Translations under genes and position numbers: made by a program
Shown here: one piece after another, positions 1-64,000 of the stretch
Layout of the letters: each line of letters starts with the position of its first letter
Position numbering within the stretch: the first letter of the stretch is position 1
NCBI GenBank assembly: GCA_033763415.1
Contig: JANRKP010000024.1
Location: forward strand, 2,587-66,586
Origin: Candidatus Melainabacteria bacterium
Lineage (GTDB): Bacteria > Cyanobacteriota > Vampirovibrionia > Vampirovibrionales > JAJTHC01
Length of the DNA: 64,000 bases
Reading direction: 5' to 3'
The notes under the pieces: generated by a model
Seen by the model: the letters and a program-made list of their open reading frames with translations, nothing else
Told to the model about the DNA's origin: nothing
The model's database searches: none

Positions 1-1067
1 GGGTTAGAGCAACCGACGCGCCAATTATTAGGCTTTTATTAACGGCGGCAATTGCTCCAGATTGGCTGTTTTTATTAGTGTATAGAAAAGAGAATGTGCC
101 CCCTGGATTGCGAAGAGAGTGAACAACAAACGTTCTCGGCTAACGCCCAACAACGGGTTAGCGAGTTACATTTTAAGGTTGTGGTTTGTCCTGAGGTTTC
201 GTGGATCGTATCGTGGTGTTGGTGTTTTTGGTGGTTTATACGCCCTGGCTCATTCACGTTCCCTGTGAATTGGAGACCGAATAACCCGGGGCATAACGAT
301 ATTCAATGTTTTCGCGCAGGCAGTTTTTAGGCGTGAGAAGAGTGCAGCAACAGGCGTTTAGACCAAACTAAATGACTGAGGCAAGCACCCCCAAGCACAC
401 CGAAAATGCCCGTGACGACGCTGAATGTTGACACTGCCCAGTGGTGGTATGCAAAACAGTGAACGATGAAGCGCTAGAGGCTTGACCTAGATCCTTGACA
501 GTGTTAGCCCTTAATCTGGAAACCCTCAATCAATGTCGTCTCACACCGGCGCGATACCCCGGTTGCTTGTTCCCGCTGTATATTGGGCCAAAACGCCCAG
601 GCTCCGCAAAAGCAACACATCTTGAAGCAAAACGTTCGATCAAAAAAATAGCTCGCAAAAAAGCAGTTCGCAAAAAACAGTTCGATTTCGATCTTGTCCG
701 TGTCGTGCTGGGAAGGATGTTTATTGCGCCTCGTGTCCACATTCGCCCGCGTGTTCCGCGGCGAAAAATTCAGCCCTAAACAAGCCCGATTTATTTGACG
801 ATGACTGTGTTTCCTTGTTTCTGACTCGCATCAGTCGTTTCCATTGGTTGTTTTAAACCGTTGTTTCAAACCGTTGTTTCAAGCGGTTATTTCAACCTGG
901 CAACTGCGCAAATGCTGACCCGAGATTGTTTTCCCCTCCGTTCCCCCTTTAAATTCGTTCAATCCCCCCCCTGAGAATGAATCTTCAACGACGTTCTGGT
1001 ATCACTTGGTTTTTCTGAAACGCTCGCTCACTCCAAATAACACGCTAACGAGCAAAATCAATACGGT

Positions 1068-1102
1068 AAAAAGGCTCTCCCTTTATTGGCAGAGCCTTTA
1101 TT
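1068..1102. terminator. Bidirectional rho-independent terminator candidate: perfect 9-bp inverted repeat aaaggctct/agagccttt around a 12-nt loop, then a T-run
   Basis: Hairpin and T-tract read directly in the sequence. It lies 3' of the minus-strand ORF 1150..1446 and has A/T runs on both sides. Confidence 0.5.
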
Positions 1103-1149
1103 TTTTGGCAGAACATTTATTTTTGGAATATTTAAGCAAACACAGTCGT

Positions 1150-1446
1150 TTAATTTAGCGAATGCCCGTTCGTGGTCAGGAACGCCAACGGTTTTTCGTG
1201 AATGTGCTGCATTTGTTCCATCTGAGAGACCACGGACCGCATGAACCGCTGGTGCTGGAGTAGAGCCAGGGCTTTGGCTGGAAATTCTTCCACCACCGCT
1301 TCCACGGAAGCCAACTCGGACTTTCGGTGGATAAACTGATGAAAACCCTTGCCAAATCGGCTGGCAATTCCCTCGTATCGCGGCTGTGCCTCTAAACGGT
1401 CACAATTAAACGAGGCAACCCCCGCAAGTAGTACTTTTGATGCCAT
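1150..1446 (-). CDS. hypothetical small protein (98 aa)
   Basis: Intact ORF followed by the terminator hairpin. No recognizable motif. Confidence 0.35.
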   Translation of the reverse strand: MASKVLLAGVASFNCDRLEAQPRYEGIASRFGKGFHQFIHRKSELASVEAVVEEFPAKALALLQHQRFMRSVVSQMEQMQHIHEKPLAFLTTNGHSLN

Positions 1447-1829
1447 ATGACCGAAAAACCTCCTGAATTAAAACCAATGGGGCGCCTACAGGTTGCTTGG
1501 CAATGAATGATGCAACAGGCTGGATCGCAAACAAGAACAGAACTAACGGAGAAACGAACACTCGATAACCTTGCAAAACACGCACGAACGGCGATCTGTG
1601 ACCACGGCTGCGTATTTGCTACACCCGCATGAACGGAGTGAAGGCAAACTGATGTTAACCGACGGGGCGTTGTAAACAAAGTTGTTACATCTCCGCTCGC
1701 GGCAAGCCAGCGCTTGCCAAGCCGCAGTGCCCGCGCTTGAATAAACGAACCGTTGAAAGCCGTTCCTAGCCAATGGCGTTGCTGGAGAACAACTGCTGCA
1801 AAAGAGCCGCAAAGAAAGGATCCCGTTGC

Positions 1830-2936
1830 ATGAGCGCTTCTATTCGTCCGCCCTACCACATTCTGCTGCTGCCAGGCGACGGCATTGGCCCAGACGTGCT
1901 GGCCCAGGCACAGGCTTTACTTAAGGTGTTGGAGGCCCGCTTTTCAGTCACTTTTACAACCCAAACGGCGCTCATTGGGGGCGCCGCGGTAGATGTTGAC
2001 GGGGTTCCGCTACCGCAAGAGACGCTGCAAAAAGCCCTCCAGGCAGACGCCATTTTGTTGGGGGCGGTTGGAGGCCCGCAGTACGATGCGCTACCCTTGG
2101 CGCAGCGGCCCGAACAAGGTTTATTACAGATACGAAAAGCCATGGGGCTGTATGCCAACCTTCGCCCTGTGACGGCATACACCTCGCTCCTCCATGCCTC
2201 GCCCCTCAAGCCGGAACGGTTTGAAGGCACCGATTTGCTCATTGTCAGAGAACTCACTGGCGGTCTCTATTTTGGCCAACGCGAGCAGACAGACACCGAG
2301 GCATACGACACCATGCGCTACAGCCGCACCGAAATTGAGCGGGTGGCCCGCAGCGCTTTTGCACTAGCCGCCCAGCGAAAAAGGCGCCTGTGTTCCGTGG
2401 ATAAAGCCAACGTGCTAGCCAGTTCTCGCCTGTGGCGGCAGGTGGTTAACGAGCTGGCCAACGAGTACCCGGACGTGGCGGTCCAGCATCTCTATGTGGA
2501 CAACGCCGCTATGCAACTCATTACAAATCCCACCCAGTTTGACGTGCTGCTGACCGAAAATATGTTTGGCGATATCCTCTCAGATGAAGCCTCGGTACTG
2601 ATGGGCTCTTTGGGAATGTTGCCCAGCGCCAGCCTCGGGGAAGGAAAGGCCGCGCTGTACGAGCCCGCACACGGTTCTGCCCCAGACATTGCCGGGCAAG
2701 ACAAAGCCAACCCGATTGCCACACTGCTTTCTGTGGCCATGATGATGGAAACGTCTTTCCAGTGGCCGGAGGCAGCCCATTTAATTCGGCAAGCCATCCA
2801 AGTTGCATTGGCAGAAGGCTTACGCACCGCAGATATTGCAGAACCCGGCCAACCAACCGTAGGCACCCAGGCGATGGGCGCGCGCATTATCCAGCTTGTT
2901 GGCACTTTGCCAACCGCCGTCACCGTCTCAGCCTGA
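1830..2936 (+). CDS. leuB: 3-isopropylmalate dehydrogenase
   Basis: Translation carries the LLLPGDGIGPDV N-terminal NAD-binding motif and the overall isocitrate/isopropylmalate dehydrogenase pattern. Length is about 369 aa from the ATG at 1830, which is preceded by an aaggat RBS. Confidence 0.9.
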   Translation: MSASIRPPYHILLLPGDGIGPDVLAQAQALLKVLEARFSVTFTTQTALIGGAAVDVDGVPLPQETLQKALQADAILLGAVGGPQYDALPLAQRPEQGLLQIRKAMGLYANLRPVTAYTSLLHASPLKPERFEGTDLLIVRELTGGLYFGQREQTDTEAYDTMRYSRTEIERVARSAFALAAQRKRRLCSVDKANVLASSRLWRQVVNELANEYPDVAVQHLYVDNAAMQLITNPTQFDVLLTENMFGDILSDEASVLMGSLGMLPSASLGEGKAALYEPAHGSAPDIAGQDKANPIATLLSVAMMMETSFQWPEAAHLIRQAIQVALAEGLRTADIAEPGQPTVGTQAMGARIIQLVGTLPTAVTVSA

Positions 2937-3169
2937 GGAGGAGGCCCTGCCTACTGACGTGGGCAGGTAGGTACAGATACCAGTGCAGGTAACAATGCGG
3001 TGGAATGTATTTACCATGGCTTGACTCATTTTTCCAATTAGCGTTCAATTCTTCAGTGCATTCATGAAAATCGTGTGACGACTTCCGTGTATTGTTCTCA
3101 CCGGACCGACGAACTGGATGATTGCCCTTGCAACGGGGCACTGTAGATGTAATCAAGGGGAAATTCACC

Positions 3170-4783
3170 ATGCGTGTTTCAAGCTTTCAGGCTGCCATTC
3201 AACCTGTTTCCAATCGTCAAAACCCAACGGTGCCCACACCCGCCGCGCGGGTTAGCCTAAACGCCGTCGATACCGTCTATTTTGGCGCGCGCCAATACGA
3301 CGAGCGTTTTGCGACCGAAGCGTATAAAGGCAACGAACTGTTTCCAGATTTGATGGCCTATAACGCTTGGGTTTTTGATGCCACGCGACAAATTGCCCGA
3401 GAAAAGCTTGAGACAGACTTGGCCAAGCTCGACGAGCAGCCAGTGAAAGATTTAACCCCGTTTCGGGGTAAGGAAATTGAGCCATTTTATACCGGAACAT
3501 TAAGCCAGGGAGAGCTGACCTGCATTTTGGCGGGCAAACTCTTTGATCACGAAATTCGGGTACTCCATGCTCGTGGAACAGACAAAGAGATGCAAATGCG
3601 TGCAGAACGCAATGAATACCGCGATCGGGCGGCCCATTTCAGCCCACTGCTCGCCGAATGGACTGCCGCGGCGAACAATGCCGACGGACAGCCCGCTGGC
3701 TTTTTTACAGAAGTGATGAAGCCTTTTGTGGATGGGACTTTCATGCAAGATCCCACGCTGTCGGGTCGGTGGTCGCTGAAGAATGGCTACTTCCAGGCTT
3801 GGCAAGATTTATTTACCGAGCGCTCCGCCAAAACAGGCCGCCAGTACATGGAAGAAATCCCGGTACAGTTTAACCTGCCGGATGGAACCGATGCCGCTGA
3901 CCACAAAACGGCAACGCCACCTGTGGCGGAAACCATTGCGAACCATCCGTGGGAAACCGACGGAAAAACGGGTTGGGGCCATCAGGTTTTGACCGATTTG
4001 GAGGCAGCATTGCACCCTGAAACGGCCAGTCGTTCCATTCCAGAGATTATTCCTGCCGCAACAAAAGCTTTTAAGGATGAACGCGCGGAAGCAGAACGAG
4101 CCAAAGAAAGAGCCGAAGCCGAAGCCAGTTCCTCTATGTTCCGTGGCTTAAAAGCGATCAAGCAGGTAGAGCGACGGTTAGAAAGCATTCCCAGACTCGC
4201 CAACGCTTCTCCAGAATTTAAGCAGGAGATGAAGCGCCAGGTTTTCCAAGTGGCTCAAATGTCTCCCGAAGGCCGCGGGGCGCTCTTCTCCTTTAAAGCC
4301 TTAGAACTGCTCAATGAACAGGTGCGGCGCGATTCGATAGCCGCTGGTACAGACTCAGACAGCCTCCAGGATCAACTTCCTGAGGGCTTTGCCAAGGCAC
4401 TGCGACCGAAAGTCTATAAAGCTGCAAAAGGCGAGTTTCCCGGTGATGTAAAGGTAGATGACGCCAGCTACCAAGAGCGGATTCAAGATTTGATGGGTCT
4501 TTGGGAAATAAGCCGTAAGCAAATGACATCGCAAGAGATTGTACAATACCTGGATCATCTTCCTGCTATTGATCCGCGAGAGGATAAAATGGTTGCACTT
4601 CAGACCATGACCGCAGCGGCAGAAGCACTTGAAGTGAACTATCCTCAAGAGATCTGGAACGCCTACGAAACAATGGTCGCTGCCGAGCCGACACTCAAAG
4701 TCCCCGTATTAGAAGAGCGGCTAAAAGAACGCTTGGCTCCTTATTTACAAGCCGCGGCGGCAGACACTGAAACTTCAAAATAG
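3170..4783 (+). CDS. hypothetical protein (about 537 aa), Glu/Lys-rich coiled-coil-like C-terminal half
   Basis: Long intact ORF. Start placed at ATG 3170 with an aagggga RBS upstream. No family recognized. Confidence 0.5.
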   Translation: MRVSSFQAAIQPVSNRQNPTVPTPAARVSLNAVDTVYFGARQYDERFATEAYKGNELFPDLMAYNAWVFDATRQIAREKLETDLAKLDEQPVKDLTPFRGKEIEPFYTGTLSQGELTCILAGKLFDHEIRVLHARGTDKEMQMRAERNEYRDRAAHFSPLLAEWTAAANNADGQPAGFFTEVMKPFVDGTFMQDPTLSGRWSLKNGYFQAWQDLFTERSAKTGRQYMEEIPVQFNLPDGTDAADHKTATPPVAETIANHPWETDGKTGWGHQVLTDLEAALHPETASRSIPEIIPAATKAFKDERAEAERAKERAEAEASSSMFRGLKAIKQVERRLESIPRLANASPEFKQEMKRQVFQVAQMSPEGRGALFSFKALELLNEQVRRDSIAAGTDSDSLQDQLPEGFAKALRPKVYKAAKGEFPGDVKVDDASYQERIQDLMGLWEISRKQMTSQEIVQYLDHLPAIDPREDKMVALQTMTAAAEALEVNYPQEIWNAYETMVAAEPTLKVPVLEERLKERLAPYLQAAAADTETSK

Positions 4784-4936
4784 GTTCGGCATCCATCATA
4801 TAGGGCAACCACGGCAACGGGCTAACTAGAATGAACATGAAATAAAAAGCAATGTTCACCCTGACTTGGTTTTTATTCGTCATAGCCAGAAAGCAGTTGG
4901 CTTTCATCTAACGACTCAAGGAATCCATTTGCCCCT

Positions 4937-6199
4937 ATGAAGCCCCATCTTGTTTTCTTCCACCAAAACTATCCCGCCCAGTTTGGTCCAATTATTCAGT
5001 TTTTGTTGAAGCATTACGAGGTGGATATCACCTATTTTAGTGAGCATCGACCAAAACCGGTGTTTCCAGGAATGGAGCACCGGTTTTATCGTTCGCACAA
5101 TGTGCCGAAATTTGAAAACCCATACTTTTTTACGCGCTACATTGAGCTGGAATCCCGTGCCATGTACGGCGCCTATTTGGCTTACGAGAAGCAAAAGCCA
5201 CGAGACGCCGACGTGCTGATTGGACATGTGGGCTTTGGCAACCTGATGTTTTTTCACGGAGCCTACCCAGAGATTCCGACCATTGGCTTTTTCGAAATTT
5301 TCTATGACCTCCTCGGCGGGGATCGCCCTGGATTTGAGCCTGCCTTGGAAAACAAGCTTCGGCGGCCCATTCGGAATGCCACCCAACTGCTGGAACTGGA
5401 ATACTGCACCAAGGGGTACTCGCCCACCCGTTATCAGCGCTCCACTTTTCCACAAGCCTACCAGCACAAGCTGCATACTTTGTTTGACGGGGTAGATGTT
5501 TCTCGCTACTCGCCCGGGGAAGTGGGGCATCAGTCCGAACTTCCCTGCACTTGGCCCAAAGACGCCAAAATTGTCACCTATGTGGCTCGTGGATTAGAAT
5601 CCTATCGTGGTTTTGACATTTTTATGGAAATGGCGCATCGTATCTGCCAGGTGCGTAACGATGTCCACTTTGTGATTGCAGGTCGCCCGAAAACACATTA
5701 CGGGCCAGATTTACGCTACATTCAAGAGCCCAGTTTCAAGGAGCACGTCCTCAAACAACACCCGTTTGATTTGTCGCGTTTTCACTTCTTAGATTGGATT
5801 TCAGAATCCGCCTTGGCCGACCTCTTTCGGCTCAGTGCGTGCCATTTTTACTGGACTGTTCCTTTTACCCTCTCCTGGAGCTTTTTCCAGGCGATGGCCA
5901 GTGGCGCACTGATTGTTGGATCAGACACAGAGCCAGTTCGAGACGTACTCATTCACGGAATGAACGGCCTGATGGTCCCTCCCTACGATGTCGACACCAT
6001 GGTCCAAACGGTTCTCTCTGCGCTAGACCACCCACAACACTATCAACCGCTCAGAGAGGCGGCCCGGGATACGGTCGTCAACCAGTACAGTTTTGAGGTT
6101 TGTCTGCCCAAGCTCGCCGATTTTTACCTGTCTGCACTCTCTCCTGCCAGCAGACCCTCGTTACAGCAATCCACACTTGCAGCAGCACCGTCAATCTAA
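4937..6199 (+). CDS. GT-B fold glycosyltransferase (GT4-like, group 1)
   Basis: The C-terminal region FQAMASGALIVGSDTEPVRDVLIHGMNGLMVPPYDVD matches the GT4 nucleotide-sugar binding consensus. The gene is convergent with the T1SS outer-membrane gene. Confidence 0.65.
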   Translation: MKPHLVFFHQNYPAQFGPIIQFLLKHYEVDITYFSEHRPKPVFPGMEHRFYRSHNVPKFENPYFFTRYIELESRAMYGAYLAYEKQKPRDADVLIGHVGFGNLMFFHGAYPEIPTIGFFEIFYDLLGGDRPGFEPALENKLRRPIRNATQLLELEYCTKGYSPTRYQRSTFPQAYQHKLHTLFDGVDVSRYSPGEVGHQSELPCTWPKDAKIVTYVARGLESYRGFDIFMEMAHRICQVRNDVHFVIAGRPKTHYGPDLRYIQEPSFKEHVLKQHPFDLSRFHFLDWISESALADLFRLSACHFYWTVPFTLSWSFFQAMASGALIVGSDTEPVRDVLIHGMNGLMVPPYDVDTMVQTVLSALDHPQHYQPLREAARDTVVNQYSFEVCLPKLADFYLSALSPASRPSLQQSTLAAAPSI

Positions 6200-6282
6200 C
6201 CAACAGATTAGCAATAAAATCCGCCGTGCCCCCAGAAAACGTTCCATTGCGCCCTTGGCTGTTTCACAATCAGCGATTCAAT

Positions 6283-8154
6283 TTAGGGAGCAACTACTTT
6301 TAAGTCGAGCGGTTGGATTTGTTCCGCATTAGCAGCAGGACTTAGCACCTGCTGATCGAGCGCCTGACGCTCCATGGTATCAGAGGCACTGTCCCAGGGT
6401 TTGCTGGCCTGTAGCGCCTGTTGTCGCTCCATTGCAATACGCGTCCGAAGGAAATCAGGGGTAAGCTGACCCGTTTCGTATAGCAGGGCAAGCTGAGCGG
6501 TATTAAAGTTTAAAATAGACGTTTTGTAAGCCAGACGAGCATCGGTCAGCTCTGTTTGCTGTTGCACCACTTCTAGGTTAATGCCCACACCCGTCTTTAA
6601 CCTGGATACGGCAATACGATAGGCTTCTTCCGCTGCAGTTAAACGCTCATCAGCCGCTTTGAGTTGATCGCGGTACTGATTATATTCATAAAACGCCTTG
6701 GCAATTTTCTCCTGAATTTCGTTGAGTTGTAGCTGTTGACGCAGCGTCAACTCAGTCACGCGGGCTTTGGCGGTTTTCATTCCACCCAGAATGCCCACCC
6801 CCATGTTGCGCAGAATATCCACATTAATGCGGCCACCCAACTGATTGACCGCCTTCAGGCTACCGACTTCTGGCCCGACGCCACCCATGTAACTGCCAAC
6901 AGTAATCGTGGGAAAGAGGTCGGCTCGCGCCATTTTGTACTCGGCACTGGCTTGATTAATTTGGGCCAGCAACTCCTGAATGTCCGGCCGTTGCGCTTTA
7001 GCCATTTCAATATAATCAGGCAGTTTCATTGCATCGTCTAAAAAATGCGTGGGACGGATGCGACGAGTCTCTGGCTCGACCTCCATACCAAAGGGCACAT
7101 TTAAGGTTGAGGTAAGCTGAACCTTGGCAAAAGACTCTGAGTTCTTGGCTTTGTAAAGCAAAGACTCTCGTTCGGCACGTTGCGCCACACTTTGCAGGAC
7201 ATCCAACTTTTTAGAAAACCCATGATTGAGACGCTTTTCGTGATAATCCTGCTGCGCTTGAGCTTCCAGTAAAGATTGCTCCGCCACCTCCACGTTCGAC
7301 ATATCGCGCAACATCACATAGTATTCTTTCAGCGCCTGATGCAAATTTTCCTGAAACGCCCGTCGACGGGCTTCCTGCGCAGCCTTGAGCCTATTTTTAG
7401 CAGCAGACACCCTAAAAATGGACTTACCCCCTGTCTGAATGGTGTAATCCAGCGATAAGCGGGGGAAATGCGTCGTGCGCTTCAAATTAATCGGCCGGGA
7501 ACTGAGCACAATCGTTCCACCGTCAAATTTTTCCAGAAAATATTCCCCGCTGATTGAAGGCAATAACTCCGCGTATGCCTGCCACAGACCACCTTTTGTC
7601 TGCTCAACCACAGCATCAGCAATGGCAACGTTCAAGCTCTGAGACTCAATGAGATCAATGACGGCTTCCAGGTTTAAAACCAACACCTGCGCACCCAGGG
7701 TAATTTTGCCATCCGTTACGCTGGAAGGCAAATCTGTCGTGGTAGAGGGCGAAGGCTGCGATGGGGCTGAAGGCTCATAGGGCTGAACTTCGGCTAACGG
7801 TTCAGAGCCCGCCTCTTCTTTAGGTGCCGAGGTAGAGGCCGACGAGCCATTGGACGCCGAAGAGGCCTCCGATTGCGTCGAAACTGGCGACACATTGGGC
7901 TCAATCGGCGCCATCTGCGTTACGGGATCCGCCTCCAATGTTTGTGCTTGGATTGGCATACTAACTGACAAAAATAAAACTGCAAGCAGCACCCCTGTGG
8001 AGGTAAACCGGGTTAAAAGCTGAGTTTTGCGACGCACGATAGTGTTGCCAAGCATTGAATGTTCCCAATCATATTTTACATCGTATGAGGGAGCGGACCG
8101 TAATACCCTCAGCAGATTACTATAAGTCATTGGCCAAAACAACGATAAATACAA
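6283..8154 (-). CDS. TolC-family outer membrane efflux protein (T1SS outer-membrane factor) with an N-terminal signal peptide and an S/P/T-rich linker of about 100 aa. The likely start is the ATG at 8055.
   Basis: Paired outer-membrane-efflux-protein repeat pattern (LNLEAVIDLIESQSLNVAIADAVVEQTKGG..., LYETGQLT...). Signal peptide RRKTQLLTRFTSTGVLLAVLFLSVSMPIQAQT. Last gene of the T1SS operon. Confidence 0.8.
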   Translation of the reverse strand: MYLSLFWPMTYSNLLRVLRSAPSYDVKYDWEHSMLGNTIVRRKTQLLTRFTSTGVLLAVLFLSVSMPIQAQTLEADPVTQMAPIEPNVSPVSTQSEASSASNGSSASTSAPKEEAGSEPLAEVQPYEPSAPSQPSPSTTTDLPSSVTDGKITLGAQVLVLNLEAVIDLIESQSLNVAIADAVVEQTKGGLWQAYAELLPSISGEYFLEKFDGGTIVLSSRPINLKRTTHFPRLSLDYTIQTGGKSIFRVSAAKNRLKAAQEARRRAFQENLHQALKEYYVMLRDMSNVEVAEQSLLEAQAQQDYHEKRLNHGFSKKLDVLQSVAQRAERESLLYKAKNSESFAKVQLTSTLNVPFGMEVEPETRRIRPTHFLDDAMKLPDYIEMAKAQRPDIQELLAQINQASAEYKMARADLFPTITVGSYMGGVGPEVGSLKAVNQLGGRINVDILRNMGVGILGGMKTAKARVTELTLRQQLQLNEIQEKIAKAFYEYNQYRDQLKAADERLTAAEEAYRIAVSRLKTGVGINLEVVQQQTELTDARLAYKTSILNFNTAQLALLYETGQLTPDFLRTRIAMERQQALQASKPWDSASDTMERQALDQQVLSPAANAEQIQPLDLKVVAP

Positions 8155-8203
8155 AACATTTCAATCCAAATTTCATTAGAGAATTGAAGCTAAAACAAAG
8201 TCG

Positions 8204-9472
8204 TTAACTTTTATTGCTCGGATCCCGGAAAGCACGATCCACTTTGACTTGAAGCGGTTCGGTAAAGAAACTGAGAATGGATTTTTCCCGAGTAATAATA
8301 TCGGTGTTCACACTCATTCCGGCGCGCAACGGATACTGTTTTCCGCGATTATCCACCACGGACTGGGCATCCGGCTTAACACGCGCCAAGTAAAAAATAT
8401 GTCCTTCCTCATCGTGCGTGGAAGACGGAGAGATGCTTTCGACCACACCAAAAATGCGCTCAAATTTCTGAATCGGAAACGCATCAAAGCGTAAAGCCGC
8501 CCGCTGACCCGGATGAATGTAGGCCAGATCCTGGTTGGTGATTTTCACTTCCGCCACCAGGGTTGCATCCTGCGGCACAATGGAGAGTAAATCTTCGCCC
8601 GCCCCCACCACATCGCCCGGGCCACGAACCTTTTGCTCGTGAATAATGCCATCAATGGGCGACGTCACCACCTGAAGCTTGCGCGTCAGCTCGTTCCGCT
8701 CCACATCATGGCTCAGGCTTACCACGTCCTTCTCCAGCTGCGTCAGGCGGTTGAGCAGCGTTTCTTGATAGCTGCCCTTGACGTGGCCAATGTCTTCGCG
8801 AGATTTGGCCAAAAACATCTGCCGGGCCTGAATCTCTTCTGCTATCGTACTCAAGTCTCCGCGCTGGTCGATCACCTTTTTTTCAAAATCCTTGTACTCC
8901 AGCTCAGAAAGGCCCCCTTCCTGATAAAGCGCCTTGTATTTTTTGAGCAGCGCTTCGTTGGTTTCCAGTAAGGTCTGCATTTTCTTACTTCGCTGCAACG
9001 CCTCTTGCACACGATGTTGCGCTTCTTCAACCTGAAGATGAGAAGCCCGCAGCTTGGATTCATACGACTGACGGGTGGCATTGAGCCATTCGCCAGAAGT
9101 GCCCGAAGGGAGACGTCCGCCCCTCTCCTGGCCAGTCGTCGCAGCCTGAAGTGCCGCTGCTTCCTGCCGAATCAATGACAGCTCGCCCTGGCTACGCCCC
9201 TGATCAATTCGAGTGCCTTCCGTGTCCAGCTCAAAAAGCACCTGTCCTTTGCGAACCACCTGGTTTTCCGTGACATAAACCTTAATGACCACCCCGTTAA
9301 TCGGGCTCCGAATAGTCCGATACTTACCCATGGGAACCATTTCGCCCACCCCTGGCACCGATTCTTCCAGGTTGCCAAAGGCCGACCACACTCCCAAGCC
9401 CAGAAAGCCCAGGGTGAGTAAAGCAAAGAAGACAAACGAAACGTAAACAATACTCTTCTGCGATTGTTTCAT
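8204..9472 (-). CDS. HlyD-family type I secretion membrane fusion / periplasmic adaptor protein
   Basis: N-terminal TM anchor, long coiled-coil middle and a C-terminal beta domain typical of HlyD. The ATG at 9472 has a ggaga RBS. Sits between the ABC and TolC genes. Confidence 0.85.
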   Translation of the reverse strand: MKQSQKSIVYVSFVFFALLTLGFLGLGVWSAFGNLEESVPGVGEMVPMGKYRTIRSPINGVVIKVYVTENQVVRKGQVLFELDTEGTRIDQGRSQGELSLIRQEAAALQAATTGQERGGRLPSGTSGEWLNATRQSYESKLRASHLQVEEAQHRVQEALQRSKKMQTLLETNEALLKKYKALYQEGGLSELEYKDFEKKVIDQRGDLSTIAEEIQARQMFLAKSREDIGHVKGSYQETLLNRLTQLEKDVVSLSHDVERNELTRKLQVVTSPIDGIIHEQKVRGPGDVVGAGEDLLSIVPQDATLVAEVKITNQDLAYIHPGQRAALRFDAFPIQKFERIFGVVESISPSSTHDEEGHIFYLARVKPDAQSVVDNRGKQYPLRAGMSVNTDIITREKSILSFFTEPLQVKVDRAFRDPSNKS

Positions 9473-9494
9473 CACAGGGGGGATCTCCAGACGG

Positions 9495-11762
9495 TTAGGA
9501 ATGGGCAACAGAGGGACGCAGCGGGGTCACCGCAGAAACAGGGGCAGGATTGGCCTCCTGTTGATACAGGTGATAATAAAAACCTTGCGCCGCCATTAAA
9601 TCCTCGTAACGACCCTGCTCGACAATGTGCCCATCGTGCAACACCAAGATCAGGTCCGCCAGTTGATGCGCAGGCTGAAAGTCGGTTACCAGCAAGCAGG
9701 TCCGTTCGCGATAACGGGTCATGAGTTGCTGCAACACAGCGCCTTTCAAGGCGGGCTCCAGGGCATTAATCGCCTCATCCAGGATGAGAATGGACGGATT
9801 TCTCAAAAACGTTCGCGCAAGGGAAATTCTGGCCGCCTGCCCACCCGACAGGTTGGTTCCAAGCGCCTCGACCGGGGTTTCAAACCCATTGGGCAAAGTG
9901 TAAACGTACTGGTCAAGCTGCGCCATTGAGGCGGCGTCTACAATGGCTTTCATCGGCGCGTTGGGGTAGCCCACCGCAATATTATCTCGAATGGTGCCAC
10001 TGAACATGGCGACCTTTTGCACCGCCACGCCCACGTGATCTCGCAGACTTTCAACATCCACGTCGCCGGTATTCACGCCGTCTACCAGGATGTAACCCTC
10101 CGTTGGCGAATAGAGCCGCTGAAGAAGACGAATTAAAGTGGTTTTACCCGCCCCGCTGCGTCCCGCCAAAATGACCTTTTGCCCCGGTTGAATGTGGCAG
10201 CTCACATGCTTGAGCACCATCGGCGCTTCGGGCGAATAACGAAAGCCCACATCCACCAGCTGAATATCGCCTTTCACCGAATCAAGCAGCACTTCACCAC
10301 CTGCGCCAAGCGCTGTGGCATCGGCATCTGCCTGCATCTGACGGAACTGCTCCAGCGAACCGAGCGATTCATTGAATTGGGCCAGGTTTTCCAGCAGCTT
10401 TTGCGCATTGCTGATAATCTGACGACTCAGCATATTAATGGCAATGTAAACCCCAAAGCTGATCACGCCCTCCAGCACGCGGTGGGCGCCAAAGTACAAG
10501 GTCACCAGCATACTCAGTAGGGCTAAAAATTGCTGCACATCAGCCATCTTCAAGCGATCAAAGCGTGGGCCGTAGCTTTTGGGCAACACCTCTTCCTTAA
10601 ATCGTTCGCGAATAGAACGCTTGATGTGCCCTTCCGCGTCCAAGGATTTCAACGTCTCGGCGTGCTCCAACACTTCCGAAAGGCGCAAGCGGTACTGACG
10701 CTGTTCTTTTTCAAAGGCCAAACTTTTTCGTTTTAAATTGGGCACCGACCAGAACATTTGAACGGCAATGGGCACCAGCGATAGCAGGGAAATCACCGCC
10801 AACTGAAAGTCCAGCATCAGCAGAAAGCCCACAATCACGGCAGAAAAAAGCATGTCCAGCGAAGTCATCAGCAGGGTTTGCCCCACCACCTGGTTCAGCC
10901 GCGTCAGTGTTCCAAAATGATCCGCCAGCAGGCGCGCCTTGTCCTTCAATGTATCTTTCAACTGAAGATGAAACAAACCATCTAAAAAGAGATCCACGGT
11001 TAAGCGGTCCACTTGGTTAACCACATAGCTGAGCACAAACACCCGCAAGTAGCGCACCAAAAACTGGAACGTCAGCACCAAAATCATGCCAATGGCCATC
11101 ACATCCAACGTGGCCAGGTTTTGGCGTCCAAACACCCGATCAAAAATAACCATGTAAAATAGCGGCACGGCCAGAGTAAACACCTGCGCCATAAAGGAGG
11201 CCATAAACATTTGAGTGCTAAACAGGCCATTGGCTAAAAACAGGCCCGCATACCAGCGCAGACTGAATGCATCGGGCTGATTGACGCTCCAGGTGCGCGG
11301 CTGCGGCAGAATACGCAACGTCCTAACCGCATCTGGATGCTCGCACTGATGTTGCTCGATTTCGGTGGTTTTAGGGCCGATTTGTGCGTGTAACGCAGCT
11401 CCCTGGCGTCGAGTGACCCAATAGGCTTCGGTACCCATTTGCACCACTCTGGGAAATGGCGCTTTCAGTAGCGCGTTCCAAGACAGCGTCTCGATTTTCG
11501 CTGAAAAACCCAGATCTTGAAGATGCTGAGCCAAGCTCTCCAAGGATTGAACGTCGCCCCGGGCCACATCCGCAAAACGATGGCCCCCGCGATGACGCAG
11601 TGCTTTTTGAACGTGCCGATAACATGCCTGCAAAACACTGTCCCACGAACCCACTGCCAGCGAGGAGTCCGGTAGCGACTGCGACGCGCTGAGGTGCTCT
11701 GGAGAACCAAAAGCCCGCGTTGTTTCTAGCGCGATGCCGTGGGCAGAATTTTTTGCAGCCAT
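9495..11762 (-). CDS. Type I secretion ABC transporter (HlyB-like, ATPase/permease), possibly with an N-terminal non-catalytic C39-like domain
   Basis: Walker A GRSGAGKTT, signature LSGGQ, Walker B ILILDEA, six-TM exporter core. About 150 aa lie N-terminal to the TMD with no catalytic Cys evident. Confidence 0.9.
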   Translation of the reverse strand: MAAKNSAHGIALETTRAFGSPEHLSASQSLPDSSLAVGSWDSVLQACYRHVQKALRHRGGHRFADVARGDVQSLESLAQHLQDLGFSAKIETLSWNALLKAPFPRVVQMGTEAYWVTRRQGAALHAQIGPKTTEIEQHQCEHPDAVRTLRILPQPRTWSVNQPDAFSLRWYAGLFLANGLFSTQMFMASFMAQVFTLAVPLFYMVIFDRVFGRQNLATLDVMAIGMILVLTFQFLVRYLRVFVLSYVVNQVDRLTVDLFLDGLFHLQLKDTLKDKARLLADHFGTLTRLNQVVGQTLLMTSLDMLFSAVIVGFLLMLDFQLAVISLLSLVPIAVQMFWSVPNLKRKSLAFEKEQRQYRLRLSEVLEHAETLKSLDAEGHIKRSIRERFKEEVLPKSYGPRFDRLKMADVQQFLALLSMLVTLYFGAHRVLEGVISFGVYIAINMLSRQIISNAQKLLENLAQFNESLGSLEQFRQMQADADATALGAGGEVLLDSVKGDIQLVDVGFRYSPEAPMVLKHVSCHIQPGQKVILAGRSGAGKTTLIRLLQRLYSPTEGYILVDGVNTGDVDVESLRDHVGVAVQKVAMFSGTIRDNIAVGYPNAPMKAIVDAASMAQLDQYVYTLPNGFETPVEALGTNLSGGQAARISLARTFLRNPSILILDEAINALEPALKGAVLQQLMTRYRERTCLLVTDFQPAHQLADLILVLHDGHIVEQGRYEDLMAAQGFYYHLYQQEANPAPVSAVTPLRPSVAHS

Positions 11763-12607
11763 GTGTGTTTTGCCTTCTTACTACTGACATCCGATTGCGA
11801 CAGTCGAGCCACTTGCGCCCGTTCTGGCAACGCACAATCGTTAACGCGTTTTTCCAAAGAGACGGTGGCCAAAGCCATTTGCCGTTGCAGCCATTGATCA
11901 AAGAGTTGATCTCGAATTTTGGAAGACAGCGCCTGGGTCAACGTCATTTGCTCCAGACGGTAAAGCCTGGTCATTAACCACTTTCCGGGCTGGACGCTAA
12001 ACGGACTGGACACCTGACCAGGCGTCAGCGCCAGTAAGCGCTCTCGAAAAGCAGGATGCAAACTCAACACGGTCACCGGGCCAATCATACCGCCCTGGTC
12101 TGCGTTATAGCCTTTTGAATGGCTTAGCGCAAGCTGGTAAAAATCCTGGTGCTGCTCCGTAAGCTGCACAAACAACTGTTGCGCCAACGCCGATTCCGTC
12201 ACCATGATGGCGCCAAAAATAACCCGATCATAACCCGCCTTTTGAGACAGAAAACGCTCTTGAACTGCGGCATCTGGAATAACCACCCGCTTTAGACGGT
12301 TCAGGGCTTCTTTTTGAGCCAAATCCGAACGAAAAGACTCAACCGTATGGTGCTTTCGGCGCAACCACTGCTCAAACGCCTCTGCCGTGGTTAAACGGTG
12401 CTTCTTGCAGATGGCATGCATCCGTTGCTCGGCAAGGCTCCAGTCGGGATAAATACCGTATTCATCTAGCTTTTTTGCTAAAAAGAGCGGCTTGGCAATG
12501 CCCATCTCAACAGAGGCCAGCAAATGACGCTCCTCTAACTGAGACAGCGCCGTCTCTAACGGGGACCACTCGTCCCACAAACGAAGAAAGTATGAATTCT
12601 CTTGCAC
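11726..12607 (-). CDS. Parvulin (PpiC)-type PPIase-domain protein, SurA/PrsA-like, putative chaperone
   Basis: C-terminal segment DQGGMIGPVTVLSLHPAFRERLLALTPGQVSSPFSVQPGKWLM resembles the parvulin fold consensus (GGdlGwf...l.pGe.S.pv.t..G.hii). Its 3' end overlaps the start of the ABC gene by about 37 bp. Confidence 0.45.
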   Translation of the reverse strand: MQENSYFLRLWDEWSPLETALSQLEERHLLASVEMGIAKPLFLAKKLDEYGIYPDWSLAEQRMHAICKKHRLTTAEAFEQWLRRKHHTVESFRSDLAQKEALNRLKRVVIPDAAVQERFLSQKAGYDRVIFGAIMVTESALAQQLFVQLTEQHQDFYQLALSHSKGYNADQGGMIGPVTVLSLHPAFRERLLALTPGQVSSPFSVQPGKWLMTRLYRLEQMTLTQALSSKIRDQLFDQWLQRQMALATVSLEKRVNDCALPERAQVARLSQSDVSSKKAKHTWLQKILPTASR

Positions 12608-12912
12608 GGTGCGTGAACTATTCCTTTAGTGAGCGCGAGGGAGCGGATTACCGACTGGCTGCATCAAGGACTGTGTTTTTTCCAAAGTGGAGAGCCCTTT
12701 AATCATCCATAAAAAATCGCAGACGTCAAAATTGCGTTGATATTTGACACCTTGGTTGGTAACAAAAGAGGGTCGAACATTTACAAACAAAGTATACAAT
12801 CTGCAGATCCAGGACTTAAAAGACAACACTCCTGGAGCCCAAAGCGGAGAACCAGGAGTGTTGAAAAGAAGTGCTCTTACAGCGTTAGCTAAAACACTGT
12901 ACCAGCATTGAC

Positions 12913-15900
12913 TTAGCCGAGGGTGAAGGTTTCGCCGCCGACAATGTCTGTGTTTTCTAGAACGATGGCGCTACCGCCGTCATCCAGAATGATGTGCTCA
13001 ACCGTGTTGTCGATCACGCTGATGGTATTACCAGTGCCATCGAAGGTCACCAGCAAGTCATCGGCAAACGTGTCGCCATCGGCATCCACGAAGGAGAAGC
13101 TGACATCGCCAGTGTAGTTGTTGATGAACAGAATGTCATCGCCACCGGCCGTATCAGTAATGGTCTGCTCAAAGTTGTTCAGTGAGCCACCGGAGAACTC
13201 GTACCAGTAGGCATCGTTTCCGGCTTCACCGTTCAACTCATCGTCACCATTGCTGGCCACGAACAGATCGAAGATGCCGTCGCCACCGTTAATGGTGTCG
13301 TCGCCATTGCCACCAAACAGGATGTCGGAGCCTTCGCCACCATTCAACAGGTCGTTGCCAGAGCCACCATCTAGGATGTCAGAGCCTTCGCCACCGTTGA
13401 TGGTGTCGTTGCCAGCGCCACCGTTGAGGTAGTCATCGCCTGCATCTCCGTTGATGGAATCCGCACCGCCGTTGCCCAGAACGATGTCGTTGTCAGCGCC
13501 ACCAAAGATGATGTCGCCGTCCACACCGCCGTGAATGGTGTCGTTGCCTTCACCACCGAGGATGGAATCGTTACCACCGTTACCGAAGATGAGATCATCG
13601 CCGGAATCACCCAGAATGGTATCATCGCCAGCTTCGCCGTAGATGCTGTCGTTGCCAGCGCCGCCTTCGATCGAATCGGCACCTGAGCCACCTTCGATGA
13701 AGTCATTGCCGTCACCACCCAGGATGGTGTCGTTGCCAGCACCACCGTCGATGGAATCATCGCCAGTGCCGCCCAGCAAGGAATCCTGGCCGTCTTCACC
13801 GATGATGGTATCGTTGCCAGCGCCACCGTCTACGGTGTCGTTGCCATCGGCTTGAGGAATGCCGATACCGTTATCAGAGTTGATGAAGTCGTTGCCGTCG
13901 CCACCAAAAATGGAGTCGTTGCCCGCTTCACCGTAAATGGTGTCGTTGCCTTCGCCACCCAGAATGGTGTCATCGCCAAAGTGACCCAGGATGTAGTCAT
14001 TGTCCAGGCCACCGTCGATGAAGTCGTTGCCGGTCCAGCCATCAATGGTATCGTTGCCACTGCCGCCGAGCAGAGAATCGCCAGCGTCATTACCCGTACC
14101 ACCATTGATGTAGTCGTTGCCAGCGCCACCCAGAATGGTATCGCTGCCTTCGCCACCCAGTAGGCTATCGTTGCCGTCTTCGCCCAGGATGGAGTCATCG
14201 CCAGCGCCACCGTCTACAGTGTCGTTGCCATCGGCTTCAGGAATACCGATACCGCTATCAGAGTTGATGATATCGTTGCCGTCACCACCCAGAATGGAAT
14301 CATCGCCCGCTTCACCGAAGATGGTGTCGTTGCCGGTTCCACCCAAAATGGTGTCATTGCCGAAGTGGGCCAGAATGTAGTCGTTATCGGCGCCACCATC
14401 AATGCTGTCGTTGCCGAACCAGCCATCAATGGTGTCGTTGCCGTTACCACCTAACAGAACGTCTCCGGCATCATCATCACCAGTACCACCGTTGATGTAA
14501 TCGTTGCCGTCGCCACCGTCAATGGTGTCGCTGCCCAGACCACCGTAAATGGTGTCGTTGCCATCTTCACCAAAGATGGAATCATCGCCACCTTCGCCAA
14601 AGATATTGTCGTTGCCGGTTCCGCCAAAGATGGTGTCGTTGCCTTCGCCGCTGTCACCATAGATGGTATCGTTGCCAGCGCCACCGAGGATGGAGTCGTC
14701 ATCATCACCACCGTGGATGAAATCGTTGCCGTCTTCACCAAGGATCGTGTCGTTGCCAGCGCCACCGTCTACAGTGTCGTTGCCATCGGCTTCAGGAATG
14801 CCGATACCGCTGTCAGAATTGATGAAGTCGTTGCCGTCGCCACCGTCGATGGAGTCGTTGCCCGCTTCACCGAAAATGGTGTCGTTGCCAGCGCCACCCA
14901 GAATGGTGTCATCACCAAAGTGGGCCAGAATGTAGTCGTTATCGGCGCCACCATCAATGCTGTCGTTACCGAACCAGCCATCAATGGTATCGTTGCCGTT
15001 ACCGCCTAACAGAACGTCTCCATCGTCGGCATTTCCGGTACCGCCATTGATGTAGTCGTTGCCGTCGCCACCGTCAATGGTGTCGCTGCCCAAACCACCG
15101 TAAATGGAATCATTACCGGCATCGCCGAAGATGGAATCATCGCCGTCGTCGCCGAAAATGGTATCGTTGCCTTCGCCACCAAACACGGTATCGTTGCCGT
15201 TACCGCCAGAGATGGAATCGTTACCGGCGTTACCAACGATAGAGTCGTCATCGTCGCCACCAAAGATGGTATCGTTGCCAGCGCCACCAATAATGGTATC
15301 GTTGCCAGCGCCGCCCAGCAGGCTATCGTTGCCCGTGCCAGCGCCACCAAACACCTGAATGTCATCGCCGTTGATGAGATCGTTACCGTCACCACCGTCG
15401 ATGGTGTCGTTGCCTTGCTCACCAAAGAGGTTATCGTTACCGGCACCGCCCAAAATGGAATCGTTGCCTTCGTAGCCCCAAACGGTATCGTTGCCAGCGC
15501 CACCCAATACGGTGTCGTTACCGGTCCAGGCATCGATAAAGTCGTTACCGTTGCCGAGGTTGGCGTAATCATCGCCAGCGCCACCGTTCACGTTATCGTT
15601 GCCATCCAAGCTGAAGATCACATCATTGCCGTCGCCGCCATTGATGGTGTCGTTCAGGTTGCCGCCAAAAATGTAGTCTTGGCCGTCGCTTCCAAGAATG
15701 GAGTCGCCGCCTTCAACACCCATCAGGATGTCATCGCCGCCGAGACCATTGATGGAGTCGTTACCGGCGCCACCCCAAATGAAATCGTTGGCCGAAGAGC
15801 CAACCAGGTTGTCGTTACCAGACGTACCAAAGGTTCCCAGTGCAAATGCCTGAGATAACAGCGACAGAACACCTGCGTCTGCGCTGTAGAGGAGGGTTAA

Positions 15901-15927
15901 GAAAGAACTAAGAGCTGGAAATGCCAT
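12913..15927 (-). CDS. RTX (hemolysin-type calcium-binding nonapeptide repeat) protein, 1004 aa, predicted T1SS substrate
   Basis: Dozens of GGxGxDxUx repeats (GGAGNDTIFG, GGDGNDYING...). Repeat-free C-terminal region of about 110 aa, acidic and Gly-rich, typical of a T1SS secretion signal. Located directly upstream of the T1SS genes. Confidence 0.9.
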   Translation of the reverse strand: MAFPALSSFLTLLYSADAGVLSLLSQAFALGTFGTSGNDNLVGSSANDFIWGGAGNDSINGLGGDDILMGVEGGDSILGSDGQDYIFGGNLNDTINGGDGNDVIFSLDGNDNVNGGAGDDYANLGNGNDFIDAWTGNDTVLGGAGNDTVWGYEGNDSILGGAGNDNLFGEQGNDTIDGGDGNDLINGDDIQVFGGAGTGNDSLLGGAGNDTIIGGAGNDTIFGGDDDDSIVGNAGNDSISGGNGNDTVFGGEGNDTIFGDDGDDSIFGDAGNDSIYGGLGSDTIDGGDGNDYINGGTGNADDGDVLLGGNGNDTIDGWFGNDSIDGGADNDYILAHFGDDTILGGAGNDTIFGEAGNDSIDGGDGNDFINSDSGIGIPEADGNDTVDGGAGNDTILGEDGNDFIHGGDDDDSILGGAGNDTIYGDSGEGNDTIFGGTGNDNIFGEGGDDSIFGEDGNDTIYGGLGSDTIDGGDGNDYINGGTGDDDAGDVLLGGNGNDTIDGWFGNDSIDGGADNDYILAHFGNDTILGGTGNDTIFGEAGDDSILGGDGNDIINSDSGIGIPEADGNDTVDGGAGDDSILGEDGNDSLLGGEGSDTILGGAGNDYINGGTGNDAGDSLLGGSGNDTIDGWTGNDFIDGGLDNDYILGHFGDDTILGGEGNDTIYGEAGNDSIFGGDGNDFINSDNGIGIPQADGNDTVDGGAGNDTIIGEDGQDSLLGGTGDDSIDGGAGNDTILGGDGNDFIEGGSGADSIEGGAGNDSIYGEAGDDTILGDSGDDLIFGNGGNDSILGGEGNDTIHGGVDGDIIFGGADNDIVLGNGGADSINGDAGDDYLNGGAGNDTINGGEGSDILDGGSGNDLLNGGEGSDILFGGNGDDTINGGDGIFDLFVASNGDDELNGEAGNDAYWYEFSGGSLNNFEQTITDTAGGDDILFINNYTGDVSFSFVDADGDTFADDLLVTFDGTGNTISVIDNTVEHIILDDGGSAIVLENTDIVGGETFTLG
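13400..15350. repeat. Long imperfect tandem super-repeats inside the RTX gene, units of about 384 and 555 bp
   Basis: Near-identical DNA blocks (ggcttcaggaatgccgataccgctatcagagttgatga...) recur at about 13849, 14233 and 14788. Protein-level blocks of 128 to 185 aa are repeated three times. Confidence 0.8.
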
Positions 15928-16534
15928 TTCGTTTCGTAACTCCCGAAGCTAGCTTCATTCGTATTACATAGTTATCTGGCAGCGGTGTAAACAGTATTGG
16001 AACCACGGTCGCCACGTTACCGGACAAAGAAATTTGGCCAAGTTGTTGTTCGAGGGGGATCCCAGTGTAAAACCAGCGGCTGCAGATTTCCTGGTTGAGG
16101 AGACAGTTCGCTGGCAAGGGACACACCTGCCAGATTGCCTCAACGCTAACACATCAGGCCAGCATTTCAATGAAAACTTTGATGCGAATTTGAAACAGAA
16201 TTCAGTCAAAGCCTTTCGCCAAAAACAGAGGCTGGCACTAAAAAAACGCCGCTTCCAAATGGTTTTCCATTGTGGCGAATGAGCCGAGTGTGACACAGTG
16301 GGTGTGACACTTTTTTTTCATTGTTAGGGCATGGCACTGGATGACTATCGGGGGTCGGATGATGCGCGTTGCCTGGAATTCTTTAACCGCCGTTTGGAAG
16401 CAGCGCTTTCGTGTTTTTGTTAAAATCTCATGCCGGTCCCAAATCAGCACAGACTTCCCCTCCCTATTCGGTCTGTATCCACACGCTCATCAACAGCTTA
16501 TGGCTGACACCGCACCCTACAAAACAACACAGGA

Positions 16535-17419
16535 TTGTTGGCAATGAAAATTTTAATAACCATGGCCCATTTCTACCGTTTTCAGCCAGGCGCGGGTTAT
16601 GGTTCATCCCATGCGTCAGCAAAAAGAAGGATACAGTCGCTTGCACAAGCCATTTTGGCGTTTCATCAACACTTTGGACCCCACCAGGCAGAACTTAACC
16701 ACGCCCAGCGTCTTGCGAACCCGGTCAATCAAGCGCATCAGCACGAGATTAAAATCGTCATCTGGACGGATGGCAAACACCACCTGCTGGATCAACTCCC
16801 ACTCAGCCAGAATCTCTACGAACACCGGATTTGGCACGGAGACCCCAAAGCCCTGGGTTTTGCCTGCCAGGGCTTTTTGGGAGAATGCGCGGGCGATTAC
16901 GATTACTATGGCTTTATCGAAGATGATCTGGTCATTCAGGATGCCTGGTTTTTTGAGAAGCTGCGCCGCTTCAACGCCCTGGTAGCGCCCGATACACTGT
17001 TGCAGCCCAACCGGTTTGAGCTGTCCAGCCAAGGCCCCGTCTATAAATTTTACATCGATGGCCCGCTACACGAGCGCGCCAGTGAGCCCTTCCAAAATCG
17101 CCAAGAAAAAACGCACCTTCAGGCAAAAATAATGGGACAGCCCCTTCAATTTTATCGCCCCAGCAACCCACACGCAGGCTGCTACTTTTTAAACCAAGCG
17201 CAACTTCGGCACTGGATGGCCCATCCAGTTTTCCTCCAACAGGCGCCCGTGTTTATTGGCCCACTGGAAACAGCCGCAACCATGGGCATTATGCGCGCGT
17301 TTCGGGTGTACAAACCGCACCCAAGCAACGCCCACTTTCTGGAATTGTTGCACGCCTGCCCGAGTTTTATTCACCAGGTAGGACAAGTCATCCAGCAGCC
17401 AGAAGGCGCAACCACCTGA
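16535..17419 (+). CDS. hypothetical protein (294 aa), neighbour of rmlC
   Basis: Intact ORF with no confident family. The start may be the ATG at 16544. Confidence 0.4.
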   Translation: MLAMKILITMAHFYRFQPGAGYGSSHASAKRRIQSLAQAILAFHQHFGPHQAELNHAQRLANPVNQAHQHEIKIVIWTDGKHHLLDQLPLSQNLYEHRIWHGDPKALGFACQGFLGECAGDYDYYGFIEDDLVIQDAWFFEKLRRFNALVAPDTLLQPNRFELSSQGPVYKFYIDGPLHERASEPFQNRQEKTHLQAKIMGQPLQFYRPSNPHAGCYFLNQAQLRHWMAHPVFLQQAPVFIGPLETAATMGIMRAFRVYKPHPSNAHFLELLHACPSFIHQVGQVIQQPEGATT

Positions 17420-17961
17420 AAAAAATTATTGGGCGCTTCGGCAAAACCGGGCAAATGCTGGTCTTTTTCAGAGACGATGGGACAATCCACGCCCCATTCA
17501 ATGGCCAGAGTGGCGTCGTCCCAACGGATACCGGCTTCTAAATGCGGAGCATACTCTCCCGTGGTTTTGTAGTGCACCAGCGCTTGCTCACTGAGCACGA
17601 CAAATCCATGCGCAAAGCCCGGCGGCACATACAACATGGCGTGCGCCCGGTCATCCAGTCGAGCCGAAACCCAACGCCCATAGCTAGGCGAATCCACCCG
17701 AATATCGACAGCAACATCCAAAATTTCGCCCACCGCACAGTGCACCAGCTTGCCTTGCGCCGCCGGATTCAACTGGTAATGGAGCCCGCGAAGCACATTT
17801 TTACGAGACCACGACATGTTGTCTTGCACAAAATGGGGCAAAGACGCGTGTTGCTCAAACACGCTTTGACGGTAGCTTTCTAAAAAATAACCGCGTTCAT
17901 CTTCAAAGACGCGCGGCGTCATTAGTAAAACCTCAGGAATGGCCAGTGGCGTAAACTGCAC
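17371..17961 (-). CDS. rmlC: dTDP-4-dehydrorhamnose 3,5-epimerase
   Basis: RmlC cupin motifs RGLHYQ, KLVHCAVGEILDVAVDIR and LYVPPGFAHGF. Length 196 aa. Confidence 0.9.
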   Translation of the reverse strand: MQFTPLAIPEVLLMTPRVFEDERGYFLESYRQSVFEQHASLPHFVQDNMSWSRKNVLRGLHYQLNPAAQGKLVHCAVGEILDVAVDIRVDSPSYGRWVSARLDDRAHAMLYVPPGFAHGFVVLSEQALVHYKTTGEYAPHLEAGIRWDDATLAIEWGVDCPIVSEKDQHLPGFAEAPNNFFQVVAPSGCWMTCPTW

Positions 17962-18010
17962 GGGGACGACGGCGCTCCTTACAATAAATGACTAACACCA
18001 CATGAAACCA

Positions 18011-19069
18011 CTACAACGTAGCCAGTGCCGCCTGACGCAACTGCTGGTAGAGAGCAATTTCTGCCGCCGAAGGAGCTTCCGGCAAAAGCGCCTGCACTTT
18101 AACCAGCAAGTCTCCTGCCACAGCACCTGATAGCGCGATACCGTGCCCACGAAGGCGAAATCGCTTTCCGGCCTGCGTATTCGGGGGAATTGTCAGCGTC
18201 ATTGCGCCAGAACGAAGGGTGGGCACCGCAATCTCCGTACCCAGCACCAGATCGTAGACCGGCACCTGGGCCTCGTACAGCAAATGAGTGCCTTCCACCT
18301 GAAAATGCGGGTGAGGCTGGTAACGAACCACCAGGTAAGCATTTCCGGTTTGCCCGCTGGCGGCCGTCTGCCCCTCTCCGGCCAAACGAATCTTCTTACC
18401 AGGCGCCATGCCCTTGGGAACCCGCACCTGAACGGATTTGCCTGAGTGCTGGAGGTGAACCGTCTTGAGGGTATCGGTGGCTATTTCTTCCAGGGTCAGC
18501 AAAAGCGGCTGTTCCACATCCAGGTTTGCCGCCGCCGAAGCAGAGCCGGACGATGTTCTGCTACTTTGGCTGGTGTGGGTGTATTGCGTTTGCGTTCGGC
18601 GGCCCCCGCCAGGGACAGACTGCTCGTATTGGCTGTAGGTGTACCCTCCGCTACCACCCGGGCCACTGCCGCCCGGTGCGGTGTTCGCTCGCGAGCCCAT
18701 GGCGCCAAACAGCAGATCAAAAAAGTCGGAAAAACCACCGCCCGCATTGCCAAAACCACCGGGCGCGGGCCCAGCGCCTCGCCCGCGAAACTGCTCAAAC
18801 AAACTGCCCAGATCATCAAAACCAGGCGGAGGCTCAAAGCCGGAACCGTGACTCCAGTTACTACCCAGGCTATCGTAACGGCGGCGTTTTTCCGGGTCGC
18901 CCAGTACTTCGTAAGCCTCGTTAATTTCTTTAAACTGATCCGCACCCGCCGGGTTCACATCCGGGTGATACTTGCGGGCCAGTTTTCGGTAAGCCGCCTT
19001 GATTTCCTTTTCGGAAGCGGTTCGGCTGACGCCTAAAATCTTGTAATAATCTTTGTAACGAACCGACAT
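18011..19069 (-). CDS. J-domain protein of DnaJ class II / CbpA type (no zinc finger)
   Basis: N-terminal J domain (YYKILGV...HPD). G/F-rich region. C-terminal DnaJ substrate-binding domains. No CxxCxGxG repeats. Confidence 0.8.
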   Translation of the reverse strand: MSVRYKDYYKILGVSRTASEKEIKAAYRKLARKYHPDVNPAGADQFKEINEAYEVLGDPEKRRRYDSLGSNWSHGSGFEPPPGFDDLGSLFEQFRGRGAGPAPGGFGNAGGGFSDFFDLLFGAMGSRANTAPGGSGPGGSGGYTYSQYEQSVPGGGRRTQTQYTHTSQSSRTSSGSASAAANLDVEQPLLLTLEEIATDTLKTVHLQHSGKSVQVRVPKGMAPGKKIRLAGEGQTAASGQTGNAYLVVRYQPHPHFQVEGTHLLYEAQVPVYDLVLGTEIAVPTLRSGAMTLTIPPNTQAGKRFRLRGHGIALSGAVAGDLLVKVQALLPEAPSAAEIALYQQLRQAALATL

Positions 19070-19679
19070 AAAATGCCAACAGTGACCCTTCACACGCTAC
19101 TTTATGACAGACGCCCGGCCATAACCCTGGTTAAGAACAGGCTCGGCCCGCACCGTTTTGGCATCGCTTCGGTTTAGCAAGAAAAAACCGCAAAGCCCAA
19201 ACGCATGGTTATTATACAGAGAAACCACACGGATACCCATCCCCCCCCTGTGGGCAAAAGCGCCCACGGAGAAAAGGCCTCCCTCCTCCAAGAAAAATGG
19301 TTCCTGCGTTTTAAGACGGTTCGTTAAAGCTTTCGTTGGACTGGGGTTGTTAGACTGGAGTTGTTAGACTGGGTTTATTAAACTGGATTGGTTGGACTTG
19401 ATCCAGGAGGTTGATCCACACTATAAATAGAAGCGTCGGTAAAAACGGCTGATCCGCAGAATATTGCAGCGGCGGCTGCCTACTTGCGCTCTGGGTTCTG
19501 TTTCTGGGGTTTTTCTGCAAAATCCAAAGCAGGCCGTAAAAGAAGCAGACCGTAACAACAGTCCGACTTCTGGCAATTTCAGCCCAGCTCATTTCGTAAA
19601 CCACCGCGCAACGGGACTTGCCCTTTGCTTGAGGTTTTAGTCTTGAGGTTTCGAGCCCACAGGAAATGCAGTTTGTGGT

Positions 19680-20684
19680 TTGAACGCCCGCCCGACTTGG
19701 AACAGGAGATCCACTGGTATGATGACTACTTCCTTTTTGTCTTTCTTGCTGGCCAACTTGCTGGCCGCTGTGCAAAAAACCGTGCTGGAGCAGAAAACCA
19801 TGCTGGAGATCCTGCATCCTTCCACCCGGCGCCATTCCTCCCAACCGCATTTCACTCGACAGTCCAAAGGGCTCGCCACCATCGGCTTTGTGGCGTGCAT
19901 TGGTATCAGTCTTCTGCTTCCCTCAGCGGCTCTGGCCGAAGGGAGCGCCACCTGGTGGAACCCCATGAGTTGGCTTTCCGTGGAAACCGCCAATGACGCC
20001 AAAAAGACAACCCCACCCGACAAGGAGGCAACACCCCCTTCATCCAACAAGATGAGTAAACCCAAAAACGCTGTAAGCGCGACCAAAGGCAGTATTCCCG
20101 AAGCGTACCGAGGCGCGCTGCTACAGACAGAAAAAGGAAATGTGGTGCTGGAACTTTACCCCGAAGAAGCGCCCAAAACCGTTTCCAATTTTGTTAATCT
20201 GGTTGAAAAAGGCTTCTACAATACGCCCAATATGAAGTTTCATCGGGTGGTGGCCAACTTTGTGGTGCAAACCGGAGACCCGACCGGTACGGGCTACGGT
20301 GGCTCCAAAGAGCGAATTCCCCTGGAAGTGAAAAACAAGCTCTCGCACGACCGCAAAGGAACGGTCGCCATGGCCCGGGGGGCGGATCCCAACAGCGCCA
20401 GCAGCCAGTTTTACATTACACTGACTGCGCAAAAACATCTGGATGGAAAATACGCCATTTTTGGCCGCGCCATTAGTGGGCTGGATGTGCTGGACCAAAT
20501 TGAGCCCAATACCAAACTGTACGGCATCAAGCTCATTGATATTCGCAGCGTGCGGATTGACCAGGCAGCCAATGCTCCCAAAACCTGGAAGGATTCAGTC
20601 AAGGGGTTCTTCATTACCCCCTCGCCAGAGGAACAGGCCAACCGCAAACTGATGGATCAGGTGCCTTCGGCCTCCTTGGACTAG
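19680..20684 (+). CDS. Periplasmic cyclophilin-type peptidyl-prolyl cis-trans isomerase. The true start is probably the ATG at 19719 or 19800.
   Basis: Cyclophilin core (FHRVVANFVVQTGDPTGTGYGGS, GTVAMARGADPNSASSQFYITL) preceded by a signal peptide (IGFVACIGISLLLPSAALA). Confidence 0.85.
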   Translation: MNARPTWNRRSTGMMTTSFLSFLLANLLAAVQKTVLEQKTMLEILHPSTRRHSSQPHFTRQSKGLATIGFVACIGISLLLPSAALAEGSATWWNPMSWLSVETANDAKKTTPPDKEATPPSSNKMSKPKNAVSATKGSIPEAYRGALLQTEKGNVVLELYPEEAPKTVSNFVNLVEKGFYNTPNMKFHRVVANFVVQTGDPTGTGYGGSKERIPLEVKNKLSHDRKGTVAMARGADPNSASSQFYITLTAQKHLDGKYAIFGRAISGLDVLDQIEPNTKLYGIKLIDIRSVRIDQAANAPKTWKDSVKGFFITPSPEEQANRKLMDQVPSASLD

Positions 20685-20767
20685 GGCACGCCCTAATGGT
20701 CCAGTAGCCCCCTCCCTCGTTCGTTGGGCTATTGTGGCCAATCCATCTCCCTGCTGGAATTCTGAAC

Positions 20768-21385
20768 CTACTCAGAGGGTCTGGTGTTGGTTTCCACCAT
20801 TAGGCCTGTTTCTTCCGCAGGGGTTTGAATGGGAATCCGAACCGATTTTGTTGTTGCTGCGGTATCGGATGGTGTATTGACGTTGGTAAGCGCGTTGGTG
20901 TTGGGCGGTGTTACATAGTCCGCCTTCAGCCTTTTTACAATGTGTTTGGCCAGCGTTTGAGACGTTCGGTTGACGTTACCAGGCCAGTCTGGAAAGATAA
21001 AGCGCCGCACCTGGGTAGACCAAACCTCTGGCCCACCAGTCCCTGCCGTAACACTCACGATTACCAGTGCGCAATCGGACCATTTGCAACGTAGGCGAAT
21101 CACGCCTTCTGCCGGGCTTTTGTACGGCAACGTTTTATCGTGAGAGAGTTCCCAGGCAAGCGTTTCCTCAATGTCTCCCGGCAGGCGGTTTAAGTCCGTC
21201 GACATCACGTCGTGCAGTTTTTCAACCTCAAACGAGCCAAGCGCACGAAAGGCCGTTAACTCAATGGGGGAGTAAGGCTTTTTTGCAGCGCGTTCCGCAC
21301 CAAGCACAAACGGAGAAGACACGCTCAAAAGGACGGACAGAAAGGCGAGCAAAAGAAAGTACGTTTTAGCGGTTCTGTTGGCCAT
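20768..21385 (-). CDS. hypothetical secreted protein
   Basis: Signal peptide MANRTAKTYFLLLAFLSVLLSVSSPFVLGA. No recognized domain. Confidence 0.45.
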   Translation of the reverse strand: MANRTAKTYFLLLAFLSVLLSVSSPFVLGAERAAKKPYSPIELTAFRALGSFEVEKLHDVMSTDLNRLPGDIEETLAWELSHDKTLPYKSPAEGVIRLRCKWSDCALVIVSVTAGTGGPEVWSTQVRRFIFPDWPGNVNRTSQTLAKHIVKRLKADYVTPPNTNALTNVNTPSDTAATTKSVRIPIQTPAEETGLMVETNTRPSE

Positions 21386-21622
21386 GGTGTTTGGGTCCTC
21401 TCCAACCGTGCGCATTACCCAGGTTACTGCTGTTATTGTGGGTTAAATCCGGCAGCTTCTGCACCCTCCACCTGCGGGAGCTTGTTGCAAACAACCTCCT
21501 CCTTCCAACGGAGCGAGCCCCGTATACACACGGATTCGTTTTACTTAAACTGTAGTGGTCTGGCTGCACAACACTCTGGCTGCACAACACAATGACCCTA
21601 ATTTTGGAGCGTTACCCAATCA

Positions 21623-22543
21623 ATGCAAACCGTGGATCTACGTTGGTTATCGGCAAAACAAACCCCACTCCCCCCAACAGCCGCCGTTAGTCCTTTTCAC
21701 ACCAATCATTCACTTCGGTGGGGGCAAGACCCACAACCGCAAGACTCACAACCGGAAGATCTGTCCGACCGGCTGATGCTCAGCGGGAAAGACGCCCAAA
21801 AAGCCGTCCAAAATGCGCTTCGCGCGCCGTTACTGAACGCAGATGGCACACTGCGCCTCAACGCCGCAGAAACCTTATTAATCACCCCCAAAACCATTCG
21901 CAAAGAGACCCTCAGCACCTTGAACGTGGCAGAATGGCAAACCGTGACCCAACAGGCGCTCAAACTAGCCCGACCCACCACAACCCAGGGCGGTGCGTCT
22001 CGCCTGGAACTATACCAAGACCTACAAGAGCATTACAAAACCCTGCTGGAAAAACGCACCGAGAGTAAAAGCCTTTTTGGGGGGTTGGGCATCGTGAGCG
22101 GCTTAATCACCGGGCTCAATCCAGCGATTGGTTCAACGGCCATTTTAATTGCGTTTGGCAACGCTATGTTGTTTGAGCGACTGGGCGCCCGCAATAATAC
22201 CCTTCGGCAGGCGGGTAATATTATTGCGCGCACCGCCCAAGAAACCCGCCAAAACTTGAGCATCGAAAAAATTGGGCTCGAATGGGATTTAGAAAAAGCC
22301 CAAGACTTGCAACAAAGCCTTGGCCAGTGGGAACTGAACGCTCGCCGCAAAGGCGAAAACGTGGATGAAACCTTCGTTACGCCAGAACTGGTCAATACGG
22401 TGTTACAGGCCACCGAGTCGCGCTTTTACGCCTCACTTCAACCCCACCTGGATCATCTGAACGCCGCCTTACCAGAACCTGTTCAACAACACCTGCAGCA
22501 CGAGGTAGGCATGGCTATTTTGGCGAAGAACCCTGCGCAATAA
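21623..22543 (+). CDS. hypothetical protein (306 aa)
   Basis: Intact ORF. Possible internal TM segment (LFGGLGIVSGLITGLNPAIGSTAILIAFGNAMLF). Confidence 0.4.
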   Translation: MQTVDLRWLSAKQTPLPPTAAVSPFHTNHSLRWGQDPQPQDSQPEDLSDRLMLSGKDAQKAVQNALRAPLLNADGTLRLNAAETLLITPKTIRKETLSTLNVAEWQTVTQQALKLARPTTTQGGASRLELYQDLQEHYKTLLEKRTESKSLFGGLGIVSGLITGLNPAIGSTAILIAFGNAMLFERLGARNNTLRQAGNIIARTAQETRQNLSIEKIGLEWDLEKAQDLQQSLGQWELNARRKGENVDETFVTPELVNTVLQATESRFYASLQPHLDHLNAALPEPVQQHLQHEVGMAILAKNPAQ

Positions 22544-22828
22544 CTTGTTCAGTCACAAAAAATTTGTCGGCCCTCCACGGATTGCGAACCCCTCGGGTGC
22601 AACACCATGTTCAAGTGCAAGCTATCATTACGCAGCCAACCGATTTTGTTACGCGCGTGTTTAAGGTACATTAAATAGCCGTATCTGTGGGTGTGATGCT
22701 TGATAATGCACTCGCAACCCCGTGTATGTTCCCCCGCCCCACGGCCTTGCCCACACCCGCGACAAGGCGACAAGGAGTTTTGGGTGTCTGTGTCAGCTCA
22801 TTTTTCTCGCCGTCAAGCTTCCGTCCGT

Positions 22829-24415
22829 ATGATTGAAACCGTAAACCCCGCCACTGGAGAACCGTTTGCACTCTACCCGATTGTCTCTGCCGAAGGGGTC
22901 CAGGAGATGGTTCGAGAGGCGCGGCGCGTTTTACCCGCCTGGAGAAACGCCTCTTTTGCGGTTCGGCAAATCATTCTCAACCGAACGGCAGAAGCACTCA
23001 TGGCCAATGCCGATGTGTTGGCGCGAAAAATATCGGAAGAAACCGGCAAGCCGCTTCGAGAAGCCTACGAAACGGATTTGTTGGCTGCCCTGGCCACGTT
23101 GCGCTATATGGCCCGCAACGGCCCTAAAACGCTCCGGGATCAATGGCTATGGAACTGGAAAACCCTGCTACTCGCCCGCACACATCGGGTTCGGCGGCTT
23201 CCTAAGGGGGTAGTGGCCCTCATTACACCGTGGAATTACCCACTGGCCATTGCCGTCAGTGGCATGGCAATGGCTTTAATGGCGGGCAATACGGTTATTG
23301 TTAAACCCAGCGAGCGCGCCCCCGGGGTTGTGCTGGATTTGGTCCGCATGGTGCAGCACGAACTGGCCCGCCGCGGCCTGCCGGAAACGATTGTTCAAAT
23401 TGCAACCGGCAACGGCAGTACCGGCCAAACCCTGTGCGAAACGATGAGCCAGCCCGACGGGGTGGATCACGTGCTCTTTACCGGAAGCAACCGTGTGGGT
23501 CGGCAGGTGCTGGCCCTGGCGCAACTGGCGGGCAAAACCGCCAGCCTGGAACTGGGCGGCAGTGACGCGATGATTGTCCTAGACGGGGTGGAAGATTTAG
23601 ACACCGTGGCCAGTTACGCCATATGGGGCCGTTTTGCCAACGCCGGGCAAAGCTGTGCCGCAGTAAAACGGCTGTTGGTGCATCGCGCGCTGTATGCCCG
23701 AATGCTGCACGTTTTGACTGAAAAAATGGCACGTTTTCACGTAGGCGATCCATTGGCGGCAACAACCCACATGGGACCACTGATTGCCGAAACGCAGTGC
23801 CAGCAGCTTAGCCTGCAAGTGGAAGATGCCACGGAACGCGGCGCACAACTTATTACGGGTGGTTTTCGGCTCAACCGCCCCGGATTCTTTTATGCGCCCA
23901 CCATTCTGGCGGATGTTCCGCTGGAATCGCGCGTTTTGCGAGAAGAGGTGTTTGGACCCGTACTGCCAGTGGTTCCGTTTGATACGGAAGAAGAGGCCAT
24001 TGCGCTGGCCAACCAAACCGCTTACGGCCTAACGGCCTGTGTTTTCGGTCCTCGCGTTCAGGCCTCACGCATAGCCCGGCGATTGCAGGCGGGAACGGTT
24101 GCCGTTAACGATGTTCCATTGGCGAACTATGGCTGGCCGATGGTGCCCTGGGGCGGCTGGAAGGAAAGCGGCCCTGGCTGGCGACACGGAACAATCGGCC
24201 TGGAGGAGCTGACACAAATCCAGGTGGTTACTGAACATTGGGGGCTTGCCGTTCCCTGTCTCAAACGGCCCCCGTGGCTGTTTGGCACCCATCCCTCGGA
24301 TGTAAATTTTTCTCATTACCTGTTGCAAACGTTTGGTTTGGGCAAATGGTTTACCCAACAAACGCCCGCCTTCCTCAAGGCCTTGTGGAAAAACCGATCT
24401 TCGAGCAGGCTGTAA
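22829..24415 (+). CDS. NAD(P)-dependent aldehyde dehydrogenase family protein with a C-terminal extension of about 70 aa
   Basis: ALDH motifs (VNPATGEP, ITPWNYPLAIAV, ELGGSDAMIVL, catalytic Cys region GQSCAAVKRLLV). ATG at 22829. Confidence 0.85.
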   Translation: MIETVNPATGEPFALYPIVSAEGVQEMVREARRVLPAWRNASFAVRQIILNRTAEALMANADVLARKISEETGKPLREAYETDLLAALATLRYMARNGPKTLRDQWLWNWKTLLLARTHRVRRLPKGVVALITPWNYPLAIAVSGMAMALMAGNTVIVKPSERAPGVVLDLVRMVQHELARRGLPETIVQIATGNGSTGQTLCETMSQPDGVDHVLFTGSNRVGRQVLALAQLAGKTASLELGGSDAMIVLDGVEDLDTVASYAIWGRFANAGQSCAAVKRLLVHRALYARMLHVLTEKMARFHVGDPLAATTHMGPLIAETQCQQLSLQVEDATERGAQLITGGFRLNRPGFFYAPTILADVPLESRVLREEVFGPVLPVVPFDTEEEAIALANQTAYGLTACVFGPRVQASRIARRLQAGTVAVNDVPLANYGWPMVPWGGWKESGPGWRHGTIGLEELTQIQVVTEHWGLAVPCLKRPPWLFGTHPSDVNFSHYLLQTFGLGKWFTQQTPAFLKALWKNRSSSRL

Positions 24416-24625
24416 CCCTTCCTACCCAAGTTGCAGCATCCTGGCCCAGTACGCTTCTTCTCTCTCTCCGCTTAGTTTTTGAGTTCTATCTGCATTGCCT
24501 AGCCATTGCTAAGATTAGCTTAAGCCTGTCAACAACGAAGGGTTTGCCGACGTTTATACAAGCAGCCCTGTCCAGTTGAGAGACATGGCGGTCCACGTTA
24601 GGAGTAGAGAGAGGAACTTTAGCCT

Positions 24626-24895
24626 ATGGGTGGTTTTCAGCCCACCAGTTATTCGTCGTCCGGTGGTTCCTTTATGGGACCCTCTCCGTTTGATTTGCAG
24701 CAAAGGCAGCACACAGGCCAAAGTGGCTTGGGTGTCGGCGCTTCGGCACAAGCCCAAGCGACCCTTGAACGCCAGGAAATGGAGAAAAAGCTTGAGGCTC
24801 TGGCCCAATTTCGGAGCCAGCAAAACGCAGACGGCGGTAATAACGCGCCCATTGGCCAAAATGGCGGTTGGCAATCACTCGATATCTCCTCCTAA
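24626..24895 (+). CDS. small Gly/Gln-rich protein (89 aa), paralog A
   Basis: gagagga RBS upstream. Shares MGG..., GPSPF.L and a C-terminal GGWQSLDISS motif with the ORF at 25265. Confidence 0.5.
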   Translation: MGGFQPTSYSSSGGSFMGPSPFDLQQRQHTGQSGLGVGASAQAQATLERQEMEKKLEALAQFRSQQNADGGNNAPIGQNGGWQSLDISS

Positions 24896-25264
24896 AATTG
24901 CGGCAAGAATTGGTTCGGGATGATTGGTTGGGGAGTGATAAGGAAGGCTTTTCAAAAGATTTGCTTAAGGCTGTCATCAGCGCGAGCACAAAAACGTTTA
25001 TGCAATTGTGCGATTGAGCACATCGCAAAGCAAAACACCCTGAGTCCAGACGTTATCTCGTATCAGTAGCGTATCAGCCATAGAAGTACTGTCTGCGCCA
25101 GGGTGATCTGAATGTATCGGTGTTGTTTTTTATACGGACATACGAATAAACGGTCGGAAAGTTGGCTACAGAAGGTTAGCTAATGGTTGCCAAGGGCGCC
25201 TTTACAAATCATTCATCTGCCAACAGCGCCACACACACATAGAGGCCATATTGGGGGGCAAATT

Positions 25265-25543
25265 ATGGGCGGTTACAACTGCACAACCAATTGTCAGGGA
25301 ACGGGCGTACAACCAGGCGGGCCATCTCCGTTTCAGCTCAAACGGGTCAACGGCAGCGAAGAGGGTGGAGCAGTTGGAGGCACCGGAGGAGCAGACCGAC
25401 TACAGAATGCTCAGCAACGGGTTTTCCAGGCAGAAACAAACCTGAACATGGCCCATTTAAGGCTACAACAGGTGCAGCAAGCAGCCCAAAGCAAACCCAT
25501 CCAAGAAGGGGGTCAGTGGCAAACGGTGGATACCGCCTCCTAG
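25265..25543 (+). CDS. small Gly/Gln-rich protein (92 aa), paralog B
   Basis: Begins MGGYNCTT, contains GPSPFQL, ends GGQWQTVDTAS. Paralogous to 24626..24895. Confidence 0.5.
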   Translation: MGGYNCTTNCQGTGVQPGGPSPFQLKRVNGSEEGGAVGGTGGADRLQNAQQRVFQAETNLNMAHLRLQQVQQAAQSKPIQEGGQWQTVDTAS

Positions 25544-25549
25544 TAGTTT

Positions 25550-26836
25550 TTATCTGGCATAAACAGGCTTTGTAGACTCCGCACAGTGCTGTTGTAACTG
25601 CTCAGCCATGCGCAATGCACTGTGGTTGGGCAAGCCAAGCTGGTTCCTCACCTGGCGAGAGGCCTCAGACGGATCTGCGGGCGGTTGCCGTAATTGCTGT
25701 AATAGTTCTGCTGCCAGTGTCTCTACTTTCGTATACCGCGAGAGTAACCCTTGGGCCACTGGCGCATTCCATTGCGTGGGATTGACGGGCGGGCCAGTGA
25801 GTAAGACGGGCTTGCCCAGCATCAACCCCTGCACCACCATCGAAGAATCCTGGGTCAGTACGGCGCTGGCCTGCGCTAAAGCCCGTTCGGTCGGCTGGTG
25901 TTTGGGCAGAATTTCAACCAAACCCGTCAGCCCCATGCGGTCAATCCACTGACGTTCGACAGCCCCGTCCTGGCTGGGATGCAGTGCCACCTGGAACTGG
26001 GCTCGTCCAGCCCATTGGCGGGCCAGGCTGCAAAATAACCCAAAAGCCTCTTCGTACCCAGCCCCATAGCCTCCAACCCATAACAGGCGGGGTGGGGGTT
26101 GCAGTGTTTGTGGGGTGCTCGGAGCGGTCAGGGGCGTCTGGGTCGCAGCATCCGTTGTCGCAGGGCTGGCGGATAGATTCTGTCGCTCCCAGCGATCGGC
26201 GGTGGGCTGGCCCACAACCGCAACCGGCATTTGGGGCAAGCATTGCCGTAGCCACGCGGCCTGCACCGCCGTGGGCACCCACCAGGCAGATAGGGTTTTG
26301 GCGAAGCGTTGGAACAACTCCGTTGTAGGATTGAGCGTGTAGCCATCGGTATAGCCCACCACGGGCGCCCCCTGGCGACGAAACAGACCGGAGAGCAATT
26401 GCTGAAAAGGAGAAACCACCCCGGTCATCACCACGGCCGGGTGCAGCCGCTGACAGAGGGTCGTCATTTGCTGCCACCAGGCGGCTTGCTGGGTTGGCGT
26501 GCCCGCCACAGGCGCATCGGGCAAGGAGACCTGATGCGGGTGTCCGGCCAACAGTCGGCTGGCCGTGCCCGTTGTCAGCAATGTGTAGGGAACGTGGGCT
26601 TGCGCCAGCCTGGCAATAACGGGCCGCAACGCCTCGGTTTCTCCGGCATCGTGCAGTAAAAAAGCCACCCCGGACGACTCAGCCACCGGCACAGATACTG
26701 TCGTTTGCCGATTGGCGCTTTTTGGCCAAGCACTATTTGGCCAAGCACCTCTTTGGCAGCCAGACGGGGGTATGGCTGTTGTATTTGTAGCTGTTGTATT
26801 TATAGCTGTTGTACTAAAGCAGAGCGTTGTACCCAT
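25550..26836 (-). CDS. hypothetical protein, possibly GT-B fold glycosyltransferase-like. The 5' end is uncertain because a repeat-rich region lies at 26700 to 26830.
   Basis: Long ORF. Weak resemblance to the Rossmann-like GT-B C-terminal half (KPVLLTGPPVNPTQ...). Direct DNA repeats at its 5' end. Confidence 0.35.
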   Translation of the reverse strand: MGTTLCFSTTAINTTATNTTAIPPSGCQRGAWPNSAWPKSANRQTTVSVPVAESSGVAFLLHDAGETEALRPVIARLAQAHVPYTLLTTGTASRLLAGHPHQVSLPDAPVAGTPTQQAAWWQQMTTLCQRLHPAVVMTGVVSPFQQLLSGLFRRQGAPVVGYTDGYTLNPTTELFQRFAKTLSAWWVPTAVQAAWLRQCLPQMPVAVVGQPTADRWERQNLSASPATTDAATQTPLTAPSTPQTLQPPPRLLWVGGYGAGYEEAFGLFCSLARQWAGRAQFQVALHPSQDGAVERQWIDRMGLTGLVEILPKHQPTERALAQASAVLTQDSSMVVQGLMLGKPVLLTGPPVNPTQWNAPVAQGLLSRYTKVETLAAELLQQLRQPPADPSEASRQVRNQLGLPNHSALRMAEQLQQHCAESTKPVYAR

Positions 26837-27267
26837 TCCAGGCCTGGCTTTCTACGTCACTGTCATCCATTGATTGTGCCTAAAACAAACAGCCTGCCCC
26901 GTACGTCGGCTGCAAACACTATAAACCCCGAAAATACCGGTTGGTGCTCGTACGCCAACACGACCACTTTAGAGTACGAACACTGCAACACGGACACTTT
27001 GGATGAAAGAAACGCTGCCCAGGGCACTGCTTTTCTTTTGATAGAACCACTTGCGAACAACATGCATTGACAACACGCATCCGCACGACGCCAAACAACA
27101 CCGATTGGCAATTGGAACCGGTTAGCCGTACAATAGTTTGAGCTTAAAAGGTAATGACACTTGAGTCATTCAGGCTGTTTCAAGGCACGGTTGCTACCTG
27201 TGCGTCCAGCGGGTAGTTGGTTTAAGAGGCACTGTATTGGTCGGCCATTAGTTTAGTTGAGGGTTCT

Positions 27268-28881
27268 ATGGTTCGTTATCCGCGGCGACGCCGTAAGCGT
27301 TCTCTGTTTAACAATTTTTACCTCAACCCCCGGGCTCAGTATGTGCTCACTATTTTTAGCGCCATGGGCCTTGCCGCGCTTATTTTTTCTGGCTTTTTAC
27401 TGTTTCGCTACTCCGACAGTGGGGATTTAATTGCCCGTGGCAAGCAACAAATGGCAGAGGGCAAGGTGGCTTGGGCGGCCCACACCTTTCAAATGTTGGT
27501 GCGTCGGGATCCCAACAACTATGAAGGCCATTTTTTACTCGGTCAGGCCTACCTGGAACTAGGCGACCGACGAAAAGGGGAACAGGAACTAAAAATTGCT
27601 TCCGCCCTTCGGTCCAAAAATCCGGGCGCCAAAGGCGGCAACGGGGTTGATATCGCCATGAGCAAGCTGGCCATGGCGCAAAATCGCTTTGATGAGGCCG
27701 AATCGGGCTTAAAACAGGCTTACCAGAAAAATCCCAACAACGTGGAAGTACAAGAGGCGCTCTTTGATCTTTACGAATACTGGGGAGACGCCGACAGTGC
27801 AACCTCTCCCCCCGATCTGGCCAACGCCATTCGCCACTACGACCAGGCATTGGCTTTCGCCACGGATTACCAATCCGAAGAATCGCTGAAAGAAAAACTG
27901 GTGAGTACCATGCGACAGCAGGCCACCGAACACTTTAACGCCAAGCAAACCGACGCCGGTTTGGCCGTGCTGAAAGAGGCCTTGCGCTACCGCTATGCGC
28001 CTGAAATTCTGGTGGAAATTGCCAACATCTACGAAAGCCACAATAAGCTGGATGACGCCATTGCCTGGTATCGCAAGGCGTTTGACGCCAACCCGGATAC
28101 CATCAGCCTGCGCCTGTCCAATATCCTCACGCGCAAAGGGCGCCTGTTACTGGATCAGAAAAAGCCACAAGAGGCAGAGCGCTACTTTGACGAAGCCCGA
28201 AAAATCAGCGAAATGACTCAAATCCCGCCCCACGTGCTCTATCCGGTCAAGGTCACCAAGGTCAATATTCAGGCGCAAGATCTGGAACCTCAAACGGGCG
28301 AATTTACCCCAGAGGTTTCTGCCCTGGTAGAGAACAAGGCGGATCGTCCGCTGAATTTTCTCGTGTTGAAGGCCACTTTTCTCTCCGGCGATCAGGTGCT
28401 GGATCAGGCATCGATGGTGGTTGCCTCGTTGAAAGAACCACTGGCCCCCAAAGGCCTGAGTGGCAGTTCGCGAAGCGTCTCGCTGAAAGCAGGCAGTAAG
28501 TCCAGTTTACACATGCTCAAAGAGGGCCAGTTGCAGGTTAAGCTGTCAGTGGCTTACAACGAGGGAGAATCTCCAGACTGGCAGGTAAAGGCCCTGCAGG
28601 AAGGGCAAATTCGAATGAGCATTCCAGCCGACACGGAAGAAGGCGAAGAAACCCCGGAAACCTCTCGCGGTAACGCTTCAGACGCAGTGGCCCCTTCTAC
28701 GCAGAGACGCAGCAATTCCACCAGCACAAACCCCCAAGGCGGTTCGGCCCGCACGCATCAAGGTGGTGGCGTCTCAAACCCATCGGGTTCAAACAGCAGC
28801 GCGCCGGTACCAACCGCGCCCGTGCCCAACGCGCCACCGACGGCGCCCACGCCACCCAGTCCGCCAAGGCAAACGACCTAA
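27268..28881 (+). CDS. TPR-repeat protein with an N-terminal membrane anchor and a P/S/T-rich C-terminal tail
   Basis: TM helix VLTIFSAMGLAALIFSGFLLF. Several TPR-like AxxY/LGxAY motifs. C-terminal APVPTAPVPNAPPTAPTPPSPP. Confidence 0.7.
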   Translation: MVRYPRRRRKRSLFNNFYLNPRAQYVLTIFSAMGLAALIFSGFLLFRYSDSGDLIARGKQQMAEGKVAWAAHTFQMLVRRDPNNYEGHFLLGQAYLELGDRRKGEQELKIASALRSKNPGAKGGNGVDIAMSKLAMAQNRFDEAESGLKQAYQKNPNNVEVQEALFDLYEYWGDADSATSPPDLANAIRHYDQALAFATDYQSEESLKEKLVSTMRQQATEHFNAKQTDAGLAVLKEALRYRYAPEILVEIANIYESHNKLDDAIAWYRKAFDANPDTISLRLSNILTRKGRLLLDQKKPQEAERYFDEARKISEMTQIPPHVLYPVKVTKVNIQAQDLEPQTGEFTPEVSALVENKADRPLNFLVLKATFLSGDQVLDQASMVVASLKEPLAPKGLSGSSRSVSLKAGSKSSLHMLKEGQLQVKLSVAYNEGESPDWQVKALQEGQIRMSIPADTEEGEETPETSRGNASDAVAPSTQRRSNSTSTNPQGGSARTHQGGGVSNPSGSNSSAPVPTAPVPNAPPTAPTPPSPPRQTT

Positions 28882-29039
28882 TAAACTCGAAGCGCACGGC
28901 AGCCTGTCACTATCCAACGTGTCCGCTATACAGCCAGTCTGGTCTGTTTTTTCGGTGTTAGCTGCTCAAGAATCGCTCCCACGTAAGCTCTGTCCAGAGA
29001 GAAGGGGCGAGAAAGTGACCTTGGATGTGTCAACACAAC

Positions 29040-29906
29040 CTAATAACGAACGTCAGACACGTCGTCATCACCCGGCAAACCAACCTGACGGCTTCGTATC
29101 GGCTTGCGGGCCGAAGAAAGTCCATCGGCAGACAGTTCTGGCCATACCGACTGGTGCGCCTGAGCCAAAAAGTGCCAATAAGTGATGTAGGAAGCGCCAA
29201 TCGCCAGTGGAAAACCTAAACAGGTCACCACGCCACCAATAATGGTGCAGCACAGGGCCACGGCCACCAAGCCATACAGCAGGCCCGCCCCCATCGTAAA
29301 CAGGCCCGCCAGCCAAATCCAACCGTAACACTTCAACGTCAGCGGAATCGTCTCCTGGAAACGCCACAGGTCTGCAAACCGACGATTTTCCGACGCATAC
29401 AAGAGGGGGGTGGTAAAAAACGGCCACGCCAGCAAGGCCACCAACGCAAACGGAATAAGTAGCAACAGTGCCAGGGGAGCCATCTCTCGGCCACCTGCTA
29501 TAAAAATTGCAATCATAGCCACGATTGGAACGATGGCCAGGGCCAAGGTTAGCAAAAACTGGTACGCAAACAGCTTTAGCCCATCCAGAAAAAAGGCAAA
29601 AAGCTTCTCAGACCAGCGAGGCGGGGGGGCCTCAAGCCCCTCTTGTCTCCAAGTGGCGCACGCGTGCCAGCAAAAACCCGCAATGGGAATGGCGGCCAAA
29701 ATATCGAACGGCAGGTGCAATAAATCAGGCACCTGTTCTAAAACTTTGCTATCAATTTTGTCGTGAAAAACGGCCGCAAAAATCACGGTAATGAGAATCG
29801 AGAGAATCAGCTTCACGTACTCAATGGCGCCAGGCACAAAAACTGCATCTACCCGGTGTGGTTCCTGCCACGCGTACAACAATCCCTGCTTAAAGTCGAT
29901 ATTCAT
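29040..29906 (-). CDS. hypothetical polytopic membrane protein
   Basis: Multiple hydrophobic helices. ATG at 29906 (MNIDFKQ). Confidence 0.5.
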   Translation of the reverse strand: MNIDFKQGLLYAWQEPHRVDAVFVPGAIEYVKLILSILITVIFAAVFHDKIDSKVLEQVPDLLHLPFDILAAIPIAGFCWHACATWRQEGLEAPPPRWSEKLFAFFLDGLKLFAYQFLLTLALAIVPIVAMIAIFIAGGREMAPLALLLLIPFALVALLAWPFFTTPLLYASENRRFADLWRFQETIPLTLKCYGWIWLAGLFTMGAGLLYGLVAVALCCTIIGGVVTCLGFPLAIGASYITYWHFLAQAHQSVWPELSADGLSSARKPIRSRQVGLPGDDDVSDVRY

Positions 29907-30187
29907 AGACCTACACCCGTTTCCGCCGCTATCCAATATGCATTCACACGCCCTAACCTACCATTTGTTTAAATTGTACTATAGCATCTCTTCTGACCAT
30001 GCGACGCGTTTTTAAAATCGGCTGTTTGTAGGTGAGGCTTCGTTTGAAGCAACCACCCATCATCACCAACTCAAGATCTGTCACCAACGAAATAAGGTTC
30101 CGGCAAACTGGCCAGAACCCTATTAAAGTTGAAAGATATCTCAATATCGCAACAAGGAAGCGTTCTCGCTCCGCAACCAAGCACGCT

Positions 30188-31435
30188 CTAGCGAGGCTTG
30201 ATGACTTCCATTGTTATTTTAGCCACCCCAGAGCCCAGCAAGCCAATGGCAGATGCAGCCCCACGAGAGAGATCCAGAATGCGATGGCCCGAATAAGGAC
30301 CACGGTCCGTAATTTCTACCACACAGGAACGGCCCGTGCGCTGATTGGTGACCTTGACCTTTGTGCCAAATGGCAGCGTTCGATGCGCAGCCGTTAAACC
30401 GTGCATGTCAAAGCGGCGGCCACTGGCTGTTCGACGGCCATGGAAGCCAGGACCGTACCAAGACGCCATTCCCACTTGTCGACGACCCGTTACCCGATAG
30501 GAGCCCGGATCCAAGAGTCCCTGAGCAGGCTTTGAAGCAGACAACGTACCAGCCTGAGGCTGTGCCTCGCTACGTTTCGCTGCGTCTGATGGCGTCGACT
30601 GGCTGTCATCCACATTCTTACCCGTAGAAGAAGACGGCTTTTGCGACGGAGCAACAACTTGTGCACCTTCTAGCGGCAGAACACCAAATGCTTGGCGAAT
30701 GTGGTTGACCCATACAAAACCTAACTTTTGAGGCGTCGTTCCCGCTTCCGTAGCGGTTTTAGCATCCAACAGCAACAGACGAACCGGCTCACCTGATGCG
30801 GTTGCACCATTAACCACTGCCTGAGTGGCCTTGGGTCCTTCAGGAAATACGCGAATCGCCGCAGGATCGTGACCTTGTTGAATGTAAAGCGCCAAACGAT
30901 GGGCCAGCACCTTGGCTCGGTTCAAGGGAGACAGGCCGTTTAGTGGCGAGCGAAAACGCACCACCTCTTGACGGTTAATGAAAACGCTGGCGTGCTGGCT
31001 GTTTTCCCAGGTATTGCGAACCCGAATCACAAAAGAGTCGTTATTGGGACTCGTCACCACGTAGCGGTTAGGCAATAGGGCAGGGTTTTCGGATGCCTCC
31101 GAAGAGGGGAAAGCTGTTTGCTTCTCATCCGTAGCGATAGAAGACTCTGCGGCACCGGCAGTAGACTGTCGGGCCGACTTGGAAGAAGTGGACGGCGTTG
31201 TTGCGCCATTTACCTTCCGCGCAGACTCTCTGCTGCTCACTGCTTCCGTGCGGTGTCTTTCAGTAGAAGACTCCAATGCATCAGACGACGGCCTTTCCGA
31301 GACGGAAGAGCGACCATTGACACCATCTACTGGCTTTTCAGCAGCCTGGGCCGACTGAATCCCAACTATTTTCAGTAAAACAAGCGTTAAAAGGGTAAAG
31401 AAAACAAAGTAGTTCTGTTGTTTTGAGCCGAACAA
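30188..31435 (-). CDS. RlpA-like (rare lipoprotein A family, DPBB domain) protein with a signal peptide and a Ser-rich linker
   Basis: C-terminal GMASWYGPGFHGRRTASGRRFDMHGLTAAHRTLPFGTKVKVTNQRTGRSCVVEITDRGPY is the RlpA double-psi beta-barrel signature. Confidence 0.75.
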   Translation of the reverse strand: MFGSKQQNYFVFFTLLTLVLLKIVGIQSAQAAEKPVDGVNGRSSVSERPSSDALESSTERHRTEAVSSRESARKVNGATTPSTSSKSARQSTAGAAESSIATDEKQTAFPSSEASENPALLPNRYVVTSPNNDSFVIRVRNTWENSQHASVFINRQEVVRFRSPLNGLSPLNRAKVLAHRLALYIQQGHDPAAIRVFPEGPKATQAVVNGATASGEPVRLLLLDAKTATEAGTTPQKLGFVWVNHIRQAFGVLPLEGAQVVAPSQKPSSSTGKNVDDSQSTPSDAAKRSEAQPQAGTLSASKPAQGLLDPGSYRVTGRRQVGMASWYGPGFHGRRTASGRRFDMHGLTAAHRTLPFGTKVKVTNQRTGRSCVVEITDRGPYSGHRILDLSRGAASAIGLLGSGVAKITMEVIKPR

Positions 31436-31584
31436 AGCTGATTCCTCCTTACTAGGGCTATCTTCGAGCCTGTTTTGGCTTGTTCAATAAAAAATTGAAC
31501 CCTTTATAACTACACCAAGCTCGTTGGAATTGCCAAGCCAAACTTTGAATGAATCCGCCCAACAGACGATTATTTTACGTTTGT

Positions 31585-33525
31585 TCATAAAACAGGCCAT
31601 AAAGCCAACATCCAGGAAAGGCCCGCACCCACTAAAAACGCTAACATCCAGGAAGCTAAAAGGGTAAAACTACTTTCTAGTGGGCCTCTTTCCTTCCAAA
31701 TGACTGAAGCAGAAGCGATACACGGAACAAACAAGGTGATAACCACCAAACTAACCAGTATTTGCAAGGGAGACATCCCGTCAGAAAGGCTGTAAAGGCC
31801 CGCCACACCAAAATCTCGCCGAACCATTCCCATAATAAACACCTGCCCCAGTTCGGAAGGCAGCCGCAAACCACTCGCCACCAGGGGCGAAAGCATCGTC
31901 TGCAAGAGCTGAAAGAGACCGGTTAACTGCAGCATCGATACAAGAAAAGAGCCCACAATAAACACTGGAAGCGTGTCCAACAGGAATGCTTTACTTCTCA
32001 GCCAGGTTTTTTTAAAGATATTACTAAGGTTTGGCAGCCGAAGCGGGGGTAAATCTAAAACCAGGGGCGCAGATTGACCAGGCAGTACGTACTGAAGCAC
32101 ACTGCCTATGACCGTAAAAACCAGAAACAGCACCAGTAAAAACAGTAGCCAAATGCCAAAGCCACCTACTTTTGCCATTAAGCCCACAATAACAGCCAAT
32201 TGCGCCGAACAAGGAATCGTAATCGCCAGAAGAACAGAGGCAATGGTTCGTTCGCGTTGCGTGGTTAGTAGCCGTGTAGCAATGCTCGCCATGGTGACAC
32301 AGCCAAGCCCCAGTATCATTGGGATAATTGCCCGACCATTCAACCCAACTCGTCTCAAGAAGCCATCCATGAGCACAGCCACTCTCGGCAACACACCACT
32401 ATCCTCTAACAGGGATAGATACAAATAAAAACCAACAACCAGGGGAAGCATAACGCCTAGCACGTACTGAGGCGTCATCGTCAGCAGGCCGAACTCACCG
32501 ACCAACAGTGTATAAACAAAGCTATCTTTGGGAAAAAATATTTCCGCGTAGGCTTGAATAGCAGGAATGACGGTTGCGAGCAGAATTTTATTTTCTAAAA
32601 AATCCACCAAATCGCCCGCCACCCAAACACCCACCACCTGGTACAGCGTGAGTAAAATGAGAATCAGCGCCAAAAAGCCGCCCACAGGGCTGAGGAGCTG
32701 CGCCCCTAGCCAGGCAGAAAGACTGCGAGAGGAGGTTAAACTGTGTGTGCTTAACACCTGAGATAACACCACATTAACGTAATGCCGACGCAGCCCATAA
32801 AGATGCAACCGCTGTGCAGGATTTGATTTTTCAACAGCACGTAAGCCTTCTCCTGTTGGAGAACCGGGGGTTGTATTTCCGGCTGAAGCCTTTTCTAGAG
32901 AGTGAATTACCCGTTCTTTAACACCGCCTTGAGTGGCAACCACAGGAATAACGGGCACTCCCAAGCGCTCAGAGAGTGTCTCTACATCAATCTTCTGGCC
33001 ACTATTCTCAAGTTCATCCATTTGGTTAAGCAATACAATGAGCGGCTTTCCCCAATCAATAAGCTGTTGCGTCAAAAACAGATCCCGAGCCAGCGTCACA
33101 GCGGATACCACATTAATTACCTGTATGGCTTTCCATAGAGCGGCCTCTGCTACACGTTCTTCATCTGTATCGCCAGCCAAACCATAGACTCCAGGGGTAT
33201 CTTCCACCCTCCAAGGGGTGGTTAAGGCAGAATCTTCCATCGTGCCCCAGGGAACATCGAGCGTGGTGCCCGGAAAATTTGAAACCTGCGTGTATTGCCC
33301 CGTCAGTTGGTGGAAAACGACCGATTTGCCAACGTTTGGGTTACCGACCAACACCAGCGAGCGAAAACGTTCAGACAAAGGGACTTCCTCGTCGTTTGGA
33401 CTCTGATTTATTGTTGAATTGCGCATTTCCGGTCTATCCACATCCGGGCCGTACAGTAGCAAGTCTGGTTCCATCTGGCTAGATGGTGGCAACGGCTCCC
33501 CCACAGGAATAGGATAGTGTGCCAT
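31585..33525 (-). CDS. feoB: Ferrous iron transport protein B
   Basis: N-terminal G domain (GNPNVGKS, DTPG) and the polytopic FeoB membrane domain. The N-terminal extension before the G1 motif is about 55 aa. Confidence 0.9.
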   Translation of the reverse strand: MAHYPIPVGEPLPPSSQMEPDLLLYGPDVDRPEMRNSTINQSPNDEEVPLSERFRSLVLVGNPNVGKSVVFHQLTGQYTQVSNFPGTTLDVPWGTMEDSALTTPWRVEDTPGVYGLAGDTDEERVAEAALWKAIQVINVVSAVTLARDLFLTQQLIDWGKPLIVLLNQMDELENSGQKIDVETLSERLGVPVIPVVATQGGVKERVIHSLEKASAGNTTPGSPTGEGLRAVEKSNPAQRLHLYGLRRHYVNVVLSQVLSTHSLTSSRSLSAWLGAQLLSPVGGFLALILILLTLYQVVGVWVAGDLVDFLENKILLATVIPAIQAYAEIFFPKDSFVYTLLVGEFGLLTMTPQYVLGVMLPLVVGFYLYLSLLEDSGVLPRVAVLMDGFLRRVGLNGRAIIPMILGLGCVTMASIATRLLTTQRERTIASVLLAITIPCSAQLAVIVGLMAKVGGFGIWLLFLLVLFLVFTVIGSVLQYVLPGQSAPLVLDLPPLRLPNLSNIFKKTWLRSKAFLLDTLPVFIVGSFLVSMLQLTGLFQLLQTMLSPLVASGLRLPSELGQVFIMGMVRRDFGVAGLYSLSDGMSPLQILVSLVVITLFVPCIASASVIWKERGPLESSFTLLASWMLAFLVGAGLSWMLALWPVL

Positions 33526-33528
33526 AGT

Positions 33529-33837
33529 TCAACGTCTCTCTGGTTGTGGCTGAACAAAAATATGATCACACAACGCTCGACCCAAAGCCACTTCCATAGG
33601 CCCCATACGAAGCACCAACGGGCCACCGGCGGGCAATTTGGCCTGTATGAGAAACTGAGAGGCAGGCAAAATACCAAACTGCAACGCCTGGAGCTGAACC
33701 TCCGTGGTTTCAATGCGGTTTACACAAACCGTTTGCCCTACCAAACAGTCTGATAGGCAAAAAACAGACTCTTTCGGCGCTTCTGGCGCAGAAAATGCCG
33801 GACTCGGAGGCGATTCGTCGCAGTTTGACAACATCAT
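33529..33837 (-). CDS. feoA: FeoA-like small SH3-fold protein. The start is probably internal or non-ATG.
   Basis: LSDCLVGQTVCVNRIE...GILPASQFLIQAKLPAGGPLVLRMGPMEVALGRALCDHIFV matches the FeoA pattern. Immediately 5' of feoB. Confidence 0.6.
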   Translation of the reverse strand: MMLSNCDESPPSPAFSAPEAPKESVFCLSDCLVGQTVCVNRIETTEVQLQALQFGILPASQFLIQAKLPAGGPLVLRMGPMEVALGRALCDHIFVQPQPERR

Positions 33838-35684
33838 TTGATATTCAGGTTTTCCTTGCGAAGGCGAATATTTTTGGGTGTCACCTCCATCAGCTCGTCT
33901 GGACCAATAAAGTCCAAACCAAACTCCAGGGTGAGTTCCACCGGCTTATCCAGGCCATCCAGCACCTCTGCACCGGCGCTACGCATGTTGGTTAGCTTTT
34001 TAGCCTTGCACACGTTAATGACCAAGTCTTGCTGGCGGCTGTGCTCGCCCACCACCATTCCGCGATAGACCGTCGTTTTAGGATCAATGAAAAAGACCCC
34101 GCGATCTTCCAGGCCTTTAATCGCGTAAGCCGTTGCCTCGCCTGGCTCGTGGGCAATCAGGGCCCCGTTTCGCATCGTGCCAACCTCACCCACCCACGGC
34201 ATATAGCCGCTAAAGGAGTGAGTCATCATTCCCTGGCCGCGGGTTAGACGGATAAATTCGCTCCTAAAGCCCAAAAGTCCGCGCGAAGGTGCCTTAAACG
34301 TAATGAGCGTTCGGCCTCCTTCGGCCTGCATATTCTGGAGTTCCGCCTTTCGTCTGGATAAGCGCTCGATACAGGTACCGGCAACCTCTTCAGGCACATC
34401 CAAAACCAACTCCTCAAACGGCTCGTGCACTTCGCCATTCAAGGTTTGCGTCAATACTTCGGGCTTACTGACCTGAAACTCATAGCCTTCCCGACGCATG
34501 GTTTCAATCAGGATGGTGAGGTGCAACTCGCCACGACCGCTGACAATAAAACATTCCGTGGTGGGGCCGTCTTCCACCCGAAGACTGACGTTGGTCTTGG
34601 CCTCTCGCCACAAGCGATCTTTCAGCTGGCGCGAGGTGACAAACTGACCCTCGCGGCCCGCAAGCGGACTATTGTTGACCGAGAACGTCATTTTCAGCGT
34701 GGGTTCTTCTATCGTAATCATCGGACGAGGCTCTGGCGTGTCAGTCGCCGTGAGAGTTTCGCCAATTTGGGCATCCGGCAGACCGGCCACGGCCACAATA
34801 TCGCCCGCTGAAGCCGATTCCACTTCCAGCCGTTTGAGACCGTGAAAGCCAAACAGCTTGCTCACACGGTGTTGGCCCACCGAACCATCTCGACGAACGA
34901 GACTGACGGTTTGTCCTACGTTGATGGTGCCGCGATGAATCCGTCCAATAACAATTCGGCCCAGATAGTCATTGTAATCCAACGTGGAGACCTGAATTTG
35001 CAGCGGACGGTTTTGTTCGCCCGGTGGTGGCGGTACATGCGTAAGCATGGCCTGAAACAGCGGTGAGAGGTCCTCAAACGTGCTGAGGTCCGGCGTTAAA
35101 GAGGCCGTTCCCTGAAGCCCACAGGCATACACCACGGGAAAGTGCAGCTGATCTTCGTCAGCTCCCAGCTCAATGAATAAATCCAGCACCCGATCGACCG
35201 CTCTGGAGGGATCCGCAGCGGGCCGATCCATTTTGTTGACAACCACCAGAATATTGAGCCCCAACGACAATGCTTTTCTCAACACAAAGCGGGTTTGTGG
35301 CATTGGGCCTTCTACTGCATCCACCACCAGCAAGGCGCCATCTACCATGGTCAGCACGCGCTCCACCTCGCCAGAAAAATCGGCGTGGCCCGGCGTATCC
35401 AAAATGTTGATTTTTGTGTCCTGGTAAAACACGGCGGTGTTTTTGGCCAAAATGGTAATGCCGCGCTCGCGCTCCAGGTCGTGAGAATCCATGGCGCGTT
35501 CCGTCACAGACTCATTGTCTCGGTAAACGCCGCTTTGCCGAAATAGACTATCGACCAGCGTCGTTTTACCATGATCTACGTGGGCAATAATGGCCACGTT
35601 ACGAATGGACGCATTGACCGTAGCATCCGCAAACGGAGTAGGGGGCGAGGGCAATTGAGACATCATCACGGCGGCGGTATCCAA
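33834..35684 (-). CDS. typA: Translational GTPase TypA/BipA
   Basis: [23 protein letters not shown] and EF-G-like domains. The ORF-track start is TTG. A likely ATG lies at 35666. The stop overlaps the feoA start by 4 bp. Confidence 0.9.
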
Positions 35685-37330
35685 TCTGGGGGGGGGTAAC
35701 GGCAGGAACTCACAACGGGTAAGGAATGCAAACTTTAGGACTTTAATCTTTAGGACTTTAAATATCGAGTATCAGTCAGTAAACACAAGCAGGTGGGCAA
35801 CAAAACTGGCGCAAATAGCATGCGGACCGATTAAAGGAGCGTAGCCCCCTCAACAACCGGTCACAATCCAACCGGTACAGAGAGAACCAGCCGAACGCAG
35901 GACGTGCGAATGGGCATTCGCTGTTGACACAGTGAAACCCAACACGCCGCATTTATTTCCTGTTGAACCCAGTTGTACGAATAAATATTGCAGTTTGGGC
36001 CAAGGGTTGGCTATGAATGGGGGCGGAGGGTTTTTACATTGTGATTGAAGCACAAACAAACCAAAAGGCGGCAAACAAAAACCCTGCAACAAATAAGCTG
36101 CAAATAAAAAGCCCGACGGATGAAACATACATACCGCCGGGTCGAATCAACTGGCACTCTGAAACACAATTGAAGAGAAGGAGAGAGATGAGATAAAAAC
36201 AAGAAGCGGAAATCAGAAAAAATCAATCAAACTCTGGCAGTCAGTAGCCATCGCCTTTTGTAGAAGGCAGAGAAACCACCACCGACTTGAAAGACTATTC
36301 CCGAGCGGGAACGCCACTGCTGGCAGACAAACTTAAAAAACTGGTGTCGGGCTTCCACTTGGGCCAACTTGTTGGGCTAAGCAGTTGGGCTAGCACTGGT
36401 AGCCTGTGGAATGACAAAGCGGAACCAAAATACTGACGAACGATCTCAAAAGTTGGCCTCAAAAGTTGGCCTCACAACAGGGCCTGTTTGGCCTGCAGGA
36501 CTGACGAACGATCGGTCTGCGGGTTCAGTGTGCTCGCCATCTGGCTTGCTGTCCCCCACATAAACGGTATCGGTCGCCTCCTCCATTTGCTTGAACTGAA
36601 TCGTCTATATGTAACAAAACGTAAATAGATGCGTCTCATTTCCCGGTTTTTTGGGCAGAGGGGACCCAGAACGATGGGTTTTTCTGTGAGTGTTTGTAAC
36701 AATTTAGAGCACGCATGAGGCATTGGCGGCACAATGCCTCTTTCATCATGTTTTTTGACTGTGTTACCATCCCATACAATTCAACAAATTTTGTGAAAAG
36801 AAATCTGTTGAAAGAAATGGCTGAACTGTTTTTGGACGCCTGTTTTTTACTTTGTTTTCGGGATTGCCCCTGGAAACGGAAAGTGTTGTAACCCACCATG
36901 CCGAAGTCGATTCTACACCTCGCAAAACCATTTCGACGACGACGACGATCGCTGACACCGGAATCGGTACAGGGTTACAAGCTTCCTTGCCAGGTTTTAC
37001 GGGGATCGCACACCATTTGCCACTCGGGTTAAACCCCTAAGCGGCACGCCCAACTAGAGCAGCAGTCTGCACGAACGGGCCAATCCCCCTAACACAGCTT
37101 CCTCCCTGACACCGATTTTGGGTTAGGGTGTGTTTTGCTATGGATGCTTCTCCCACTGCACCGAATCCCCATCTTGCGTCTCGGGGGGGGGGGTAACAGA
37201 CCCCCATACAAAGCGGCACACCCAAAGCCAAAACACAATGTCCCTCTCCCAAGTCTCTCGTCCACGCCTTTCCAGCCCGGCATTTGTACCCTGACCCGAA
37301 TTGTATTGCGCAAAGGATTGTTAACTCGCC
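35685..37330. other. Long non-coding region with internal direct repeats and flanking G-homopolymer tracts
   Basis: No ORF longer than 105 aa. Tandem tcaaaagttggcctca x2 and ctgacgaacgatc x2 at 36430 to 36520. A G9 tract at 35688..35696 and a G11 tract at 37183..37193, each followed by taac. Confidence 0.5.
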
Positions 37331-39333
37331 ATATGGGCATGCTTGCACCCATTATCTTTAACCCTGTTTCCTCCCGGCTGTACTCCATCCTGGATGGCCA
37401 GAGCATGCTGGCCCTGGTTGCAAGAGACGGCCTGGACAGCTTTAGCCGTATTCAGTGGGAAATGAAGCGCAGCAAGCTCGGCGGCCAGGAACAGATCCGA
37501 ACCGAGGTGCTAACCGCCCTGATTTGGGGCTTTGGCATGAAGGTGCAAGAGGCCATTTACGACGGGGTGGCCAAAATGGGTGGCTTTACCCACACGGATT
37601 TAAGCCACAAGATTTTTAACGACAAGGTTCAAAAACTCACGCCCGATGTGGTGAAAAACTGCCTCAAGCCCGAAGCGGCAGAAAAATTGCTCAAAGTACT
37701 GGAAACCCCTTTTCCGTATGGGTTGTCCTGGTTTGGAAGGCTGCTGTTTGCCGCCGTCATTCCCGCCTGCGCTATTGGCTTTGGTGTTCCGCGCATTAAC
37801 CACTACTTTACCCGTATGGCGCTGCAACAAGAACAAGCACACACCGCCGCGTCCACCCAAGCGCGGCAACCCGTGCCATTTAGCACACAAGCTCCCCGCC
37901 CCACGGCGCCTCAAGCCTTGCAGGGCATGCCACCACTAACCGGCGCATCCCCCCACGCCTTTGCGTTAAACAGCCCTTTTCTGCCACTAAACGGCACGCA
38001 ACCCAACCTGGCAGGCGTCTCCATGCCACCGCTCGCCTCTGCCGGGTGGATGACGAACACGGACAGCCCTTTCAACAATAGTGCTTTTGCCATACCGGCA
38101 GGACGCTTTGGACGCTCAGACAATACGGCGCCCGACCCATCGCTTCGGTTTGGGGCCGGTGTGGCGGAAGAAATGATGAAAGTACTGCACCCGCAAAACC
38201 TGCTAAGCAACGAAAAAACCAGAAACCTATACGGCATTGACGCCTGGCTGAGTGGTGGCCGGATTATTACGGCCAGAAACTGGAAAGAGCGGCTCGAATG
38301 GACCATTCGCGAAGGCATTATGGTGTTTATGCTGTTTGTGGGCACGGATATGCTCAACAACATGTTTAAGCAAGGCATTCAAAAAATGTTTGGCACCGCC
38401 CAAAACATGGGGCTGGATTTTAAAGTATTTGAGCAGGTGCAGCGGCAATTCACCCAAAACGGCAAAACCAACCTGGCGGCTTTTCAGCAACAGTACGGCA
38501 CGGCGTTAAAGCATTTACTGGGAGAGCACGAGGCCGACATTGCCAAGGCCGGATCGGTTGAAAAGTTTTTAGAAAGCCTGGAAGGCCAAGCGGGCGAAAA
38601 GGAAACCAAAATCCTGGGCAACCTGGTTACGAAAGCCCGGCAGTACTTTTCTCAGCATCAAATTATGGAAGGCCACCACTTTAAGGCCGAAGGCGCCCAA
38701 CGCAACCTCATTTTAGATCTGGCCGCCCAGTGCGATCATATTCCCATTCAGCGGCCCTTTTGGTACCGGTTACTGCCGGTCGCCACGCCCAAGCTGGAAA
38801 ATTCCACCGGTATTCTACTCCACCGGGAGGTGGACACCGAAGGCATGAGCGCTTTAATCAAGGGCCTGGAGCGTCTAAAACTGGCCGCCGACACCCAGGG
38901 AGAAAAAGCCTTTACCCAGCTCATTACCCATTCTCGTTGGGGCAAGCTCGGCGCGTTGTTCTTTGCCTACGGCACCAGCTTCCTCATTATGGGCAACCTC
39001 ATTCCGTGGATTCAGCACGCTGTGACCCGGATGAATTCTGGCGGGCGGGATATTTTCCCCGGCATTGAAGGCCAAGTGCCCGAAGGGTCGCTGTCTACAG
39101 AAACCAAAGCACCGAAGAAGGCCCAAAACAGTCCACCCGCGTCAGCGGCAGTGGCTCCATTTAACCCTGCCGGTTTCAAGCCCCCTCATCTCGGGATCAA
39201 TCCGGTATCTTACGGCCCGTTGCTTCCATTGCCTCCACTAGCCGGAACACAAGCCGCGCCCGCCTACCCTGTCAACAGCACGCGTTCCTCTCTCCCCCCA
39301 ATGTGGGTTTCTAATCCGGCCGTGCAGCGCTAG
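37135..39333 (+). CDS. large hypothetical protein with a Pro-rich C-terminus. The real start is probably near 37333.
   Basis: Long ORF. The first 60 codons span the G11 tract and look non-coding. No known domain. Confidence 0.45.
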   Translation: MLWMLLPLHRIPILRLGGGGNRPPYKAAHPKPKHNVPLPSLSSTPFQPGICTLTRIVLRKGLLTRHMGMLAPIIFNPVSSRLYSILDGQSMLALVARDGLDSFSRIQWEMKRSKLGGQEQIRTEVLTALIWGFGMKVQEAIYDGVAKMGGFTHTDLSHKIFNDKVQKLTPDVVKNCLKPEAAEKLLKVLETPFPYGLSWFGRLLFAAVIPACAIGFGVPRINHYFTRMALQQEQAHTAASTQARQPVPFSTQAPRPTAPQALQGMPPLTGASPHAFALNSPFLPLNGTQPNLAGVSMPPLASAGWMTNTDSPFNNSAFAIPAGRFGRSDNTAPDPSLRFGAGVAEEMMKVLHPQNLLSNEKTRNLYGIDAWLSGGRIITARNWKERLEWTIREGIMVFMLFVGTDMLNNMFKQGIQKMFGTAQNMGLDFKVFEQVQRQFTQNGKTNLAAFQQQYGTALKHLLGEHEADIAKAGSVEKFLESLEGQAGEKETKILGNLVTKARQYFSQHQIMEGHHFKAEGAQRNLILDLAAQCDHIPIQRPFWYRLLPVATPKLENSTGILLHREVDTEGMSALIKGLERLKLAADTQGEKAFTQLITHSRWGKLGALFFAYGTSFLIMGNLIPWIQHAVTRMNSGGRDIFPGIEGQVPEGSLSTETKAPKKAQNSPPASAAVAPFNPAGFKPPHLGINPVSYGPLLPLPPLAGTQAAPAYPVNSTRSSLPPMWVSNPAVQR

Positions 39334-39551
39334 AATAGAATCGTTCGCGGACTAAACCATTGGTTATAACAACCCGCTCACAAACCGTTGGGCTGGAAGC
39401 ATACTCCAGAAAAACGCGCTGACCAGCCATTATGACGCGGTGTGTTGTTTGCGACCTTAGTAGTTTACGATCGTAAAAGACGTGACCGCTTGGATTTTTC
39501 TGTGTAAACGGTCACTGTAAACGGCCCCTGGCACTGGATGAAACCACGGCT

Positions 39552-41273
39552 ATGAAACTGATTGCCAACCTGGCCAACGTCGATGCCCAAGCCAAGGATG
39601 GCTGCAAACTGCCCGGCGTGTTGCTCATGGATCGCGCGGCGCAGGCTGTGGCGCAACAGGTGCTATCTCTGTGGGCAACAACCTATTCGGGTCAGTACGC
39701 CAGGGCAAAACGCGGCGTGATTATTCTCTGTGGCCCGGGCAACAACGGTGGCGATGGCTACGGTTGCGCACGGCATTTGCTGCAAGCGGGCGTGGACCCC
39801 GTTTTTATATTGGATTGGGCGACCCCCCAACGCCTGAGCGAAGAGGCGCGCCTGCACGAGCAAATGCTTTACTGGTGGGAGCAGCAAGCCCCCTCGCCGC
39901 TGCGTAGGCAGCAATGGTCAGCCGACTCCCCGGAACTCCCGCCTGACTGGCTGGAACAAAGCACTGTGGTGGTAGACGCTCTGTTTGGCAGTGGGTTGTC
40001 TCGCCCACTGGAAGGGGCGGTGGCCGCATTGTTTTTGCAACTCGCCCAGTGGCGACAGGCCCAAGCACACCGCCAAATTGTGGCCGTCGATTTACCCTCT
40101 GGCATAGACAGCCTGACGGGAGAACGCCTGGGCGCCTCCTTAACTGCCGATTGCACAGTTACCTTTGCAACCGGAAAACCCGGGCTGTACCTGTACCCGG
40201 GCAAAAGCGACGCCGGAACGGTTTCTGTTGCCGATATTGGCATTCCTCAAGCTTTGATCGATCGCGAGCCCAGCCCCTACCAACTGCTCACGCCGTCACT
40301 CATTGCTCAGGGCCTTCCACACCGGCCCGCAGACGCCCACAAATACCAGTTAGGACACGTGTTGGTGGTGGCGGGTAGTTTTTCAATGCCCGGGGCGGCC
40401 GTGTTATCTTCAACCGCCGCCTTGCGGGCGGGAGCTGGGTTGGTCACATTGGCCATGCCAATTGCCGCACTGGGACAAAGCCATCTTCCGGCAGAAATCA
40501 TGCGCCTGCCCCTGCCCGAAATCGAAGATTGTCCTGGCGTACTAACCCCTGAACACATTCCAGCCATTTTAGAGCGGGTGGAATCCGGCAAAGTGAACGG
40601 GTTGCTAATGGGCCCGGGGTTGGGCCGACACCCACAAACCACCAAAGCCATACTAGCACTGCTCAACGCGCTCAAAGCCTGGAACGGTGGCGCATTTTCC
40701 GGCACAGTGGTACTGGATGGCGATGCCCTGTGGGCGCTCGGTACGCTGGAAAATCCGACCGCGCAGCTAGGCAACAACGTGGTACTAACACCGCACCTTG
40801 GGGAGTTTAATCGCTTGGTCAAAGAAACGGCTTCCGCTACAGCGCCCGTGCATCGCCTCCGGCAGGCAGCCGAACGCACGGACGCCCTTTGGGTGCTGAA
40901 AACTGCGGTGAATTTGGTTGCCCAACGGCAGTTGGCCAAAGAGCTAACAGAGCCAACACCGAACGTTCAAATCACCCTTAGCCCCTACGGTAACGCGGGT
41001 ATGGCCACCGCCGGTAGCGGAGACATACTGGCCGGGTTAATTGCGGGCCTCTGTGCGCAATCTCCCTTGCTGGCGCATAGGAGAGATTACCATCAAACGG
41101 TGCTGGCTGCCGTTGGGCTGCACGGTTTGGCCGGGGACGCCGCCGCAACAAAACAGGGCCGCCGAAGCCTTGTTGCCAGTGATTTAATAGCGCAGCTACC
41201 CGAAATACTGCATCGGTTTGAACCCGCGCCTTCAGAAGCGAAACAACGGACTGCGGAGATCCAGGGGTCATGA
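39552..41273 (+). CDS. nnr: Bifunctional NAD(P)H-hydrate repair enzyme (YjeF-N epimerase plus YjeF-C dehydratase)
   Basis: YjeF-N motif ILCGPGNNGGDGYGCARHL. YjeF-C carbohydrate-kinase fold (GHVLVVAGSFSMPGAAVLSSTAALRAGAGLVTL, GSGDILAG). Confidence 0.85.
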   Translation: MKLIANLANVDAQAKDGCKLPGVLLMDRAAQAVAQQVLSLWATTYSGQYARAKRGVIILCGPGNNGGDGYGCARHLLQAGVDPVFILDWATPQRLSEEARLHEQMLYWWEQQAPSPLRRQQWSADSPELPPDWLEQSTVVVDALFGSGLSRPLEGAVAALFLQLAQWRQAQAHRQIVAVDLPSGIDSLTGERLGASLTADCTVTFATGKPGLYLYPGKSDAGTVSVADIGIPQALIDREPSPYQLLTPSLIAQGLPHRPADAHKYQLGHVLVVAGSFSMPGAAVLSSTAALRAGAGLVTLAMPIAALGQSHLPAEIMRLPLPEIEDCPGVLTPEHIPAILERVESGKVNGLLMGPGLGRHPQTTKAILALLNALKAWNGGAFSGTVVLDGDALWALGTLENPTAQLGNNVVLTPHLGEFNRLVKETASATAPVHRLRQAAERTDALWVLKTAVNLVAQRQLAKELTEPTPNVQITLSPYGNAGMATAGSGDILAGLIAGLCAQSPLLAHRRDYHQTVLAAVGLHGLAGDAAATKQGRRSLVASDLIAQLPEILHRFEPAPSEAKQRTAEIQGS

Positions 41274-41980
41274 GTCAAATTCACATCAAACGGCAGCAGC
41301 GCCGGGGGCCAGATGGGGAAACGCTGACCGTTTTTGCCGTACCGGCCATGGCCATTACCACCCAACAGGGCAGAAAGCTGATCCCCAACCCGGCGGGAAC
41401 CGAGGCCTGCATCTTTAAAACCTTAGAGGAGGCGGAAGCGGCCATTCGCCACGCCGGGTTTGACTACGTGTTTGAAGGACGCACCAGCTACACCTTTGCG
41501 CAACAGCAGGGCAGTGCCTCCACCGTGGCGGGCCTGGTGTTAGAAGACGCAGTGCCCATCCTCATTCAACGGCTTAAGGATCGCGAGCCCACCGTGGTGG
41601 CGAATGCAGCCTTTGCCCTTGGAGAACTGCGGGCGATGAAGGCAGTCAATCCGCTGGTGGAAGTGGTGGGACACGAAGACCCGGCCGTGCGTAAAAATGT
41701 GGCCGAAGCCCTGTCCAAATTAGGGCCCATTGCCTTAGAGCCGCTCAAAAAAGCTTACGAACAGGTACAAAACCAAACCGGCCAAGATGCCAACCTCATT
41801 CGGCTGAATGTCACCGCCACTTATCTGGAAATGGCACGCACCAAACAGTGGGCGATGCTTGGGTTTGTGCTACCACAGGTACTGCACGCCCTGCAGGATG
41901 ACAACTGGCTGGTCCGGGCCCAGGCGGCCCTGATTATGGGCCATGCCGCCCCGCTCAAGGAGTCGGCCTCTGGAACCTAG
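41270..41980 (+). CDS. HEAT-repeat (PBS lyase HEAT-like) protein
   Basis: Repeated VRxxAAxALGxLG-type HEAT motifs. The start overlaps the nnr stop by 4 bp. Confidence 0.55.
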   Translation: MSQIHIKRQQRRGPDGETLTVFAVPAMAITTQQGRKLIPNPAGTEACIFKTLEEAEAAIRHAGFDYVFEGRTSYTFAQQQGSASTVAGLVLEDAVPILIQRLKDREPTVVANAAFALGELRAMKAVNPLVEVVGHEDPAVRKNVAEALSKLGPIALEPLKKAYEQVQNQTGQDANLIRLNVTATYLEMARTKQWAMLGFVLPQVLHALQDDNWLVRAQAALIMGHAAPLKESASGT

Positions 41981-42139
41981 GCTCGATATAGTTGAAGGAA
42001 GCACTGGTTATTGAGTACCCGTTATTCTCTGTACACGATTAAGGCCGGTTATCCGGTACGGGTTTGGCAGGCTGCAACGATTATGGTTATACTGTTTACG
42101 CAAAGACGCCGTTGAGGGTCTGTACTGCATAAAGCCCCA

Positions 42140-43156
42140 ATGCGTCAAAAGAGAACCGCGCCACGACTGTTCCGGTTAACGTGGAGAGATGGAGTGAAAC
42201 GCATGATGGATCCTGCCGCCACCCGCCGCCCTGCCAAGGTCATTCATCCAAACCGTTCCGGCCTGGGGGTGTTACGGTCATTGGCCGTTTGGGCATTGGG
42301 GACACTCTGCATTGGCCTGGTAGGATTATCGATTTCCGGCTGCGGACTGCTGACGCCTGAAGACGAAACCCCGCTTCTGCAACGGGTAAAAGCGCGTGGA
42401 AAAATGATCGCGGGCGTTAAGTACGACAGCAAACCGTTTGGCTTTTTAACCCCCGATAACACCTTGCAGGGCTTTGATATTGACCTGATCCGAGAGTTGT
42501 CCCGCCGAATTTTGGGAGATCCCAACGCGGTAGAGTTCCAGCAGGTGTTGTCTTCCACCCGCATTTTAGCCATCAATTCCGGCCAAATGGATGTGGTGGC
42601 CGCCACCATGACCATTACCCCAGCAAGGGAAGAAGTCATCGACTTTAGCCAACCCTACTTTACCGCCAGTCAACGGGTATTGGTTCCCCGGCAGTCTGCG
42701 GCAAAAAAGCTAAGCGACTTAAACGGGCAACGCATTTTGTTTGTGTTTGGCGCCACCAGCGAGCACAACATCAAAAAGCGGCTCAACACGCAAACCAAGT
42801 TTATTGGGTTTAAAACCTCCACCGATGCGTTTGCCGCACTGAAAGCAGGCCGTGGCGACGCCCTGACCACGGATGACACCATCCTTTACGGTTTTCTCTC
42901 CACAGATTGCAACTACCGGTTACTGCCAGAACGCCTGGCCGAAGAACCCTACGGCCTCGGCTTTCGGCAGGATCCGCAATCTAAAAGCACGCACAGCTTT
43001 CGAACACTGATTGATAAAACCCTGGCCCACATGAAAGCCGATGGCACCCTGGCCAAACTACGAAGCAAGTGGCTGGGCCCCCTGGAGGCCGAGGCCCAAA
43101 ACTGCCAGCAAACGGCATCGTCGGTTCAGCCGCCATTAACAACCAACCCGCACTAG
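42140..43156 (+). CDS. Amino-acid ABC transporter substrate-binding lipoprotein (family 3 SBP)
   Basis: Family-3 SBP pattern (GFDIDLIRELSRR..., DVVAATMTITPAREEVIDFSQPYF). Lipobox LSISGC. Probable start at ATG 42209. Confidence 0.8.
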   Translation: MRQKRTAPRLFRLTWRDGVKRMMDPAATRRPAKVIHPNRSGLGVLRSLAVWALGTLCIGLVGLSISGCGLLTPEDETPLLQRVKARGKMIAGVKYDSKPFGFLTPDNTLQGFDIDLIRELSRRILGDPNAVEFQQVLSSTRILAINSGQMDVVAATMTITPAREEVIDFSQPYFTASQRVLVPRQSAAKKLSDLNGQRILFVFGATSEHNIKKRLNTQTKFIGFKTSTDAFAALKAGRGDALTTDDTILYGFLSTDCNYRLLPERLAEEPYGLGFRQDPQSKSTHSFRTLIDKTLAHMKADGTLAKLRSKWLGPLEAEAQNCQQTASSVQPPLTTNPH

Positions 43157-43174
43157 GATATAGGCTACGCCCGA

Positions 43175-43870
43175 ATGGAATCGTTTTTTTCGGCAGCGGT
43201 TCAAGAAGCGTTTCTGCAAGGCTTGTGTACCACCGTTTGGTTGTCCAGTCTCTCGGGCATTCTGGCTTTGCTGTTGGGGCTATTGGGCGCGTTTTGCAAA
43301 CTATTTGGCCCCAAATGGCTCAAGGGGGTCGCAGGCCTGTATGTGGAAGGTTTTCGAAACACACCGCTGCTAATACAGCTCTACTTATTCTACCGAGGGC
43401 TACAAAGCATGGGCGTTACCCTGAGCCCCGAAGCTTGTGGCGTGTTGGCGCTTTCCTTGTACACGGGGGCCTACTTAACGGAAATCTTTCGCGCCGCGGT
43501 GCAAGCCATTCCGCAGCAACAAACCGATGCCGCCCTGGCTTTGGGCCTCAATACCCTACAAACCTACGGCTTGGTTCTGCTGCCCCAGGCCATTCGTTGG
43601 GCCTTGCCACCCATCGGCAACCAACTCATTAGCCTAACCAAAAATTCCTCGCTGCTGGCGTTTATTACCGTTTCCGACTTATTTTTGGTGATTTATAAAG
43701 GGGCGGTGGATGAATTTAAGCCCGTACCCTACTTTATAGAAGGGGCACTGCTCTACATGGCGCTGACCCTCACCCTCTCCACCGGCATCCACGGGGTGGA
43801 ACGATGGCTGTTTTCGCCCAAACACCCCACAACAAACCCCAAGGCTGCCCGGCTGGAGGTTCAGCCATGA
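43175..43870 (+). CDS. Amino-acid ABC transporter permease (HisM/GlnP type)
   Basis: EAA-loop region AALALGLNTLQTYGLVLLPQAIRWALPPIGNQLISLTKNSSLLA. Confidence 0.8.
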   Translation: MESFFSAAVQEAFLQGLCTTVWLSSLSGILALLLGLLGAFCKLFGPKWLKGVAGLYVEGFRNTPLLIQLYLFYRGLQSMGVTLSPEACGVLALSLYTGAYLTEIFRAAVQAIPQQQTDAALALGLNTLQTYGLVLLPQAIRWALPPIGNQLISLTKNSSLLAFITVSDLFLVIYKGAVDEFKPVPYFIEGALLYMALTLTLSTGIHGVERWLFSPKHPTTNPKAARLEVQP

Positions 43871-44556
43871 GCAGCGCCATGCCACACCTTCTGTTAGAGG
43901 CCTTGCCCATGTTGCTCCAAGGGCTGGGGGTTACCTTGGGCTTGGCCTTGAGTGCTTTATTGGGTGGCTTATTACTGGGCATTCCGCTGGGCATTGCCCG
44001 ACACGAAGGCCCGAGATGGCTCAGATTACCCGTCTCTCTCTACGTGGAGAGCATTCGGAGTGTGCCACTCATTTTATTTTTGGTGTTCATTCATTACGGC
44101 TTGTTGCCTTTGCTCGGCTACCGACCCAACTTTATGGTCTCCAGCCTGCTGGCGTTTATTCTGTTTGAAGCCGCCTATTTGGCCGAAATTATACGCGGCG
44201 GCCTTCGGGCCATTCGCCCTACGGAACGCGACGCGGCCAAAAGCCTGGGGCTCTCCTGGCGGCAGCAAATGCAGTACGTCTGTCTGCCGCTGGCGGTGCG
44301 TCGCACCCTGCCCACGTTGGTTGGGCAAGGCATTAGTTTACTCAAAGATACCTCCTTGGCCTCCATTGTGGGCGTCATTGAACTTACCCGCGCCGGAGAA
44401 ATTATTTACGAGCAGACCTTCCAGGATTTTGAAATCCTGTGCCTACAGGGACTGATCTACTTTTTGCTTTGTTATGGCCTGTCTCAAGCCTGTAAACGTT
44501 GGGAAAACAACACGTTTCAGCAGGAAAACACGCTGCTACAGTCTAGCCAAGCATAA
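43867..44556 (+). CDS. Amino-acid ABC transporter permease, second subunit
   Basis: ATGA overlap with the upstream permease. EAA region AAKSLGLSWRQQMQYVCLPLAVRRTLPTLVGQGISLLKDTSLAS. Confidence 0.8.
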   Translation: MSSAMPHLLLEALPMLLQGLGVTLGLALSALLGGLLLGIPLGIARHEGPRWLRLPVSLYVESIRSVPLILFLVFIHYGLLPLLGYRPNFMVSSLLAFILFEAAYLAEIIRGGLRAIRPTERDAAKSLGLSWRQQMQYVCLPLAVRRTLPTLVGQGISLLKDTSLASIVGVIELTRAGEIIYEQTFQDFEILCLQGLIYFLLCYGLSQACKRWENNTFQQENTLLQSSQA

Positions 44557-44634
44557 ACACGACTCCGGGACCGTATGACAAGGCCCTACTTAAAAATGGT
44601 TTCCCAAAGAACGTCGGTTGCCCAAAAATAGCAT

Positions 44635-45696
44635 TTACACCATCGTAGCCCGGTTGACATAACCACGAGAGTCTGCCTGAGACAGGAGAACAAAGCCATC
44701 CGTGCCGCCCAAGGCAGTGACTGGGCCTTCATTTTGGTCGGCACCCGGGTCTCGGTACCACAAGGTATCCGCCTGCGAGCGAAGCGCTTCCACCTGGCTC
44801 ATCAGGCCACTATCTCCACTTTCGGCCAACACTTCGGCCAGCTTTACCAGGGCTTCCACGTTACGCAAAATCTCGTACGCACTCTGCACGTTGCGGCTTA
44901 CGGTATCGTACGTACCCGCGTGGGCAGCGTAGTCCAAATGTGCCTCAACCTGGCTAAACATACGCTGGCTGGCAGAAACAATCTTCTGACTGGCGGTTTC
45001 CAAACCCAGCGAACGACGTTGCGGATTGGCGAACGATCCGCCCGTAATGGCGTTTAAAGGCTGACCCTGGGTTGCTCGGCCCATCAGGCAGTCCAGTTGG
45101 TAGGCCTGCGGGTTCACCTTGGCAGTGGGGTCTTTTTGCAGCAGTACGGAAACATCCGACACGCTAAGGCCCGCAAAGCTGAGCGCCTGGGTAATACGGC
45201 CCGCCACGTGAGATTGCATCTGTCGCCAGCGGCTAATCATACCAACTTGCCCCACGGAGAGGGCCCGGCCGCCATTGTCTTCAAAAATACCGGCAATCAT
45301 CAACTCCAAATCATCAAAGGCCGCCATTAAGTAATGGACCTTCAACACCGGATCGGTTTGCGAGGAGGCACTGGCCAAATAAAATTCCACGTTGGAATGC
45401 AACTGGGGTTCGGCCAACTGATATTTCATCTCCACAAAGGGAACGTCTAAAATACCCAAGGCCGCCTGTGGGTTTCGGTAGGTCAGCGCCTGCTCAATGG
45501 AAATACCACGCTGGTAAGGTTTAGCGCCTGGGGGTAAGGCAGGCAGGGGCTCATCTAGCAGCGAGGCCAACGCCGTATTGGCCACCTGAAAAGAAAGCCC
45601 GGCAACATCGGCCACTGCCTGAAAGGCATTGGATGGGCGAGCGCTAATACCATAGCCAAGGCCCTGGGCCTGGCCCGCAGAAACGTGAGACATCGT
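44635..45696 (-). CDS. hypothetical protein (about 354 aa)
   Basis: Intact ORF with no recognized family. Divergent from the DUF366-like gene across an AT-rich promoter region. Confidence 0.45.
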   Translation of the reverse strand, partial: TMSHVSAGQAQGLGYGISARPSNAFQAVADVAGLSFQVANTALASLLDEPLPALPPGAKPYQRGISIEQALTYRNPQAALGILDVPFVEMKYQLAEPQLHSNVEFYLASASSQTDPVLKVHYLMAAFDDLELMIAGIFEDNGGRALSVGQVGMISRWRQMQSHVAGRITQALSFAGLSVSDVSVLLQKDPTAKVNPQAYQLDCLMGRATQGQPLNAITGGSFANPQRRSLGLETASQKIVSASQRMFSQVEAHLDYAAHAGTYDTVSRNVQSAYEILRNVEALVKLAEVLAESGDSGLMSQVEALRSQADTLWYRDPGADQNEGPVTALGGTDGFVLLSQADSRGYVNRATMV

Positions 45697-45859
45697 CGTG
45701 GAGATCCTTCCCAACGCAGACCGTTGCGACAACCGGGGCCATTCGGCAACCGGTTTACCCGCCAACAGAGCGGCCTGCTACATACCAACCTGCTTCTGTG
45801 CTAAATGTTTTGGTGCTATCGCTAATGCAGAGGGTTTAAAAACGAATGGAGGAATGAAA

Positions 45860-45910
45860 TGGGTGCATTATAATTTATTTATAATTATAAAAACAAAATA
45901 AAGGAGGCAT
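45860..45910. promoter_or_regulatory. AT-rich divergent promoter region with tataat-like elements
   Basis: ttataatttatttataattataaaaacaaaataaaggagg lies between divergent genes and has unusually low GC for this window. Confidence 0.35.
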
Positions 45911-46074
45911 TCTTGTTAAAATGTGTTCAAATGTAACAACGAATTCCACTCTGGAAAAAATCCACCGCTCGTTCTGTAGGCAGTCGCATCTCGTTTGTGT
46001 ACACTAGGTGGATGTCAGCTTGATATGTATGTTGCTGGCCAATCGGCTTTCTCTCTGCCAACGAGGCTTTTTGA

Positions 46075-46647
46075 ATGAAACACCAGTTCGTACGCGAAAC
46101 CCTTCCCTACACTGGAGAAGCCCTCTCTAACCATTGGATTTACCGTAACTTTGGCACCATGGGAGACGCCGTTGTTGCCTTTGTGGGCCCCTGCAGGGTG
46201 GACCAGGACCATATGGTGGATTTGGAAGACGTGCTGAACGACGACACCATTTACTCCACGCAAATGCTGCATTTTATTGTGGAAGTGTTTGGCATTCCCC
46301 TACAGGAAGGCGTGCTGATTCAGCGGTTGTTTTCCGCCATTTTGCAGGACAAACTGAACCACCTGCTTGGCGATTTTAAAATTCAGCGCCGGGGAGACGA
46401 TCTGTTTTTTAACGATACGCAAAAGCTCTCGGTTTCTATCTGCACGCTAAGCCCCACGTCTATCCTCATTCACGCGGGCCTGAACGTAGACAGCCAAGGC
46501 GCCCCGGTGGAAGCCGCCGGGCTGATTTCCGATCTTCACCTGTCACAAGACGCCATTGAGCCGTTTGCCATGTCTTGCATGCGAACCCTGGCCGATGAAT
46601 GGCAGGATATTCGCCTTTCCTGTTGCAAGGTGCGTGCTGTTGTTTAA
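46075..46647 (+). CDS. DUF366-like conserved hypothetical protein
   Basis: I recall the N-terminal pattern MK..F....L.YTGE.L..HWIY as DUF366. I cannot verify that without a search. Confidence 0.4.
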   Translation: MKHQFVRETLPYTGEALSNHWIYRNFGTMGDAVVAFVGPCRVDQDHMVDLEDVLNDDTIYSTQMLHFIVEVFGIPLQEGVLIQRLFSAILQDKLNHLLGDFKIQRRGDDLFFNDTQKLSVSICTLSPTSILIHAGLNVDSQGAPVEAAGLISDLHLSQDAIEPFAMSCMRTLADEWQDIRLSCCKVRAVV

Positions 46648-46707
46648 AGCTTGTTAAGTAGTTTAAGTGGATTTTTTCAGAACGTCCAAGTAACCATCGG
46701 AATTAAA

Positions 46708-47358
46708 ATGAGTATTCGAAACGTCCTGATTTTATTTTTCTCTGCACTGGCCGTTGCGCTGGTGATTTTGATCATTTGTTTCAGCCTGTTCTTTGAGCAC
46801 CTCAATATTAGCTTTAACACCCACGCGCCGGAATCGGCACCCGATTTTATTGCCTCTCCCAACGATAACGACAACGCAGCCGAAGGAGACAGCCATTCTC
46901 TGGGGGGACGCGCCAACGTCAATGTTCCAGGAGACAGCCCACCTCCGGTTCACAGCCCTCAGGCAAAAGACAGTCATTCGGCAGAGGCGTTACAAGAACC
47001 AGACGTTCCCTTTGTTGGCGTCGGAGAAGAAGAGCCGCCACTACCCCCCATCCCACTGCCGGAAACGATCGATTCCACACCCCCTGTGCCCCACGGTGGG
47101 GCTGGAGATGCCCCAACACCCCCGGCTCAAGGCGCTACTGGCGTTAGTAGCGGTAAGCACAGCGCCACTAATAGCGCGTCTACGGCACCATCGCCCAAAA
47201 ATATATCCTTACCGCCTTCGGCACCCCGCCGAGAAGACGCGCTGCCCTCGGCACCTTCTCCGGTACCGCCCAACGCCTTTAGCAAGCCTACCCCCCCGCC
47301 CCCGCCTGCGGCCTACGCCCCTGATGGCACTGGCAACGATCCTGAACCGGTGGAGTAG
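46708..47358 (+). CDS. membrane-anchored Pro/Ser-rich protein
   Basis: TM helix VLILFFSALAVALVILIICFSLFF followed by a low-complexity P/S/A/T-rich ectodomain. Confidence 0.5.
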   Translation: MSIRNVLILFFSALAVALVILIICFSLFFEHLNISFNTHAPESAPDFIASPNDNDNAAEGDSHSLGGRANVNVPGDSPPPVHSPQAKDSHSAEALQEPDVPFVGVGEEEPPLPPIPLPETIDSTPPVPHGGAGDAPTPPAQGATGVSSGKHSATNSASTAPSPKNISLPPSAPRREDALPSAPSPVPPNAFSKPTPPPPPAAYAPDGTGNDPEPVE

Positions 47359-47417
47359 CGCACAACCAATTCAAGCATCCACTTGGCGGAAAATCGCTAG
47401 CCGGTATAATAGAACGT

Positions 47418-49364
47418 ATGCAAAATCAAACGTTCGACCGGTTGGATATGTTCTACATGCAGCGATGCTTATCGCTCGCCTGGCAAGGTTGGGGCTCCGT
47501 TAGCCCAAACCCCATGGTGGGCGCCGTAGTGCTGGATGCCAAAGGCCGAAAGGTGGGAGAGGGCTTCCATGCGCAGGCGGGAGGACCCCATGCCGAAGTT
47601 GTCGCACTGAACCAGGCCGGAGAAGCGGCCCAAGGCGGCACACTGTTTGTAAACCTGGAACCCTGCAACCACACCGGCAAAACCCCGCCCTGCACGGAGC
47701 GAATTATTCAATCCGGCATTCAGCAAGTGTTTTGCGGCACGCTGGACCCAAACCCTTTGGTGTACGGCAGTGGCCGAGATGCCCTTCAGAACGCGAGAAT
47801 TTCTTTCAAGCACGGTTTTTTAGAGGCGGAATGCCTGCAACTGAACGAAATTTTCTTTCATTACATTACCACCCGAAGGCCCTTTATTACCCTAAAACTC
47901 GCCATGACGGCCGATGGACGCATTGCCGCACGAAACGGCGACAGCCAATGGATTACCGGCCCGACAGCCCGGCAGTACGTGCACCATTTGCGCAGTGGTT
48001 ACGATGCCATTTTAACCACCGCACAAACCGTGATGGCGGACAATCCGGCGCTCACCGTCCGAACACCGCAGCTAAACCCACGCTATCGTCCTCCCATTCG
48101 TATTATTTTAGACCGTCATTTTCGGCTCAACCCGGAAACATACCGCATTTTCAACAAGGAAGACGCCCCCACCGTGGTGGTGACCTCTCGGGTGCGACAC
48201 CACCGAGAGAACGCTTTAGCCGCCCGCACCACGGGCATTGAGGTGTTGGAGGTGGACGATACGGGCACCGGCCTGGATCTGGTACAACTGCTCTGTGCCC
48301 TGGGAGAAAAATCCATTACCAGTATACTGGTTGAAAGCGGCGGTCGGCTGGCCACACAGCTTCTGTCGGCCCAGCTTGTTAACAAGTGCCATTTGTTCTA
48401 CGCACCTACCATACTGGCCGATAGTGCCGCACTGCCCGGCTTTGGCGGGGGACCAGTTTTATCGAGCCTGGAGCAGCGTATTCGCTTCCACCGGGTGGAA
48501 CAACACCAGTTGGAGCAGGATTGGCTACTTACGCTATACCCGGAAACAGTGAATACGGAACAGATTTTTTTGGAACGCACCATTGAAACCATTGTCGATG
48601 GCAGTGTTGCGGGTTTATCCTTTAAGGAGCGCAGAAGCGCCACTCGCACTGAACAACCATCACGCAAACAGCAACCACCCGAGCCAGAAACGCGCTGTCA
48701 GTCGTCAACACCCGATTCCGCCAAACCCAGCAGTAAACCCAAGGTCATGGAGACCCTGGTGGATGACAGCGTGCTGGCGCTTGAAGCAACTGCGCCTCAG
48801 CGGTCCGCGCATTCCGCAGCAATGCCTCCTGAACGAGAGGAACTGCCTGAAAACCGCAACCAAAAAACAGACCCGACCACCACGACTGCCGCCATTGCCT
48901 CAATCCACAATGAGCCAGACGTTTTTGCCCAACAAAATTTTGACCCGCAGGATAGAGAACAGCAGGATTCCGCTGAGGCGGCCCCTACAGAAACCGCGCC
49001 TTCAACCACCACTCCGCAGTCACATGCATCGTTTACGCCACAGGACCCGCTGGTGCTCTCCGTACTGGATATTCTCTCGGTGCTTGAGCAAGAGGGAATT
49101 CGTCCTTCAGGCCGCCACGACGATCACGCCAGTTCTCACGCCCACGTGGATTTGCCCTTTGAGTTCAGCTCACGTCGCGAAACACACACGCCTCATCCAC
49201 AAGCCTTGCCTCCAGCCGAACCACCGTCTGATTCCACCGAGGCAGCACCGCCCACCCAACACACGGACAAACGAACGGACAAGAAAAAGGTCATTGCCCT
49301 CATAGAAGATGACGCCGTTCAGGCCTTTTACCAACAGCACCCGGAAAAGCGCCCCTCCTCTTAA
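47418..49364 (+). CDS. ribD: Riboflavin biosynthesis protein RibD (diaminohydroxyphosphoribosylaminopyrimidine deaminase plus 5-amino-6-(5-phosphoribosylamino)uracil reductase) with an acidic low-complexity C-terminal extension of about 290 aa
   Basis: Deaminase zinc motifs (HAEVVAL, NLEPCNHTGKTPPC) and the reductase domain (ITLKLAMTADGRIA). The ORF continues for about 290 codons beyond the usual C-terminus. Confidence 0.85.
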   Translation: MQNQTFDRLDMFYMQRCLSLAWQGWGSVSPNPMVGAVVLDAKGRKVGEGFHAQAGGPHAEVVALNQAGEAAQGGTLFVNLEPCNHTGKTPPCTERIIQSGIQQVFCGTLDPNPLVYGSGRDALQNARISFKHGFLEAECLQLNEIFFHYITTRRPFITLKLAMTADGRIAARNGDSQWITGPTARQYVHHLRSGYDAILTTAQTVMADNPALTVRTPQLNPRYRPPIRIILDRHFRLNPETYRIFNKEDAPTVVVTSRVRHHRENALAARTTGIEVLEVDDTGTGLDLVQLLCALGEKSITSILVESGGRLATQLLSAQLVNKCHLFYAPTILADSAALPGFGGGPVLSSLEQRIRFHRVEQHQLEQDWLLTLYPETVNTEQIFLERTIETIVDGSVAGLSFKERRSATRTEQPSRKQQPPEPETRCQSSTPDSAKPSSKPKVMETLVDDSVLALEATAPQRSAHSAAMPPEREELPENRNQKTDPTTTTAAIASIHNEPDVFAQQNFDPQDREQQDSAEAAPTETAPSTTTPQSHASFTPQDPLVLSVLDILSVLEQEGIRPSGRHDDHASSHAHVDLPFEFSSRRETHTPHPQALPPAEPPSDSTEAAPPTQHTDKRTDKKKVIALIEDDAVQAFYQQHPEKRPSS

Positions 49365-49525
49365 GAACTAACCCTGCCTGCGCCACCAGTGCAAAACGCC
49401 ACCAGTGCAAAAGACGGGTGCGGCTTGCTATAATAATCATCTCAGCACAAACTGCGTTTGTAACAAGCGCACTTGCAACAACGATTTTATCCACCACTTT
49501 TTACAATGGAGGTTGATGAAACACG

Positions 49526-50185
49526 ATGCTTTTTGCCCCAATGGCTCGCAGGAGTATGGGCTTCCTGCCGGAGCCACTCTTTCGAGAGCAACCACAACCA
49601 CGTTTTTCAAAATCAGTCCAACCCACTTCCTCGCCGGAGCATCCGCCGGAGGCACGCACCCTGGCGCCTGTGTGGAATCAGGTAGACACACTGCTACAAC
49701 CTTTCCTGAGCACGCCTTTTACAGGCAGCACCTCCTGGCCGGGCGTTTTACAGCAAGACGCCACCCCGTTTGCAAACAGTGAACAGTTTCAACAAGTCGC
49801 CTCATTTCAATCCATAACCGATGAAACAGGACACACCTGGCAGCAGAGCGCCGCCGCGCAACGCGCCCAGCGAGACGCTCAGCCAGCCACATTCCAATTG
49901 ACCTACCAACAGGCGCACTACCCATCTTCCGACCAGCCCGAAGCAGCGCCACTACCAGCAGGGTATGTGTTATCTGCCACCGGCACGGAGGCCACCTGGC
50001 CTGCTCAGAAAAAGGTTTTGGGGAACCCCTGGCAACTGACCCAAACTTGGCTGGAACAGGGCAAAATGACAGCCCGGCAACAATGGCAAGCCACCCGTAA
50101 CAGCATTAATGGGGTGGGCAAACACCTGGATCAGCTCATGCAACAACTGTTTGAGCCCACCCAACAAAACGCCTCACCCCTGTAA
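49526..50185 (+). CDS. hypothetical Gln-rich protein (219 aa)
   Basis: Intact ORF. No family recognized. Confidence 0.35.
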   Translation: MLFAPMARRSMGFLPEPLFREQPQPRFSKSVQPTSSPEHPPEARTLAPVWNQVDTLLQPFLSTPFTGSTSWPGVLQQDATPFANSEQFQQVASFQSITDETGHTWQQSAAAQRAQRDAQPATFQLTYQQAHYPSSDQPEAAPLPAGYVLSATGTEATWPAQKKVLGNPWQLTQTWLEQGKMTARQQWQATRNSINGVGKHLDQLMQQLFEPTQQNASPL

Positions 50186-52159
50186 GGCACCTTCCTCTGT
50201 TTGGTAACGGTAATAGCGGGCATAATGGCCGTTGGCGGCCATGAGGCTAGCATGGCTTCCAGATTCCATCACCCGGCCCTGCTCCAAAAACAGAATGGTA
50301 TCCGCCGATTCGATGGTCGACAAACGATGCGCAATGACAATGGTGGTACGGTCCGCCATCAGCCGTTGCAAGGCCGATTGAATCAACCGTTCCGTGGCGG
50401 GATCCACGGCGGCGGTTGCCTCATCCAGCACCAGTACCGGCGGATTGGCATAAAACGCGCGAGCCAACAACAGTAGCTGGCGTTCGCCATTAGATAAATT
50501 TTTACCGCCTTCCAGCAGCGGGCTATGCAGCCCTTGGGGCAAACGCGCCAGCAAGGGCTGTAGGTTGGCCATACTCACGGCGCGGTTCAGTTTGTCGTCA
50601 TCAGGCGCGTCTTCTCCCAGAGCGATATTTTCGGCCACCGTGGCGGAAAACAACCAATCGCTCTGCTGAAGCACGATCACATGGCGGCGAAGGCTGGCCA
50701 GATCAATCTGGCGCACGTCATGCCCGTGTAGCGTCACCTGGCCAGAGGTTGCATCGTAAAAACGGTTCAGCAACCGAACCAGCGTTGTCTTTCCTGAACC
50801 CGATGGCCCGACCAAAGCCAGTACGCGGCCCATCGACGCAGTTGCCTTCCCCTCCCCCTGGGGCGCTTGCGTTTCTTCGGCATCAGAACGCGGCGCAAAG
50901 GAGAATGATACCGCTGACAACACTGGGTGCGCCGGATCGTCGTAGTAAAACGAAACGTTGTCAAAACGAATCTCGCCAGGGGTCGGGGGCAGTGAAACAG
51001 CCTCTGGCGACTGCGTAATTTCCACAGGCGTTTCCAACAACGCCGAAAGCTTTTCAAAGGAGGACAAGCCCGACTGAATCACCATCGCCTTTTGGCTCAA
51101 GTCTTCCACCGGGTTAAACAACATGGGAATAAATTGAAAAAACGCGACCAACTGCCCGAATGTTAAAGCGGGTAAGGCGCTCACGAGCTGTGCCAAACCA
51201 AGCGGCACCTGCTCTACCGTTGATAAACCCAGCGTTAGTGCACCCACCAGTAGCGTTAACAGCATGGCAATAAAGGTTAGGCACTCCACTGCTGCGGTAT
51301 AGCTCCAGTCAAACACAACCGAACGCAGGTTGGCGTTTCGGCTTTGCTGATTGAGCACGCCCAGACGCTGGGAAGTGGCCGCCTGCTGATGGGTGGTTTG
51401 AATCAAATCCAGACCGTCTAACGATTCCTGTAGGTAGGTGTTTAGGGCAGCCAACCGATGGCGGATGTCATCGTAAGCGCGGCGCGAATGCACGCGAAAA
51501 AACTGCGTAATGAACGCCAGCAGCACCAGCACCAACATCATCAGCGTGGCCAGCACCGGGTGCATAAGCCACATCCCCACGATGGCCCCAACAATAATGG
51601 CCAGATCGCTTAAAATGGAAATGCCGCCCGAAGCCAACATTTCACTGAGGTTTTCCACATCATTGGTCAGGCGCGTCATCAGGCGGCCCAGCGGGGTTTT
51701 ACCATAAAACCGCAAAGAAAGGCGCTGGAGGTGTTCATACAACTGCTGCCGCAGGTTGGTAATAATGCGCGTACCCATTGTTTGCGAGTAGGCCATTTGC
51801 CAATACCGCAGCCAATGCGCCACGGCCAGCAACAACAGCAATAGCAGCACCATCACCAGCAAGCCGGGCCAATCACGCCGCTGAATAGGGCCATCAATTG
51901 CCTGCTGAAGCAAAAAGGGTTGTGCGGCCTGCGTCATAGCCAGTAAGGGCAACATCAACGTCGATAAAAACAGTGCCTTTTTCTCGCGCATAAGCAGCGG
52001 CCAAAGGGCTTTTAACAGAGAAAAATCTCGCTGCCAAGGAGCCAGAGCGGTAAACACCCAGCCACCAAAGCGGGTGTGCTGCACTGTTGCATCCATTGCC
52101 GGGGGGTGTGTCGTCTCGTCTTGCTCTTCATAAGCATCGACGATGGGCGCCTGACTCAT
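50174..52159 (-). CDS. ABC exporter ATP-binding/permease subunit 2 of a heterodimer. Carries the degenerate signature LSNGE and a canonical Walker B (DEAT).
   Basis: TMD plus NBD. Walker A GPSGSGKTT. Signature LSNGERQ. Walker B VLVLDEATAAVD. The ATG at 52159 overlaps the upstream gene stop by 4 bp. Confidence 0.85.
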   Translation of the reverse strand: MSQAPIVDAYEEQDETTHPPAMDATVQHTRFGGWVFTALAPWQRDFSLLKALWPLLMREKKALFLSTLMLPLLAMTQAAQPFLLQQAIDGPIQRRDWPGLLVMVLLLLLLLAVAHWLRYWQMAYSQTMGTRIITNLRQQLYEHLQRLSLRFYGKTPLGRLMTRLTNDVENLSEMLASGGISILSDLAIIVGAIVGMWLMHPVLATLMMLVLVLLAFITQFFRVHSRRAYDDIRHRLAALNTYLQESLDGLDLIQTTHQQAATSQRLGVLNQQSRNANLRSVVFDWSYTAAVECLTFIAMLLTLLVGALTLGLSTVEQVPLGLAQLVSALPALTFGQLVAFFQFIPMLFNPVEDLSQKAMVIQSGLSSFEKLSALLETPVEITQSPEAVSLPPTPGEIRFDNVSFYYDDPAHPVLSAVSFSFAPRSDAEETQAPQGEGKATASMGRVLALVGPSGSGKTTLVRLLNRFYDATSGQVTLHGHDVRQIDLASLRRHVIVLQQSDWLFSATVAENIALGEDAPDDDKLNRAVSMANLQPLLARLPQGLHSPLLEGGKNLSNGERQLLLLARAFYANPPVLVLDEATAAVDPATERLIQSALQRLMADRTTIVIAHRLSTIESADTILFLEQGRVMESGSHASLMAANGHYARYYRYQTEEGALQG

Positions 52160-54324
52160 TCGGAAAACACCTCCGCCGGATCTGCAACCGCCCGTAATTC
52201 CGTGGGTTCGTCCTGGGCACAATCAAACGAATGATCGCACTCCTGAACAAACGCCCGATAGGCAGCCACACCCCCAAGCAGCTCCCGATGGGTGCCTTGG
52301 GCCAAAACTTTGCCCTGGCTGAGGAAAACCACGTGGTCTGCCAGGTGAACCCAGGGCATTCGGTGGCTGGCAAACAGCACCGTTTTGGGCCGAACCGTCT
52401 GAAACCGCCACTGCTGCAACGCATTAATCAGGCGACGCTCTGTATCGGCGTCCACGCTGGCAAAGGGGTCATCTAACAACAACAGGGGGCTATCCCGCAG
52501 CAGGGTTCGCGCCAGGCTTACCCGCTGACGTTGCCCGCCAGACAGACTCAAGCCCCGCTGTCCTACCAGTGTTTCCAACTGTTGGGGCATGCGGTCAATA
52601 TCGGCGCGAAGTTGCGACAGATCGGCCATTGTCTCAACAGCGGCCCCATCAACCTGAGGCGAACCAAAACGCAGGTTTTCCGCCATACTGGCAGAAAACA
52701 GCAGGCTGGATTGCGGCATCAGAGACACCCAGGCGGCCACATCAGCCGCAGGAATATGGGCCAAATCGTGGTTATTTAAAAAAATGCTGCGCTTTGGCAC
52801 AGGGTAGCGCTTGGCAATTAAACGCAACAGGGTAGATTTTCCGGCGCCAACAGGCCCGATCAACGCCACCAGACTGCCCACCGGCACCTGGAATGAAACT
52901 TCATTCAAGACAAGACGCGACGGCTGGTTGTCTTTCAATACCGCCAGGCTTGGCTGTTCCGGGTCTGTGGAGGTGGATTCCGGTTGCAGGGGCTGATACG
53001 TGGGCTCGTAGGCAAACGTCAGCTTTTCCACCGAAACCGCTACGCCTTGCGCCTCGGCCTGCAACATTGCCTCGGAAAAGTGGGTCTCTATCGGCAAAAG
53101 TGCCTGCGAAGGCACGGGCACCTGCAACAACTCCGTCACACGTCCCCAGGCAACCCGGCCCTGCTGAACCAGCGTAACAGCCCAGCCCAAGGACAACGTC
53201 GGCCAGGCCAGCGCTTCCAGGTACAGGGTAAACGCCACAAAATCGGTCCGATGAAACTGCCCAGCCAGTGCCTGTTGCCCACCCACCCACAACACCAGTA
53301 GCAGTCCCAGGCCGGTCACCAAACTCATTAACAAGTACAACCAAATCCGACTGTGGATCAAGGTATGGCTGGCCTGAAAGTAGCGCTCTCCCAACTGTGA
53401 AAAACGCTTCGTCTCCCAAGGCTCTATCGCATAGGACTGAATCACGTGAATAGCAGACAGATTTTCCTGAATTCGGCTGGTTATTTGCCCCAACAGCGCC
53501 TGAACTTGCTGAAACGACGCCTTTACCTGGCGGCTGAGCAATGCAATGGCGGCTAGCGTTATGGGGTAAAGCAGGCCACAAGCCAATGTTAACGGGGCAT
53601 TCAGTTGCCACATGGCGGGCAAAGTGGCGCCGTATGCAAACAGCGTATTGAACACCAACATAATGCCGCCCCCCACCATAAAGCGCACCGCTTTCAAATC
53701 ATTGGTGAGTCTCGACATCACCTCCCCGGTGGAGTTCACGTCATAAAAAGCCGGAGGCAAACACAACAGGCGATCAAATACTTGCTGGCGCAGGGCTGCC
53801 TCCAACCGATGCGCCACCCCCAGCAACAGCATCCGCGAGGCAATTCGCACCAACAGCATCGCAACAATGACACCCAGCATCGGGTATAAATGATCCTGCC
53901 AAAGGGTATGCCAGTATACCAGGGCAGCCCCAGGCTCCAAGGATTCCAAAAGCTGCTTAAAGGCCAGTGGCAGCCAAGTCCTCAGTACATTCGTCATCGC
54001 CAGCATCAGCAGGCCCAAAACCAACCAATGCCAATCGCCTAACAGTCGGGTTACTAGCAGCCTCCAGCTTTGCTCAGGTGGGCCAGTAGGCTTCTGTGAC
54101 GAAACACGCCAAGTGCTTAACGGTGTACTCAAGGGCGCACGTCCCAGGCGAAACGCTTGCACGCATCGCCGTGCCCAACAGAAAAGGAAGAAAAACGAGT
54201 CACAAAGCCGCCACTTGATTCGCTTAGAACCACAACTATATTGTAGACTATGACAACTGCCTGCCAATGCCAAGAGCCAGACGGCTACACAGGCATATTG
54301 TAAAGGTTTTGCTGCCCTTATCAT
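52156..54324 (-). CDS. ABC exporter ATP-binding/permease subunit 1 of a heterodimer. Canonical LSGGQ, but Walker B has LLLDD instead of DE. The 5' end is probably shorter than the ORF.
   Basis: Walker A GPVGAGKST. Signature LSGGQRQRVSLAR. Walker B LLLLDDPFASVD. Confidence 0.85.
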   Translation of the reverse strand: MIRAAKPLQYACVAVWLLALAGSCHSLQYSCGSKRIKWRLCDSFFFLFCWARRCVQAFRLGRAPLSTPLSTWRVSSQKPTGPPEQSWRLLVTRLLGDWHWLVLGLLMLAMTNVLRTWLPLAFKQLLESLEPGAALVYWHTLWQDHLYPMLGVIVAMLLVRIASRMLLLGVAHRLEAALRQQVFDRLLCLPPAFYDVNSTGEVMSRLTNDLKAVRFMVGGGIMLVFNTLFAYGATLPAMWQLNAPLTLACGLLYPITLAAIALLSRQVKASFQQVQALLGQITSRIQENLSAIHVIQSYAIEPWETKRFSQLGERYFQASHTLIHSRIWLYLLMSLVTGLGLLLVLWVGGQQALAGQFHRTDFVAFTLYLEALAWPTLSLGWAVTLVQQGRVAWGRVTELLQVPVPSQALLPIETHFSEAMLQAEAQGVAVSVEKLTFAYEPTYQPLQPESTSTDPEQPSLAVLKDNQPSRLVLNEVSFQVPVGSLVALIGPVGAGKSTLLRLIAKRYPVPKRSIFLNNHDLAHIPAADVAAWVSLMPQSSLLFSASMAENLRFGSPQVDGAAVETMADLSQLRADIDRMPQQLETLVGQRGLSLSGGQRQRVSLARTLLRDSPLLLLDDPFASVDADTERRLINALQQWRFQTVRPKTVLFASHRMPWVHLADHVVFLSQGKVLAQGTHRELLGGVAAYRAFVQECDHSFDCAQDEPTELRAVADPAEVFSE

Positions 54325-54426
54325 AAAAAAGTTCGTTCATAAAAGTTCGTTTGACTTTTCAACACCCTTGCGCGATAAGTAACAGAAAATAAAAAATAAA
54401 ATTCAGTTTTTTTATTCAATAATTTT

Positions 54427-54501
54427 GGGCGGTTAGCGCAGTGGTAGCGCACCACATTGACATTGTGGTGGTCACAGGTTCGAATCCCGTACCGCCCACC
54501 A
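54427..54501 (+). tRNA. tRNA-Val (anticodon GAC)
   Basis: Cloverleaf folded by hand. Acceptor GGGCGGT/ACCGCCC. D arm GCGC-AGTGGTA-GCGC. Anticodon stem CCACA/TGTGG with loop TTGACAT, giving anticodon GAC. T loop TTCGAAT. 3' ACCA. Confidence 0.85.
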
Positions 54502-54516
54502 TTTTTTTAAAAGAAA

Positions 54517-54551
54517 AAAGCAGCGATTGGAACCACCAGTCGCTTTTTTAC
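54517..54551 (+). terminator. Rho-independent terminator after tRNA-Val
   Basis: agcgattgg-aacca-ccagtcgct hairpin (9 bp, one G-T wobble) followed by tttttt. Confidence 0.55.
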
Positions 54552-54599
54552 TATTGAAGAAACCCCAAATATGGCCACAGAGCAAACGTAATAACGAGC

Positions 54600-55040
54600 G
54601 TGACATCCAGTTGGCAAGGAAAATATATCTTTACAATCCAAAGATGCAGCCAACCTTTATGTTACAAAGCAACAAAGGTTGGAAGCCTCCCCTCTACAAG
54701 GTGTTTTCCATTGTCTCCTATTTACGAAGTTGTGACCGGGCAAATCTTGCTTTCTAAACGAAGCGAGTTCTTTAGGCTCCACAGCGAAATGCTCCTTCCA
54801 ATGATGAAAGAAGTGGGGATTCGCCCGCTCGCTTTGCTCATTACGGAAATTGGCCATTATGGTAAATTCCTGGATATTTACATTTACAGTAGTTTGGCCG
54901 ATTACGAACAAAAAACGAACCAACTGCTCCAGGATCCCAGAATGGCTCCCTATTATGCGGCGGTGGGCCAATGTATTGCAGGCTCCATCCAAGTAGAAAT
55001 TATGGCGGATCTCCCCTATGCCAAACACTGGGTTGACTAA
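54600..55040 (+). CDS. NIPSNAP-family (Dabb-like stress-responsive dimeric alpha/beta barrel) protein. Likely TTG start at 54711 with an aaggtg RBS.
   Basis: IYEVVTGQI...ITEIGHYGKFLDIYIYSSLADYEQKTNQLLQDPRMAPYYAAV matches the NIPSNAP pattern (IYElRtY.lkpg..., iW.y.sladre......dp.w). Confidence 0.55.
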   Translation: MTSSWQGKYIFTIQRCSQPLCYKATKVGSLPSTRCFPLSPIYEVVTGQILLSKRSEFFRLHSEMLLPMMKEVGIRPLALLITEIGHYGKFLDIYIYSSLADYEQKTNQLLQDPRMAPYYAAVGQCIAGSIQVEIMADLPYAKHWVD

Positions 55041-56142
55041 AACCTGGACAGGCCGCATCCACTATTTTACGGGCGGCACGGTTGCAGAACCAAAGCAAAT
55101 TACTTACACAGCAGAGCGTTGGCATCGGTCCCTGTTTATTAAACAGCGTTTATTGGCGGCCTACGGGGTTAATGCGCAGGCAAAAGTTTTGGTGTGTTAT
55201 CCTTTTTCCCCTTGGTCAATTGGTTCGATTTTTACTGAGGCCAGTTTGTATTGCGGCGCGGAAGTTCTCCCTCTGGGCAATCATTCTACGCAAGCGGGAA
55301 TGATTGAGTCGATTCTGAGTTTTCAGCCTACCCATATTTGCTCCACTGCCCGAAATCTAATTTACCTGGCGCATCGCCTCAAAGCACTTTCGCCCAAAAA
55401 CTGGCGGCCCGAATTTACCACTGCATTTGTGGCGGGCGAAGTGTTAAAACAGCCTGTGAGAGAAAAAGCGTCTAGTTTATGGCAGGCTCAAATCGTCAAT
55501 GTCTATGGTATGGCCGAATTTGACATGCTGGGAAGCGAGCTTCCTGACCTGCCCAATACGCTATCTCTCGTGCCTGAATTTGACTACGCCATACGAGAGC
55601 TCGCATCTTCTGAGGAAAGCCTACTGGAATCCAATTACATTCCATTGGAATTGGGCATTCAGGGAGAACTGATGGTTAAAGAACGCGGCAGTTCTCAGTG
55701 GTATGCAACCGCAGATCACATTCAGGTTGTCGGCCAAACGCCCTCTCTATGGATGGAGCAGAGCAATTTGGTTCAGATTCAGGTCTTGGGCCGAATGAAC
55801 GAAAGTGTTTCTTTAGCCGATGGAACGAAAATTATTGGCGCACAGGTCGATAAAGTGTTGCTGGATCATCCAGATTTGAATCACGTGCAGGTGACGGTCA
55901 ATAAGTCGAAAAATGGCGAAAGTATTCATATTGACTGCGTTCCAAAAACGGAGCGGCAGTTACCAGACCGTCAAAAAATAAGGCAGAGCCTGCTAAAATA
56001 CAATATTGATTTGGTTGACAGTGTTCGCTCTGGCTATATTTCAAAAATTGATGTCCGCTTTATTCAAGAGGCAGAGTTACAACGTTCTATTCGAGGAAAA
56101 ATTCCACGGCTCCTGGAGGTCTGCCCCTATGAATCTGTATAA
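55018..56142 (+). CDS. ANL-superfamily adenylate-forming enzyme, phenylacetate-CoA ligase (PaaK) / coenzyme F390 synthetase-like, N-terminally short
   Basis: P-loop-like TGGTVAEPKQITYTAER near the N-terminus (compare PaaK SGTTGKPTVV.YT). A VYGMAEF adenylation-core motif. Overlaps the downstream radical SAM gene by 14 bp. Confidence 0.5.
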   Translation: MPNTGLTKTWTGRIHYFTGGTVAEPKQITYTAERWHRSLFIKQRLLAAYGVNAQAKVLVCYPFSPWSIGSIFTEASLYCGAEVLPLGNHSTQAGMIESILSFQPTHICSTARNLIYLAHRLKALSPKNWRPEFTTAFVAGEVLKQPVREKASSLWQAQIVNVYGMAEFDMLGSELPDLPNTLSLVPEFDYAIRELASSEESLLESNYIPLELGIQGELMVKERGSSQWYATADHIQVVGQTPSLWMEQSNLVQIQVLGRMNESVSLADGTKIIGAQVDKVLLDHPDLNHVQVTVNKSKNGESIHIDCVPKTERQLPDRQKIRQSLLKYNIDLVDSVRSGYISKIDVRFIQEAELQRSIRGKIPRLLEVCPYESV

Positions 56143-57466
56143 TCAGCTTGTCACACACCCTCATTTTGAACAGCGTCCAATTGATTACATTCGCTGGTAC
56201 CCCAAGGCATTGACTCCCAGTGAAACATTGACATTCGATCACACTCCTGCCACAGGAAAGATAGAAGGCATCTACATACACGTGCCTTTTTGCGATCAGC
56301 TGTGTCATTTTTGCCCGTACAACAAGCGTACTTCCGATTTAACATTAATTGAATCTTATGTGGACGCATTAATCACAGAGATTCGCTTATATCAAGAAAA
56401 AATAGACATCTCCGAATTAAATTTTATTTATTTCGGGGGTGGAACTCCCAGTGTTTTAAGCCCATCTCAAGTAGAAAAAATATTAGCCTCCATTCAAAAC
56501 TGGAAAAATATCTCACCCAAAACAGAGATTACATTCGAGTCTCATCCCTCTCATTTAACAGTCCCTTACCTCAAGAATTTAAAGCAACTCGGAATTAACC
56601 GAATCAGCTCTGGAATTCAAGCCTTTGACGACAAACTATTACGCCAGATGGGAGCCAATCATACACCTTCCCAAGCCTTTTCTGCGATTGAGGCAAGCGC
56701 AACCGTGATGGGGCACATTGCGATTGATTTACTTTACCGATGTGAGGGGCAATCCACAGAACATTGGATGGCACAATTGAAACAGGCGACAGAATTACCC
56801 GGTGTCACCCACCTTAGTTGTTACAGCCTGGTTTTAGATGATGAATCTAAACAACCTTCCCGCCTGGAAGAAGCCAAAATGATGACCGAGATGCTGGACT
56901 ATCTTTCCAGCCTAAATTACACGCATTATGCGTCGTGCGCTAGTGGTGGATTCGATTTCACGCAAGCTGGCTACCAAAGCATTTACGAAACGCGCCATTG
57001 GGAAGCGCCACAAGCGTCTTTTGTAGGGCTGGGACCAGGCGCGCTGGGCTATGTCGGTCATTACACAACCGTGAACGGACTCGACGTCAATCGATACATT
57101 CAGAAGCTCTCTGAAAAAAAGTTACCCATTGTTTCAGCCACATTAGCAGATGAAGTTGAACAGATGAGACGTTATTTTGTACTGGGTGTCAAAACGCTTC
57201 AAGTCCCATTAACCCCGTTCCAACAACAATTTAACCAAGACCCCGCTATTATTTTCAAACAAGAATTCGAACAGCTTCTCCGCTTGGGCTATGCAACTGT
57301 TGATGCAGACTTTTTAAAGTTAACTGCACTGGGACGCCTTTTTGTGGACAGCATTTCCGCTATATTTTTTAGCGCAACGCAGCGAGACATTCCTCACCCC
57401 GAAGAGCCGGAAATTCGCGCAGCAGAGCTGGCAGTTTCTCGAATACCAGTTTTAAGTTCACGTTAA
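56129..57466 (+). CDS. HemN/HemW-like radical SAM enzyme (coproporphyrinogen-III oxidase family, class C)
   Basis: CxxxCxxC radical SAM cluster motif FCDQLCHFC. The YFGGGTPS motif typical of the HemN family. Confidence 0.8.
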   Translation: MNLYNQLVTHPHFEQRPIDYIRWYPKALTPSETLTFDHTPATGKIEGIYIHVPFCDQLCHFCPYNKRTSDLTLIESYVDALITEIRLYQEKIDISELNFIYFGGGTPSVLSPSQVEKILASIQNWKNISPKTEITFESHPSHLTVPYLKNLKQLGINRISSGIQAFDDKLLRQMGANHTPSQAFSAIEASATVMGHIAIDLLYRCEGQSTEHWMAQLKQATELPGVTHLSCYSLVLDDESKQPSRLEEAKMMTEMLDYLSSLNYTHYASCASGGFDFTQAGYQSIYETRHWEAPQASFVGLGPGALGYVGHYTTVNGLDVNRYIQKLSEKKLPIVSATLADEVEQMRRYFVLGVKTLQVPLTPFQQQFNQDPAIIFKQEFEQLLRLGYATVDADFLKLTALGRLFVDSISAIFFSATQRDIPHPEEPEIRAAELAVSRIPVLSSR

Positions 57467-57496
57467 TCATTTTCTATCAAGGAGCAATACAACATT

Positions 57497-58690
57497 ATGG
57501 GCAGCCTTTTTACAAAATTAGCACTTACAGGAATAACTCAACTAACACCAATGACGGGTCTTCCTGGAGAATTAATTAGTACAAAACCAGTTCTTGAAGC
57601 AAACCGTCAGGAAGTCGTTTCTGAAGCCTCAATCAGCCCCTCTGCCGATGCATTGAGAACTGCCGTATTGGGCGTTGCAGAAGCAAAAGCAGATTCTTCC
57701 AACTTGCCGTGTGCGAGCACGGATCATCCAGCCTATTGTCCAATTGGAGTTGCTGCGTTAGCTGCGGAATTTCAGCTTTTGCAACAGCAGCAAGGATTGG
57801 GAGAGGGCGGCATGGTGTCATCTAACAGTCACACTGTAAAAGCAGGACTGCAAGGAATTGAAAATTACGGAAAAGCCGTGCTATCCGGCGATCAAATCCC
57901 GCTGGTTCACAAAGCATTTGAAAATTTAGAAAATAAAATTGAATACGAACTCGATGAATACGTCTCCAGACTTTACAACGTACCAACCTGGGCGCCTATG
58001 TTAATTCGGTTTATGTATGATCTTCATCTAGATGAAGCTTACGAAACAGAAGACCCAATGGCTGCGGTATTTGGCAGTGCAGCTATTCCATTACAAAATT
58101 TCTGGAATTACCTCACATTGCTAGACTTTGATAGCTGGTACAAAATTCGTATGGAAGCCTATACTGACGAATTTATAGATTTCAAAACATATACCATGCA
58201 AGAAGCACGTATGATGGCTCATTGCTATCAATCGTTAAACGCTGAAAGCCTTCAAGCTGCACAATTTATTAGCAGAGATGTTGCCTGTCAAACTGCGTGG
58301 AAAGCCGTTGCTAACCACACTGAAGAACACGAACTAAAAGAAAATCCTGAATTTAACGCCTATTGGGCAGGTTCCATCAGCGACGTAGCCAGACGTGCCG
58401 CTATGGAAATCGTCGCTCTTGCCAACGGATACGCAGACATCGATCAAAGCTGCTTAAGGCTATTAAAAGTAACTTTTGAAGAGCTCAATATTAATTACCA
58501 TCAAGACATTCCTGCTGACAAACAGTGCTTTGATGCAAAGCAGTTTTTTGATGTCATGGCTGCAGGCTCTCACTTGGTGCATCTAACCCAAAGTGCAGAT
58601 GCAAGAGACATGCGCGGCCTGACTTTTTTAGACGGCTTTGGTATTGGCAAAAATACGCAGGAAAGTACCTCTCAAGCACCTCGCCATTAA
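57497..58690 (+). CDS. hypothetical protein (397 aa), orphan in the island
   Basis: Intact ORF with a strong aaggag RBS. No known domain recognized. Confidence 0.45.
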   Translation: MGSLFTKLALTGITQLTPMTGLPGELISTKPVLEANRQEVVSEASISPSADALRTAVLGVAEAKADSSNLPCASTDHPAYCPIGVAALAAEFQLLQQQQGLGEGGMVSSNSHTVKAGLQGIENYGKAVLSGDQIPLVHKAFENLENKIEYELDEYVSRLYNVPTWAPMLIRFMYDLHLDEAYETEDPMAAVFGSAAIPLQNFWNYLTLLDFDSWYKIRMEAYTDEFIDFKTYTMQEARMMAHCYQSLNAESLQAAQFISRDVACQTAWKAVANHTEEHELKENPEFNAYWAGSISDVARRAAMEIVALANGYADIDQSCLRLLKVTFEELNINYHQDIPADKQCFDAKQFFDVMAAGSHLVHLTQSADARDMRGLTFLDGFGIGKNTQESTSQAPRH

Positions 58691-58742
58691 ATTTTTGAAC
58701 ACTTAAGTCCATTCCGTTCGCACGAAGGATGATCTAAATTCA

Positions 58743-59693
58743 ATGTCTAACATCCACACAGAAAATCCTAAATTCCCGGAAATTGTTCGTTTTCCGAGCA
58801 ATATATTGCTTGAACTCAACAAAAAAACACCTATTCGAAATATTTTACACATTTTATTTTGTACAGGGTTGTTTATATTACTTGGTCTGTTCAACACGCA
58901 ATACGTTCCGTGGTATTTATGGCCTTTATTGTGGCTCTTCCAAGGTTTTATGATGGTAGGCTATTTAAGCATAAGCCACGATGGCGCTCACTTTAGCTTA
59001 TTTCATCGTCCTTGGCAAAATTTGCTGTGTGGCAGACTTTGTTCACTGGTCATCCTTCAGTGCTTTTCGGTATATCGGGCCTATCATATGGAACATCACG
59101 CGCATACGGCAACAGATAAAGATACAGAACCTCGCGGAGAATTTGAAGATCTGAAAGATTATTTGTTATGTCTGAGTGGAATTCAATTTGCGCTTGACAT
59201 ATCTCTTACAGGGTGGGATACCTTGCGAGGAAAATATGCCGACTACCTAAAAACGCCTGGTGATCGCTCTGCCGCCAAGCAAGATACACTAGCATTAATT
59301 GCCTGGTTATTTTTAATGCTAATGTTCACATGGCAGGCGCCACAATTAACTCTCAATTTATACTGGGGGCCAATACTGTTTTATTTTCCAGCCGTTATTT
59401 ATTCCGGTCTTTTAGAACATTACGGCTGCGAGGAGTCAATTAATCCTCTAACAAATACCCGAAGTGTTCGTCCAGGAAGAATTTTTAATTTCTTTGACTG
59501 GAATGCAGGCTATCACGCAGAGCACCATTTATTCCCCGCAATGCCCTCAAGAAGCTATCCAAAAGTTGCCTCGATTTTAGGTAGCAGTCTTAAATACATA
59601 GAAACCTCTTATTTTCAGTTTCATTGGCGCTTAATACAACAATTACTAAACAAAAAACAAGCTCACAGAAATTTAACAGGAGCAATCAGCTAA
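58743..59693 (+). CDS. Membrane fatty-acid desaturase/hydroxylase superfamily protein (three His boxes)
   Basis: His boxes HDGAH, HMEHH and HAEHH, with hydrophobic helices between them. Confidence 0.7.
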   Translation: MSNIHTENPKFPEIVRFPSNILLELNKKTPIRNILHILFCTGLFILLGLFNTQYVPWYLWPLLWLFQGFMMVGYLSISHDGAHFSLFHRPWQNLLCGRLCSLVILQCFSVYRAYHMEHHAHTATDKDTEPRGEFEDLKDYLLCLSGIQFALDISLTGWDTLRGKYADYLKTPGDRSAAKQDTLALIAWLFLMLMFTWQAPQLTLNLYWGPILFYFPAVIYSGLLEHYGCEESINPLTNTRSVRPGRIFNFFDWNAGYHAEHHLFPAMPSRSYPKVASILGSSLKYIETSYFQFHWRLIQQLLNKKQAHRNLTGAIS

Positions 59694-59694
59694 C

Positions 59695-60480
59695 ATGACT
59701 GATGAAATTTGTATAAATAGTGTCCTAAAAAGCCCCAAAAAAATGAGATTTTTCGTTAAATTAGTCGAAAGAGAATGCCATGATACACAAGAGCGTGTCG
59801 CACTGTTGCGACACCGGTTAAAGGCTATTCGCTACCAATACCAATTAATGGAACAGCAAAAAATCCATTATGCTTTTTACCCCATTAATAAAGCTGAGGC
59901 TTATCTGTTGTACATGATTGACAGCTTGGAAGATCTCGATTTGTTACTTAAAAGAGATCCTTATTTTCCTCACACGCGAGCCGACGTCATTCCCGTAGTT
60001 AACACGGAAGCTTTAGTTCGGGAAGCACAAGATTATTTAGGAGTAGAGCATTTTAGCCAGGCAGATATCGATCAGGGCGTTTTAGATTATGGCGTACAGC
60101 CAGTTGATCAGGAAGCCGATTATTTGTTGGCAATCAAAGAAGTACCTCCTTTCAGCCCACTTCTTTCAGAAGAGGAGCAAAATGATGTACATTACCGAAC
60201 TATTTTGGCCCAAGAAGGACATTTCAGCCAAATTGAATTCTCCGATGAAAATCCAGTTGGCATGCAAGTAGGAATCACTGTCGTTAAGGGTCCGCTAGAT
60301 GAAACAAAAGCCCTGGTTGAGTCTTGCCCCGTATTTCCAGATACAATGGTAGAGTACACACATTTAATGACTTTAAAGCAGGCTTGGAAATATACAGTAG
60401 AGGAATTAGCCAAACTGCGTAGACCATTGACCACGGACGAAGCAAAATGGCCATTTGAAGCCGTAACCACTGCGAATTAG
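59695..60480 (+). CDS. hypothetical protein (261 aa), orphan in the island
   Basis: Intact ORF immediately following the desaturase-like gene with a 1-bp spacing. No known domain. Confidence 0.4.
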   Translation: MTDEICINSVLKSPKKMRFFVKLVERECHDTQERVALLRHRLKAIRYQYQLMEQQKIHYAFYPINKAEAYLLYMIDSLEDLDLLLKRDPYFPHTRADVIPVVNTEALVREAQDYLGVEHFSQADIDQGVLDYGVQPVDQEADYLLAIKEVPPFSPLLSEEEQNDVHYRTILAQEGHFSQIEFSDENPVGMQVGITVVKGPLDETKALVESCPVFPDTMVEYTHLMTLKQAWKYTVEELAKLRRPLTTDEAKWPFEAVTTAN

Positions 60481-60512
60481 GTTGAAAATTAAACTAAGAG
60501 GTTCCTAATCTT

Positions 60513-60968
60513 ATGCAGCAATTGTTTATAGTTGAATCAGTTCACCATATTGGATTAGTCGTTCGTAACGAACAAAAAGCTCGCACATTTTACACGGACA
60601 TTCTTGGATTTCAGCCCCATCATCGAGTTGATTCCTGGCTAATGCTTAATGACAAATTAAGTATTCATTTAATTGAAATTCCAGAAGCTGAAATCGTTGA
60701 TTCTTTATTCCATCAAATTAATCACGTAGCCATTCAAGTATCTGATTTAAAACCAATCTTGAAATTATTGCTAGAACATGGTCAAGCGCCCTTCCAAATG
60801 GACTTTGAAGGAGCAGAAAAACCACTCACTGATCCAGAAGACCCTATGAACTTTGGATTGGGAACCATTTTTGTAAACGACCCTGATGGGAATTTAATTG
60901 AATTTTTGCAGATGGGTCATGGTGTTTTTACAGAAGACACTGAAAGTATTGCTTATCAAACTGCATAA
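60513..60968 (+). CDS. VOC / glyoxalase-bleomycin resistance-dioxygenase superfamily protein
   Basis: N-terminal VHHIGLVVRNEQKARTFYTDILGF and C-terminal IFVNDPDGNLIEF are the paired beta-alpha-beta-beta-beta VOC motifs. Confidence 0.65.
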   Translation: MQQLFIVESVHHIGLVVRNEQKARTFYTDILGFQPHHRVDSWLMLNDKLSIHLIEIPEAEIVDSLFHQINHVAIQVSDLKPILKLLLEHGQAPFQMDFEGAEKPLTDPEDPMNFGLGTIFVNDPDGNLIEFLQMGHGVFTEDTESIAYQTA

Positions 60969-61007
60969 AGCTGCCGTCAAGTTAATTTACAAGAATCAAA
61001 GCTATTA

Positions 61008-61673
61008 TTGACTACAATGACTCAGCAATCTGAAAACATCTCTATTGAAGAACAAATAAAACAGGCCTATTTTTGGGCGGCTTACGAAGACGAACAACCT
61101 GCATTGATGCTGGATGGAACCGTGTGTCAACCGTGGCAAGTTCGTGAATGGGGCGGGTTTTCTCTCAGAGGGCTGATGGAAAAACACTTTGAGGAAGCTT
61201 TTGCGTTATCGGAGCCCTGGGTGCATGACCCATCGGTCAACGTTCGGCGAGGTGCCCTAATTGGGTGTAAATTAACCAAAAAGTCCGCCACGCCAGAGCG
61301 GGTTCATCAAGTACTGGAAAGAATTAGCCACTTTATGTCCGATGAAAACGACTATATTAAAAAGAATTGCGGTCCGTTTGTTGTCAATGAATTAGGCAGC
61401 CTTCAGCCAGAAATTGTGCTCAATTGGCTTAAGATCCAAGCCCAAATACCCAATGTTCACGTGCGCGCTAACGTGGCAAAGGCATTTACACAAGCTTTTG
61501 GCAAACGCTATCCGCAAGAAGCCATGTCCGTTTTGGAATTGCTTCGAGACGATCCAGAAAGAAGAGTGCAATCGGCTATTATTTCTGCCCTTAAAAATTT
61601 AAATAAAAATGGCGCTGTTTCCTCCGAAAATATTCGGCAGCGCTTTCCAAAACAGGCAGAGAAAGTGCTTTAG
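61008..61673 (+). CDS. HEAT-like protein, possibly of the DNA alkylation repair enzyme (AlkC/AlkD-like) family
   Basis: DENDYIKKNCGPFVVNELGSLQPEIVLNWL resembles the family pattern D..wYV.K..GW.LRE....PE.v..FL. This is a weak call. Confidence 0.35.
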   Translation: MTTMTQQSENISIEEQIKQAYFWAAYEDEQPALMLDGTVCQPWQVREWGGFSLRGLMEKHFEEAFALSEPWVHDPSVNVRRGALIGCKLTKKSATPERVHQVLERISHFMSDENDYIKKNCGPFVVNELGSLQPEIVLNWLKIQAQIPNVHVRANVAKAFTQAFGKRYPQEAMSVLELLRDDPERRVQSAIISALKNLNKNGAVSSENIRQRFPKQAEKVL

Positions 61674-62455
61674 TATCTTGAATTACCCTCAGCCTGCTCA
61701 AATAGTGCTAGATTTTCCACAACCTGGCTACATTGCTCTGGAGAGTTGTCTAGCGCCTGAGGATAATGTAAAACCCAGTCTTCATCAAATATCGCCATAT
61801 TGGGTACAGTTGCTGGAATTGCTAACGCCATCGAATGGGCCGTATCTGCCACCAGCGCTGAGCGATGCAACAAAACAGGCTGTATGGCAGTGGTCACAGG
61901 TTCTATCCCTACGGCAGGTATTGCCAAAAGATGGTTCAAGCTTGTGCCAAACAAAGATTGTTGACTGCTAGCATGCAAACGACCAATTAGTATCAACGGG
62001 GCCCCAGAGTGCCTGGTAAGTCGATCCGTAATTTTACCGTGCCAGGCGGCGTGGAGACTTTCTGCCCCGCTATCGCATAGACTGGGATCAAAAGTGGGAA
62101 GACCATAAACCGGCACCTGTTTTAATTTAGCAACCCGAAGTATTTCCAATAAACCGGCCAAAACACGTTTTCGAGCAGATAGACTTTCAATATTCAGATG
62201 AATCCATAAGTAATAATGAAGCGGCCAAAATAAGGGCTTGTCTGCCAAATAATCTTGGACGAAACCTTCTATTTCTTCAGAAATATGCTCCAAAAATAAT
62301 ACGGGGGTAATTTCCTCTGGCGCCTCTAACAGGAGACGTGCTAACAAATATTTAGAGAAAATGGTCAGATGATCCTCTGCCAGCACCAAGCCGCAAGATT
62401 TTGTAAACAAGCTCCACACAGCAGACAAACTCACAGGGAACGCTCCATTAAACAA
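61670..62455 (-). CDS. hypothetical protein (261 aa), the only minus-strand gene in the island
   Basis: Intact ORF convergent with the flanking plus-strand genes. Confidence 0.4.
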   Translation of the reverse strand: MFNGAFPVSLSAVWSLFTKSCGLVLAEDHLTIFSKYLLARLLLEAPEEITPVLFLEHISEEIEGFVQDYLADKPLFWPLHYYLWIHLNIESLSARKRVLAGLLEILRVAKLKQVPVYGLPTFDPSLCDSGAESLHAAWHGKITDRLTRHSGAPLILIGRLHASSQQSLFGTSLNHLLAIPAVGIEPVTTAIQPVLLHRSALVADTAHSMALAIPATVPNMAIFDEDWVLHYPQALDNSPEQCSQVVENLALFEQAEGNSRY

Positions 62456-62508
62456 AATTTTCGGGTTATTACAACAATTGTTGAATTTTATTATACCCTG
62501 AGTTAGGA

Positions 62509-63063
62509 TTGTTTTCAGTAAATTGTGCGGTCCACAGCGCTACCCCGTTTAATCAGCGTCGTATTGGAATGGCTATGTCTCACGTAGATGCGTTTGTTCG
62601 TAAAAATCAAACCCAAATAACGATTCGGACTGCTACTTTGAACGATATGGAAGCCTTGCTCCCGTTATTTCATGCGTATCGAAAAACGTTGGAGCGTGAA
62701 CCGAACGAGGCGCTAACTCGCAAATTTATTCAAGATCGTCTCCAATATAACCAAACGCTTATGTTTGTTGCATTTTGCGATCAGGTACTCTGCGGCATGC
62801 TTCACGTAAGCCCCATCTATTGCCTGAGAACACTAAAAACACAATGGTTGTTGGACAATCTCTACGTAGTGCCCGAATACCGGCAATACCCCATTCAGGT
62901 ACAACTGGTCAAAGCCGCGCAGCACCACGCCAAACAACGCGCTTCGGATTGGATGTTTAGCTTTATTGCGCGGGACAATCAGTCGTTAAAATCATTGCTC
63001 ATCGATCAATTTCACTTTTTGCCCGACCAGGACCATGGATTTTACTATGCGCCTGTTCAGTAG
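62509..63063 (+). CDS. GNAT-family N-acetyltransferase (probable)
   Basis: LLDNLYVVPEYRQYPIQVQLVKAAQHHAKQ resembles GNAT motif A (V.P.yRg.GiG..L). Confidence 0.45.
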   Translation: MFSVNCAVHSATPFNQRRIGMAMSHVDAFVRKNQTQITIRTATLNDMEALLPLFHAYRKTLEREPNEALTRKFIQDRLQYNQTLMFVAFCDQVLCGMLHVSPIYCLRTLKTQWLLDNLYVVPEYRQYPIQVQLVKAAQHHAKQRASDWMFSFIARDNQSLKSLLIDQFHFLPDQDHGFYYAPVQ

Positions 63064-63072
63064 CTTTTAAGC

Positions 63073-64000
63073 AATGACGCCCCTTTGCGCCACTATGCTT
63101 TTTTTAGCCAAGCACCAGACGACTACGCCAACCCCTTATTTGGCCCGCGCACAACGTCTGTTTAAAACATCCGAATCCGCACTGTTATGTGACTTGTACG
63201 GCCAGGACTATGTTTGGGCTCTCTGTAGCGATAACATTATTCGGGAACTGAGACATAAACTAAAGCAAGGAAAAATTTTGTCTTTTCGGGAGCTGGAAGC
63301 ACAAGCCAGAGCGCACTACCGCCAAATTAAACTGGAAAACGAAACACGGCTACACAAACAGTTTTTAAATACGCTCAATCCTACCGATCTCGCCCTGTAT
63401 CAGTATTTGAGTCAACACGGGTTTGATAAAGCGGCTTGCCAGCCAGAGGCGGTAGAAGCGCTGTTAAATCAGACTGGGCCAAATATAACGCCGAGTCGGT
63501 TTATGGAGGAGTCTTTCTTTCGCTCTGACGATCTGGGCCCCATCATTGGCAAAATGTTAGAGGCAAGATCTGCTTTTGGCCTGGACCCGTTTGGTGTAGA
63601 GGCCTTTGGCATTCCTCGCACGGAGACGGATGGCTACGAAAAAATTGTGTGCCAGGTCAATCGAGACACTGGTACGAGCCGGTGGCAGGGAAATGCGGTT
63701 GGAAAAATGTTTGAGTCCTCCCTGTCTATGCTTGACAGAGAAGCTTTGCAGACGGTTTGGCAACCGGTAACTGCCCCCCAGGAACTGTTACAAGTGCCTG
63801 AACTGGCCAATTATCTTGCCCACTTTGAACAACTACAATTGGCGGTATGGAAAAAGCAGTCGCCATTGCTCCAACTGCCCCAACCGCTGATGACAGTATA
63901 TGCGCTGAAACTGCCGCATAAAACGGCGGCGGCGGTCTGGATGGCCAGCAGTCCGCAAAATATCCCCCCGGTGTTTCGCCACCTGGAACAGTGTTTTTTC
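63073..64000 (+). CDS. hypothetical protein, 3'-truncated by the window edge
   Basis: Open frame from ATG 63073 to the window end (MTPLCATMLFLAKHQ...). It is not in the ORF track because no stop falls within the window. Confidence 0.4.

What the first reader, a model, noticed from the sequence alone, without database searches (positions are those of the whole stretch)
6283..15927. Complete co-linear T1SS locus with its own RTX substrate
Five genes run in one orientation with short or negative intergenic distances, from the RTX gene at 15927 down through TolC at 6283. Both the secretion machinery and the cargo are therefore encoded together, which makes this a testable secretion unit. The C-terminal 110 residues of the RTX protein are repeat-free and acidic, as T1SS signals are.
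Basis: partly seen in the sequence, partly recalled or inferred. Interest (0 to 1): 0.55.

Follow-up and report, generated by a model that had tools for sequence, protein, structure and literature searches.

The report
Type I secretion operon plus chaperone-like gene
A Melainabacteria genome segment encodes a complete type I secretion machine beside its probable cargo, a very acidic calcium-binding repeat protein; this is an ordinary arrangement, but a conserved, apparently inactive prolyl-isomerase-like gene in the operon may be a dedicated cargo chaperone.

Summary
The five minus-strand genes are real. They are RTX protein (12913-15927), parvulin-like protein (11726-12607), ABC exporter (9495-11762), HlyD adaptor (8204-9508) and TolC (6283-8055).

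Two junctions are not short. RTX to parvulin is 305 nt and holds a strong hairpin. HlyD to TolC is about 148 nt.

The type I secretion reading holds:
- HlyD passes the curated type I model.
- The ABC scores best against HlyB-type models. Its N-terminal domain has the C39-like fold but lacks the catalytic His.
- In 25 related Vampirovibrionia loci, ABC, HlyD and TolC are adjacent in 22. An RTX-type gene is nearby in 15.
- These neighbours, 240-2460 aa long, share a ~90-aa non-repeat C-terminal domain that the window protein also has.

The less ordinary part is the parvulin-like gene:
- It sits directly upstream of the ABC in 16 of 25 loci and is fused to the ABC in two proteins.
- It has no signal peptide and a SurA/PrsA-like fold.
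- All three parvulin catalytic residues are replaced.
- The cargos have almost no proline.

I infer a cytosolic cargo chaperone or adaptor. The same gene trio was described in cyanobacteria in 2011 as "bacteriocin clusters". Overall: an ordinary system with one under-studied conserved component.

The parts
12913..15927 (-). RTX repeat protein, 1004 aa, the probable cargo. It has about 69 nonapeptide repeats (residues 34-908). Composition: 25% Gly, 18% Asp, 0 Lys, 0 Arg, 0 Cys, 4 Pro. No catalytic domain was detected.
   Evidence: Pfam HemolysinCabind with 33 stretches, E 3e-187. Composition and motif counts. 27-nt and 384-nt tandem periodicity. It is the only RTX-type ORF in the 64-kb window.
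12913..13212 (-). Non-repeat acidic C-terminal domain of the RTX protein (about residues 906-1004). It is the probable secretion signal region and a divergent relative of Pfam HCBP_related.
   Evidence: An HMM built only from the tails of RTX neighbours in other loci matches it at 21.9 bits. 1000 shuffles gave mean 1.6 and maximum 10.9. Tails from relatives hit PF06594 at or just below its cutoff.
12817..12863 (-). 12-bp perfect hairpin followed by GUCUUUU, 50 nt downstream of the RTX stop codon. It is a probable intrinsic terminator or attenuator between the cargo gene and the machinery genes.
   Evidence: Sequence. Fold of -26.5 kcal/mol, z = -4.47, with 0 of 200 shuffles as stable. The consensus scan missed it because the loop is longer than its limit.
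12702..12729 (-). Weak sigma-70-like site (TTGACG-16-GATGAT) in the RTX-parvulin spacer. It is a possible internal promoter for the four machinery genes.
   Evidence: Consensus scan only. The number of sites in the region (12) is not above the shuffled expectation of 8.0 +/- 2.9.
11726..12607 (-). Parvulin-like protein, 293 aa, with SurA/PrsA-like architecture (N-terminal and C-terminal helical module around a parvulin domain). It has no signal peptide, and the catalytic residues are replaced. It is the proposed cytosolic cargo chaperone or adaptor.
   Evidence: Pfam Rotamase 34.2 bits, cutoff 21.7. AlphaFold model with pLDDT 78 matches PrsA, SurA, PEB4 and YacD over the full length. Catalytic positions H8/C40/H84 of E. 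coli PpiC are A/L, G and L in the family. Directly upstream of the ABC in 16 of 25 loci. Fused to the ABC in P0217 and P0227.
9495..11762 (-). ABC exporter, 755 aa: N-terminal C39-like domain, six-helix transmembrane domain and nucleotide-binding domain.
   Evidence: Pfam ABC_membrane and ABC_tran. Best NCBIfam models are TIGR01846 HlyB-type (357 bits) and TIGR03375 (341 bits), both below cutoff. Best bacterial solved relatives are HlyB and PCAT1.
11268..11666 (-). C39-like N-terminal domain of the ABC (about residues 33-165).
   Evidence: AlphaFold model with pLDDT 79. Top Foldseek PDB hits are the ComA peptidase domain 5xe8, the HlyB C39-like domain 3zua, 6mpz and PCAT1. The window protein has no Pfam C39 hit, and only 4 of 15 relatives hit it. 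No Cys or His is invariant in the 21-sequence family alignment. The window has Tyr where C39 peptidases have the catalytic His.
8204..9508 (-). HlyD-type membrane fusion protein, 434 aa from the longest ORF. The start may be the ATG at 9472. There is one N-terminal transmembrane helix.
   Evidence: TIGR01843 type_I_hlyD at 249.9 bits, above the 208.65 cutoff. Pfam HlyD_3, HlyD_D23 and Biotin_lipoyl_2. Hydrophobic segment near residue 20.
6283..8055 (-). TolC-family outer membrane channel, 590 aa, with a signal peptide and a Ser/Pro-rich N-terminal linker. The ORF extends upstream to a TTG at 8154.
   Evidence: Pfam OEP, two stretches, E 1.4e-35. TIGR01844 at 98.7 bits, below cutoff. The 590-aa form is the exact NCBI protein MDX2085315.1, 'TolC family protein'.

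Best explanation
This is a type I secretion system of the RTX-exporting, HlyB/HlyD/TolC kind, encoded next to its cargo.

Proposed mechanism:
1. The 1004-aa RTX protein is made in the cytosol. It stays unfolded there because its roughly 69 calcium-binding nonapeptides need extracellular calcium to fold.
2. Its non-repeat C-terminal ~95 residues are recognised by the ABC-HlyD inner-membrane complex.
3. The non-catalytic C39-like domain of the ABC helps hold the unfolded repeats.
4. The chain is threaded C-terminus first through ABC, HlyD and TolC in one ATP-driven step.
5. Outside the cell it folds into a beta-roll. Having no enzyme domain, it most likely acts as a surface-layer or adhesin-type structural protein.

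A hairpin after the cargo gene probably keeps machinery expression below cargo expression.

The parvulin-like protein encoded directly upstream of the ABC is proposed to be a cytosolic SurA/PrsA-like holdase or adaptor for the cargo, not a working prolyl isomerase.

Shown here: gene identities, domain folds, loss of catalytic residues, conserved gene order, the shared C-terminal domain, and natural fusions.
Inferred: export of this protein by this machine, the chaperone role, the extracellular function, and the attenuator.
For: Machinery:
- HlyD is above the curated type I cutoff. The ABC and TolC score best against type I models.
- The ABC N-domain has the C39/C39-like fold without a conserved Cys/His pair. 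The window has Tyr at the His position.

Cargo link:
- In 25 distinct Vampirovibrionia loci carrying this ABC family, ABC, HlyD and TolC are adjacent in 22. An RTX-type gene lies within the fetched flank in 15. The genes outside the block differ between loci.
- Neighbours of 240 to 2460 aa share a ~90-aa non-repeat C-terminal domain. An HMM built without the window matches the window tail at 21.9 bits, and 0 of 1000 shuffles reach this.
- No K or R occurs in the first 45 residues, so a Sec signal peptide is unlikely.
- No double-glycine leader peptide ORF lies in the spacers.

Chaperone idea:
- The parvulin-like gene is directly upstream of the ABC in 16 of 25 loci. In L011 it sits next to the RTX gene instead.
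- Two natural fusions exist, parvulin-C39-like-ABC (P0217) and parvulin-ABC (P0227). P0227 lies in an operon with HlyD and TolC and no separate parvulin gene.
- There is no signal peptide. The fold is SurA/PrsA-like.
- The catalytic His/Cys/His positions are replaced throughout the family, including in Nostoc.
- The cargos are nearly proline-free: 4 of 1004 residues here, 0 of 2460 in L021 and 0 of 1249 in L019.

Precedent:
- Synechocystis Sll1180/Sll1181 export the S-layer protein Sll1951 (Agarwal 2018, known here only from the title in the reference list of PMC11053131).
Against: - Nothing here shows secretion.
- The ABC and TolC are below the curated NCBIfam cutoffs.
- The window tail matches the shared C-terminal domain only moderately and has no Pfam hit of its own.
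- 10 of 25 related loci have no RTX gene within the fetched flank, so adjacency is frequent but not obligatory.
- A Cys (C47) lies within a few residues of the catalytic position of the C39-like domain, and the alignment register is uncertain.
- 5 loci with enough upstream sequence lack the parvulin gene, so it is not essential to every member.
- Loss of the two His residues does not by itself prove loss of isomerase activity (from general knowledge of Pin1 mutants, not tested here).
- The two fusions rest on single metagenome contigs.
- The cargo's exact sequence was not found in the protein collection, so its annotated start is unverified.
Confidence: 0.75

Rival explanations
1. The four machinery genes form a bacteriocin or double-glycine-leader peptide exporter, as the same rotamase-ABC-HlyD trio was interpreted in cyanobacteria. 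The RTX gene would then be an unrelated neighbour.
For: - Wang et al. 2011 (PMC3140520) classed rotamase + long C39-ABC + HlyD clusters as bacteriocin clusters (groups I, II and VI).
- NCBI names the window ABC 'peptidase domain-containing ABC transporter'.
- Longer relatives carry the cyclic-nucleotide-binding N-terminal domain typical of the cyanobacterial long type.
- Some Gastranaerophilales relatives keep both a Cys and a His in the C39-like domain.
Against: - The window domain has no Pfam C39 hit and has Tyr at the His position.
- No double-glycine leader ORFs lie in the spacers.
- RTX-type genes with a shared C-terminal domain recur next to the module in 15 of 25 loci.
- The ABC scores about 95 bits higher against the HlyB-type model than against bacteriocin exporter models.
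Confidence: 0.08
2. The system exports the RTX protein, but the parvulin-like protein is a working prolyl isomerase or a general foldase. It would be co-transcribed and act on the transporter subunits or on other proteins rather than on the cargo.
For: - The Pfam Rotamase match is above cutoff.
- The parvulin fold is well predicted.
- Dual-His loss does not always abolish parvulin activity (general knowledge).
Against: - All three catalytic positions are replaced family-wide by A/L, G and L.
- It is fused to the ABC N-terminus in two proteins.
- In L011 it moves with the RTX gene rather than with the ABC.
- Its closest relatives in a collection of 72,556 plasmid records are all cyanobacterial. 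The two neighbourhoods inspected (Nostoc, Calothrix) place it beside an ABC/HlyD pair.
Confidence: 0.12
3. The ABC, HlyD and TolC proteins form a small-molecule or lipid efflux pump. The RTX protein would leave the cell by another route or stay inside.
For: - The ABC also matches MsbA-type and multidrug models at lower scores.
- ABC and TolC are below the type I curated cutoffs.
- Eukaryotic ABCB proteins top the PDB sequence search because each holds two matching halves.
Against: - HlyD is above the type I cutoff and far below the EmrA and RND adaptor cutoffs.
- A C39-like N-terminal domain is present.
- The link to RTX genes is conserved.
- The RTX N-terminus lacks the positive charge of a Sec signal.
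Confidence: 0.03

Closest known systems
E. coli haemolysin system HlyB-HlyD-TolC with HlyA (RTX type I secretion, ABC with a C39-like domain)
   Same: - Half-size ABC with an N-terminal non-catalytic C39-like domain.
- HlyD-type adaptor and TolC channel.
- Cargo with GGxGxDxUx repeats followed by a non-repeat C-terminal region.
- The cargo gene lies upstream of the transporter genes, with a hairpin between them.
   Different: - TolC is encoded in the operon here.
- There is no acyltransferase.
- The cargo has no toxin domain and no Lys or Arg.
- An extra parvulin-like gene precedes the ABC.
- In the C39-like domain the His is lost here, whereas HlyB has lost the Cys (general knowledge).
- Sequence similarity to HlyB is modest: 232 bits over the transmembrane and ATPase parts only.
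Synechocystis PCC 6803 Sll1180/Sll1181/Slr1270 exporting the RTX S-layer protein Sll1951 (Agarwal et al. 2018, cited in PMC11053131)
   Same: - It comes from the sister lineage (Cyanobacteria).
- An ABC and HlyD pair exports an S-layer protein, as the paper's title states.
- That Sll1951 is RTX-type, acidic and has no enzyme domain is from my own knowledge.
- This is the most likely functional analogue.
   Different: - I could not verify that sll1180 has an adjacent parvulin-like gene or belongs to Wang's group I. A search of that paper's supplements found nothing.
- The cargo and TolC genes are not in that operon (general knowledge).
Cyanobacterial 'bacteriocin' gene clusters, groups I, II and VI (Wang, Fewer and Sivonen 2011, PMC3140520)
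   Same: - The same trio in the same order: rotamase-domain 'SurA' gene, ABC with a C39-type domain, then HlyD.
- I confirmed this order in Nostoc PCC 7120 pCC7120alpha. In Calothrix NIES-22 plasmid1 the parvulin-ABC pair is followed by an intervening gene, and the HlyD gene is on the opposite strand.
- The Nostoc parvulin homolog shows the same loss of catalytic residues and the same lack of a signal peptide.
   Different: - The window ABC lacks the cyclic-nucleotide-binding domain of the 'long type'.
- Its C39-like domain looks non-catalytic.
- TolC is in the operon.
- The neighbour is an RTX protein, not short double-glycine precursors.
SecB-dependent HasA secretion by HasDEF of Serratia marcescens
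   Same: It is a type I system that needs a cytosolic chaperone to keep the cargo unfolded. It is the only chaperone mentioned in the held first 300,000 characters of the 2021 Chem Rev review of type I secretion (PMC8277102).
   Different: - SecB is a general chaperone encoded elsewhere.
- HasA has no RTX repeats.
- HasD has no N-terminal domain.
SurA, PrsA, PEB4 and YacD parvulin-type chaperones
   Same: The fold and domain order match: an N-terminal and C-terminal helical chaperone module around a parvulin domain. SurA's first parvulin domain is likewise inactive (general knowledge).
   Different: - SurA, PrsA and PEB4 work outside the cytoplasmic membrane and carry a signal peptide or lipobox.
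- This family has neither and is found fused to the cytosolic N-terminus of an ABC exporter.

Membership tests
Type I secretion system, RTX-exporting class (HlyB/HlyD/TolC type) | Half-size ABC exporter (transmembrane domain plus ATPase) of the HlyB/LssB type | tested here: met
   Pfam ABC_membrane and ABC_tran. The best NCBIfam models are TIGR01846 (357 bits) and TIGR03375 (341 bits); the next best scores 263 bits. All are below the curated cutoffs of 725 and 693, so it is a divergent member.
Type I secretion system, RTX-exporting class (HlyB/HlyD/TolC type) | N-terminal C39-like domain with the papain-like fold | tested here: met
   AlphaFold model with pLDDT 79. The top Foldseek hits are ComA 5xe8, HlyB C39-like domain 3zua, 6mpz and PCAT1, with probability 1.0, E about 2e-3 and TM 0.5-0.59. 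hhalign to C39-annotated relatives gives 94.7% probability.
Type I secretion system, RTX-exporting class (HlyB/HlyD/TolC type) | The C39-like domain is catalytically dead (Cys/His pair incomplete) | tested here: inconclusive
   The window has Tyr at the His position (EAYWVTRR), and no Cys or His is invariant in 21 relatives. There is no Pfam C39 hit. However, Cys47 lies within about 4 residues of the catalytic position and the register is uncertain. Activity was not assayed.
Type I secretion system, RTX-exporting class (HlyB/HlyD/TolC type) | HlyD-family membrane fusion protein | tested here: met
   TIGR01843 at 249.9 bits, above the 208.65 cutoff and covering model positions 8-421 of 422.
Type I secretion system, RTX-exporting class (HlyB/HlyD/TolC type) | TolC-family outer membrane channel | tested here: met
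   Pfam OEP with two stretches, E 1.4e-35. Signal-peptide-like N-terminus from Met34. NCBI names it a TolC family protein. TIGR01844 is below cutoff (98.7 versus 225.15).
Type I secretion system, RTX-exporting class (HlyB/HlyD/TolC type) | Cargo with GGxGxDxUx repeats upstream of an uncleaved C-terminal secretion signal | tested here: met
   There are 69 nonapeptide matches and then a 96-99-residue repeat-free acidic tail. The tail is homologous to the tails of RTX neighbours in other loci. Signal function itself is not testable here.
Type I secretion system, RTX-exporting class (HlyB/HlyD/TolC type) | Cargo actually exported in an ABC/HlyD/TolC-dependent way | not testable with these tools
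   This needs genetics and exoproteomics. The organism is known only from metagenome bins.
Peptidase-containing ABC transporters / cyanobacterial bacteriocin clusters (Wang 2011, group I) | Active C39 peptidase domain with catalytic Cys and His | tested here: not met
   There is no Pfam Peptidase_C39 hit even at E up to 10 on the isolated domain. The His position holds Tyr.
Peptidase-containing ABC transporters / cyanobacterial bacteriocin clusters (Wang 2011, group I) | Short precursor peptides with a double-glycine leader encoded nearby | tested here: not met
   The small ORFs in the 305-nt and 607-nt spacers show no leader-like sequences. Only the spacers were searched.
Peptidase-containing ABC transporters / cyanobacterial bacteriocin clusters (Wang 2011, group I) | Gene order: rotamase gene, ABC, HlyD | tested here: met
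   Window, Nostoc PCC 7120 plasmid and the description in PMC3140520. The Calothrix plasmid has the parvulin-ABC pair, but its HlyD gene lies beyond an intervening gene on the opposite strand.
Peptidase-containing ABC transporters / cyanobacterial bacteriocin clusters (Wang 2011, group I) | Cyclic-nucleotide-binding (CAP_ED) domain at the ABC N-terminus ('long type') | tested here: not met
   The window ABC (755 aa) starts directly with the C39-like domain. The 820-917-aa relatives carry about 110 extra residues that hit PF00027 (27.6 bits, cutoff 27.5, in P0010).
Parvulin peptidyl-prolyl isomerases (PF00639) | Parvulin fold | tested here: met
   Pfam Rotamase at 34.2 bits, cutoff 21.7. Isolated parvulin domains align with TM 0.65-0.85 relative to the target.
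Parvulin peptidyl-prolyl isomerases (PF00639) | Catalytic residues (His8, Cys40 or Asp, His84 in E. coli PpiC numbering) | tested here: not met
   The alignment with E. coli PpiC (sequence written from memory) shows A/L, G and L at these positions in all 17 distinct family members. There is no invariant His, Cys or Asp in the domain apart from D155 in the DF motif. The Nostoc homolog shows the same pattern.
SurA/PrsA-type extracytoplasmic chaperones | N-terminal and C-terminal helical chaperone module flanking the parvulin domain | tested here: met
   Foldseek gives full-length alignments (224-281 columns) to PrsA, SurA, PEB4 and YacD at E 1e-8 to 1e-7. The global TM is low (0.3-0.44), which I attribute to differences in domain orientation.
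SurA/PrsA-type extracytoplasmic chaperones | Export signal (signal peptide or lipobox) and periplasmic or extracellular location | tested here: not met
   Family members have no hydrophobic N-terminal segment. The N-terminal residues are modelled as a short beta hairpin. Natural fusions join it to the cytosolic N-terminus of the ABC.

The most novel reading that the evidence does not exclude
The parvulin-like protein may be a dedicated cytosolic component of a Cyanobacteria/Vampirovibrionia type of type I secretion system. It would be a catalytically dead SurA/PrsA-like holdase or adaptor that captures unfolded, nearly proline-free RTX cargo and delivers it to the C39-like domain of the ABC. 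If so, the widespread cyanobacterial 'group I bacteriocin clusters' are at least partly RTX/S-layer secretion systems with a fourth, previously unrecognised subunit.
Probability: 0.4. Interest if true: 0.6.

Novelty: new variant of a known kind. Interest (0 to 1): 0.38.

Why it matters
The core locus gives a clean, testable secretion unit in Melainabacteria (Vampirovibrionia). This is a barely cultivated sister group of Cyanobacteria that includes predatory and gut-associated lineages, so cell-surface and secreted proteins probably matter there.

The conserved parvulin-like gene has more general value. Type I secretion models contain no dedicated cytosolic chaperone; SecB for HasA is the only exception mentioned in the held part of the review I searched. 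How very long, unfolded, acidic RTX chains are kept secretion-competent is only partly explained by the C39-like domain.

Three features point to a missing accessory factor shared by two sister lineages: a family-wide inactive parvulin, placement next to or fused with the ABC, and cargos that lack proline. This would also change how the cyanobacterial 'bacteriocin' clusters are read.

Tried and rejected
- The word-index search with the parvulin-like protein alone found only itself. An alignment query and an exhaustive HMMER search were needed.
- The exact look-up of the ABC in the contig index found nothing. Exact look-ups of the RTX and HlyD sequences as I delimited them also found nothing, so their annotated starts are unverified.
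- A sequence profile of the C39-like domain against PDB gave no meaningful hit. A single relative's domain also gave none. Only structure prediction plus Foldseek identified the fold.
- The promoter and terminator consensus scans showed no enrichment and missed the hairpin after the RTX gene.
- Small ORFs in both spacers showed no double-glycine leader peptides.
- The supplements of Wang 2011 do not mention sll1180 or sll1181. I therefore could not link the experimentally studied Synechocystis system to the rotamase-containing cluster class.
- Literature searches for a prolyl isomerase in type I secretion found only incidental co-mentions.
- I considered that the hydrophobic N-terminus of the RTX protein might be a Sec signal or a cleaved leader. 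This is unlikely because it has no positive charge and the ABC domain lacks the His. It is not excluded.
- I considered assembly collapse of the repeats. The 384-nt units are only 80% identical, so collapse is unlikely.

Full report
**What is in the sequence**

Five long ORFs occupy the minus strand from 15927 to 6283. Opposite-strand genes bound them: a GT4 glycosyltransferase at 4937-6199 and an unassigned ORF at 16535-17419. Pfam and NCBIfam identify them as follows.

| Gene | Coordinates | Key evidence |
|---|---|---|
| RTX repeat protein | 12913-15927 | HemolysinCabind, 33 stretches, E 3e-187 |
| PPIC-type rotamase (parvulin) protein | 11726-12607 | Rotamase 34.2 bits, cutoff 21.7 |
| ABC exporter | 9495-11762 | ABC_membrane + ABC_tran; best NCBIfam models TIGR01846 HlyB-type 357 bits and TIGR03375 341 bits, both below cutoff |
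| HlyD adaptor | 8204-9508 | TIGR01843 249.9 bits, cutoff 208.65 |
| TolC-family channel | 6283-8055 | OEP, E 1.4e-35 |

NCBI names attached to identical proteins place the contig in a 'Candidatus Melainabacteria bacterium' metagenome bin. The rest of the window holds ordinary chromosomal genes.

**Corrections to the observation**

- The spacer between the RTX gene and the parvulin-like gene is 305 nt. It holds a perfect 12-bp hairpin followed by GUCUUUU (-26.5 kcal/mol, z -4.47). This is likely a terminator or attenuator of the kind found between cargo and transporter genes in other RTX operons.
- The parvulin and ABC genes overlap by 37 nt. ABC and HlyD overlap by 14 nt, or are 22 nt apart if HlyD starts at the ATG at 9472.
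- The HlyD-TolC gap is 148 nt. The TolC start that gives a proper signal peptide, and that equals NCBI protein MDX2085315.1, is 8055.
- The repeat-free tail is 96-99 residues. The last 110 residues hold 24 D+E and no K or R.

**The cargo**

- The RTX protein has 69 nonapeptide matches between residues 34 and about 908.
- Its DNA shows 27-nt periodicity and a 384-nt higher-order repeat.
- Its composition is extreme: 25% Gly, 18% Asp, 10% Asn, no Lys, no Arg, no Cys and four Pro.
- No other domain is detected, so it is a structural beta-roll protein rather than an enzyme or toxin.
- It is the only RTX-type ORF in the window.

**Related loci**

The ABC has about 28 relatives at 36-48% identity, nearly all from Melainabacteria/Vampirovibrionia bins. 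I fetched their neighbourhoods and classified ORFs with phmmer and a motif count. Among 25 distinct loci:

- ABC, HlyD and TolC are adjacent in 22.
- The parvulin-like gene lies directly upstream of the ABC in 16. It is 1 kb upstream in one more locus, and next to the RTX gene instead in L011.
- An RTX-type gene lies within the fetched flank in 15. L013 (Vampirovibrio chlorellavorus) was counted through its C-terminal domain.
- Genes outside this block differ from locus to locus, so the block is the conserved unit.

**A shared C-terminal domain**

The RTX neighbours range from 240 to 2460 aa and have different repeat architectures. They still share a ~90-aa non-repeat C-terminal domain.

- An HMM built from ten such tails, excluding the window and its closest relative, scores the window tail at 21.9 bits. 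1000 composition-preserving shuffles gave mean 1.6 and maximum 10.9.
- That tail is the only hit among the window's ORFs.
- The tails of relatives hit Pfam HCBP_related (PF06594) at or just under its cutoff. The window tail does not.

A common C-terminal module on otherwise dissimilar neighbours is what a shared secretion signal region would look like.

**The ABC N-terminal domain**

- Sequence profiles failed to identify it.
- An AlphaFold model built from 15 relatives (pLDDT 79) matches the ComA peptidase domain, the HlyB C39-like domain, LahT and PCAT1 as top PDB hits.
- Only 4 of 15 relatives reach Pfam Peptidase_C39, and the window protein does not.
- The 21-sequence alignment has no invariant Cys or His in this domain.
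- The window has Tyr where C39 peptidases carry the catalytic His.
- A Cys (C47) lies within a few residues of the catalytic position, but the register is uncertain. I therefore call inactivity probable rather than shown.
- No double-glycine leader ORFs lie in the spacers.
- Most longer relatives have an extra N-terminal cyclic-nucleotide-binding domain that the window protein lacks.

**The parvulin-like protein**

- It has no signal peptide.
- Its model (pLDDT 78) aligns over its full length with PrsA, SurA, PEB4 and YacD chaperones. That is a parvulin domain embraced by N-terminal and C-terminal helices.
- The three catalytic positions of E. coli PpiC (His8, Cys40, His84) are A/L, G and L throughout the family. 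The PpiC sequence used for this comparison was written from memory.
- An exhaustive HMMER search found 108 cluster representatives at E ≤ 1e-30.
- Two of these are natural fusions to this same ABC family. P0217 is parvulin-C39-like-ABC and P0227 is parvulin-ABC.
- P0227 sits in a fusion-HlyD-TolC operon with no separate parvulin gene.
- The cargos nearly lack proline: 4 of 1004 residues here, 0 of 2460 in L021 and 0 of 1249 in L019.

Together these points argue for a cytosolic holdase or adaptor acting with the ABC, not an isomerase. This is inference.

**Relation to what is known**

- A tblastn of the parvulin-like protein against 72,556 plasmids hit only cyanobacterial records.
- In Nostoc PCC 7120 pCC7120alpha the order is peptidylprolyl isomerase, peptidase-domain ABC (975 aa), HlyD. 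In Calothrix the parvulin-ABC pair is followed by an unnamed gene, with the HlyD gene beyond it on the opposite strand.
- The Nostoc homolog shows the same missing catalytic residues and the same lack of a signal peptide.
- This is the arrangement Wang et al. 2011 described as bacteriocin cluster groups I, II and VI, with a 'SurA' rotamase gene of unknown role (PMC3140520).
- In Synechocystis, Sll1180/Sll1181 export the S-layer protein Sll1951, according to the title of Agarwal 2018 in a reference list. I could not confirm that this pair belongs to the rotamase-containing class.
- The held part of the 2021 review of type I secretion mentions no isomerase-type factor. SecB for HasA is the only chaperone it mentions.

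**Verdict**

This is a divergent but complete RTX-type type I secretion locus with its probable cargo, which is an ordinary kind of system. Its distinguishing feature is a conserved, apparently inactive, cytosolic SurA/PrsA-like protein. That feature is shared with cyanobacteria and was already noticed there as a gene neighbour, but it has never been explained.

Noticed in passing
window 12913-15927 (-): The 1004-aa RTX protein has no lysine or arginine at all, against 213 Asp+Glu. Cargo candidates in related loci have few basic residues, but none has zero.
   Followed up: partly
window 15793-15927 (-), residues 1-45; L003 4544-8368 (-): The RTX proteins of the window and of its closest relative share a hydrophobic, uncharged N-terminal segment (P.L...LLYS....L..LLSQ...LG.F) ahead of the first repeat. 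Other cargo candidates lack it. It could be a surface-anchoring or retention element.
   Followed up: no
window 13789-14590: A 384-nt (128-aa) higher-order repeat, 2.1 copies at 80% identity, lies on top of the 27-nt nonapeptide period. This indicates recent internal duplication.
   Followed up: no
P0004-P0016, P0020, P0023-P0026 (relatives of the window ABC); L005 6631-9186: Most relatives are 820-917 aa and carry an extra N-terminal divergent cyclic-nucleotide-binding domain (PF00027, 27.6 bits in P0010). The window ABC and three others lack it.
   Followed up: partly
L005, L012, L014, L029 (Gastranaerophilales): In one Gastranaerophilales subgroup the C39-like domain keeps both a Cys and a His at candidate catalytic positions. 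L005, the locus of one such ABC (P0010), has no RTX gene in its flank. L012, L014 and L029, which I did not link to particular ABC proteins, lack both an RTX gene and the parvulin gene. This may reflect a switch between peptide-cleaving and RTX-exporting forms within one family.
   Followed up: partly
L042 10001-12694 (JGI 3300056827); P0217: Natural fusions join the parvulin-like protein to the N-terminus of the ABC exporter. One keeps the C39-like domain and one lacks it. L042 has the order fusion, HlyD, TolC with 4-nt overlaps.
   Followed up: yes
L011 16774-21767: In one Vampirovibrionales bin the parvulin-like gene sits directly upstream of the RTX gene, 2 kb away from the ABC-HlyD-TolC genes. 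There the ABC lacks the C39-like domain (587 aa).
   Followed up: no
L017, L018: Two bins labelled 'uncultured Gammaproteobacteria' carry the Vampirovibrionia-type module with TolC inverted, followed by two small (283-286 aa) RTX proteins with the shared tail. This suggests a wrong taxonomic label or horizontal transfer.
   Followed up: no
window 4937-6199 (+), 17371-17961 (-): The locus is flanked by a GT4 glycosyltransferase and a dTDP-4-dehydrorhamnose 3,5-epimerase. These are cell-surface polysaccharide genes that could relate to anchoring of a surface protein.
   Followed up: no
window 50174-54324 (-): Two adjacent, slightly overlapping half-size ABC exporter genes (682 and 722 aa) have no adaptor or TolC gene beside them. 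They are probably a heterodimeric exporter unrelated to this locus.
   Followed up: no
L001, L002: Identical copies of the parvulin-like gene occur on short contigs from two other sequencing runs (SRR24236065, DRR729083). Both contigs break inside the RTX gene, as expected for repeat-driven assembly fragmentation.
   Followed up: no

Follow-up and report, generated by a model that had tools for sequence, protein, structure and literature searches.

A cytoplasmic PrsA/SurA-like protein encoded directly upstream of a type I secretion ABC exporter in Candidatus Melainabacteria most likely serves the pump as a dedicated helper

We analyzed a 64,000-nucleotide stretch of DNA from a Candidatus Melainabacteria bacterium (GCA_033763415.1 JANRKP010000024.1:2587-66586; hereafter the window), in which a parvulin-like gene adjoins the genes of a type I secretion system (T1SS). 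Because this accessory gene is consistently found just upstream of the T1SS ABC gene, or fused to it, we consider its product most likely to be a helper dedicated to the ABC pump and not a periplasmic foldase. The accessory ORF occupies positions 11726..12607 on the minus strand (GTG start at 12607, TAG stop at 11726) and encodes a cytoplasmic PrsA/SurA-like protein of 293 amino acids.

All genes of the locus lie on the minus strand, in the order RTX, a 305-nt gap, accessory ORF, ABC, HlyD and TolC-like; with an ABC exporter, a HlyD-family adaptor, a TolC-like channel and an RTX-repeat protein, the locus holds the set of an RTX-type T1SS. The presumed cargo of the exporter is a 1004-aa RTX (Gly/Asp nonapeptide repeat) protein (12913..15927) with 34 stretches matching PF00353 HemolysinCabind (E = 3e-187) and, by eye, no GG-leader at its N-terminus. 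The HlyB-type ABC exporter (9495..11762, 755 aa) carries PF00664 and PF00005 and scores 357 bits against TIGR01846, below the cut-off. It is followed by a HlyD-family membrane fusion protein (8204..9508, 434 aa; TIGR01843, 249.9 bits vs a cut-off of 208.65) and a TolC-like outer membrane factor (6283..8154, 623 aa; PF02321 OEP, E = 1.4e-35; TIGR01844, 98.7 bits, below the cut-off). The preliminary description had placed a parvulin-like gene between the RTX and ABC genes with an overlap of about 37 bp into the latter, and this is borne out exactly: the ABC gene begins at an ATG at 11762 and shares 37 nt with the end of the accessory ORF (11726..11762), with AAGAAGG 10 nt upstream of the ATG. 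The TTG start of HlyD likewise overlaps the ABC stop, by 14 nt. The accessory gene is the first cistron of an export sub-operon (accessory, ABC, HlyD, TolC) and is translationally coupled to ABC. About 50 nt past the RTX stop, we spotted by eye a hairpin followed by GUCUUUU (12815..12862, minus strand) and then folded it; positions 12805-12880 gave a dG of -27 kcal/mol (z = -3.4), and 0 of 200 shuffles were as stable. The hairpin may be terminator- or attenuator-like. A consensus terminator and promoter scan of the gap between the RTX and accessory genes yielded nothing convincing, the hairpin having been missed because of its long loop.

The accessory gene is real. An exhaustive HMMER search revealed its family, with 391 cluster representatives matching the protein at E ≤ 1e-10 and the best match (5e-42) spanning residues 8-262; given that a full-length protein family exists, the ORF is not a chance reading frame. 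An identical protein is encoded on contigs L005 and L006, where an independent gene caller drew the same two overlapping genes. Word-indexed protein search with the accessory protein returned only the query itself, and with a 30-sequence profile it returned four family members; no relatives emerged when genomes were scanned with the single protein, and the loci of relatives were gathered by scanning genomes from the ABC side. The family consists of proteins of roughly 250 aa, found among the sequences retrieved only in Cyanobacteria and Melainabacteria. Literature searches that paired parvulins, or Melainabacteria, with type I secretion turned up no work on the accessory gene.

The preliminary description held that its reading would fall without a significant parvulin-domain match, and it named two Pfam models. 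PF00639 (Rotamase) matches residues 140-208 with 34.2 bits (E = 5.2e-8), above its gathering score of 21.7, so that a significant parvulin domain is present; PF13145 (Rotamase_2) gave no significant match, and Rotamase_3 scored 22.1 bits, slightly below its cut-off. We built an AF2 model of the protein on a 30-sequence alignment, which reached a pLDDT of 90.4 and a pTM of 0.78 (pLDDT 39 from the single sequence). Foldseek matched this model best to PrsA (6vj4, E = 9e-10), SurA, PEB4/Cj1289 and HP0175, with E values of 1e-6 to 1e-9. Profile comparisons agreed with this: the family profile aligned to PrsA 6vj4 over profile positions 21-236, nearly its full length (E = 5e-12), and to SurA with a whole-protein E value of 2.6e-14, the best stretch among the SurA parvulin domains being residues 175-252.

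In this model, the accessory protein is laid out like PrsA and SurA throughout, with a parvulin domain inserted into a helical chaperone domain. Residues 1-126 (12230..12607) are predicted to form an N-terminal beta-hairpin with an LWDE motif (E7-10, E13-16) and a helical domain (H17-126; pLDDT 95-98), which the PrsA profile alignment and Foldseek equate with the PrsA/SurA chaperone (NC) domain. The parvulin-fold domain follows at residues 128-220 (11948..12226), with PF00639, structural superposition and alignment columns as evidence; on its own it superposes on the PrsA and SurA P2 domains at an rmsd of 1.6-1.9 Å, and over the PrsA, SurA and Pin1 parvulin domains the rmsd is 1.6-2.2 Å with target TM-scores of up to 0.87. 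In the modelled C-terminal helix (residues 225-246, 11870..11935), the 30-sequence alignment reveals a family LFxxW motif, with F236 invariant and W239 nearly invariant, and the motif is kept in 75 of 108 representatives. By analogy with PrsA and SurA, this helix would pack back onto the N-terminal domain. A disordered tail (residues 255-293, 11729..11845; pLDDT 46-53), whose last 12 codons overlap the ABC start, has no counterpart in the 29 aligned relatives and is specific to the window protein. The likeness to PrsA, a Gram-positive lipoprotein foldase, and to the periplasmic chaperones SurA and PEB4/Cj1289 thus includes the helical chaperone domain, the inserted parvulin domain and the returning C-terminal helix. 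Sequence identity to PrsA, SurA and PEB4 is only 11-18%, however, and whole-chain TM-scores are 0.3-0.4, presumably because the domain orientations differ. The genetic tie to an ABC exporter is also a feature of the accessory protein and not of PrsA or SurA.

To place the catalytic residues, we used Par10 and Pin1 as reference sequences. The canonical His/Cys(Asp)/His positions are taken in the window protein by A133, G166 and W210/L211. Across 108 family representatives, the first His never occurs (0/108), 79 carry Gly in place of Cys/Asp, W/F/Y or L/V stand where the second His would be, and both His are found together in none. The hydrophobic proline pocket is retained (I175, L183, F187), and its columns stay hydrophobic throughout the family. 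Since the canonical catalytic residues are missing family-wide, the accessory protein is probably not an active prolyl isomerase; with these residues lost and both fold and pocket kept, it most likely binds polypeptide without catalyzing isomerization. In Pin1, activity does not strictly depend on the two His of parvulins, and some residual isomerase activity may therefore remain. We therefore weighed the reading that the protein is an active cytoplasmic prolyl isomerase with a non-canonical active site, working on a proline of the cargo or the transporter. The above-threshold Rotamase score, the conserved parvulin fold and pocket, the public annotation as “peptidylprolyl isomerase” and the fact that the dual His is dispensable in some parvulins are all consistent with it. 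We nonetheless find it improbable in view of the residue counts given above and of the best PDB stretch, which falls within SurA residues 175-252; we take this to be the first parvulin domain of SurA, PPIase-inactive but peptide-binding. This is an annotation problem as well, as the gene is labelled a peptidylprolyl isomerase when the catalytic residues of one are absent.

The signal-peptide check proposed in the preliminary description was run, and the accessory protein has no signal peptide, lipobox, transmembrane segment or other membrane anchor. Only one of its first 12 residues is basic, and its highest 19-residue hydropathy (1.56) lies within the parvulin fold. The N-terminus cannot be extended, as an in-frame TAA lies 7 codons 5′ of the GTG. 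Relatives are alike in this respect: a strongly hydrophobic N-terminus occurs in just 3 of the 154 sequences retrieved, the other 151 having none that resembles a signal peptide. Without signal peptide or lipobox, the protein is assigned to the cytoplasm, whereas PrsA, SurA and PEB4/Cj1289 are all extracytoplasmic. Two fusion proteins point the same way. The accessory module forms the N-terminal part of an ABC of the same subfamily in P0006 (961 aa) and, independently, in P0019 (897 aa), and HlyD-like and OEP genes come next in both loci. The N-terminal end of HlyB/PCAT-type exporters is cytoplasmic by established topology, and a module placed ahead of the ABC transmembrane domain is therefore on the cytoplasmic side. 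A periplasmic or extracellular foldase, or an anchoring factor for the RTX protein, was the framing implied by the preliminary description, and in its favor is the extracytoplasmic location of the chaperones with the closest solved structures, PrsA, SurA and PEB4. We rejected it as very improbable on the strength of the missing signal peptide and the N-terminal fusions to ABC, and we found nothing in favor of an anchoring role.

To characterize the genomic context, we determined where the accessory gene lies in relatives. A T1SS ABC gene follows it immediately in 8 Melainabacteria-type loci, in all 7 cyanobacterial plasmids examined and on 2 metagenome contigs. In relatives, the accessory and ABC genes overlap by up to 11 nt or are separated by up to 26 nt, and 4-nt overlaps are seen in the cyanobacterial plasmids. 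It could be argued that the gene codes for a housekeeping PPIase without any tie to the operon and lies next to it by chance, as its generic annotation alone might suggest. We consider this next to impossible and rejected it on synteny and fusions: the position recurs in 17 further loci and 2 fusions, across two sister lineages and at 24-38% protein identity, with overlapping or tightly spaced junctions. The alternative raised in the preliminary description, a dedicated chaperone or an accessory component of the secretion system, gains support from the same gene order, junctions and fusions.

Where cargo genes are adjacent, they encode large proteins. RTX genes stand beside the accessory gene in the window, in L009, L016 and L017 (in the same position) and on Acaryochloris pREB1, and genes for giant proteins are adjacent in Aulosira, Calothrix and PCC 7002. 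Operons L007, L008 and L043 have the accessory gene and no obvious cargo gene nearby, which fits a transporter-directed role at least as well as a cargo-directed one. The same gene triad is present in tractable cyanobacteria, namely Nostoc PCC 7120 (pCC7120alpha), Picosynechococcus PCC 7002 (pAQ7) and Acaryochloris; the accessory homologues of the first two are WP_010999866.1 and WP_012305545.1, respectively.

We next considered the N-terminal region of the exporter. The window ABC has an N-terminal domain of ~165 aa at the position expected of a C39-like domain, and a conserved domain of ~130 aa occupies this position. The N-terminus of the window ABC (179 aa) had no Pfam match at E ≤ 1, C39 included, and a PDB sequence search with the domain found none. 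Against cyanobacterial C39-like domains, hhalign gave a weak colinear match (E = 1e-3, probability 20%). In the 7 cyanobacterial neighbor ABCs examined, Gly and Ser take the places of the catalytic Cys and His in the “peptidase” domain. Pfam detected no cNMP-binding domain in the window ABC, and the relatives L008, L014 and L016 have weak cNMP matches only. The accessory gene was present in 9 of 12 loci whose ABC has an N-terminal domain at the C39-like position versus 0 of 5 whose ABC lacks one (Fisher p = 0.009, for loci that are not phylogenetically independent). Three related long-ABC loci (L012, L013, L023) have no accessory gene within 5-6 kb. The preliminary description had reasoned that absence of the gene from otherwise syntenic loci would count against it, and the outcome is divided: the gene is indeed missing from these three loci and from every locus with an ABC lacking the N-domain, and it is present 5′ of ABC in the 8 Melainabacteria-type loci. 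Fusion P0019 lacks a C39-like domain, so this domain would not be the sole docking site.

Our preferred explanation, to which we give about an even chance, is that the accessory protein serves the T1SS of this lineage as a dedicated holdase or adaptor subunit in the cytoplasm. It would dock on the N-terminal region of the ABC exporter, on the cytoplasmic side, and there hold long unfolded cargo, in this case the 1004-aa RTX protein, keeping it secretion-competent and passing it to the transporter. Domain content and fold, the missing export signal, the lost catalytic residues, and the linkage, coupling and fusion to ABC are seen directly in the data; docking, cargo binding and holdase activity are what we infer. 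These observations, the correlation with the ABC N-terminal domain and the large size of adjacent cargo speak for this explanation, with SecB, the C39-like domain of HlyB and MirC (see below) as precedents. The three long-ABC loci that do without the gene, fusion P0019, the operons with no obvious cargo gene and the weak C39 similarity of the window ABC speak against it.

It is also possible, though on balance unlikely, that the protein assists in assembling or maturing the ABC itself, and that it would stabilize or fold the cytoplasmic domains of the exporter. The model for this is NifM, which is parvulin-like and cytoplasmic, is required for maturation of the P-loop ATPase NifH and is devoted to one client, as the accessory protein would be. 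NifM (TIGR02933) is the second-best curated neighbor for 22 of 30 family members, and coupling or fusion to ABC whatever the nearby cargo, with some loci lacking adjacent cargo altogether, would be expected of such a factor. Membership in the NifM family was rejected, however, as the window protein reaches 26.8 bits where 168.2 are required and NifM scores are all far under that cut-off; no nif genes were found among the window ORFs scanned against Pfam. Close relatives of the ABC without the N-terminal domain, and three with one, also manage without an accessory gene, and ABC exporters in general are not known to require an assembly factor of this kind. The best curated HMM neighbor, for 27 of 30 family members, is TIGR04500 (PpiC_rel_mature; best E = 4.8e-13). 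Individual members reach 28-47 bits and the window protein 47.3 bits, against a cut-off of 180, and we likewise rejected membership in this family, that of MirC. [quoted passage not shown] It stabilizes and co-purifies with this enzyme and is not described as an isomerase (PMC13097080), behavior that would suit the maturation of an ABC partner too. MirC resembles the accessory protein in its location, in its SurA-like domain and in being clustered with a PCAT-type ABC exporter, but it has an ATP-grasp enzyme as partner, in Actinobacteria, and an additional N-terminal RRE-like domain.

The co-occurrence of accessory and ABC genes has been on record since 2011: in groups I, II and VI of cyanobacterial bacteriocin gene clusters, Wang et al. 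2011 (PLoS One, PMC3140520) described rotamase-domain genes, named “SurA”, that co-occur with a “long type” ABC. As in the window, the rotamase-domain gene of these clusters adjoins an ABC exporter and HlyD, and 7 cyanobacterial plasmids share the same family and gene order. Those clusters have GG-leader precursors and a C39 peptidase, and “SurA” was assigned to “modification” without a test; the window differs in its 1004-aa RTX cargo, in having a TolC gene in the operon, and in an ABC with neither a cNMP-binding domain nor a recognizable C39 domain, unlike the long-type ABC.

Type I secretion is generally presented as a machine of three components that has no dedicated chaperone. The known exceptions are SecB, a general chaperone, in the case of HasA, and the C39-like domain built into HlyB: HasA secretion requires SecB, and the HlyB domain tethers unfolded HlyA (PMC8277102). 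Both offer a functional analogy, being cytoplasmic and keeping T1SS cargo unfolded or tethered before export, but SecB is a general chaperone of unrelated fold encoded outside the operon, and the C39-like domain belongs to the transporter itself. A cytoplasmic protein of SurA/PrsA fold that is conserved, encoded in the operon and in some cases fused to ABC suggests that the T1SS has a fourth component in the cyanobacterial lineage, where systems with the accessory gene export very large proteins. The family may be the first dedicated operon-encoded cytoplasmic T1SS chaperone subunit, an ABC-docked pseudo-isomerase of SurA/PrsA fold that would hold very large unfolded cargo, a proposal we advance tentatively and at somewhat less than even chances. 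If true, the T1SS of Cyanobacteria and Melainabacteria would be a four-component machine.

The window carries a five-gene minus-strand array of RTX, accessory, ABC, HlyD and TolC-like genes. A 305-nt spacer separates the RTX protein gene (12913-15927, minus strand; 1004 aa, 34 HemolysinCabind stretches) from the accessory ORF (12607 to 11726, minus strand; 293 aa, GTG start, TAG stop), which is followed on the same strand by genes for an HlyB-type ABC exporter (11762 to 9495), an HlyD-family adaptor scoring above the TIGR01843 cut-off (9508 to 8204) and a TolC-like protein (8154 to 6283). About 50 nt past the RTX stop lies a stable hairpin and then a U-run (dG -27 kcal/mol, z = -3.4); it resembles the hlyA-hlyB attenuator, and its role here is putative. 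Identical promoter-like strings, spaced 825 nt, occur inside the RTX gene at 13733-13760 and 14558-14585 (also 15275-15329), and its protein contains long near-identical blocks; the gene therefore has large internal tandem duplications besides its nonapeptide repeats.

The preliminary description had placed a parvulin-domain gene between the RTX and ABC genes, overlapping the ABC start by about 37 bp, and both points were borne out. The accessory ORF matched Pfam Rotamase PF00639 across residues 140-208 (34.2 bits, gathering score 21.7; E = 5e-8), with no significant match to PF13145 in the Pfam scan, and its TAG lies 37 nt 3' of the ABC ATG, which is preceded by AAGAAGG 10 nt upstream. The same overlapping gene pair was also called on two further contigs with an identical protein, and an identical protein is already recorded from an NCBI MAG labelled Candidatus Melainabacteria. 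Taken together, these results confirm the original observation.

An exhaustive HMMER search recovered 1348 cluster representatives when the threshold was E <= 1e-3, of which 391 passed E <= 1e-10. Most members are 245-290 aa long, and the best matches align over nearly their full length at 30-38% identity. An alignment of 30 members showed a conserved N-terminal L-W-x-E motif, a helical region, and a parvulin-like core with a C-terminal helix bearing an LFxxW motif, in which F236 is invariant. None of the curated NCBIfam models covers the family; TIGR04500 (47 bits vs a cut-off of 180) and NifM (27 bits vs 168) come closest. In some members (P0007, P0008, P0020 and P0023) the chaperone-plus-parvulin module is duplicated in tandem, giving two copies within 460-590 aa. 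Genomic context was recovered for one of them, P0007 (3.9-kb contig, L045:1634-3022): its upstream neighbour encodes a protein with a weak HemolysinCabind match and its downstream neighbour an acetyltransferase, and the contig shows no ABC gene.

Using the same 30-sequence alignment, AlphaFold2 gave a confident model of the accessory protein (pLDDT 90.4, pTM 0.78), with residues 1-250 folded and 255-293 forming a disordered tail. Foldseek against the PDB returned PrsA of several Firmicutes first (best E = 9e-10), then SurA, PEB4/Cj1289 and HP0175, and the isolated parvulin domain superposed on PrsA and SurA domains with an rmsd of 1.6-1.9 Å. The family profile matched SurA parvulin domains (E = 2.6e-14; top-scoring stretch SurA residues 175-252) and aligned to PrsA across profile positions 21-236. 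These full-chain matches indicate that the whole protein, not just its centre, has the PrsA/SurA chaperone architecture.

We read the active-site columns from an alignment to Par10 and Pin1. The first catalytic His column holds L/I/M/V in the family (A133 in the window) and His in none of 108 representatives; the Cys/Asp column is Gly in 79 of the 108 (G166 in the window); and the second His column is W/F/Y or L/V (W210/L211 in the window). No member among these representatives has both histidines together. The catalytic residues are gone, but the structural Gly and Ser residues are retained and the pocket columns (Pin1 L122, M130, F134) remain hydrophobic, which suggests a peptide-binding pseudo-isomerase. 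The first parvulin domain of SurA is likewise of this kind. As far as sequence alone can tell, some residual isomerase activity may persist.

All whole-chain PDB matches of the accessory protein are extracytoplasmic proteins, and the initial framing had implied a periplasmic foldase. The signal peptide that such a role would call for was absent: residues 1-12 include one basic residue and no hydrophobic core, and an in-frame TAA seven codons 5' of the GTG leaves no room for a hidden N-terminal extension. Peak 19-residue hydropathy (1.56) maps to the parvulin fold, at its first strand and helix, and a strongly hydrophobic N-terminal window was seen in only 3 of the 154 sequences retrieved. Unlike PrsA, SurA and PEB4, the accessory protein is thus predicted to be cytoplasmic.

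Two representatives are fusions: one polypeptide chain carries the accessory module N-terminal to an exporter of the same ABC subfamily. P0006 (961 aa) comprises the module, a domain at the C39-like position, a transmembrane domain and a nucleotide-binding domain, and P0019 (897 aa) the module, a transmembrane domain and a nucleotide-binding domain. Both fusion genes occupy ordinary operons in which HlyD-like and OEP genes come next and gene boundaries overlap; a 131-kb contig carries one of the two. Such fusions speak for module and exporter being physical and functional partners. In the known topology of these exporters the region before the transmembrane domain is on the cytoplasmic side, and since the fusions put the module there, it would lie on that side as well.

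We searched for the ABC subfamily by its motif (FY[MI][VI]IFDR / VFGRQN) in a GTDB set with a single genome for each species. Seventeen hits were genuine relatives, and their labels are almost all Melainabacteria, Gastranaerophilales, Vampirovibrionales or Caenarcanales. In eight of them (L007-L010, L014-L017) the family HMM located the accessory gene directly 5' to the ABC gene, the two genes overlapping by up to 11 nt or lying up to 26 nt apart. The exact window order (RTX, accessory gene, ABC, HlyD, TolC) recurs in L009, L016 and L017; in L010, L014 and L015 the RTX genes are downstream instead. L014 and L015 (the latter also L001) are MAGs labelled "uncultured Gammaproteobacteria"; this label or the binning may be wrong, as the motif is elsewhere almost solely in Melainabacteria-type MAGs. 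Across 72,556 plasmids, tblastn matched 23 records, every one cyanobacterial. All seven inspected have the accessory gene directly before an ABC exporter of 840-1009 aa (4-nt overlap in three), and the next gene encodes HlyD in five and an unannotated protein of HlyD-like size in two. The order on Acaryochloris pREB1 is HlyC-like acyltransferase, 1365-aa calcium-binding protein, accessory gene, ABC and HlyD. Two further metagenome loci likewise have the accessory gene directly before an ABC gene. The main rival to a role on the cargo, in our view a less likely one, is that the protein resembles NifM in function and matures the transporter; this fits the loci without an adjacent cargo gene.

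Enormous genes of ~31 kb and ~35 kb lie just 5' of the accessory-ABC pair on Aulosira and Calothrix plasmids (L037:1-4607, L038:1-4350); annotated as polymorphic membrane protein and peptidase S8/S53, they are candidate giant T1SS cargos. A Glyco_trans_4_3/GT1 glycosyltransferase gene (4937-6199, plus strand) adjoins the window operon and may be a conserved neighbour, since two distant relatives (L042:1496-2755, L043:5821-7041) have a gene of the same type just 5' of their accessory-ABC operons. Elsewhere in the window, a DnaJ-type co-chaperone is found 2-5 kb upstream of the RTX gene beside a cyclophilin-type PPIase with an extra ~145-aa N-terminal region (18011-19093, minus strand, and 19680-20684, plus strand); both are perhaps housekeeping genes with no connection to the operon. 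A pair of overlapping neighbours (50174-54324, minus strand) encodes ABC half-transporters of 682 and 722 aa with ABC_membrane and ABC_tran domains, probably the two halves of a heterodimeric exporter unrelated to the T1SS. The last 10 kb (54000-64000), where GC falls from ~0.55 to 0.40-0.47, encodes an AMP-binding enzyme along with several ORFs on one strand and is a candidate horizontally acquired or biosynthetic island. Three large ORFs had no Pfam match at E <= 1e-5: 3122-4783 (plus strand, 553 aa), 37135-39333 (plus strand, 732 aa) and 25550-26836 (minus strand, 428 aa).

Presence of the accessory gene tends to go with one form of the exporter. All eight Melainabacteria-type partner ABCs bear an N-terminal extension, consisting of a weak cNMP-binding domain and a conserved ~130-aa domain at the position of the HlyB C39-like domain; in the window ABC, only the ~130-aa domain is present. 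The accessory gene accompanies 9 of 12 ABCs with the extension and none of five relatives without it (Fisher p = 0.009, without correction for shared ancestry), the exceptions, with no accessory gene nearby, being L012, L013 and L023. The window N-domain had no Pfam or PDB match and a weak hhalign match to cyanobacterial C39-like domains (E = 1e-3 at 20% probability). In both cyanobacterial exporters scanned (two of seven), Pfam found cNMP-binding and Peptidase_C39 domains, and the other five align with them across the C39-like region. When the Nostoc ABC was aligned to PCAT1, Gly replaced the catalytic Cys and Ser the catalytic His; all seven have these residues, so their partner domains look like non-proteolytic C39-like domains, a type tied to large cargo with a C-terminal signal (PMC8277102). 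The exporters of L035-L041 are annotated "peptidase domain-containing ABC transporter" despite Gly/Ser (e.g., L036:9756-12683).

The best-supported account, to which we give about an even chance, is that the accessory protein is a cytoplasmic non-catalytic holdase or adaptor of the ABC exporter. The fold, the location signals, the lost catalytic residues, the linkage and the fusions are observed directly. Translational coupling would supply the protein stoichiometrically with the ABC protein, and we infer that it would dock on the cytoplasmic N-terminal region of the transporter, bind the long unfolded cargo and, as a holdase, keep it export-competent. Precedents make this plausible: HasA secretion requires SecB and the HlyB C39-like domain tethers unfolded HlyA (PMC8277102), and MirC, a member of the nearest curated family, is a cytoplasmic protein with a SurA-like chaperone domain that itself serves as an obligatory partner and is not described as an isomerase by its authors (PMC13097080). 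The initial interpretation is thus partly supported: the product fits an accessory or chaperone component, located in the cytoplasm and probably not an isomerase.

Our full-text literature searches returned no functional study of the accessory gene and no parvulin-type I secretion link. For groups I, II and VI of the bacteriocin clusters in cyanobacteria, Wang et al. (2011) listed a rotamase-domain "SurA" together with HlyD and the long-type ABC, assigning it to "modification" without test (PMC3140520). The co-occurrence was therefore already known, and the window holds a new divergent member, at most 38% identical to anything retrieved; in contrast to the bacteriocin clusters, its source is Melainabacteria and its operon is of the RTX/TolC type. 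Within the literature searched, four points appear to be additions to what is known of this family: a cytoplasmic location, an active site that is degenerate, a PrsA/SurA architecture over the whole chain, and fusions to the ABC exporter.

What the first reader, a model, noticed from the sequence alone, without database searches (positions are those of the whole stretch)
24626..25543. Tandem pair of paralogous small Gly/Gln-rich proteins of unknown function
Two ORFs of about 90 aa lie 370 bp apart on the same strand. Both begin MGG, share a GPSPF.L motif and end in a GG(Q)WQ(S/T)(L/V)D(I/T)(S/A)S motif. Each has a Gln/Ala-rich, probably helical, middle region and its own RBS. Paired divergent paralogs of small proteins often mark toxin/immunity, bacteriocin-like or regulatory peptide modules.
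Basis: seen in the sequence. Interest (0 to 1): 0.55.

Follow-up and report, generated by a model that had tools for sequence, protein, structure and literature searches.

The report
Orphan pair of small disordered proteins
Two neighbouring genes in an uncultured Melainabacteria (non-photosynthetic cyanobacterial relative) genome encode related ~90-residue, mostly floppy proteins with one central helix and matching end motifs; they look real but have no relatives in any database searched, and nothing ties them to a toxin, bacteriocin or other known system.

Summary
ORF1 (24626-24895, 89 aa) and ORF2 (25265-25543, 92 aa) lie 369 bp apart on the + strand. Both start MGG, share GPSPF(D/Q)L, and end PI..G.WQ(S/T)(L/V)D..S. 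The similarity exceeds composition (0/2000 and 0/5000 shuffles), but it sits only in the first ~25 and last ~15 residues; the centres are not significantly alike. It exists at protein level only: 15 of 27 identical residues use different codons. That points to an old duplication under purifying selection, so to real genes.

AlphaFold gives each protein one long helix (40-72 and 42-74) in an otherwise disordered chain. There is no signal peptide or membrane segment.

There is no hit in Pfam, NCBIfam, PADLOC, PHROGs, PDB or Rfam. No homologue appears among the 5.8-billion-cluster or 1.84-billion-representative protein sets, nor in genome, metagenome, viral, plasmid or phage DNA. The neighbouring 428-aa gene is also an orphan, and the closest relatives share only 75% BipA identity and no synteny.

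The toxin/immunity or bacteriocin reading is not supported. My best guess, with low confidence, is small partner-binding adaptor proteins whose conserved ends dock on a shared partner. Secreted substrates are the main rival. Interest is low to moderate.

The parts
24626..24895 (+). ORF1: 89-aa protein (PGAP SFZ03_08065, P0002). Gly 16%, Gln 15%, Ser 13%, pI 5.05, GRAVY -0.75, no Cys.
   Evidence: (best coding log-odds in this frame, 0.227, inside the range of true genes)
25265..25543 (+). ORF2: 92-aa paralogue (PGAP SFZ03_08070, P0001). Gly 16%, Gln 16%, pI 6.5, 2 Cys.
   Evidence: (frame +0 is the best of six, 0.071)
24626..24697 (+). ORF1 conserved N-terminal module: MGGF...GPSPFDL (residues 1-24). 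The GPSPFDL codons lie at 24677-24697.
   Evidence: (the only DNA repeat between the genes; its two differences are synonymous)
24743..24841 (+). ORF1 predicted central helix (residues 40-72). It is polar and charged, with a weak heptad pattern.
24848..24892 (+). ORF1 conserved C-terminal module: PIGQNGGWQSLDISS (residues 75-89).
24896..25264 (.). 369-bp spacer between the paralogues. It scores as non-coding in all six frames, has no Rfam hit, and folds no better than shuffles (z = -0.34).
25265..25339 (+). ORF2 conserved N-terminal module: MGGY...GPSPFQL (residues 1-25). The GPSPFQL codons lie at 25319-25339.
25388..25486 (+). ORF2 predicted central helix (residues 42-74) with a clean heptad. 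The a/d positions read G-L-A-V-A-L-A-L-V-A, 90% hydrophobic against 22% at other positions.
25496..25540 (+). ORF2 conserved C-terminal module: PIQEGGQWQTVDTAS (residues 78-92). AlphaFold2 draws a low-confidence beta-hairpin at 78-81 and 84-87.

Best explanation
These are two real protein-coding genes, anciently duplicated and restricted to this lineage, in a Melainabacteria MAG related to Vampirovibrionales. Each encodes a soluble protein of about 9.5 kDa that is largely disordered. The architecture is: a Gly/Ser-rich N-terminus with a conserved MGG(F/Y)...GPSPF(D/Q)L motif, a Gly-rich linker, one helix of about 33 residues, a second flexible linker, and a conserved C-terminal PI..G.WQ(S/T)(L/V)D..S motif.

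Shown: the paralogy, selection at protein level, the architecture, the lack of export or membrane signals, and the lack of any detectable homologue.

Inferred: only the two short terminal motifs have been held constant while the helix has drifted. The proteins therefore most likely act as small adaptor or regulatory binders. The two ends would dock as short linear motifs on a shared partner. The central helix would act as a spacer or oligomerisation element (a coiled coil in ORF2). The two copies would offer alternative versions of the same interaction. They are not a toxin-antitoxin, bacteriocin or RiPP module.
For: - Paralogy beyond composition.
- Similarity only in reading frame +0 of both genes (98 against at most 72 for any other frame pair), with no significant DNA-level similarity in the genes or flanks.
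- 15 of 27 identical residues use different synonymous codons, and third positions differ at 60/89 against 45 and 41 for first and second.
- The annotated frame is the best of six by codon log-odds for both genes.
- Only this frame is open in both copies.
- PGAP called both genes.
- Same architecture in two independent AlphaFold2 runs, a single long helix in the same place and the rest below pLDDT 60.
- Heptad pattern in the ORF2 helix.
- Maximum 19-residue hydropathy is 0.04 and -0.25, so no signal peptide or membrane helix.
- Conservation is concentrated at the termini, at 44% and 47% identity against 18% in the centre.
Against: - There are only two sequences, so 'conserved motif' rests on a single comparison.
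- There is no expression or translation evidence.
- The coding score of ORF2 is marginal (0.071, about the 5th-10th percentile of true genes).
- No sigma-70-like promoter or terminator was found.
- No partner is identifiable. The neighbours are an unrelated aldehyde dehydrogenase and orphan genes.
- The ORF1 helix is not clearly amphipathic.
- Conserved extreme termini would fit export signals equally well.
- The adaptor mechanism is inference from architecture alone.
Confidence: 0.45

Rival explanations
1. Secreted substrates without a Sec signal, exported through a type I, type IV or flagellar type III pathway. They would resemble harpin-like or effector-like proteins of a predatory or epibiotic bacterium. 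The conserved C-terminal Asp-x-x-Ser end would serve as the export signal.
For: - The composition (Gly/Gln/Ser-rich, acidic, disordered, one helix, ORF1 Cys-free) resembles small harpins such as Hpa1 (own knowledge).
- The strictly conserved extreme C-terminus matches where type I and type IV signals lie (own knowledge).
- A complete type I secretion set (OEP, HlyD, ABC) and a 1004-aa RTX protein sit at 6283-15927.
- Vampirovibrio, a relative at about 72% BipA identity, is proposed to deliver proteins to algal prey through a type IV system (PMC4451040).
Against: - The type I locus is 9-18 kb away on the other strand and has its own RTX cargo. That cargo's C-terminus (…GGETFTLG) is unlike the pair's.
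- The residues after the Asp are polar, not hydrophobic as in the protease/HasA type I motif (own knowledge).
- The C-termini are acidic, not Arg-rich as in VirB/D4 signals (own knowledge).
- There are no type IV or flagellar genes in the window.
- ORF2 has two Cys.
Confidence: 0.15
2. Precursors of short signalling or antimicrobial peptides. Cleavage after the Gly-Gly that precedes the C-terminal motif would release WQSLDISS and QWQTVDTAS, as in double-glycine pheromones, bacteriocins and long-leader RiPPs.
For: - Both proteins have G-G immediately before the conserved (Q)WQ(S/T)(L/V)D..S tail.
- Long-leader precursors with GG cleavage (the Nif11 and NHLP families) are common in cyanobacteria and often occur as tandem paralogues (own knowledge).
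Against: - No match to the Nif11/NHLP or bacteriocin models in NCBIfam or Pfam.
- Positions -4 and -7 relative to GG are Gln and Pro/Lys, not the hydrophobic residues of the double-glycine leader consensus (direct reading plus own knowledge).
- No C39 peptidase domain in any ABC exporter of the window.
- No modification enzymes adjacent.
- In RiPP families the leader is conserved and the core varies, whereas here the middle of the would-be leader is the variable part.
Confidence: 0.07
3. Stress-protective hydrophilin or LEA-like disordered proteins that shield macromolecules during desiccation or osmotic stress.
For: - Small, Gly-rich (16%), hydrophilic and disordered, with a helix that could form on drying.
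- They lie downstream of an aldehyde dehydrogenase and near DnaJ and cyclophilin genes.
Against: - Mean hydrophilicity is 0.75, below the hydrophilin criterion of more than 1 (criterion from own knowledge).
- No KGG, CsbD or LEA family match.
- Bulk protectants do not usually need sharply conserved terminal motifs around a drifting centre.
Confidence: 0.1
4. Non-functional or untranslated ORFs: a decaying duplicate pair, or annotation artefacts.
For: - No homologue anywhere.
- Marginal coding score for ORF2.
- No promoter or terminator match.
- Low-complexity composition.
Against: - Amino-acid motifs are retained although synonymous sites are near saturation, and the similarity is confined to one reading frame.
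- Both ORFs are intact and of the same length, with the start and stop in the same register of the alignment.
- The spacer between them scores clearly non-coding, unlike the ORFs.
Confidence: 0.1
5. A toxin-antitoxin or toxin-immunity pair.
For: Two small adjacent genes on the same strand.
Against: - The two are paralogues of each other. Known pairs are non-homologous and usually overlap or abut, whereas here the gap is 369 bp.
- No PADLOC, Pfam or NCBIfam hit.
- No membrane segment for an immunity protein.
Confidence: 0.02

Closest known systems
Taxonomically restricted (orphan) small intrinsically disordered proteins of bacteria
   Same: No detectable homologue outside one genome. Short, low-complexity and disordered. 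Located among other lineage-specific genes: the 428-aa neighbour is also an orphan, and the 306-, 215- and 294-aa ORFs nearby have no family match.
   Different: Unlike many orphans, this one has an internal control for reality: an old paralogue that keeps two motifs under protein-level selection.
WXG100 / ESAT-6-like proteins (tandem pairs of ~100-aa paralogues, type VII secretion)
   Same: A tandem pair of paralogous helical proteins of about 90-100 aa with a conserved Trp and no Sec signal.
   Different: - No PF06013 match even at E = 0.1.
- One helix is predicted, not a helix-turn-helix hairpin.
- The Trp sits in G-x-W-Q seven or eight residues from the C-terminus, not in a central W-x-G turn.
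- No type VII genes in the window.
Small harpins (e.g. Xanthomonas Hpa1/HpaG)
   Same: Small, acidic, Gly/Gln-rich and disordered, with one coiled-coil-prone helix and few or no Cys (composition; harpin features from own knowledge).
   Different: A compositional resemblance only. No sequence match, no type III secretion system seen, a different phylum, and ORF2 has two Cys.
FlgM-type anti-sigma factors and IF1-type ATPase inhibitors (small disordered proteins that fold on their partner)
   Same: About 90 aa, disordered when free, with a single helix-forming region and action by binding. The weakest-possible PDB profile hits were to IF1 and a talin dimerisation helix (E = 1.1-2.8).
   Different: Those hits are not significant. 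There is no PF04316 (FlgM) match, and no flagellar or ATP synthase genes nearby.
Double-glycine leader peptides and Nif11/NHLP RiPP precursors
   Same: Tandem small paralogues in a cyanobacterial relative, with a Gly-Gly just before a short C-terminal segment.
   Different: No model match, no C39 transporter, a non-consensus leader, and a conservation pattern opposite to the usual one.

Membership tests
WXG100 / ESAT-6 (PF06013) | Sequence match to the family profile | tested here: not met
   Pfam hmmscan at E <= 0.1 returned 0 families for both proteins.
WXG100 / ESAT-6 (PF06013) | Helix-turn-helix hairpin with a central W-x-G turn | tested here: not met
   AlphaFold2 predicts one long helix (40-72 and 42-74). 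The only Trp is at residue 82 or 85, in G-x-W-Q near the C-terminus. The models are low confidence.
Class II bacteriocin / double-glycine peptide module | N-terminal leader with the consensus L-x3-E-L-x2-I-x-G-G | tested here: not met
   Direct reading: no such leader. The residues before the C-terminal GG are P-I-G-Q-N and P-I-Q-E.
Class II bacteriocin / double-glycine peptide module | Nearby ABC exporter with an N-terminal C39 peptidase domain | tested here: not met
   The three ABC exporters of the window show no Peptidase_C39 domain, even when their N-terminal 200 aa are scanned at E <= 1. The rest of the genome was not available.
Class II bacteriocin / double-glycine peptide module | Adjacent small membrane immunity protein | tested here: not met
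   No ORF with a hydrophobic segment lies next to the pair. Both proteins have a maximum KD19 of 0.04 or less.
Nif11 / NHLP long-leader RiPP precursors | Match to the NCBIfam/TIGRFAM leader models | tested here: not met
   NCBIfam scan at E <= 1 returned 0 families.
Toxin-antitoxin / anti-phage defence system | Match to a known toxin, antitoxin or defence protein model | tested here: not met
   PADLOC returned 0 families at E <= 1 for both proteins and both neighbours. Pfam and NCBIfam returned none.
Toxin-antitoxin / anti-phage defence system | Two non-homologous partners in a tightly coupled bicistron | tested here: not met
   The two proteins are homologous to each other and are separated by 369 bp of non-coding DNA.
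Hydrophilins / LEA-like proteins | Gly above 6% and mean hydrophilicity index above 1 | tested here: not met
   Gly is 16%, which meets the first criterion, but -GRAVY is 0.75 for both, below 1. The criterion is recalled from the literature.
FlgM anti-sigma-28 factor (PF04316) | Profile match, and a flagellar or sigma-28 gene context | tested here: not met
   No Pfam or NCBIfam match. No flagellar genes in the window.
Type I secretion substrate | Uncleaved C-terminal secretion signal recognised by a cognate ABC/MFP/OMP system | not testable with these tools
   A type I system lies at 6283-11762. The signal has no reliable sequence definition. The pair's C-termini do not resemble that of the adjacent RTX cargo.
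Real protein-coding gene | Evidence of translation | not testable with these tools
   Only indirect evidence: frame-specific conservation, synonymous divergence and codon log-odds.

The most novel reading that the evidence does not exclude
The pair founds an undescribed family of Sec-independent exported proteins in predatory or epibiotic Vampirovibrionia. Either they are effectors delivered to a eukaryotic or bacterial prey, or they are precursors whose conserved C-terminal (Q)WQ(S/T)(L/V)D..S peptide is released after the Gly-Gly as a signal.

For the effector version, the conserved Met-Gly start, followed in ORF2 by Cys6, could be a host N-myristoylation/palmitoylation site. ORF1 has Pro at the critical position and does not fit.

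The evidence does not exclude this: the extreme termini are conserved, the body is disordered, there is no homologue, and the lineage has a proposed prey-injection lifestyle. Nothing positively supports it either.
Probability: 0.07. Interest if true: 0.6.

Novelty: new member of a known kind. Interest (0 to 1): 0.2.

Why it matters
If these genes are expressed, they add one more lineage-specific small-protein family to a poorly sampled, uncultured branch of the cyanobacterial phylum. They are also a tidy example in which a within-genome paralogue gives the only available evidence that an orphan small ORF is under protein-level selection.

As it stands, the pair opens no long-standing question and points to no new mechanism. 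Its practical value is a negative result: this is not a toxin/immunity, bacteriocin or defence module. It would matter more only if the conserved termini turned out to be export or processing signals in a predatory bacterium.

Tried and rejected
**Homologue searches, all empty apart from self hits**
- Profile of the pair against 5.8 billion protein clusters.
- Full HMMER against 1.84 billion representatives. The one extra hit, P0003, is a 1549-aa repeat protein matched over a Gly/Ser/Thr-rich repeat and was judged spurious.
- Back-translated motif scans of GTDB genomes, JGI metagenomes and IMG/VR.
- A three-motif degenerate DNA pattern against the metagenomes. The same pattern was validated on the window.
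- tblastn against plasmids and phages.
- tblastn against the window itself, which found no third copy.

**Family and structure libraries, all empty**
- Pfam, NCBIfam, PADLOC, PHROGs, PDB sequences and Rfam.

**Synteny**
- The adjacent aldehyde dehydrogenase finds only relatives at 30-42% identity, in unrelated phyla.
- The adjacent 428-aa gene is itself an orphan.
- The two closest BipA relatives examined (74-75% identity) have entirely different neighbourhoods. No orthologous locus could be examined.
- The look-up of encoding contigs has no record of ORF1.

**Other checks**
- Relatedness to other orphan ORFs in the window: none (z < 3).
- A structured RNA or repeat in the spacer: none.
- Promoter and terminator scan: nothing above chance.
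- A fold search was not run, because both models have mean pLDDT of about 57-58 and consist of one helix, so matches would be meaningless.
- The upstream TTG start for ORF2 (25187) was rejected on coding score, and because homology starts exactly at the ATG.
- The antisense ORFs over ORF1 (24649-24852 and 24672-25028) were rejected. They score lower, and no antisense ORF of 40 aa or more lies over the ORF2 coding region.

Full report
**1. What is there**

The window (52.2% G+C) comes from a 74-kb contig of a 'Candidatus Melainabacteria bacterium' MAG.

- ORF1 is 24626-24895 (+), 89 aa. Its ATG is the first possible start after an in-frame stop.
- ORF2 ends at 25543 (+). The mechanical ORF list starts it at a TTG (25187), but the homology with ORF1 begins exactly at the ATG at 25265.
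- The 78-nt extension scores as non-coding (log-odds -0.16, GC3 0.38), and PGAP also annotates 92 aa (P0001). I therefore take 25265-25543.
- The genes are 369 bp apart.

**2. Is the similarity more than chance?**

Yes.

- BLASTP with composition adjustment gives 29% identity over the full length, E = 4e-6.
- The Smith-Waterman score is 98, against 32 +/- 5.8 for shuffles of ORF2 (0/2000).
- It is 98 against 35 +/- 7.4 when regional composition is preserved by shuffling within three blocks (0/5000).

The signal is sharply localised.

- Identity is 11/25 in the N-terminal module and 7/15 in the C-terminal module.
- The centre is only 9/49, and the centres alone score no better than shuffles (24 against 27 +/- 5).
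- There is no third copy in the window.

**3. Are they genes?**

There are no expression data, so the evidence is indirect, but it is consistent.

- The similarity exists only when both are read in the annotated frame. That frame pair scores 98, the next-best pair (an antisense echo) scores 72, and all others score 48 or less. blastn finds nothing significant in the genes or flanks.
- Of the 27 identical residues, 15 are encoded by different synonymous codons. Third codon positions differ at 60 of 89 aligned codons, against 45 and 41 at positions 1 and 2.
- The only DNA repeat between the genes is the GPSPF-coding 15-mer, and its two differences are both synonymous.
- Together these indicate an old duplication with purifying selection on the peptide.
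- Codon log-odds trained on 15 long ORFs of the window, most of them with a Pfam match, make the annotated frame the best of six for both genes.
- ORF1 scores 0.227, typical of true genes.
- ORF2 scores 0.071, which is marginal: about the 5th-10th percentile of true genes and about the 96th of wrong frames.
- The spacer is negative in all frames.
- Shine-Dalgarno-like purine runs precede both genes, but this genome uses them irregularly.
- No sigma-70-like promoter or intrinsic terminator was found. That is weak negative evidence in a lineage with unknown promoter rules.

**4. What the proteins look like**

- Both are about 9.5 kDa and hydrophilic (GRAVY -0.75). Each is 16% Gly and 15-16% Gln, with pI 5.05 and 6.5.
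- Maximum 19-residue hydropathy is 0.04 or less. There is therefore no Sec/Tat signal peptide and no membrane helix.
- AlphaFold2 was run twice, with each paralogue in turn as target. Mean pLDDT is 57-58.
- Each model has one long helix at the equivalent place (40-72 and 42-74), with block-mean pLDDT up to 77-80 in the helix core.
- ORF1 adds a short helix right after GPSPF (21-30). ORF2 adds a low-confidence beta-hairpin over PIQE-GG-QWQT.
- The ORF2 helix has a clean heptad. Its a/d positions read G,L,A,V,A,L,A,L,V,A, 90% hydrophobic against 22% elsewhere. The ORF1 helix is charged and only weakly periodic.
- The common plan is: conserved N-motif, flexible Gly linker, variable helix, flexible linker, conserved C-motif.

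**5. Relatives and context**

No homologue was found by any route.

- The pair's profile against 5.8 billion clusters returned only itself.
- Full HMMER against 1.84 billion representatives returned itself plus a spurious repeat protein.
- Motif scans of GTDB genomes, JGI metagenomes and IMG/VR were empty.
- A strict three-motif DNA pattern found nothing in the metagenomes, although it finds both genes in the window.
- tblastn against plasmids and phages was empty.
- No Pfam, NCBIfam, PADLOC, PHROGs, PDB or Rfam match was found.

This isolation is partly a property of the genome, not only of the pair.

- The convergent 428-aa neighbour is also an orphan.
- The upstream 306-aa ORF and several others nearby have no family.
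- The adjacent aldehyde dehydrogenase has no relative above 42% identity.
- The most conserved gene nearby, BipA, is only 75-76% identical to its nearest relatives. It is about 72% identical to Vampirovibrio-type genomes.
- The neighbourhoods of the closest relatives are unrelated.
- At that distance a fast-evolving disordered 90-mer would not be recognisable. Orphan status therefore cannot be read as de novo origin.

The flanking genes give no functional hint.

- On the same strand upstream are the 306-aa orphan and an aldehyde dehydrogenase, which ends 210 bp before ORF1.
- Downstream is the convergent 428-aa orphan, whose stop lies 6 bp from the ORF2 stop, then a TPR protein.
- A type I secretion set and an RTX protein lie 9-18 kb upstream on the other strand.

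**6. How it most likely works**

Shown: a real paralogous pair; a disordered architecture with one helix; conservation confined to two terminal motifs; no classical export or membrane signal.

Inferred: selection on two short terminal segments around a drifting helical spacer is the signature of short-linear-motif binding. My best guess is small adaptor or regulatory proteins that dock on a common partner through their ends and use the helix as a spacer or oligomerisation element. I put about 0.3 on that specific mechanism and about 0.8 on 'real genes'. The combined statement gets 0.45.

The main rival, at 0.15, is Sec-independent secretion. Conserved extreme C-termini, harpin-like composition, a type I system in the window, and the proposed type IV-mediated predation of Vampirovibrio (PMC4451040) all fit loosely. 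Against it, the RTX cargo's C-terminus is unlike the pair's, and the known signal rules, recalled from memory, are not met.

A peptide-precursor reading (0.07) is attractive because Gly-Gly directly precedes the conserved tail. It fails the leader consensus, the family models and the C39-transporter test.

The remaining readings are hydrophilin (0.1), spurious ORFs (0.1) and toxin-antitoxin (0.02). Each is argued in the Rival explanations section of this report.

**7. Comparison with known families, novelty and verdict**

The pair works like, at most, the broad class of small disordered binders such as FlgM and IF1. It is a member of none of the families considered: every membership test that could be run was not met.

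It is best filed as a new, two-member, taxonomically restricted small-protein family. That is a common kind of thing in under-sampled lineages.

The toxin/bacteriocin suggestion is not supported. Interest is low to moderate (0.2): a specialist would not be surprised, and no open question becomes testable. A residual 7% reading as a new exported effector or signal family would be interesting if true.

Noticed in passing
window 6283-15927 (- strand): A complete type I secretion cluster: an outer-membrane efflux protein (6283-8154), a HlyD-type fusion protein (8204-9508) and an ABC exporter (9495-11762, no C39 domain detected). A PpiC-type rotamase follows (11726-12607), then a 1004-aa RTX protein with 32 nonapeptide-repeat matches (12913-15927).
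   Followed up: partly
window 21623-22543 (+): A 306-aa ORF with no family match. It carries a central Gly-rich hydrophobic stretch (LFGGLGIVSGLITGLNPAIGSTAILIAFGNAMLF) that looks like a glycine-zipper membrane hairpin, flanked by Gln-rich helical regions. It is not related to the small pair (z < 1).
   Followed up: partly
window 25550-26836 (-): A 428-aa ORF, annotated as 378 aa in NCBI, convergent with ORF2 with the two stops 6 bp apart. It has no homologue other than itself in 5.8 billion protein clusters and no Pfam match. Its 5' end contains two 15-nt tandem repeats (26721-26757 and 26771-26813) that encode a TTAINTTATNTTAI-like stretch. That makes the longer start doubtful.
   Followed up: partly
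window 22700-24415 (+): An aldehyde dehydrogenase (Pfam E = 3e-130). Its best relatives in GTDB species representatives are only 30-42% identical and come from unrelated phyla (Patescibacteria, Chloroflexia, Myxococcota, Legionella). It also has a C-terminal extension of about 60 aa beyond the Pfam domain. This may indicate horizontal acquisition or a very isolated lineage.
   Followed up: no
L081 and L082 (closest BipA relatives) compared with window 27000-36000: Gene order around BipA is not conserved at all between this MAG and its closest sequenced relatives at 74-75% BipA identity. Comparative genomics by synteny is therefore not possible for this region.
   Followed up: yes
window 24649-24852 and 24672-25028 (- strand): Two antisense ORFs (67 and 118 aa) overlap ORF1. 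They have lower coding scores than the sense frame and no counterpart of 40 aa or more opposite ORF2. They are probably shadows of the sense gene.
   Followed up: partly
window 3122-4783 (+), 37135-39333 (+), 44635-45765 (-), 46651-47358 (+), 49526-50185 (+): Several further long ORFs have no Pfam match at E <= 1e-5. The window as a whole is rich in lineage-specific genes.
   Followed up: no
window 54427-54501 (+): A single tRNA-Val (GAC). It is the only Rfam or ARAGORN hit in the 64-kb window.
   Followed up: yes
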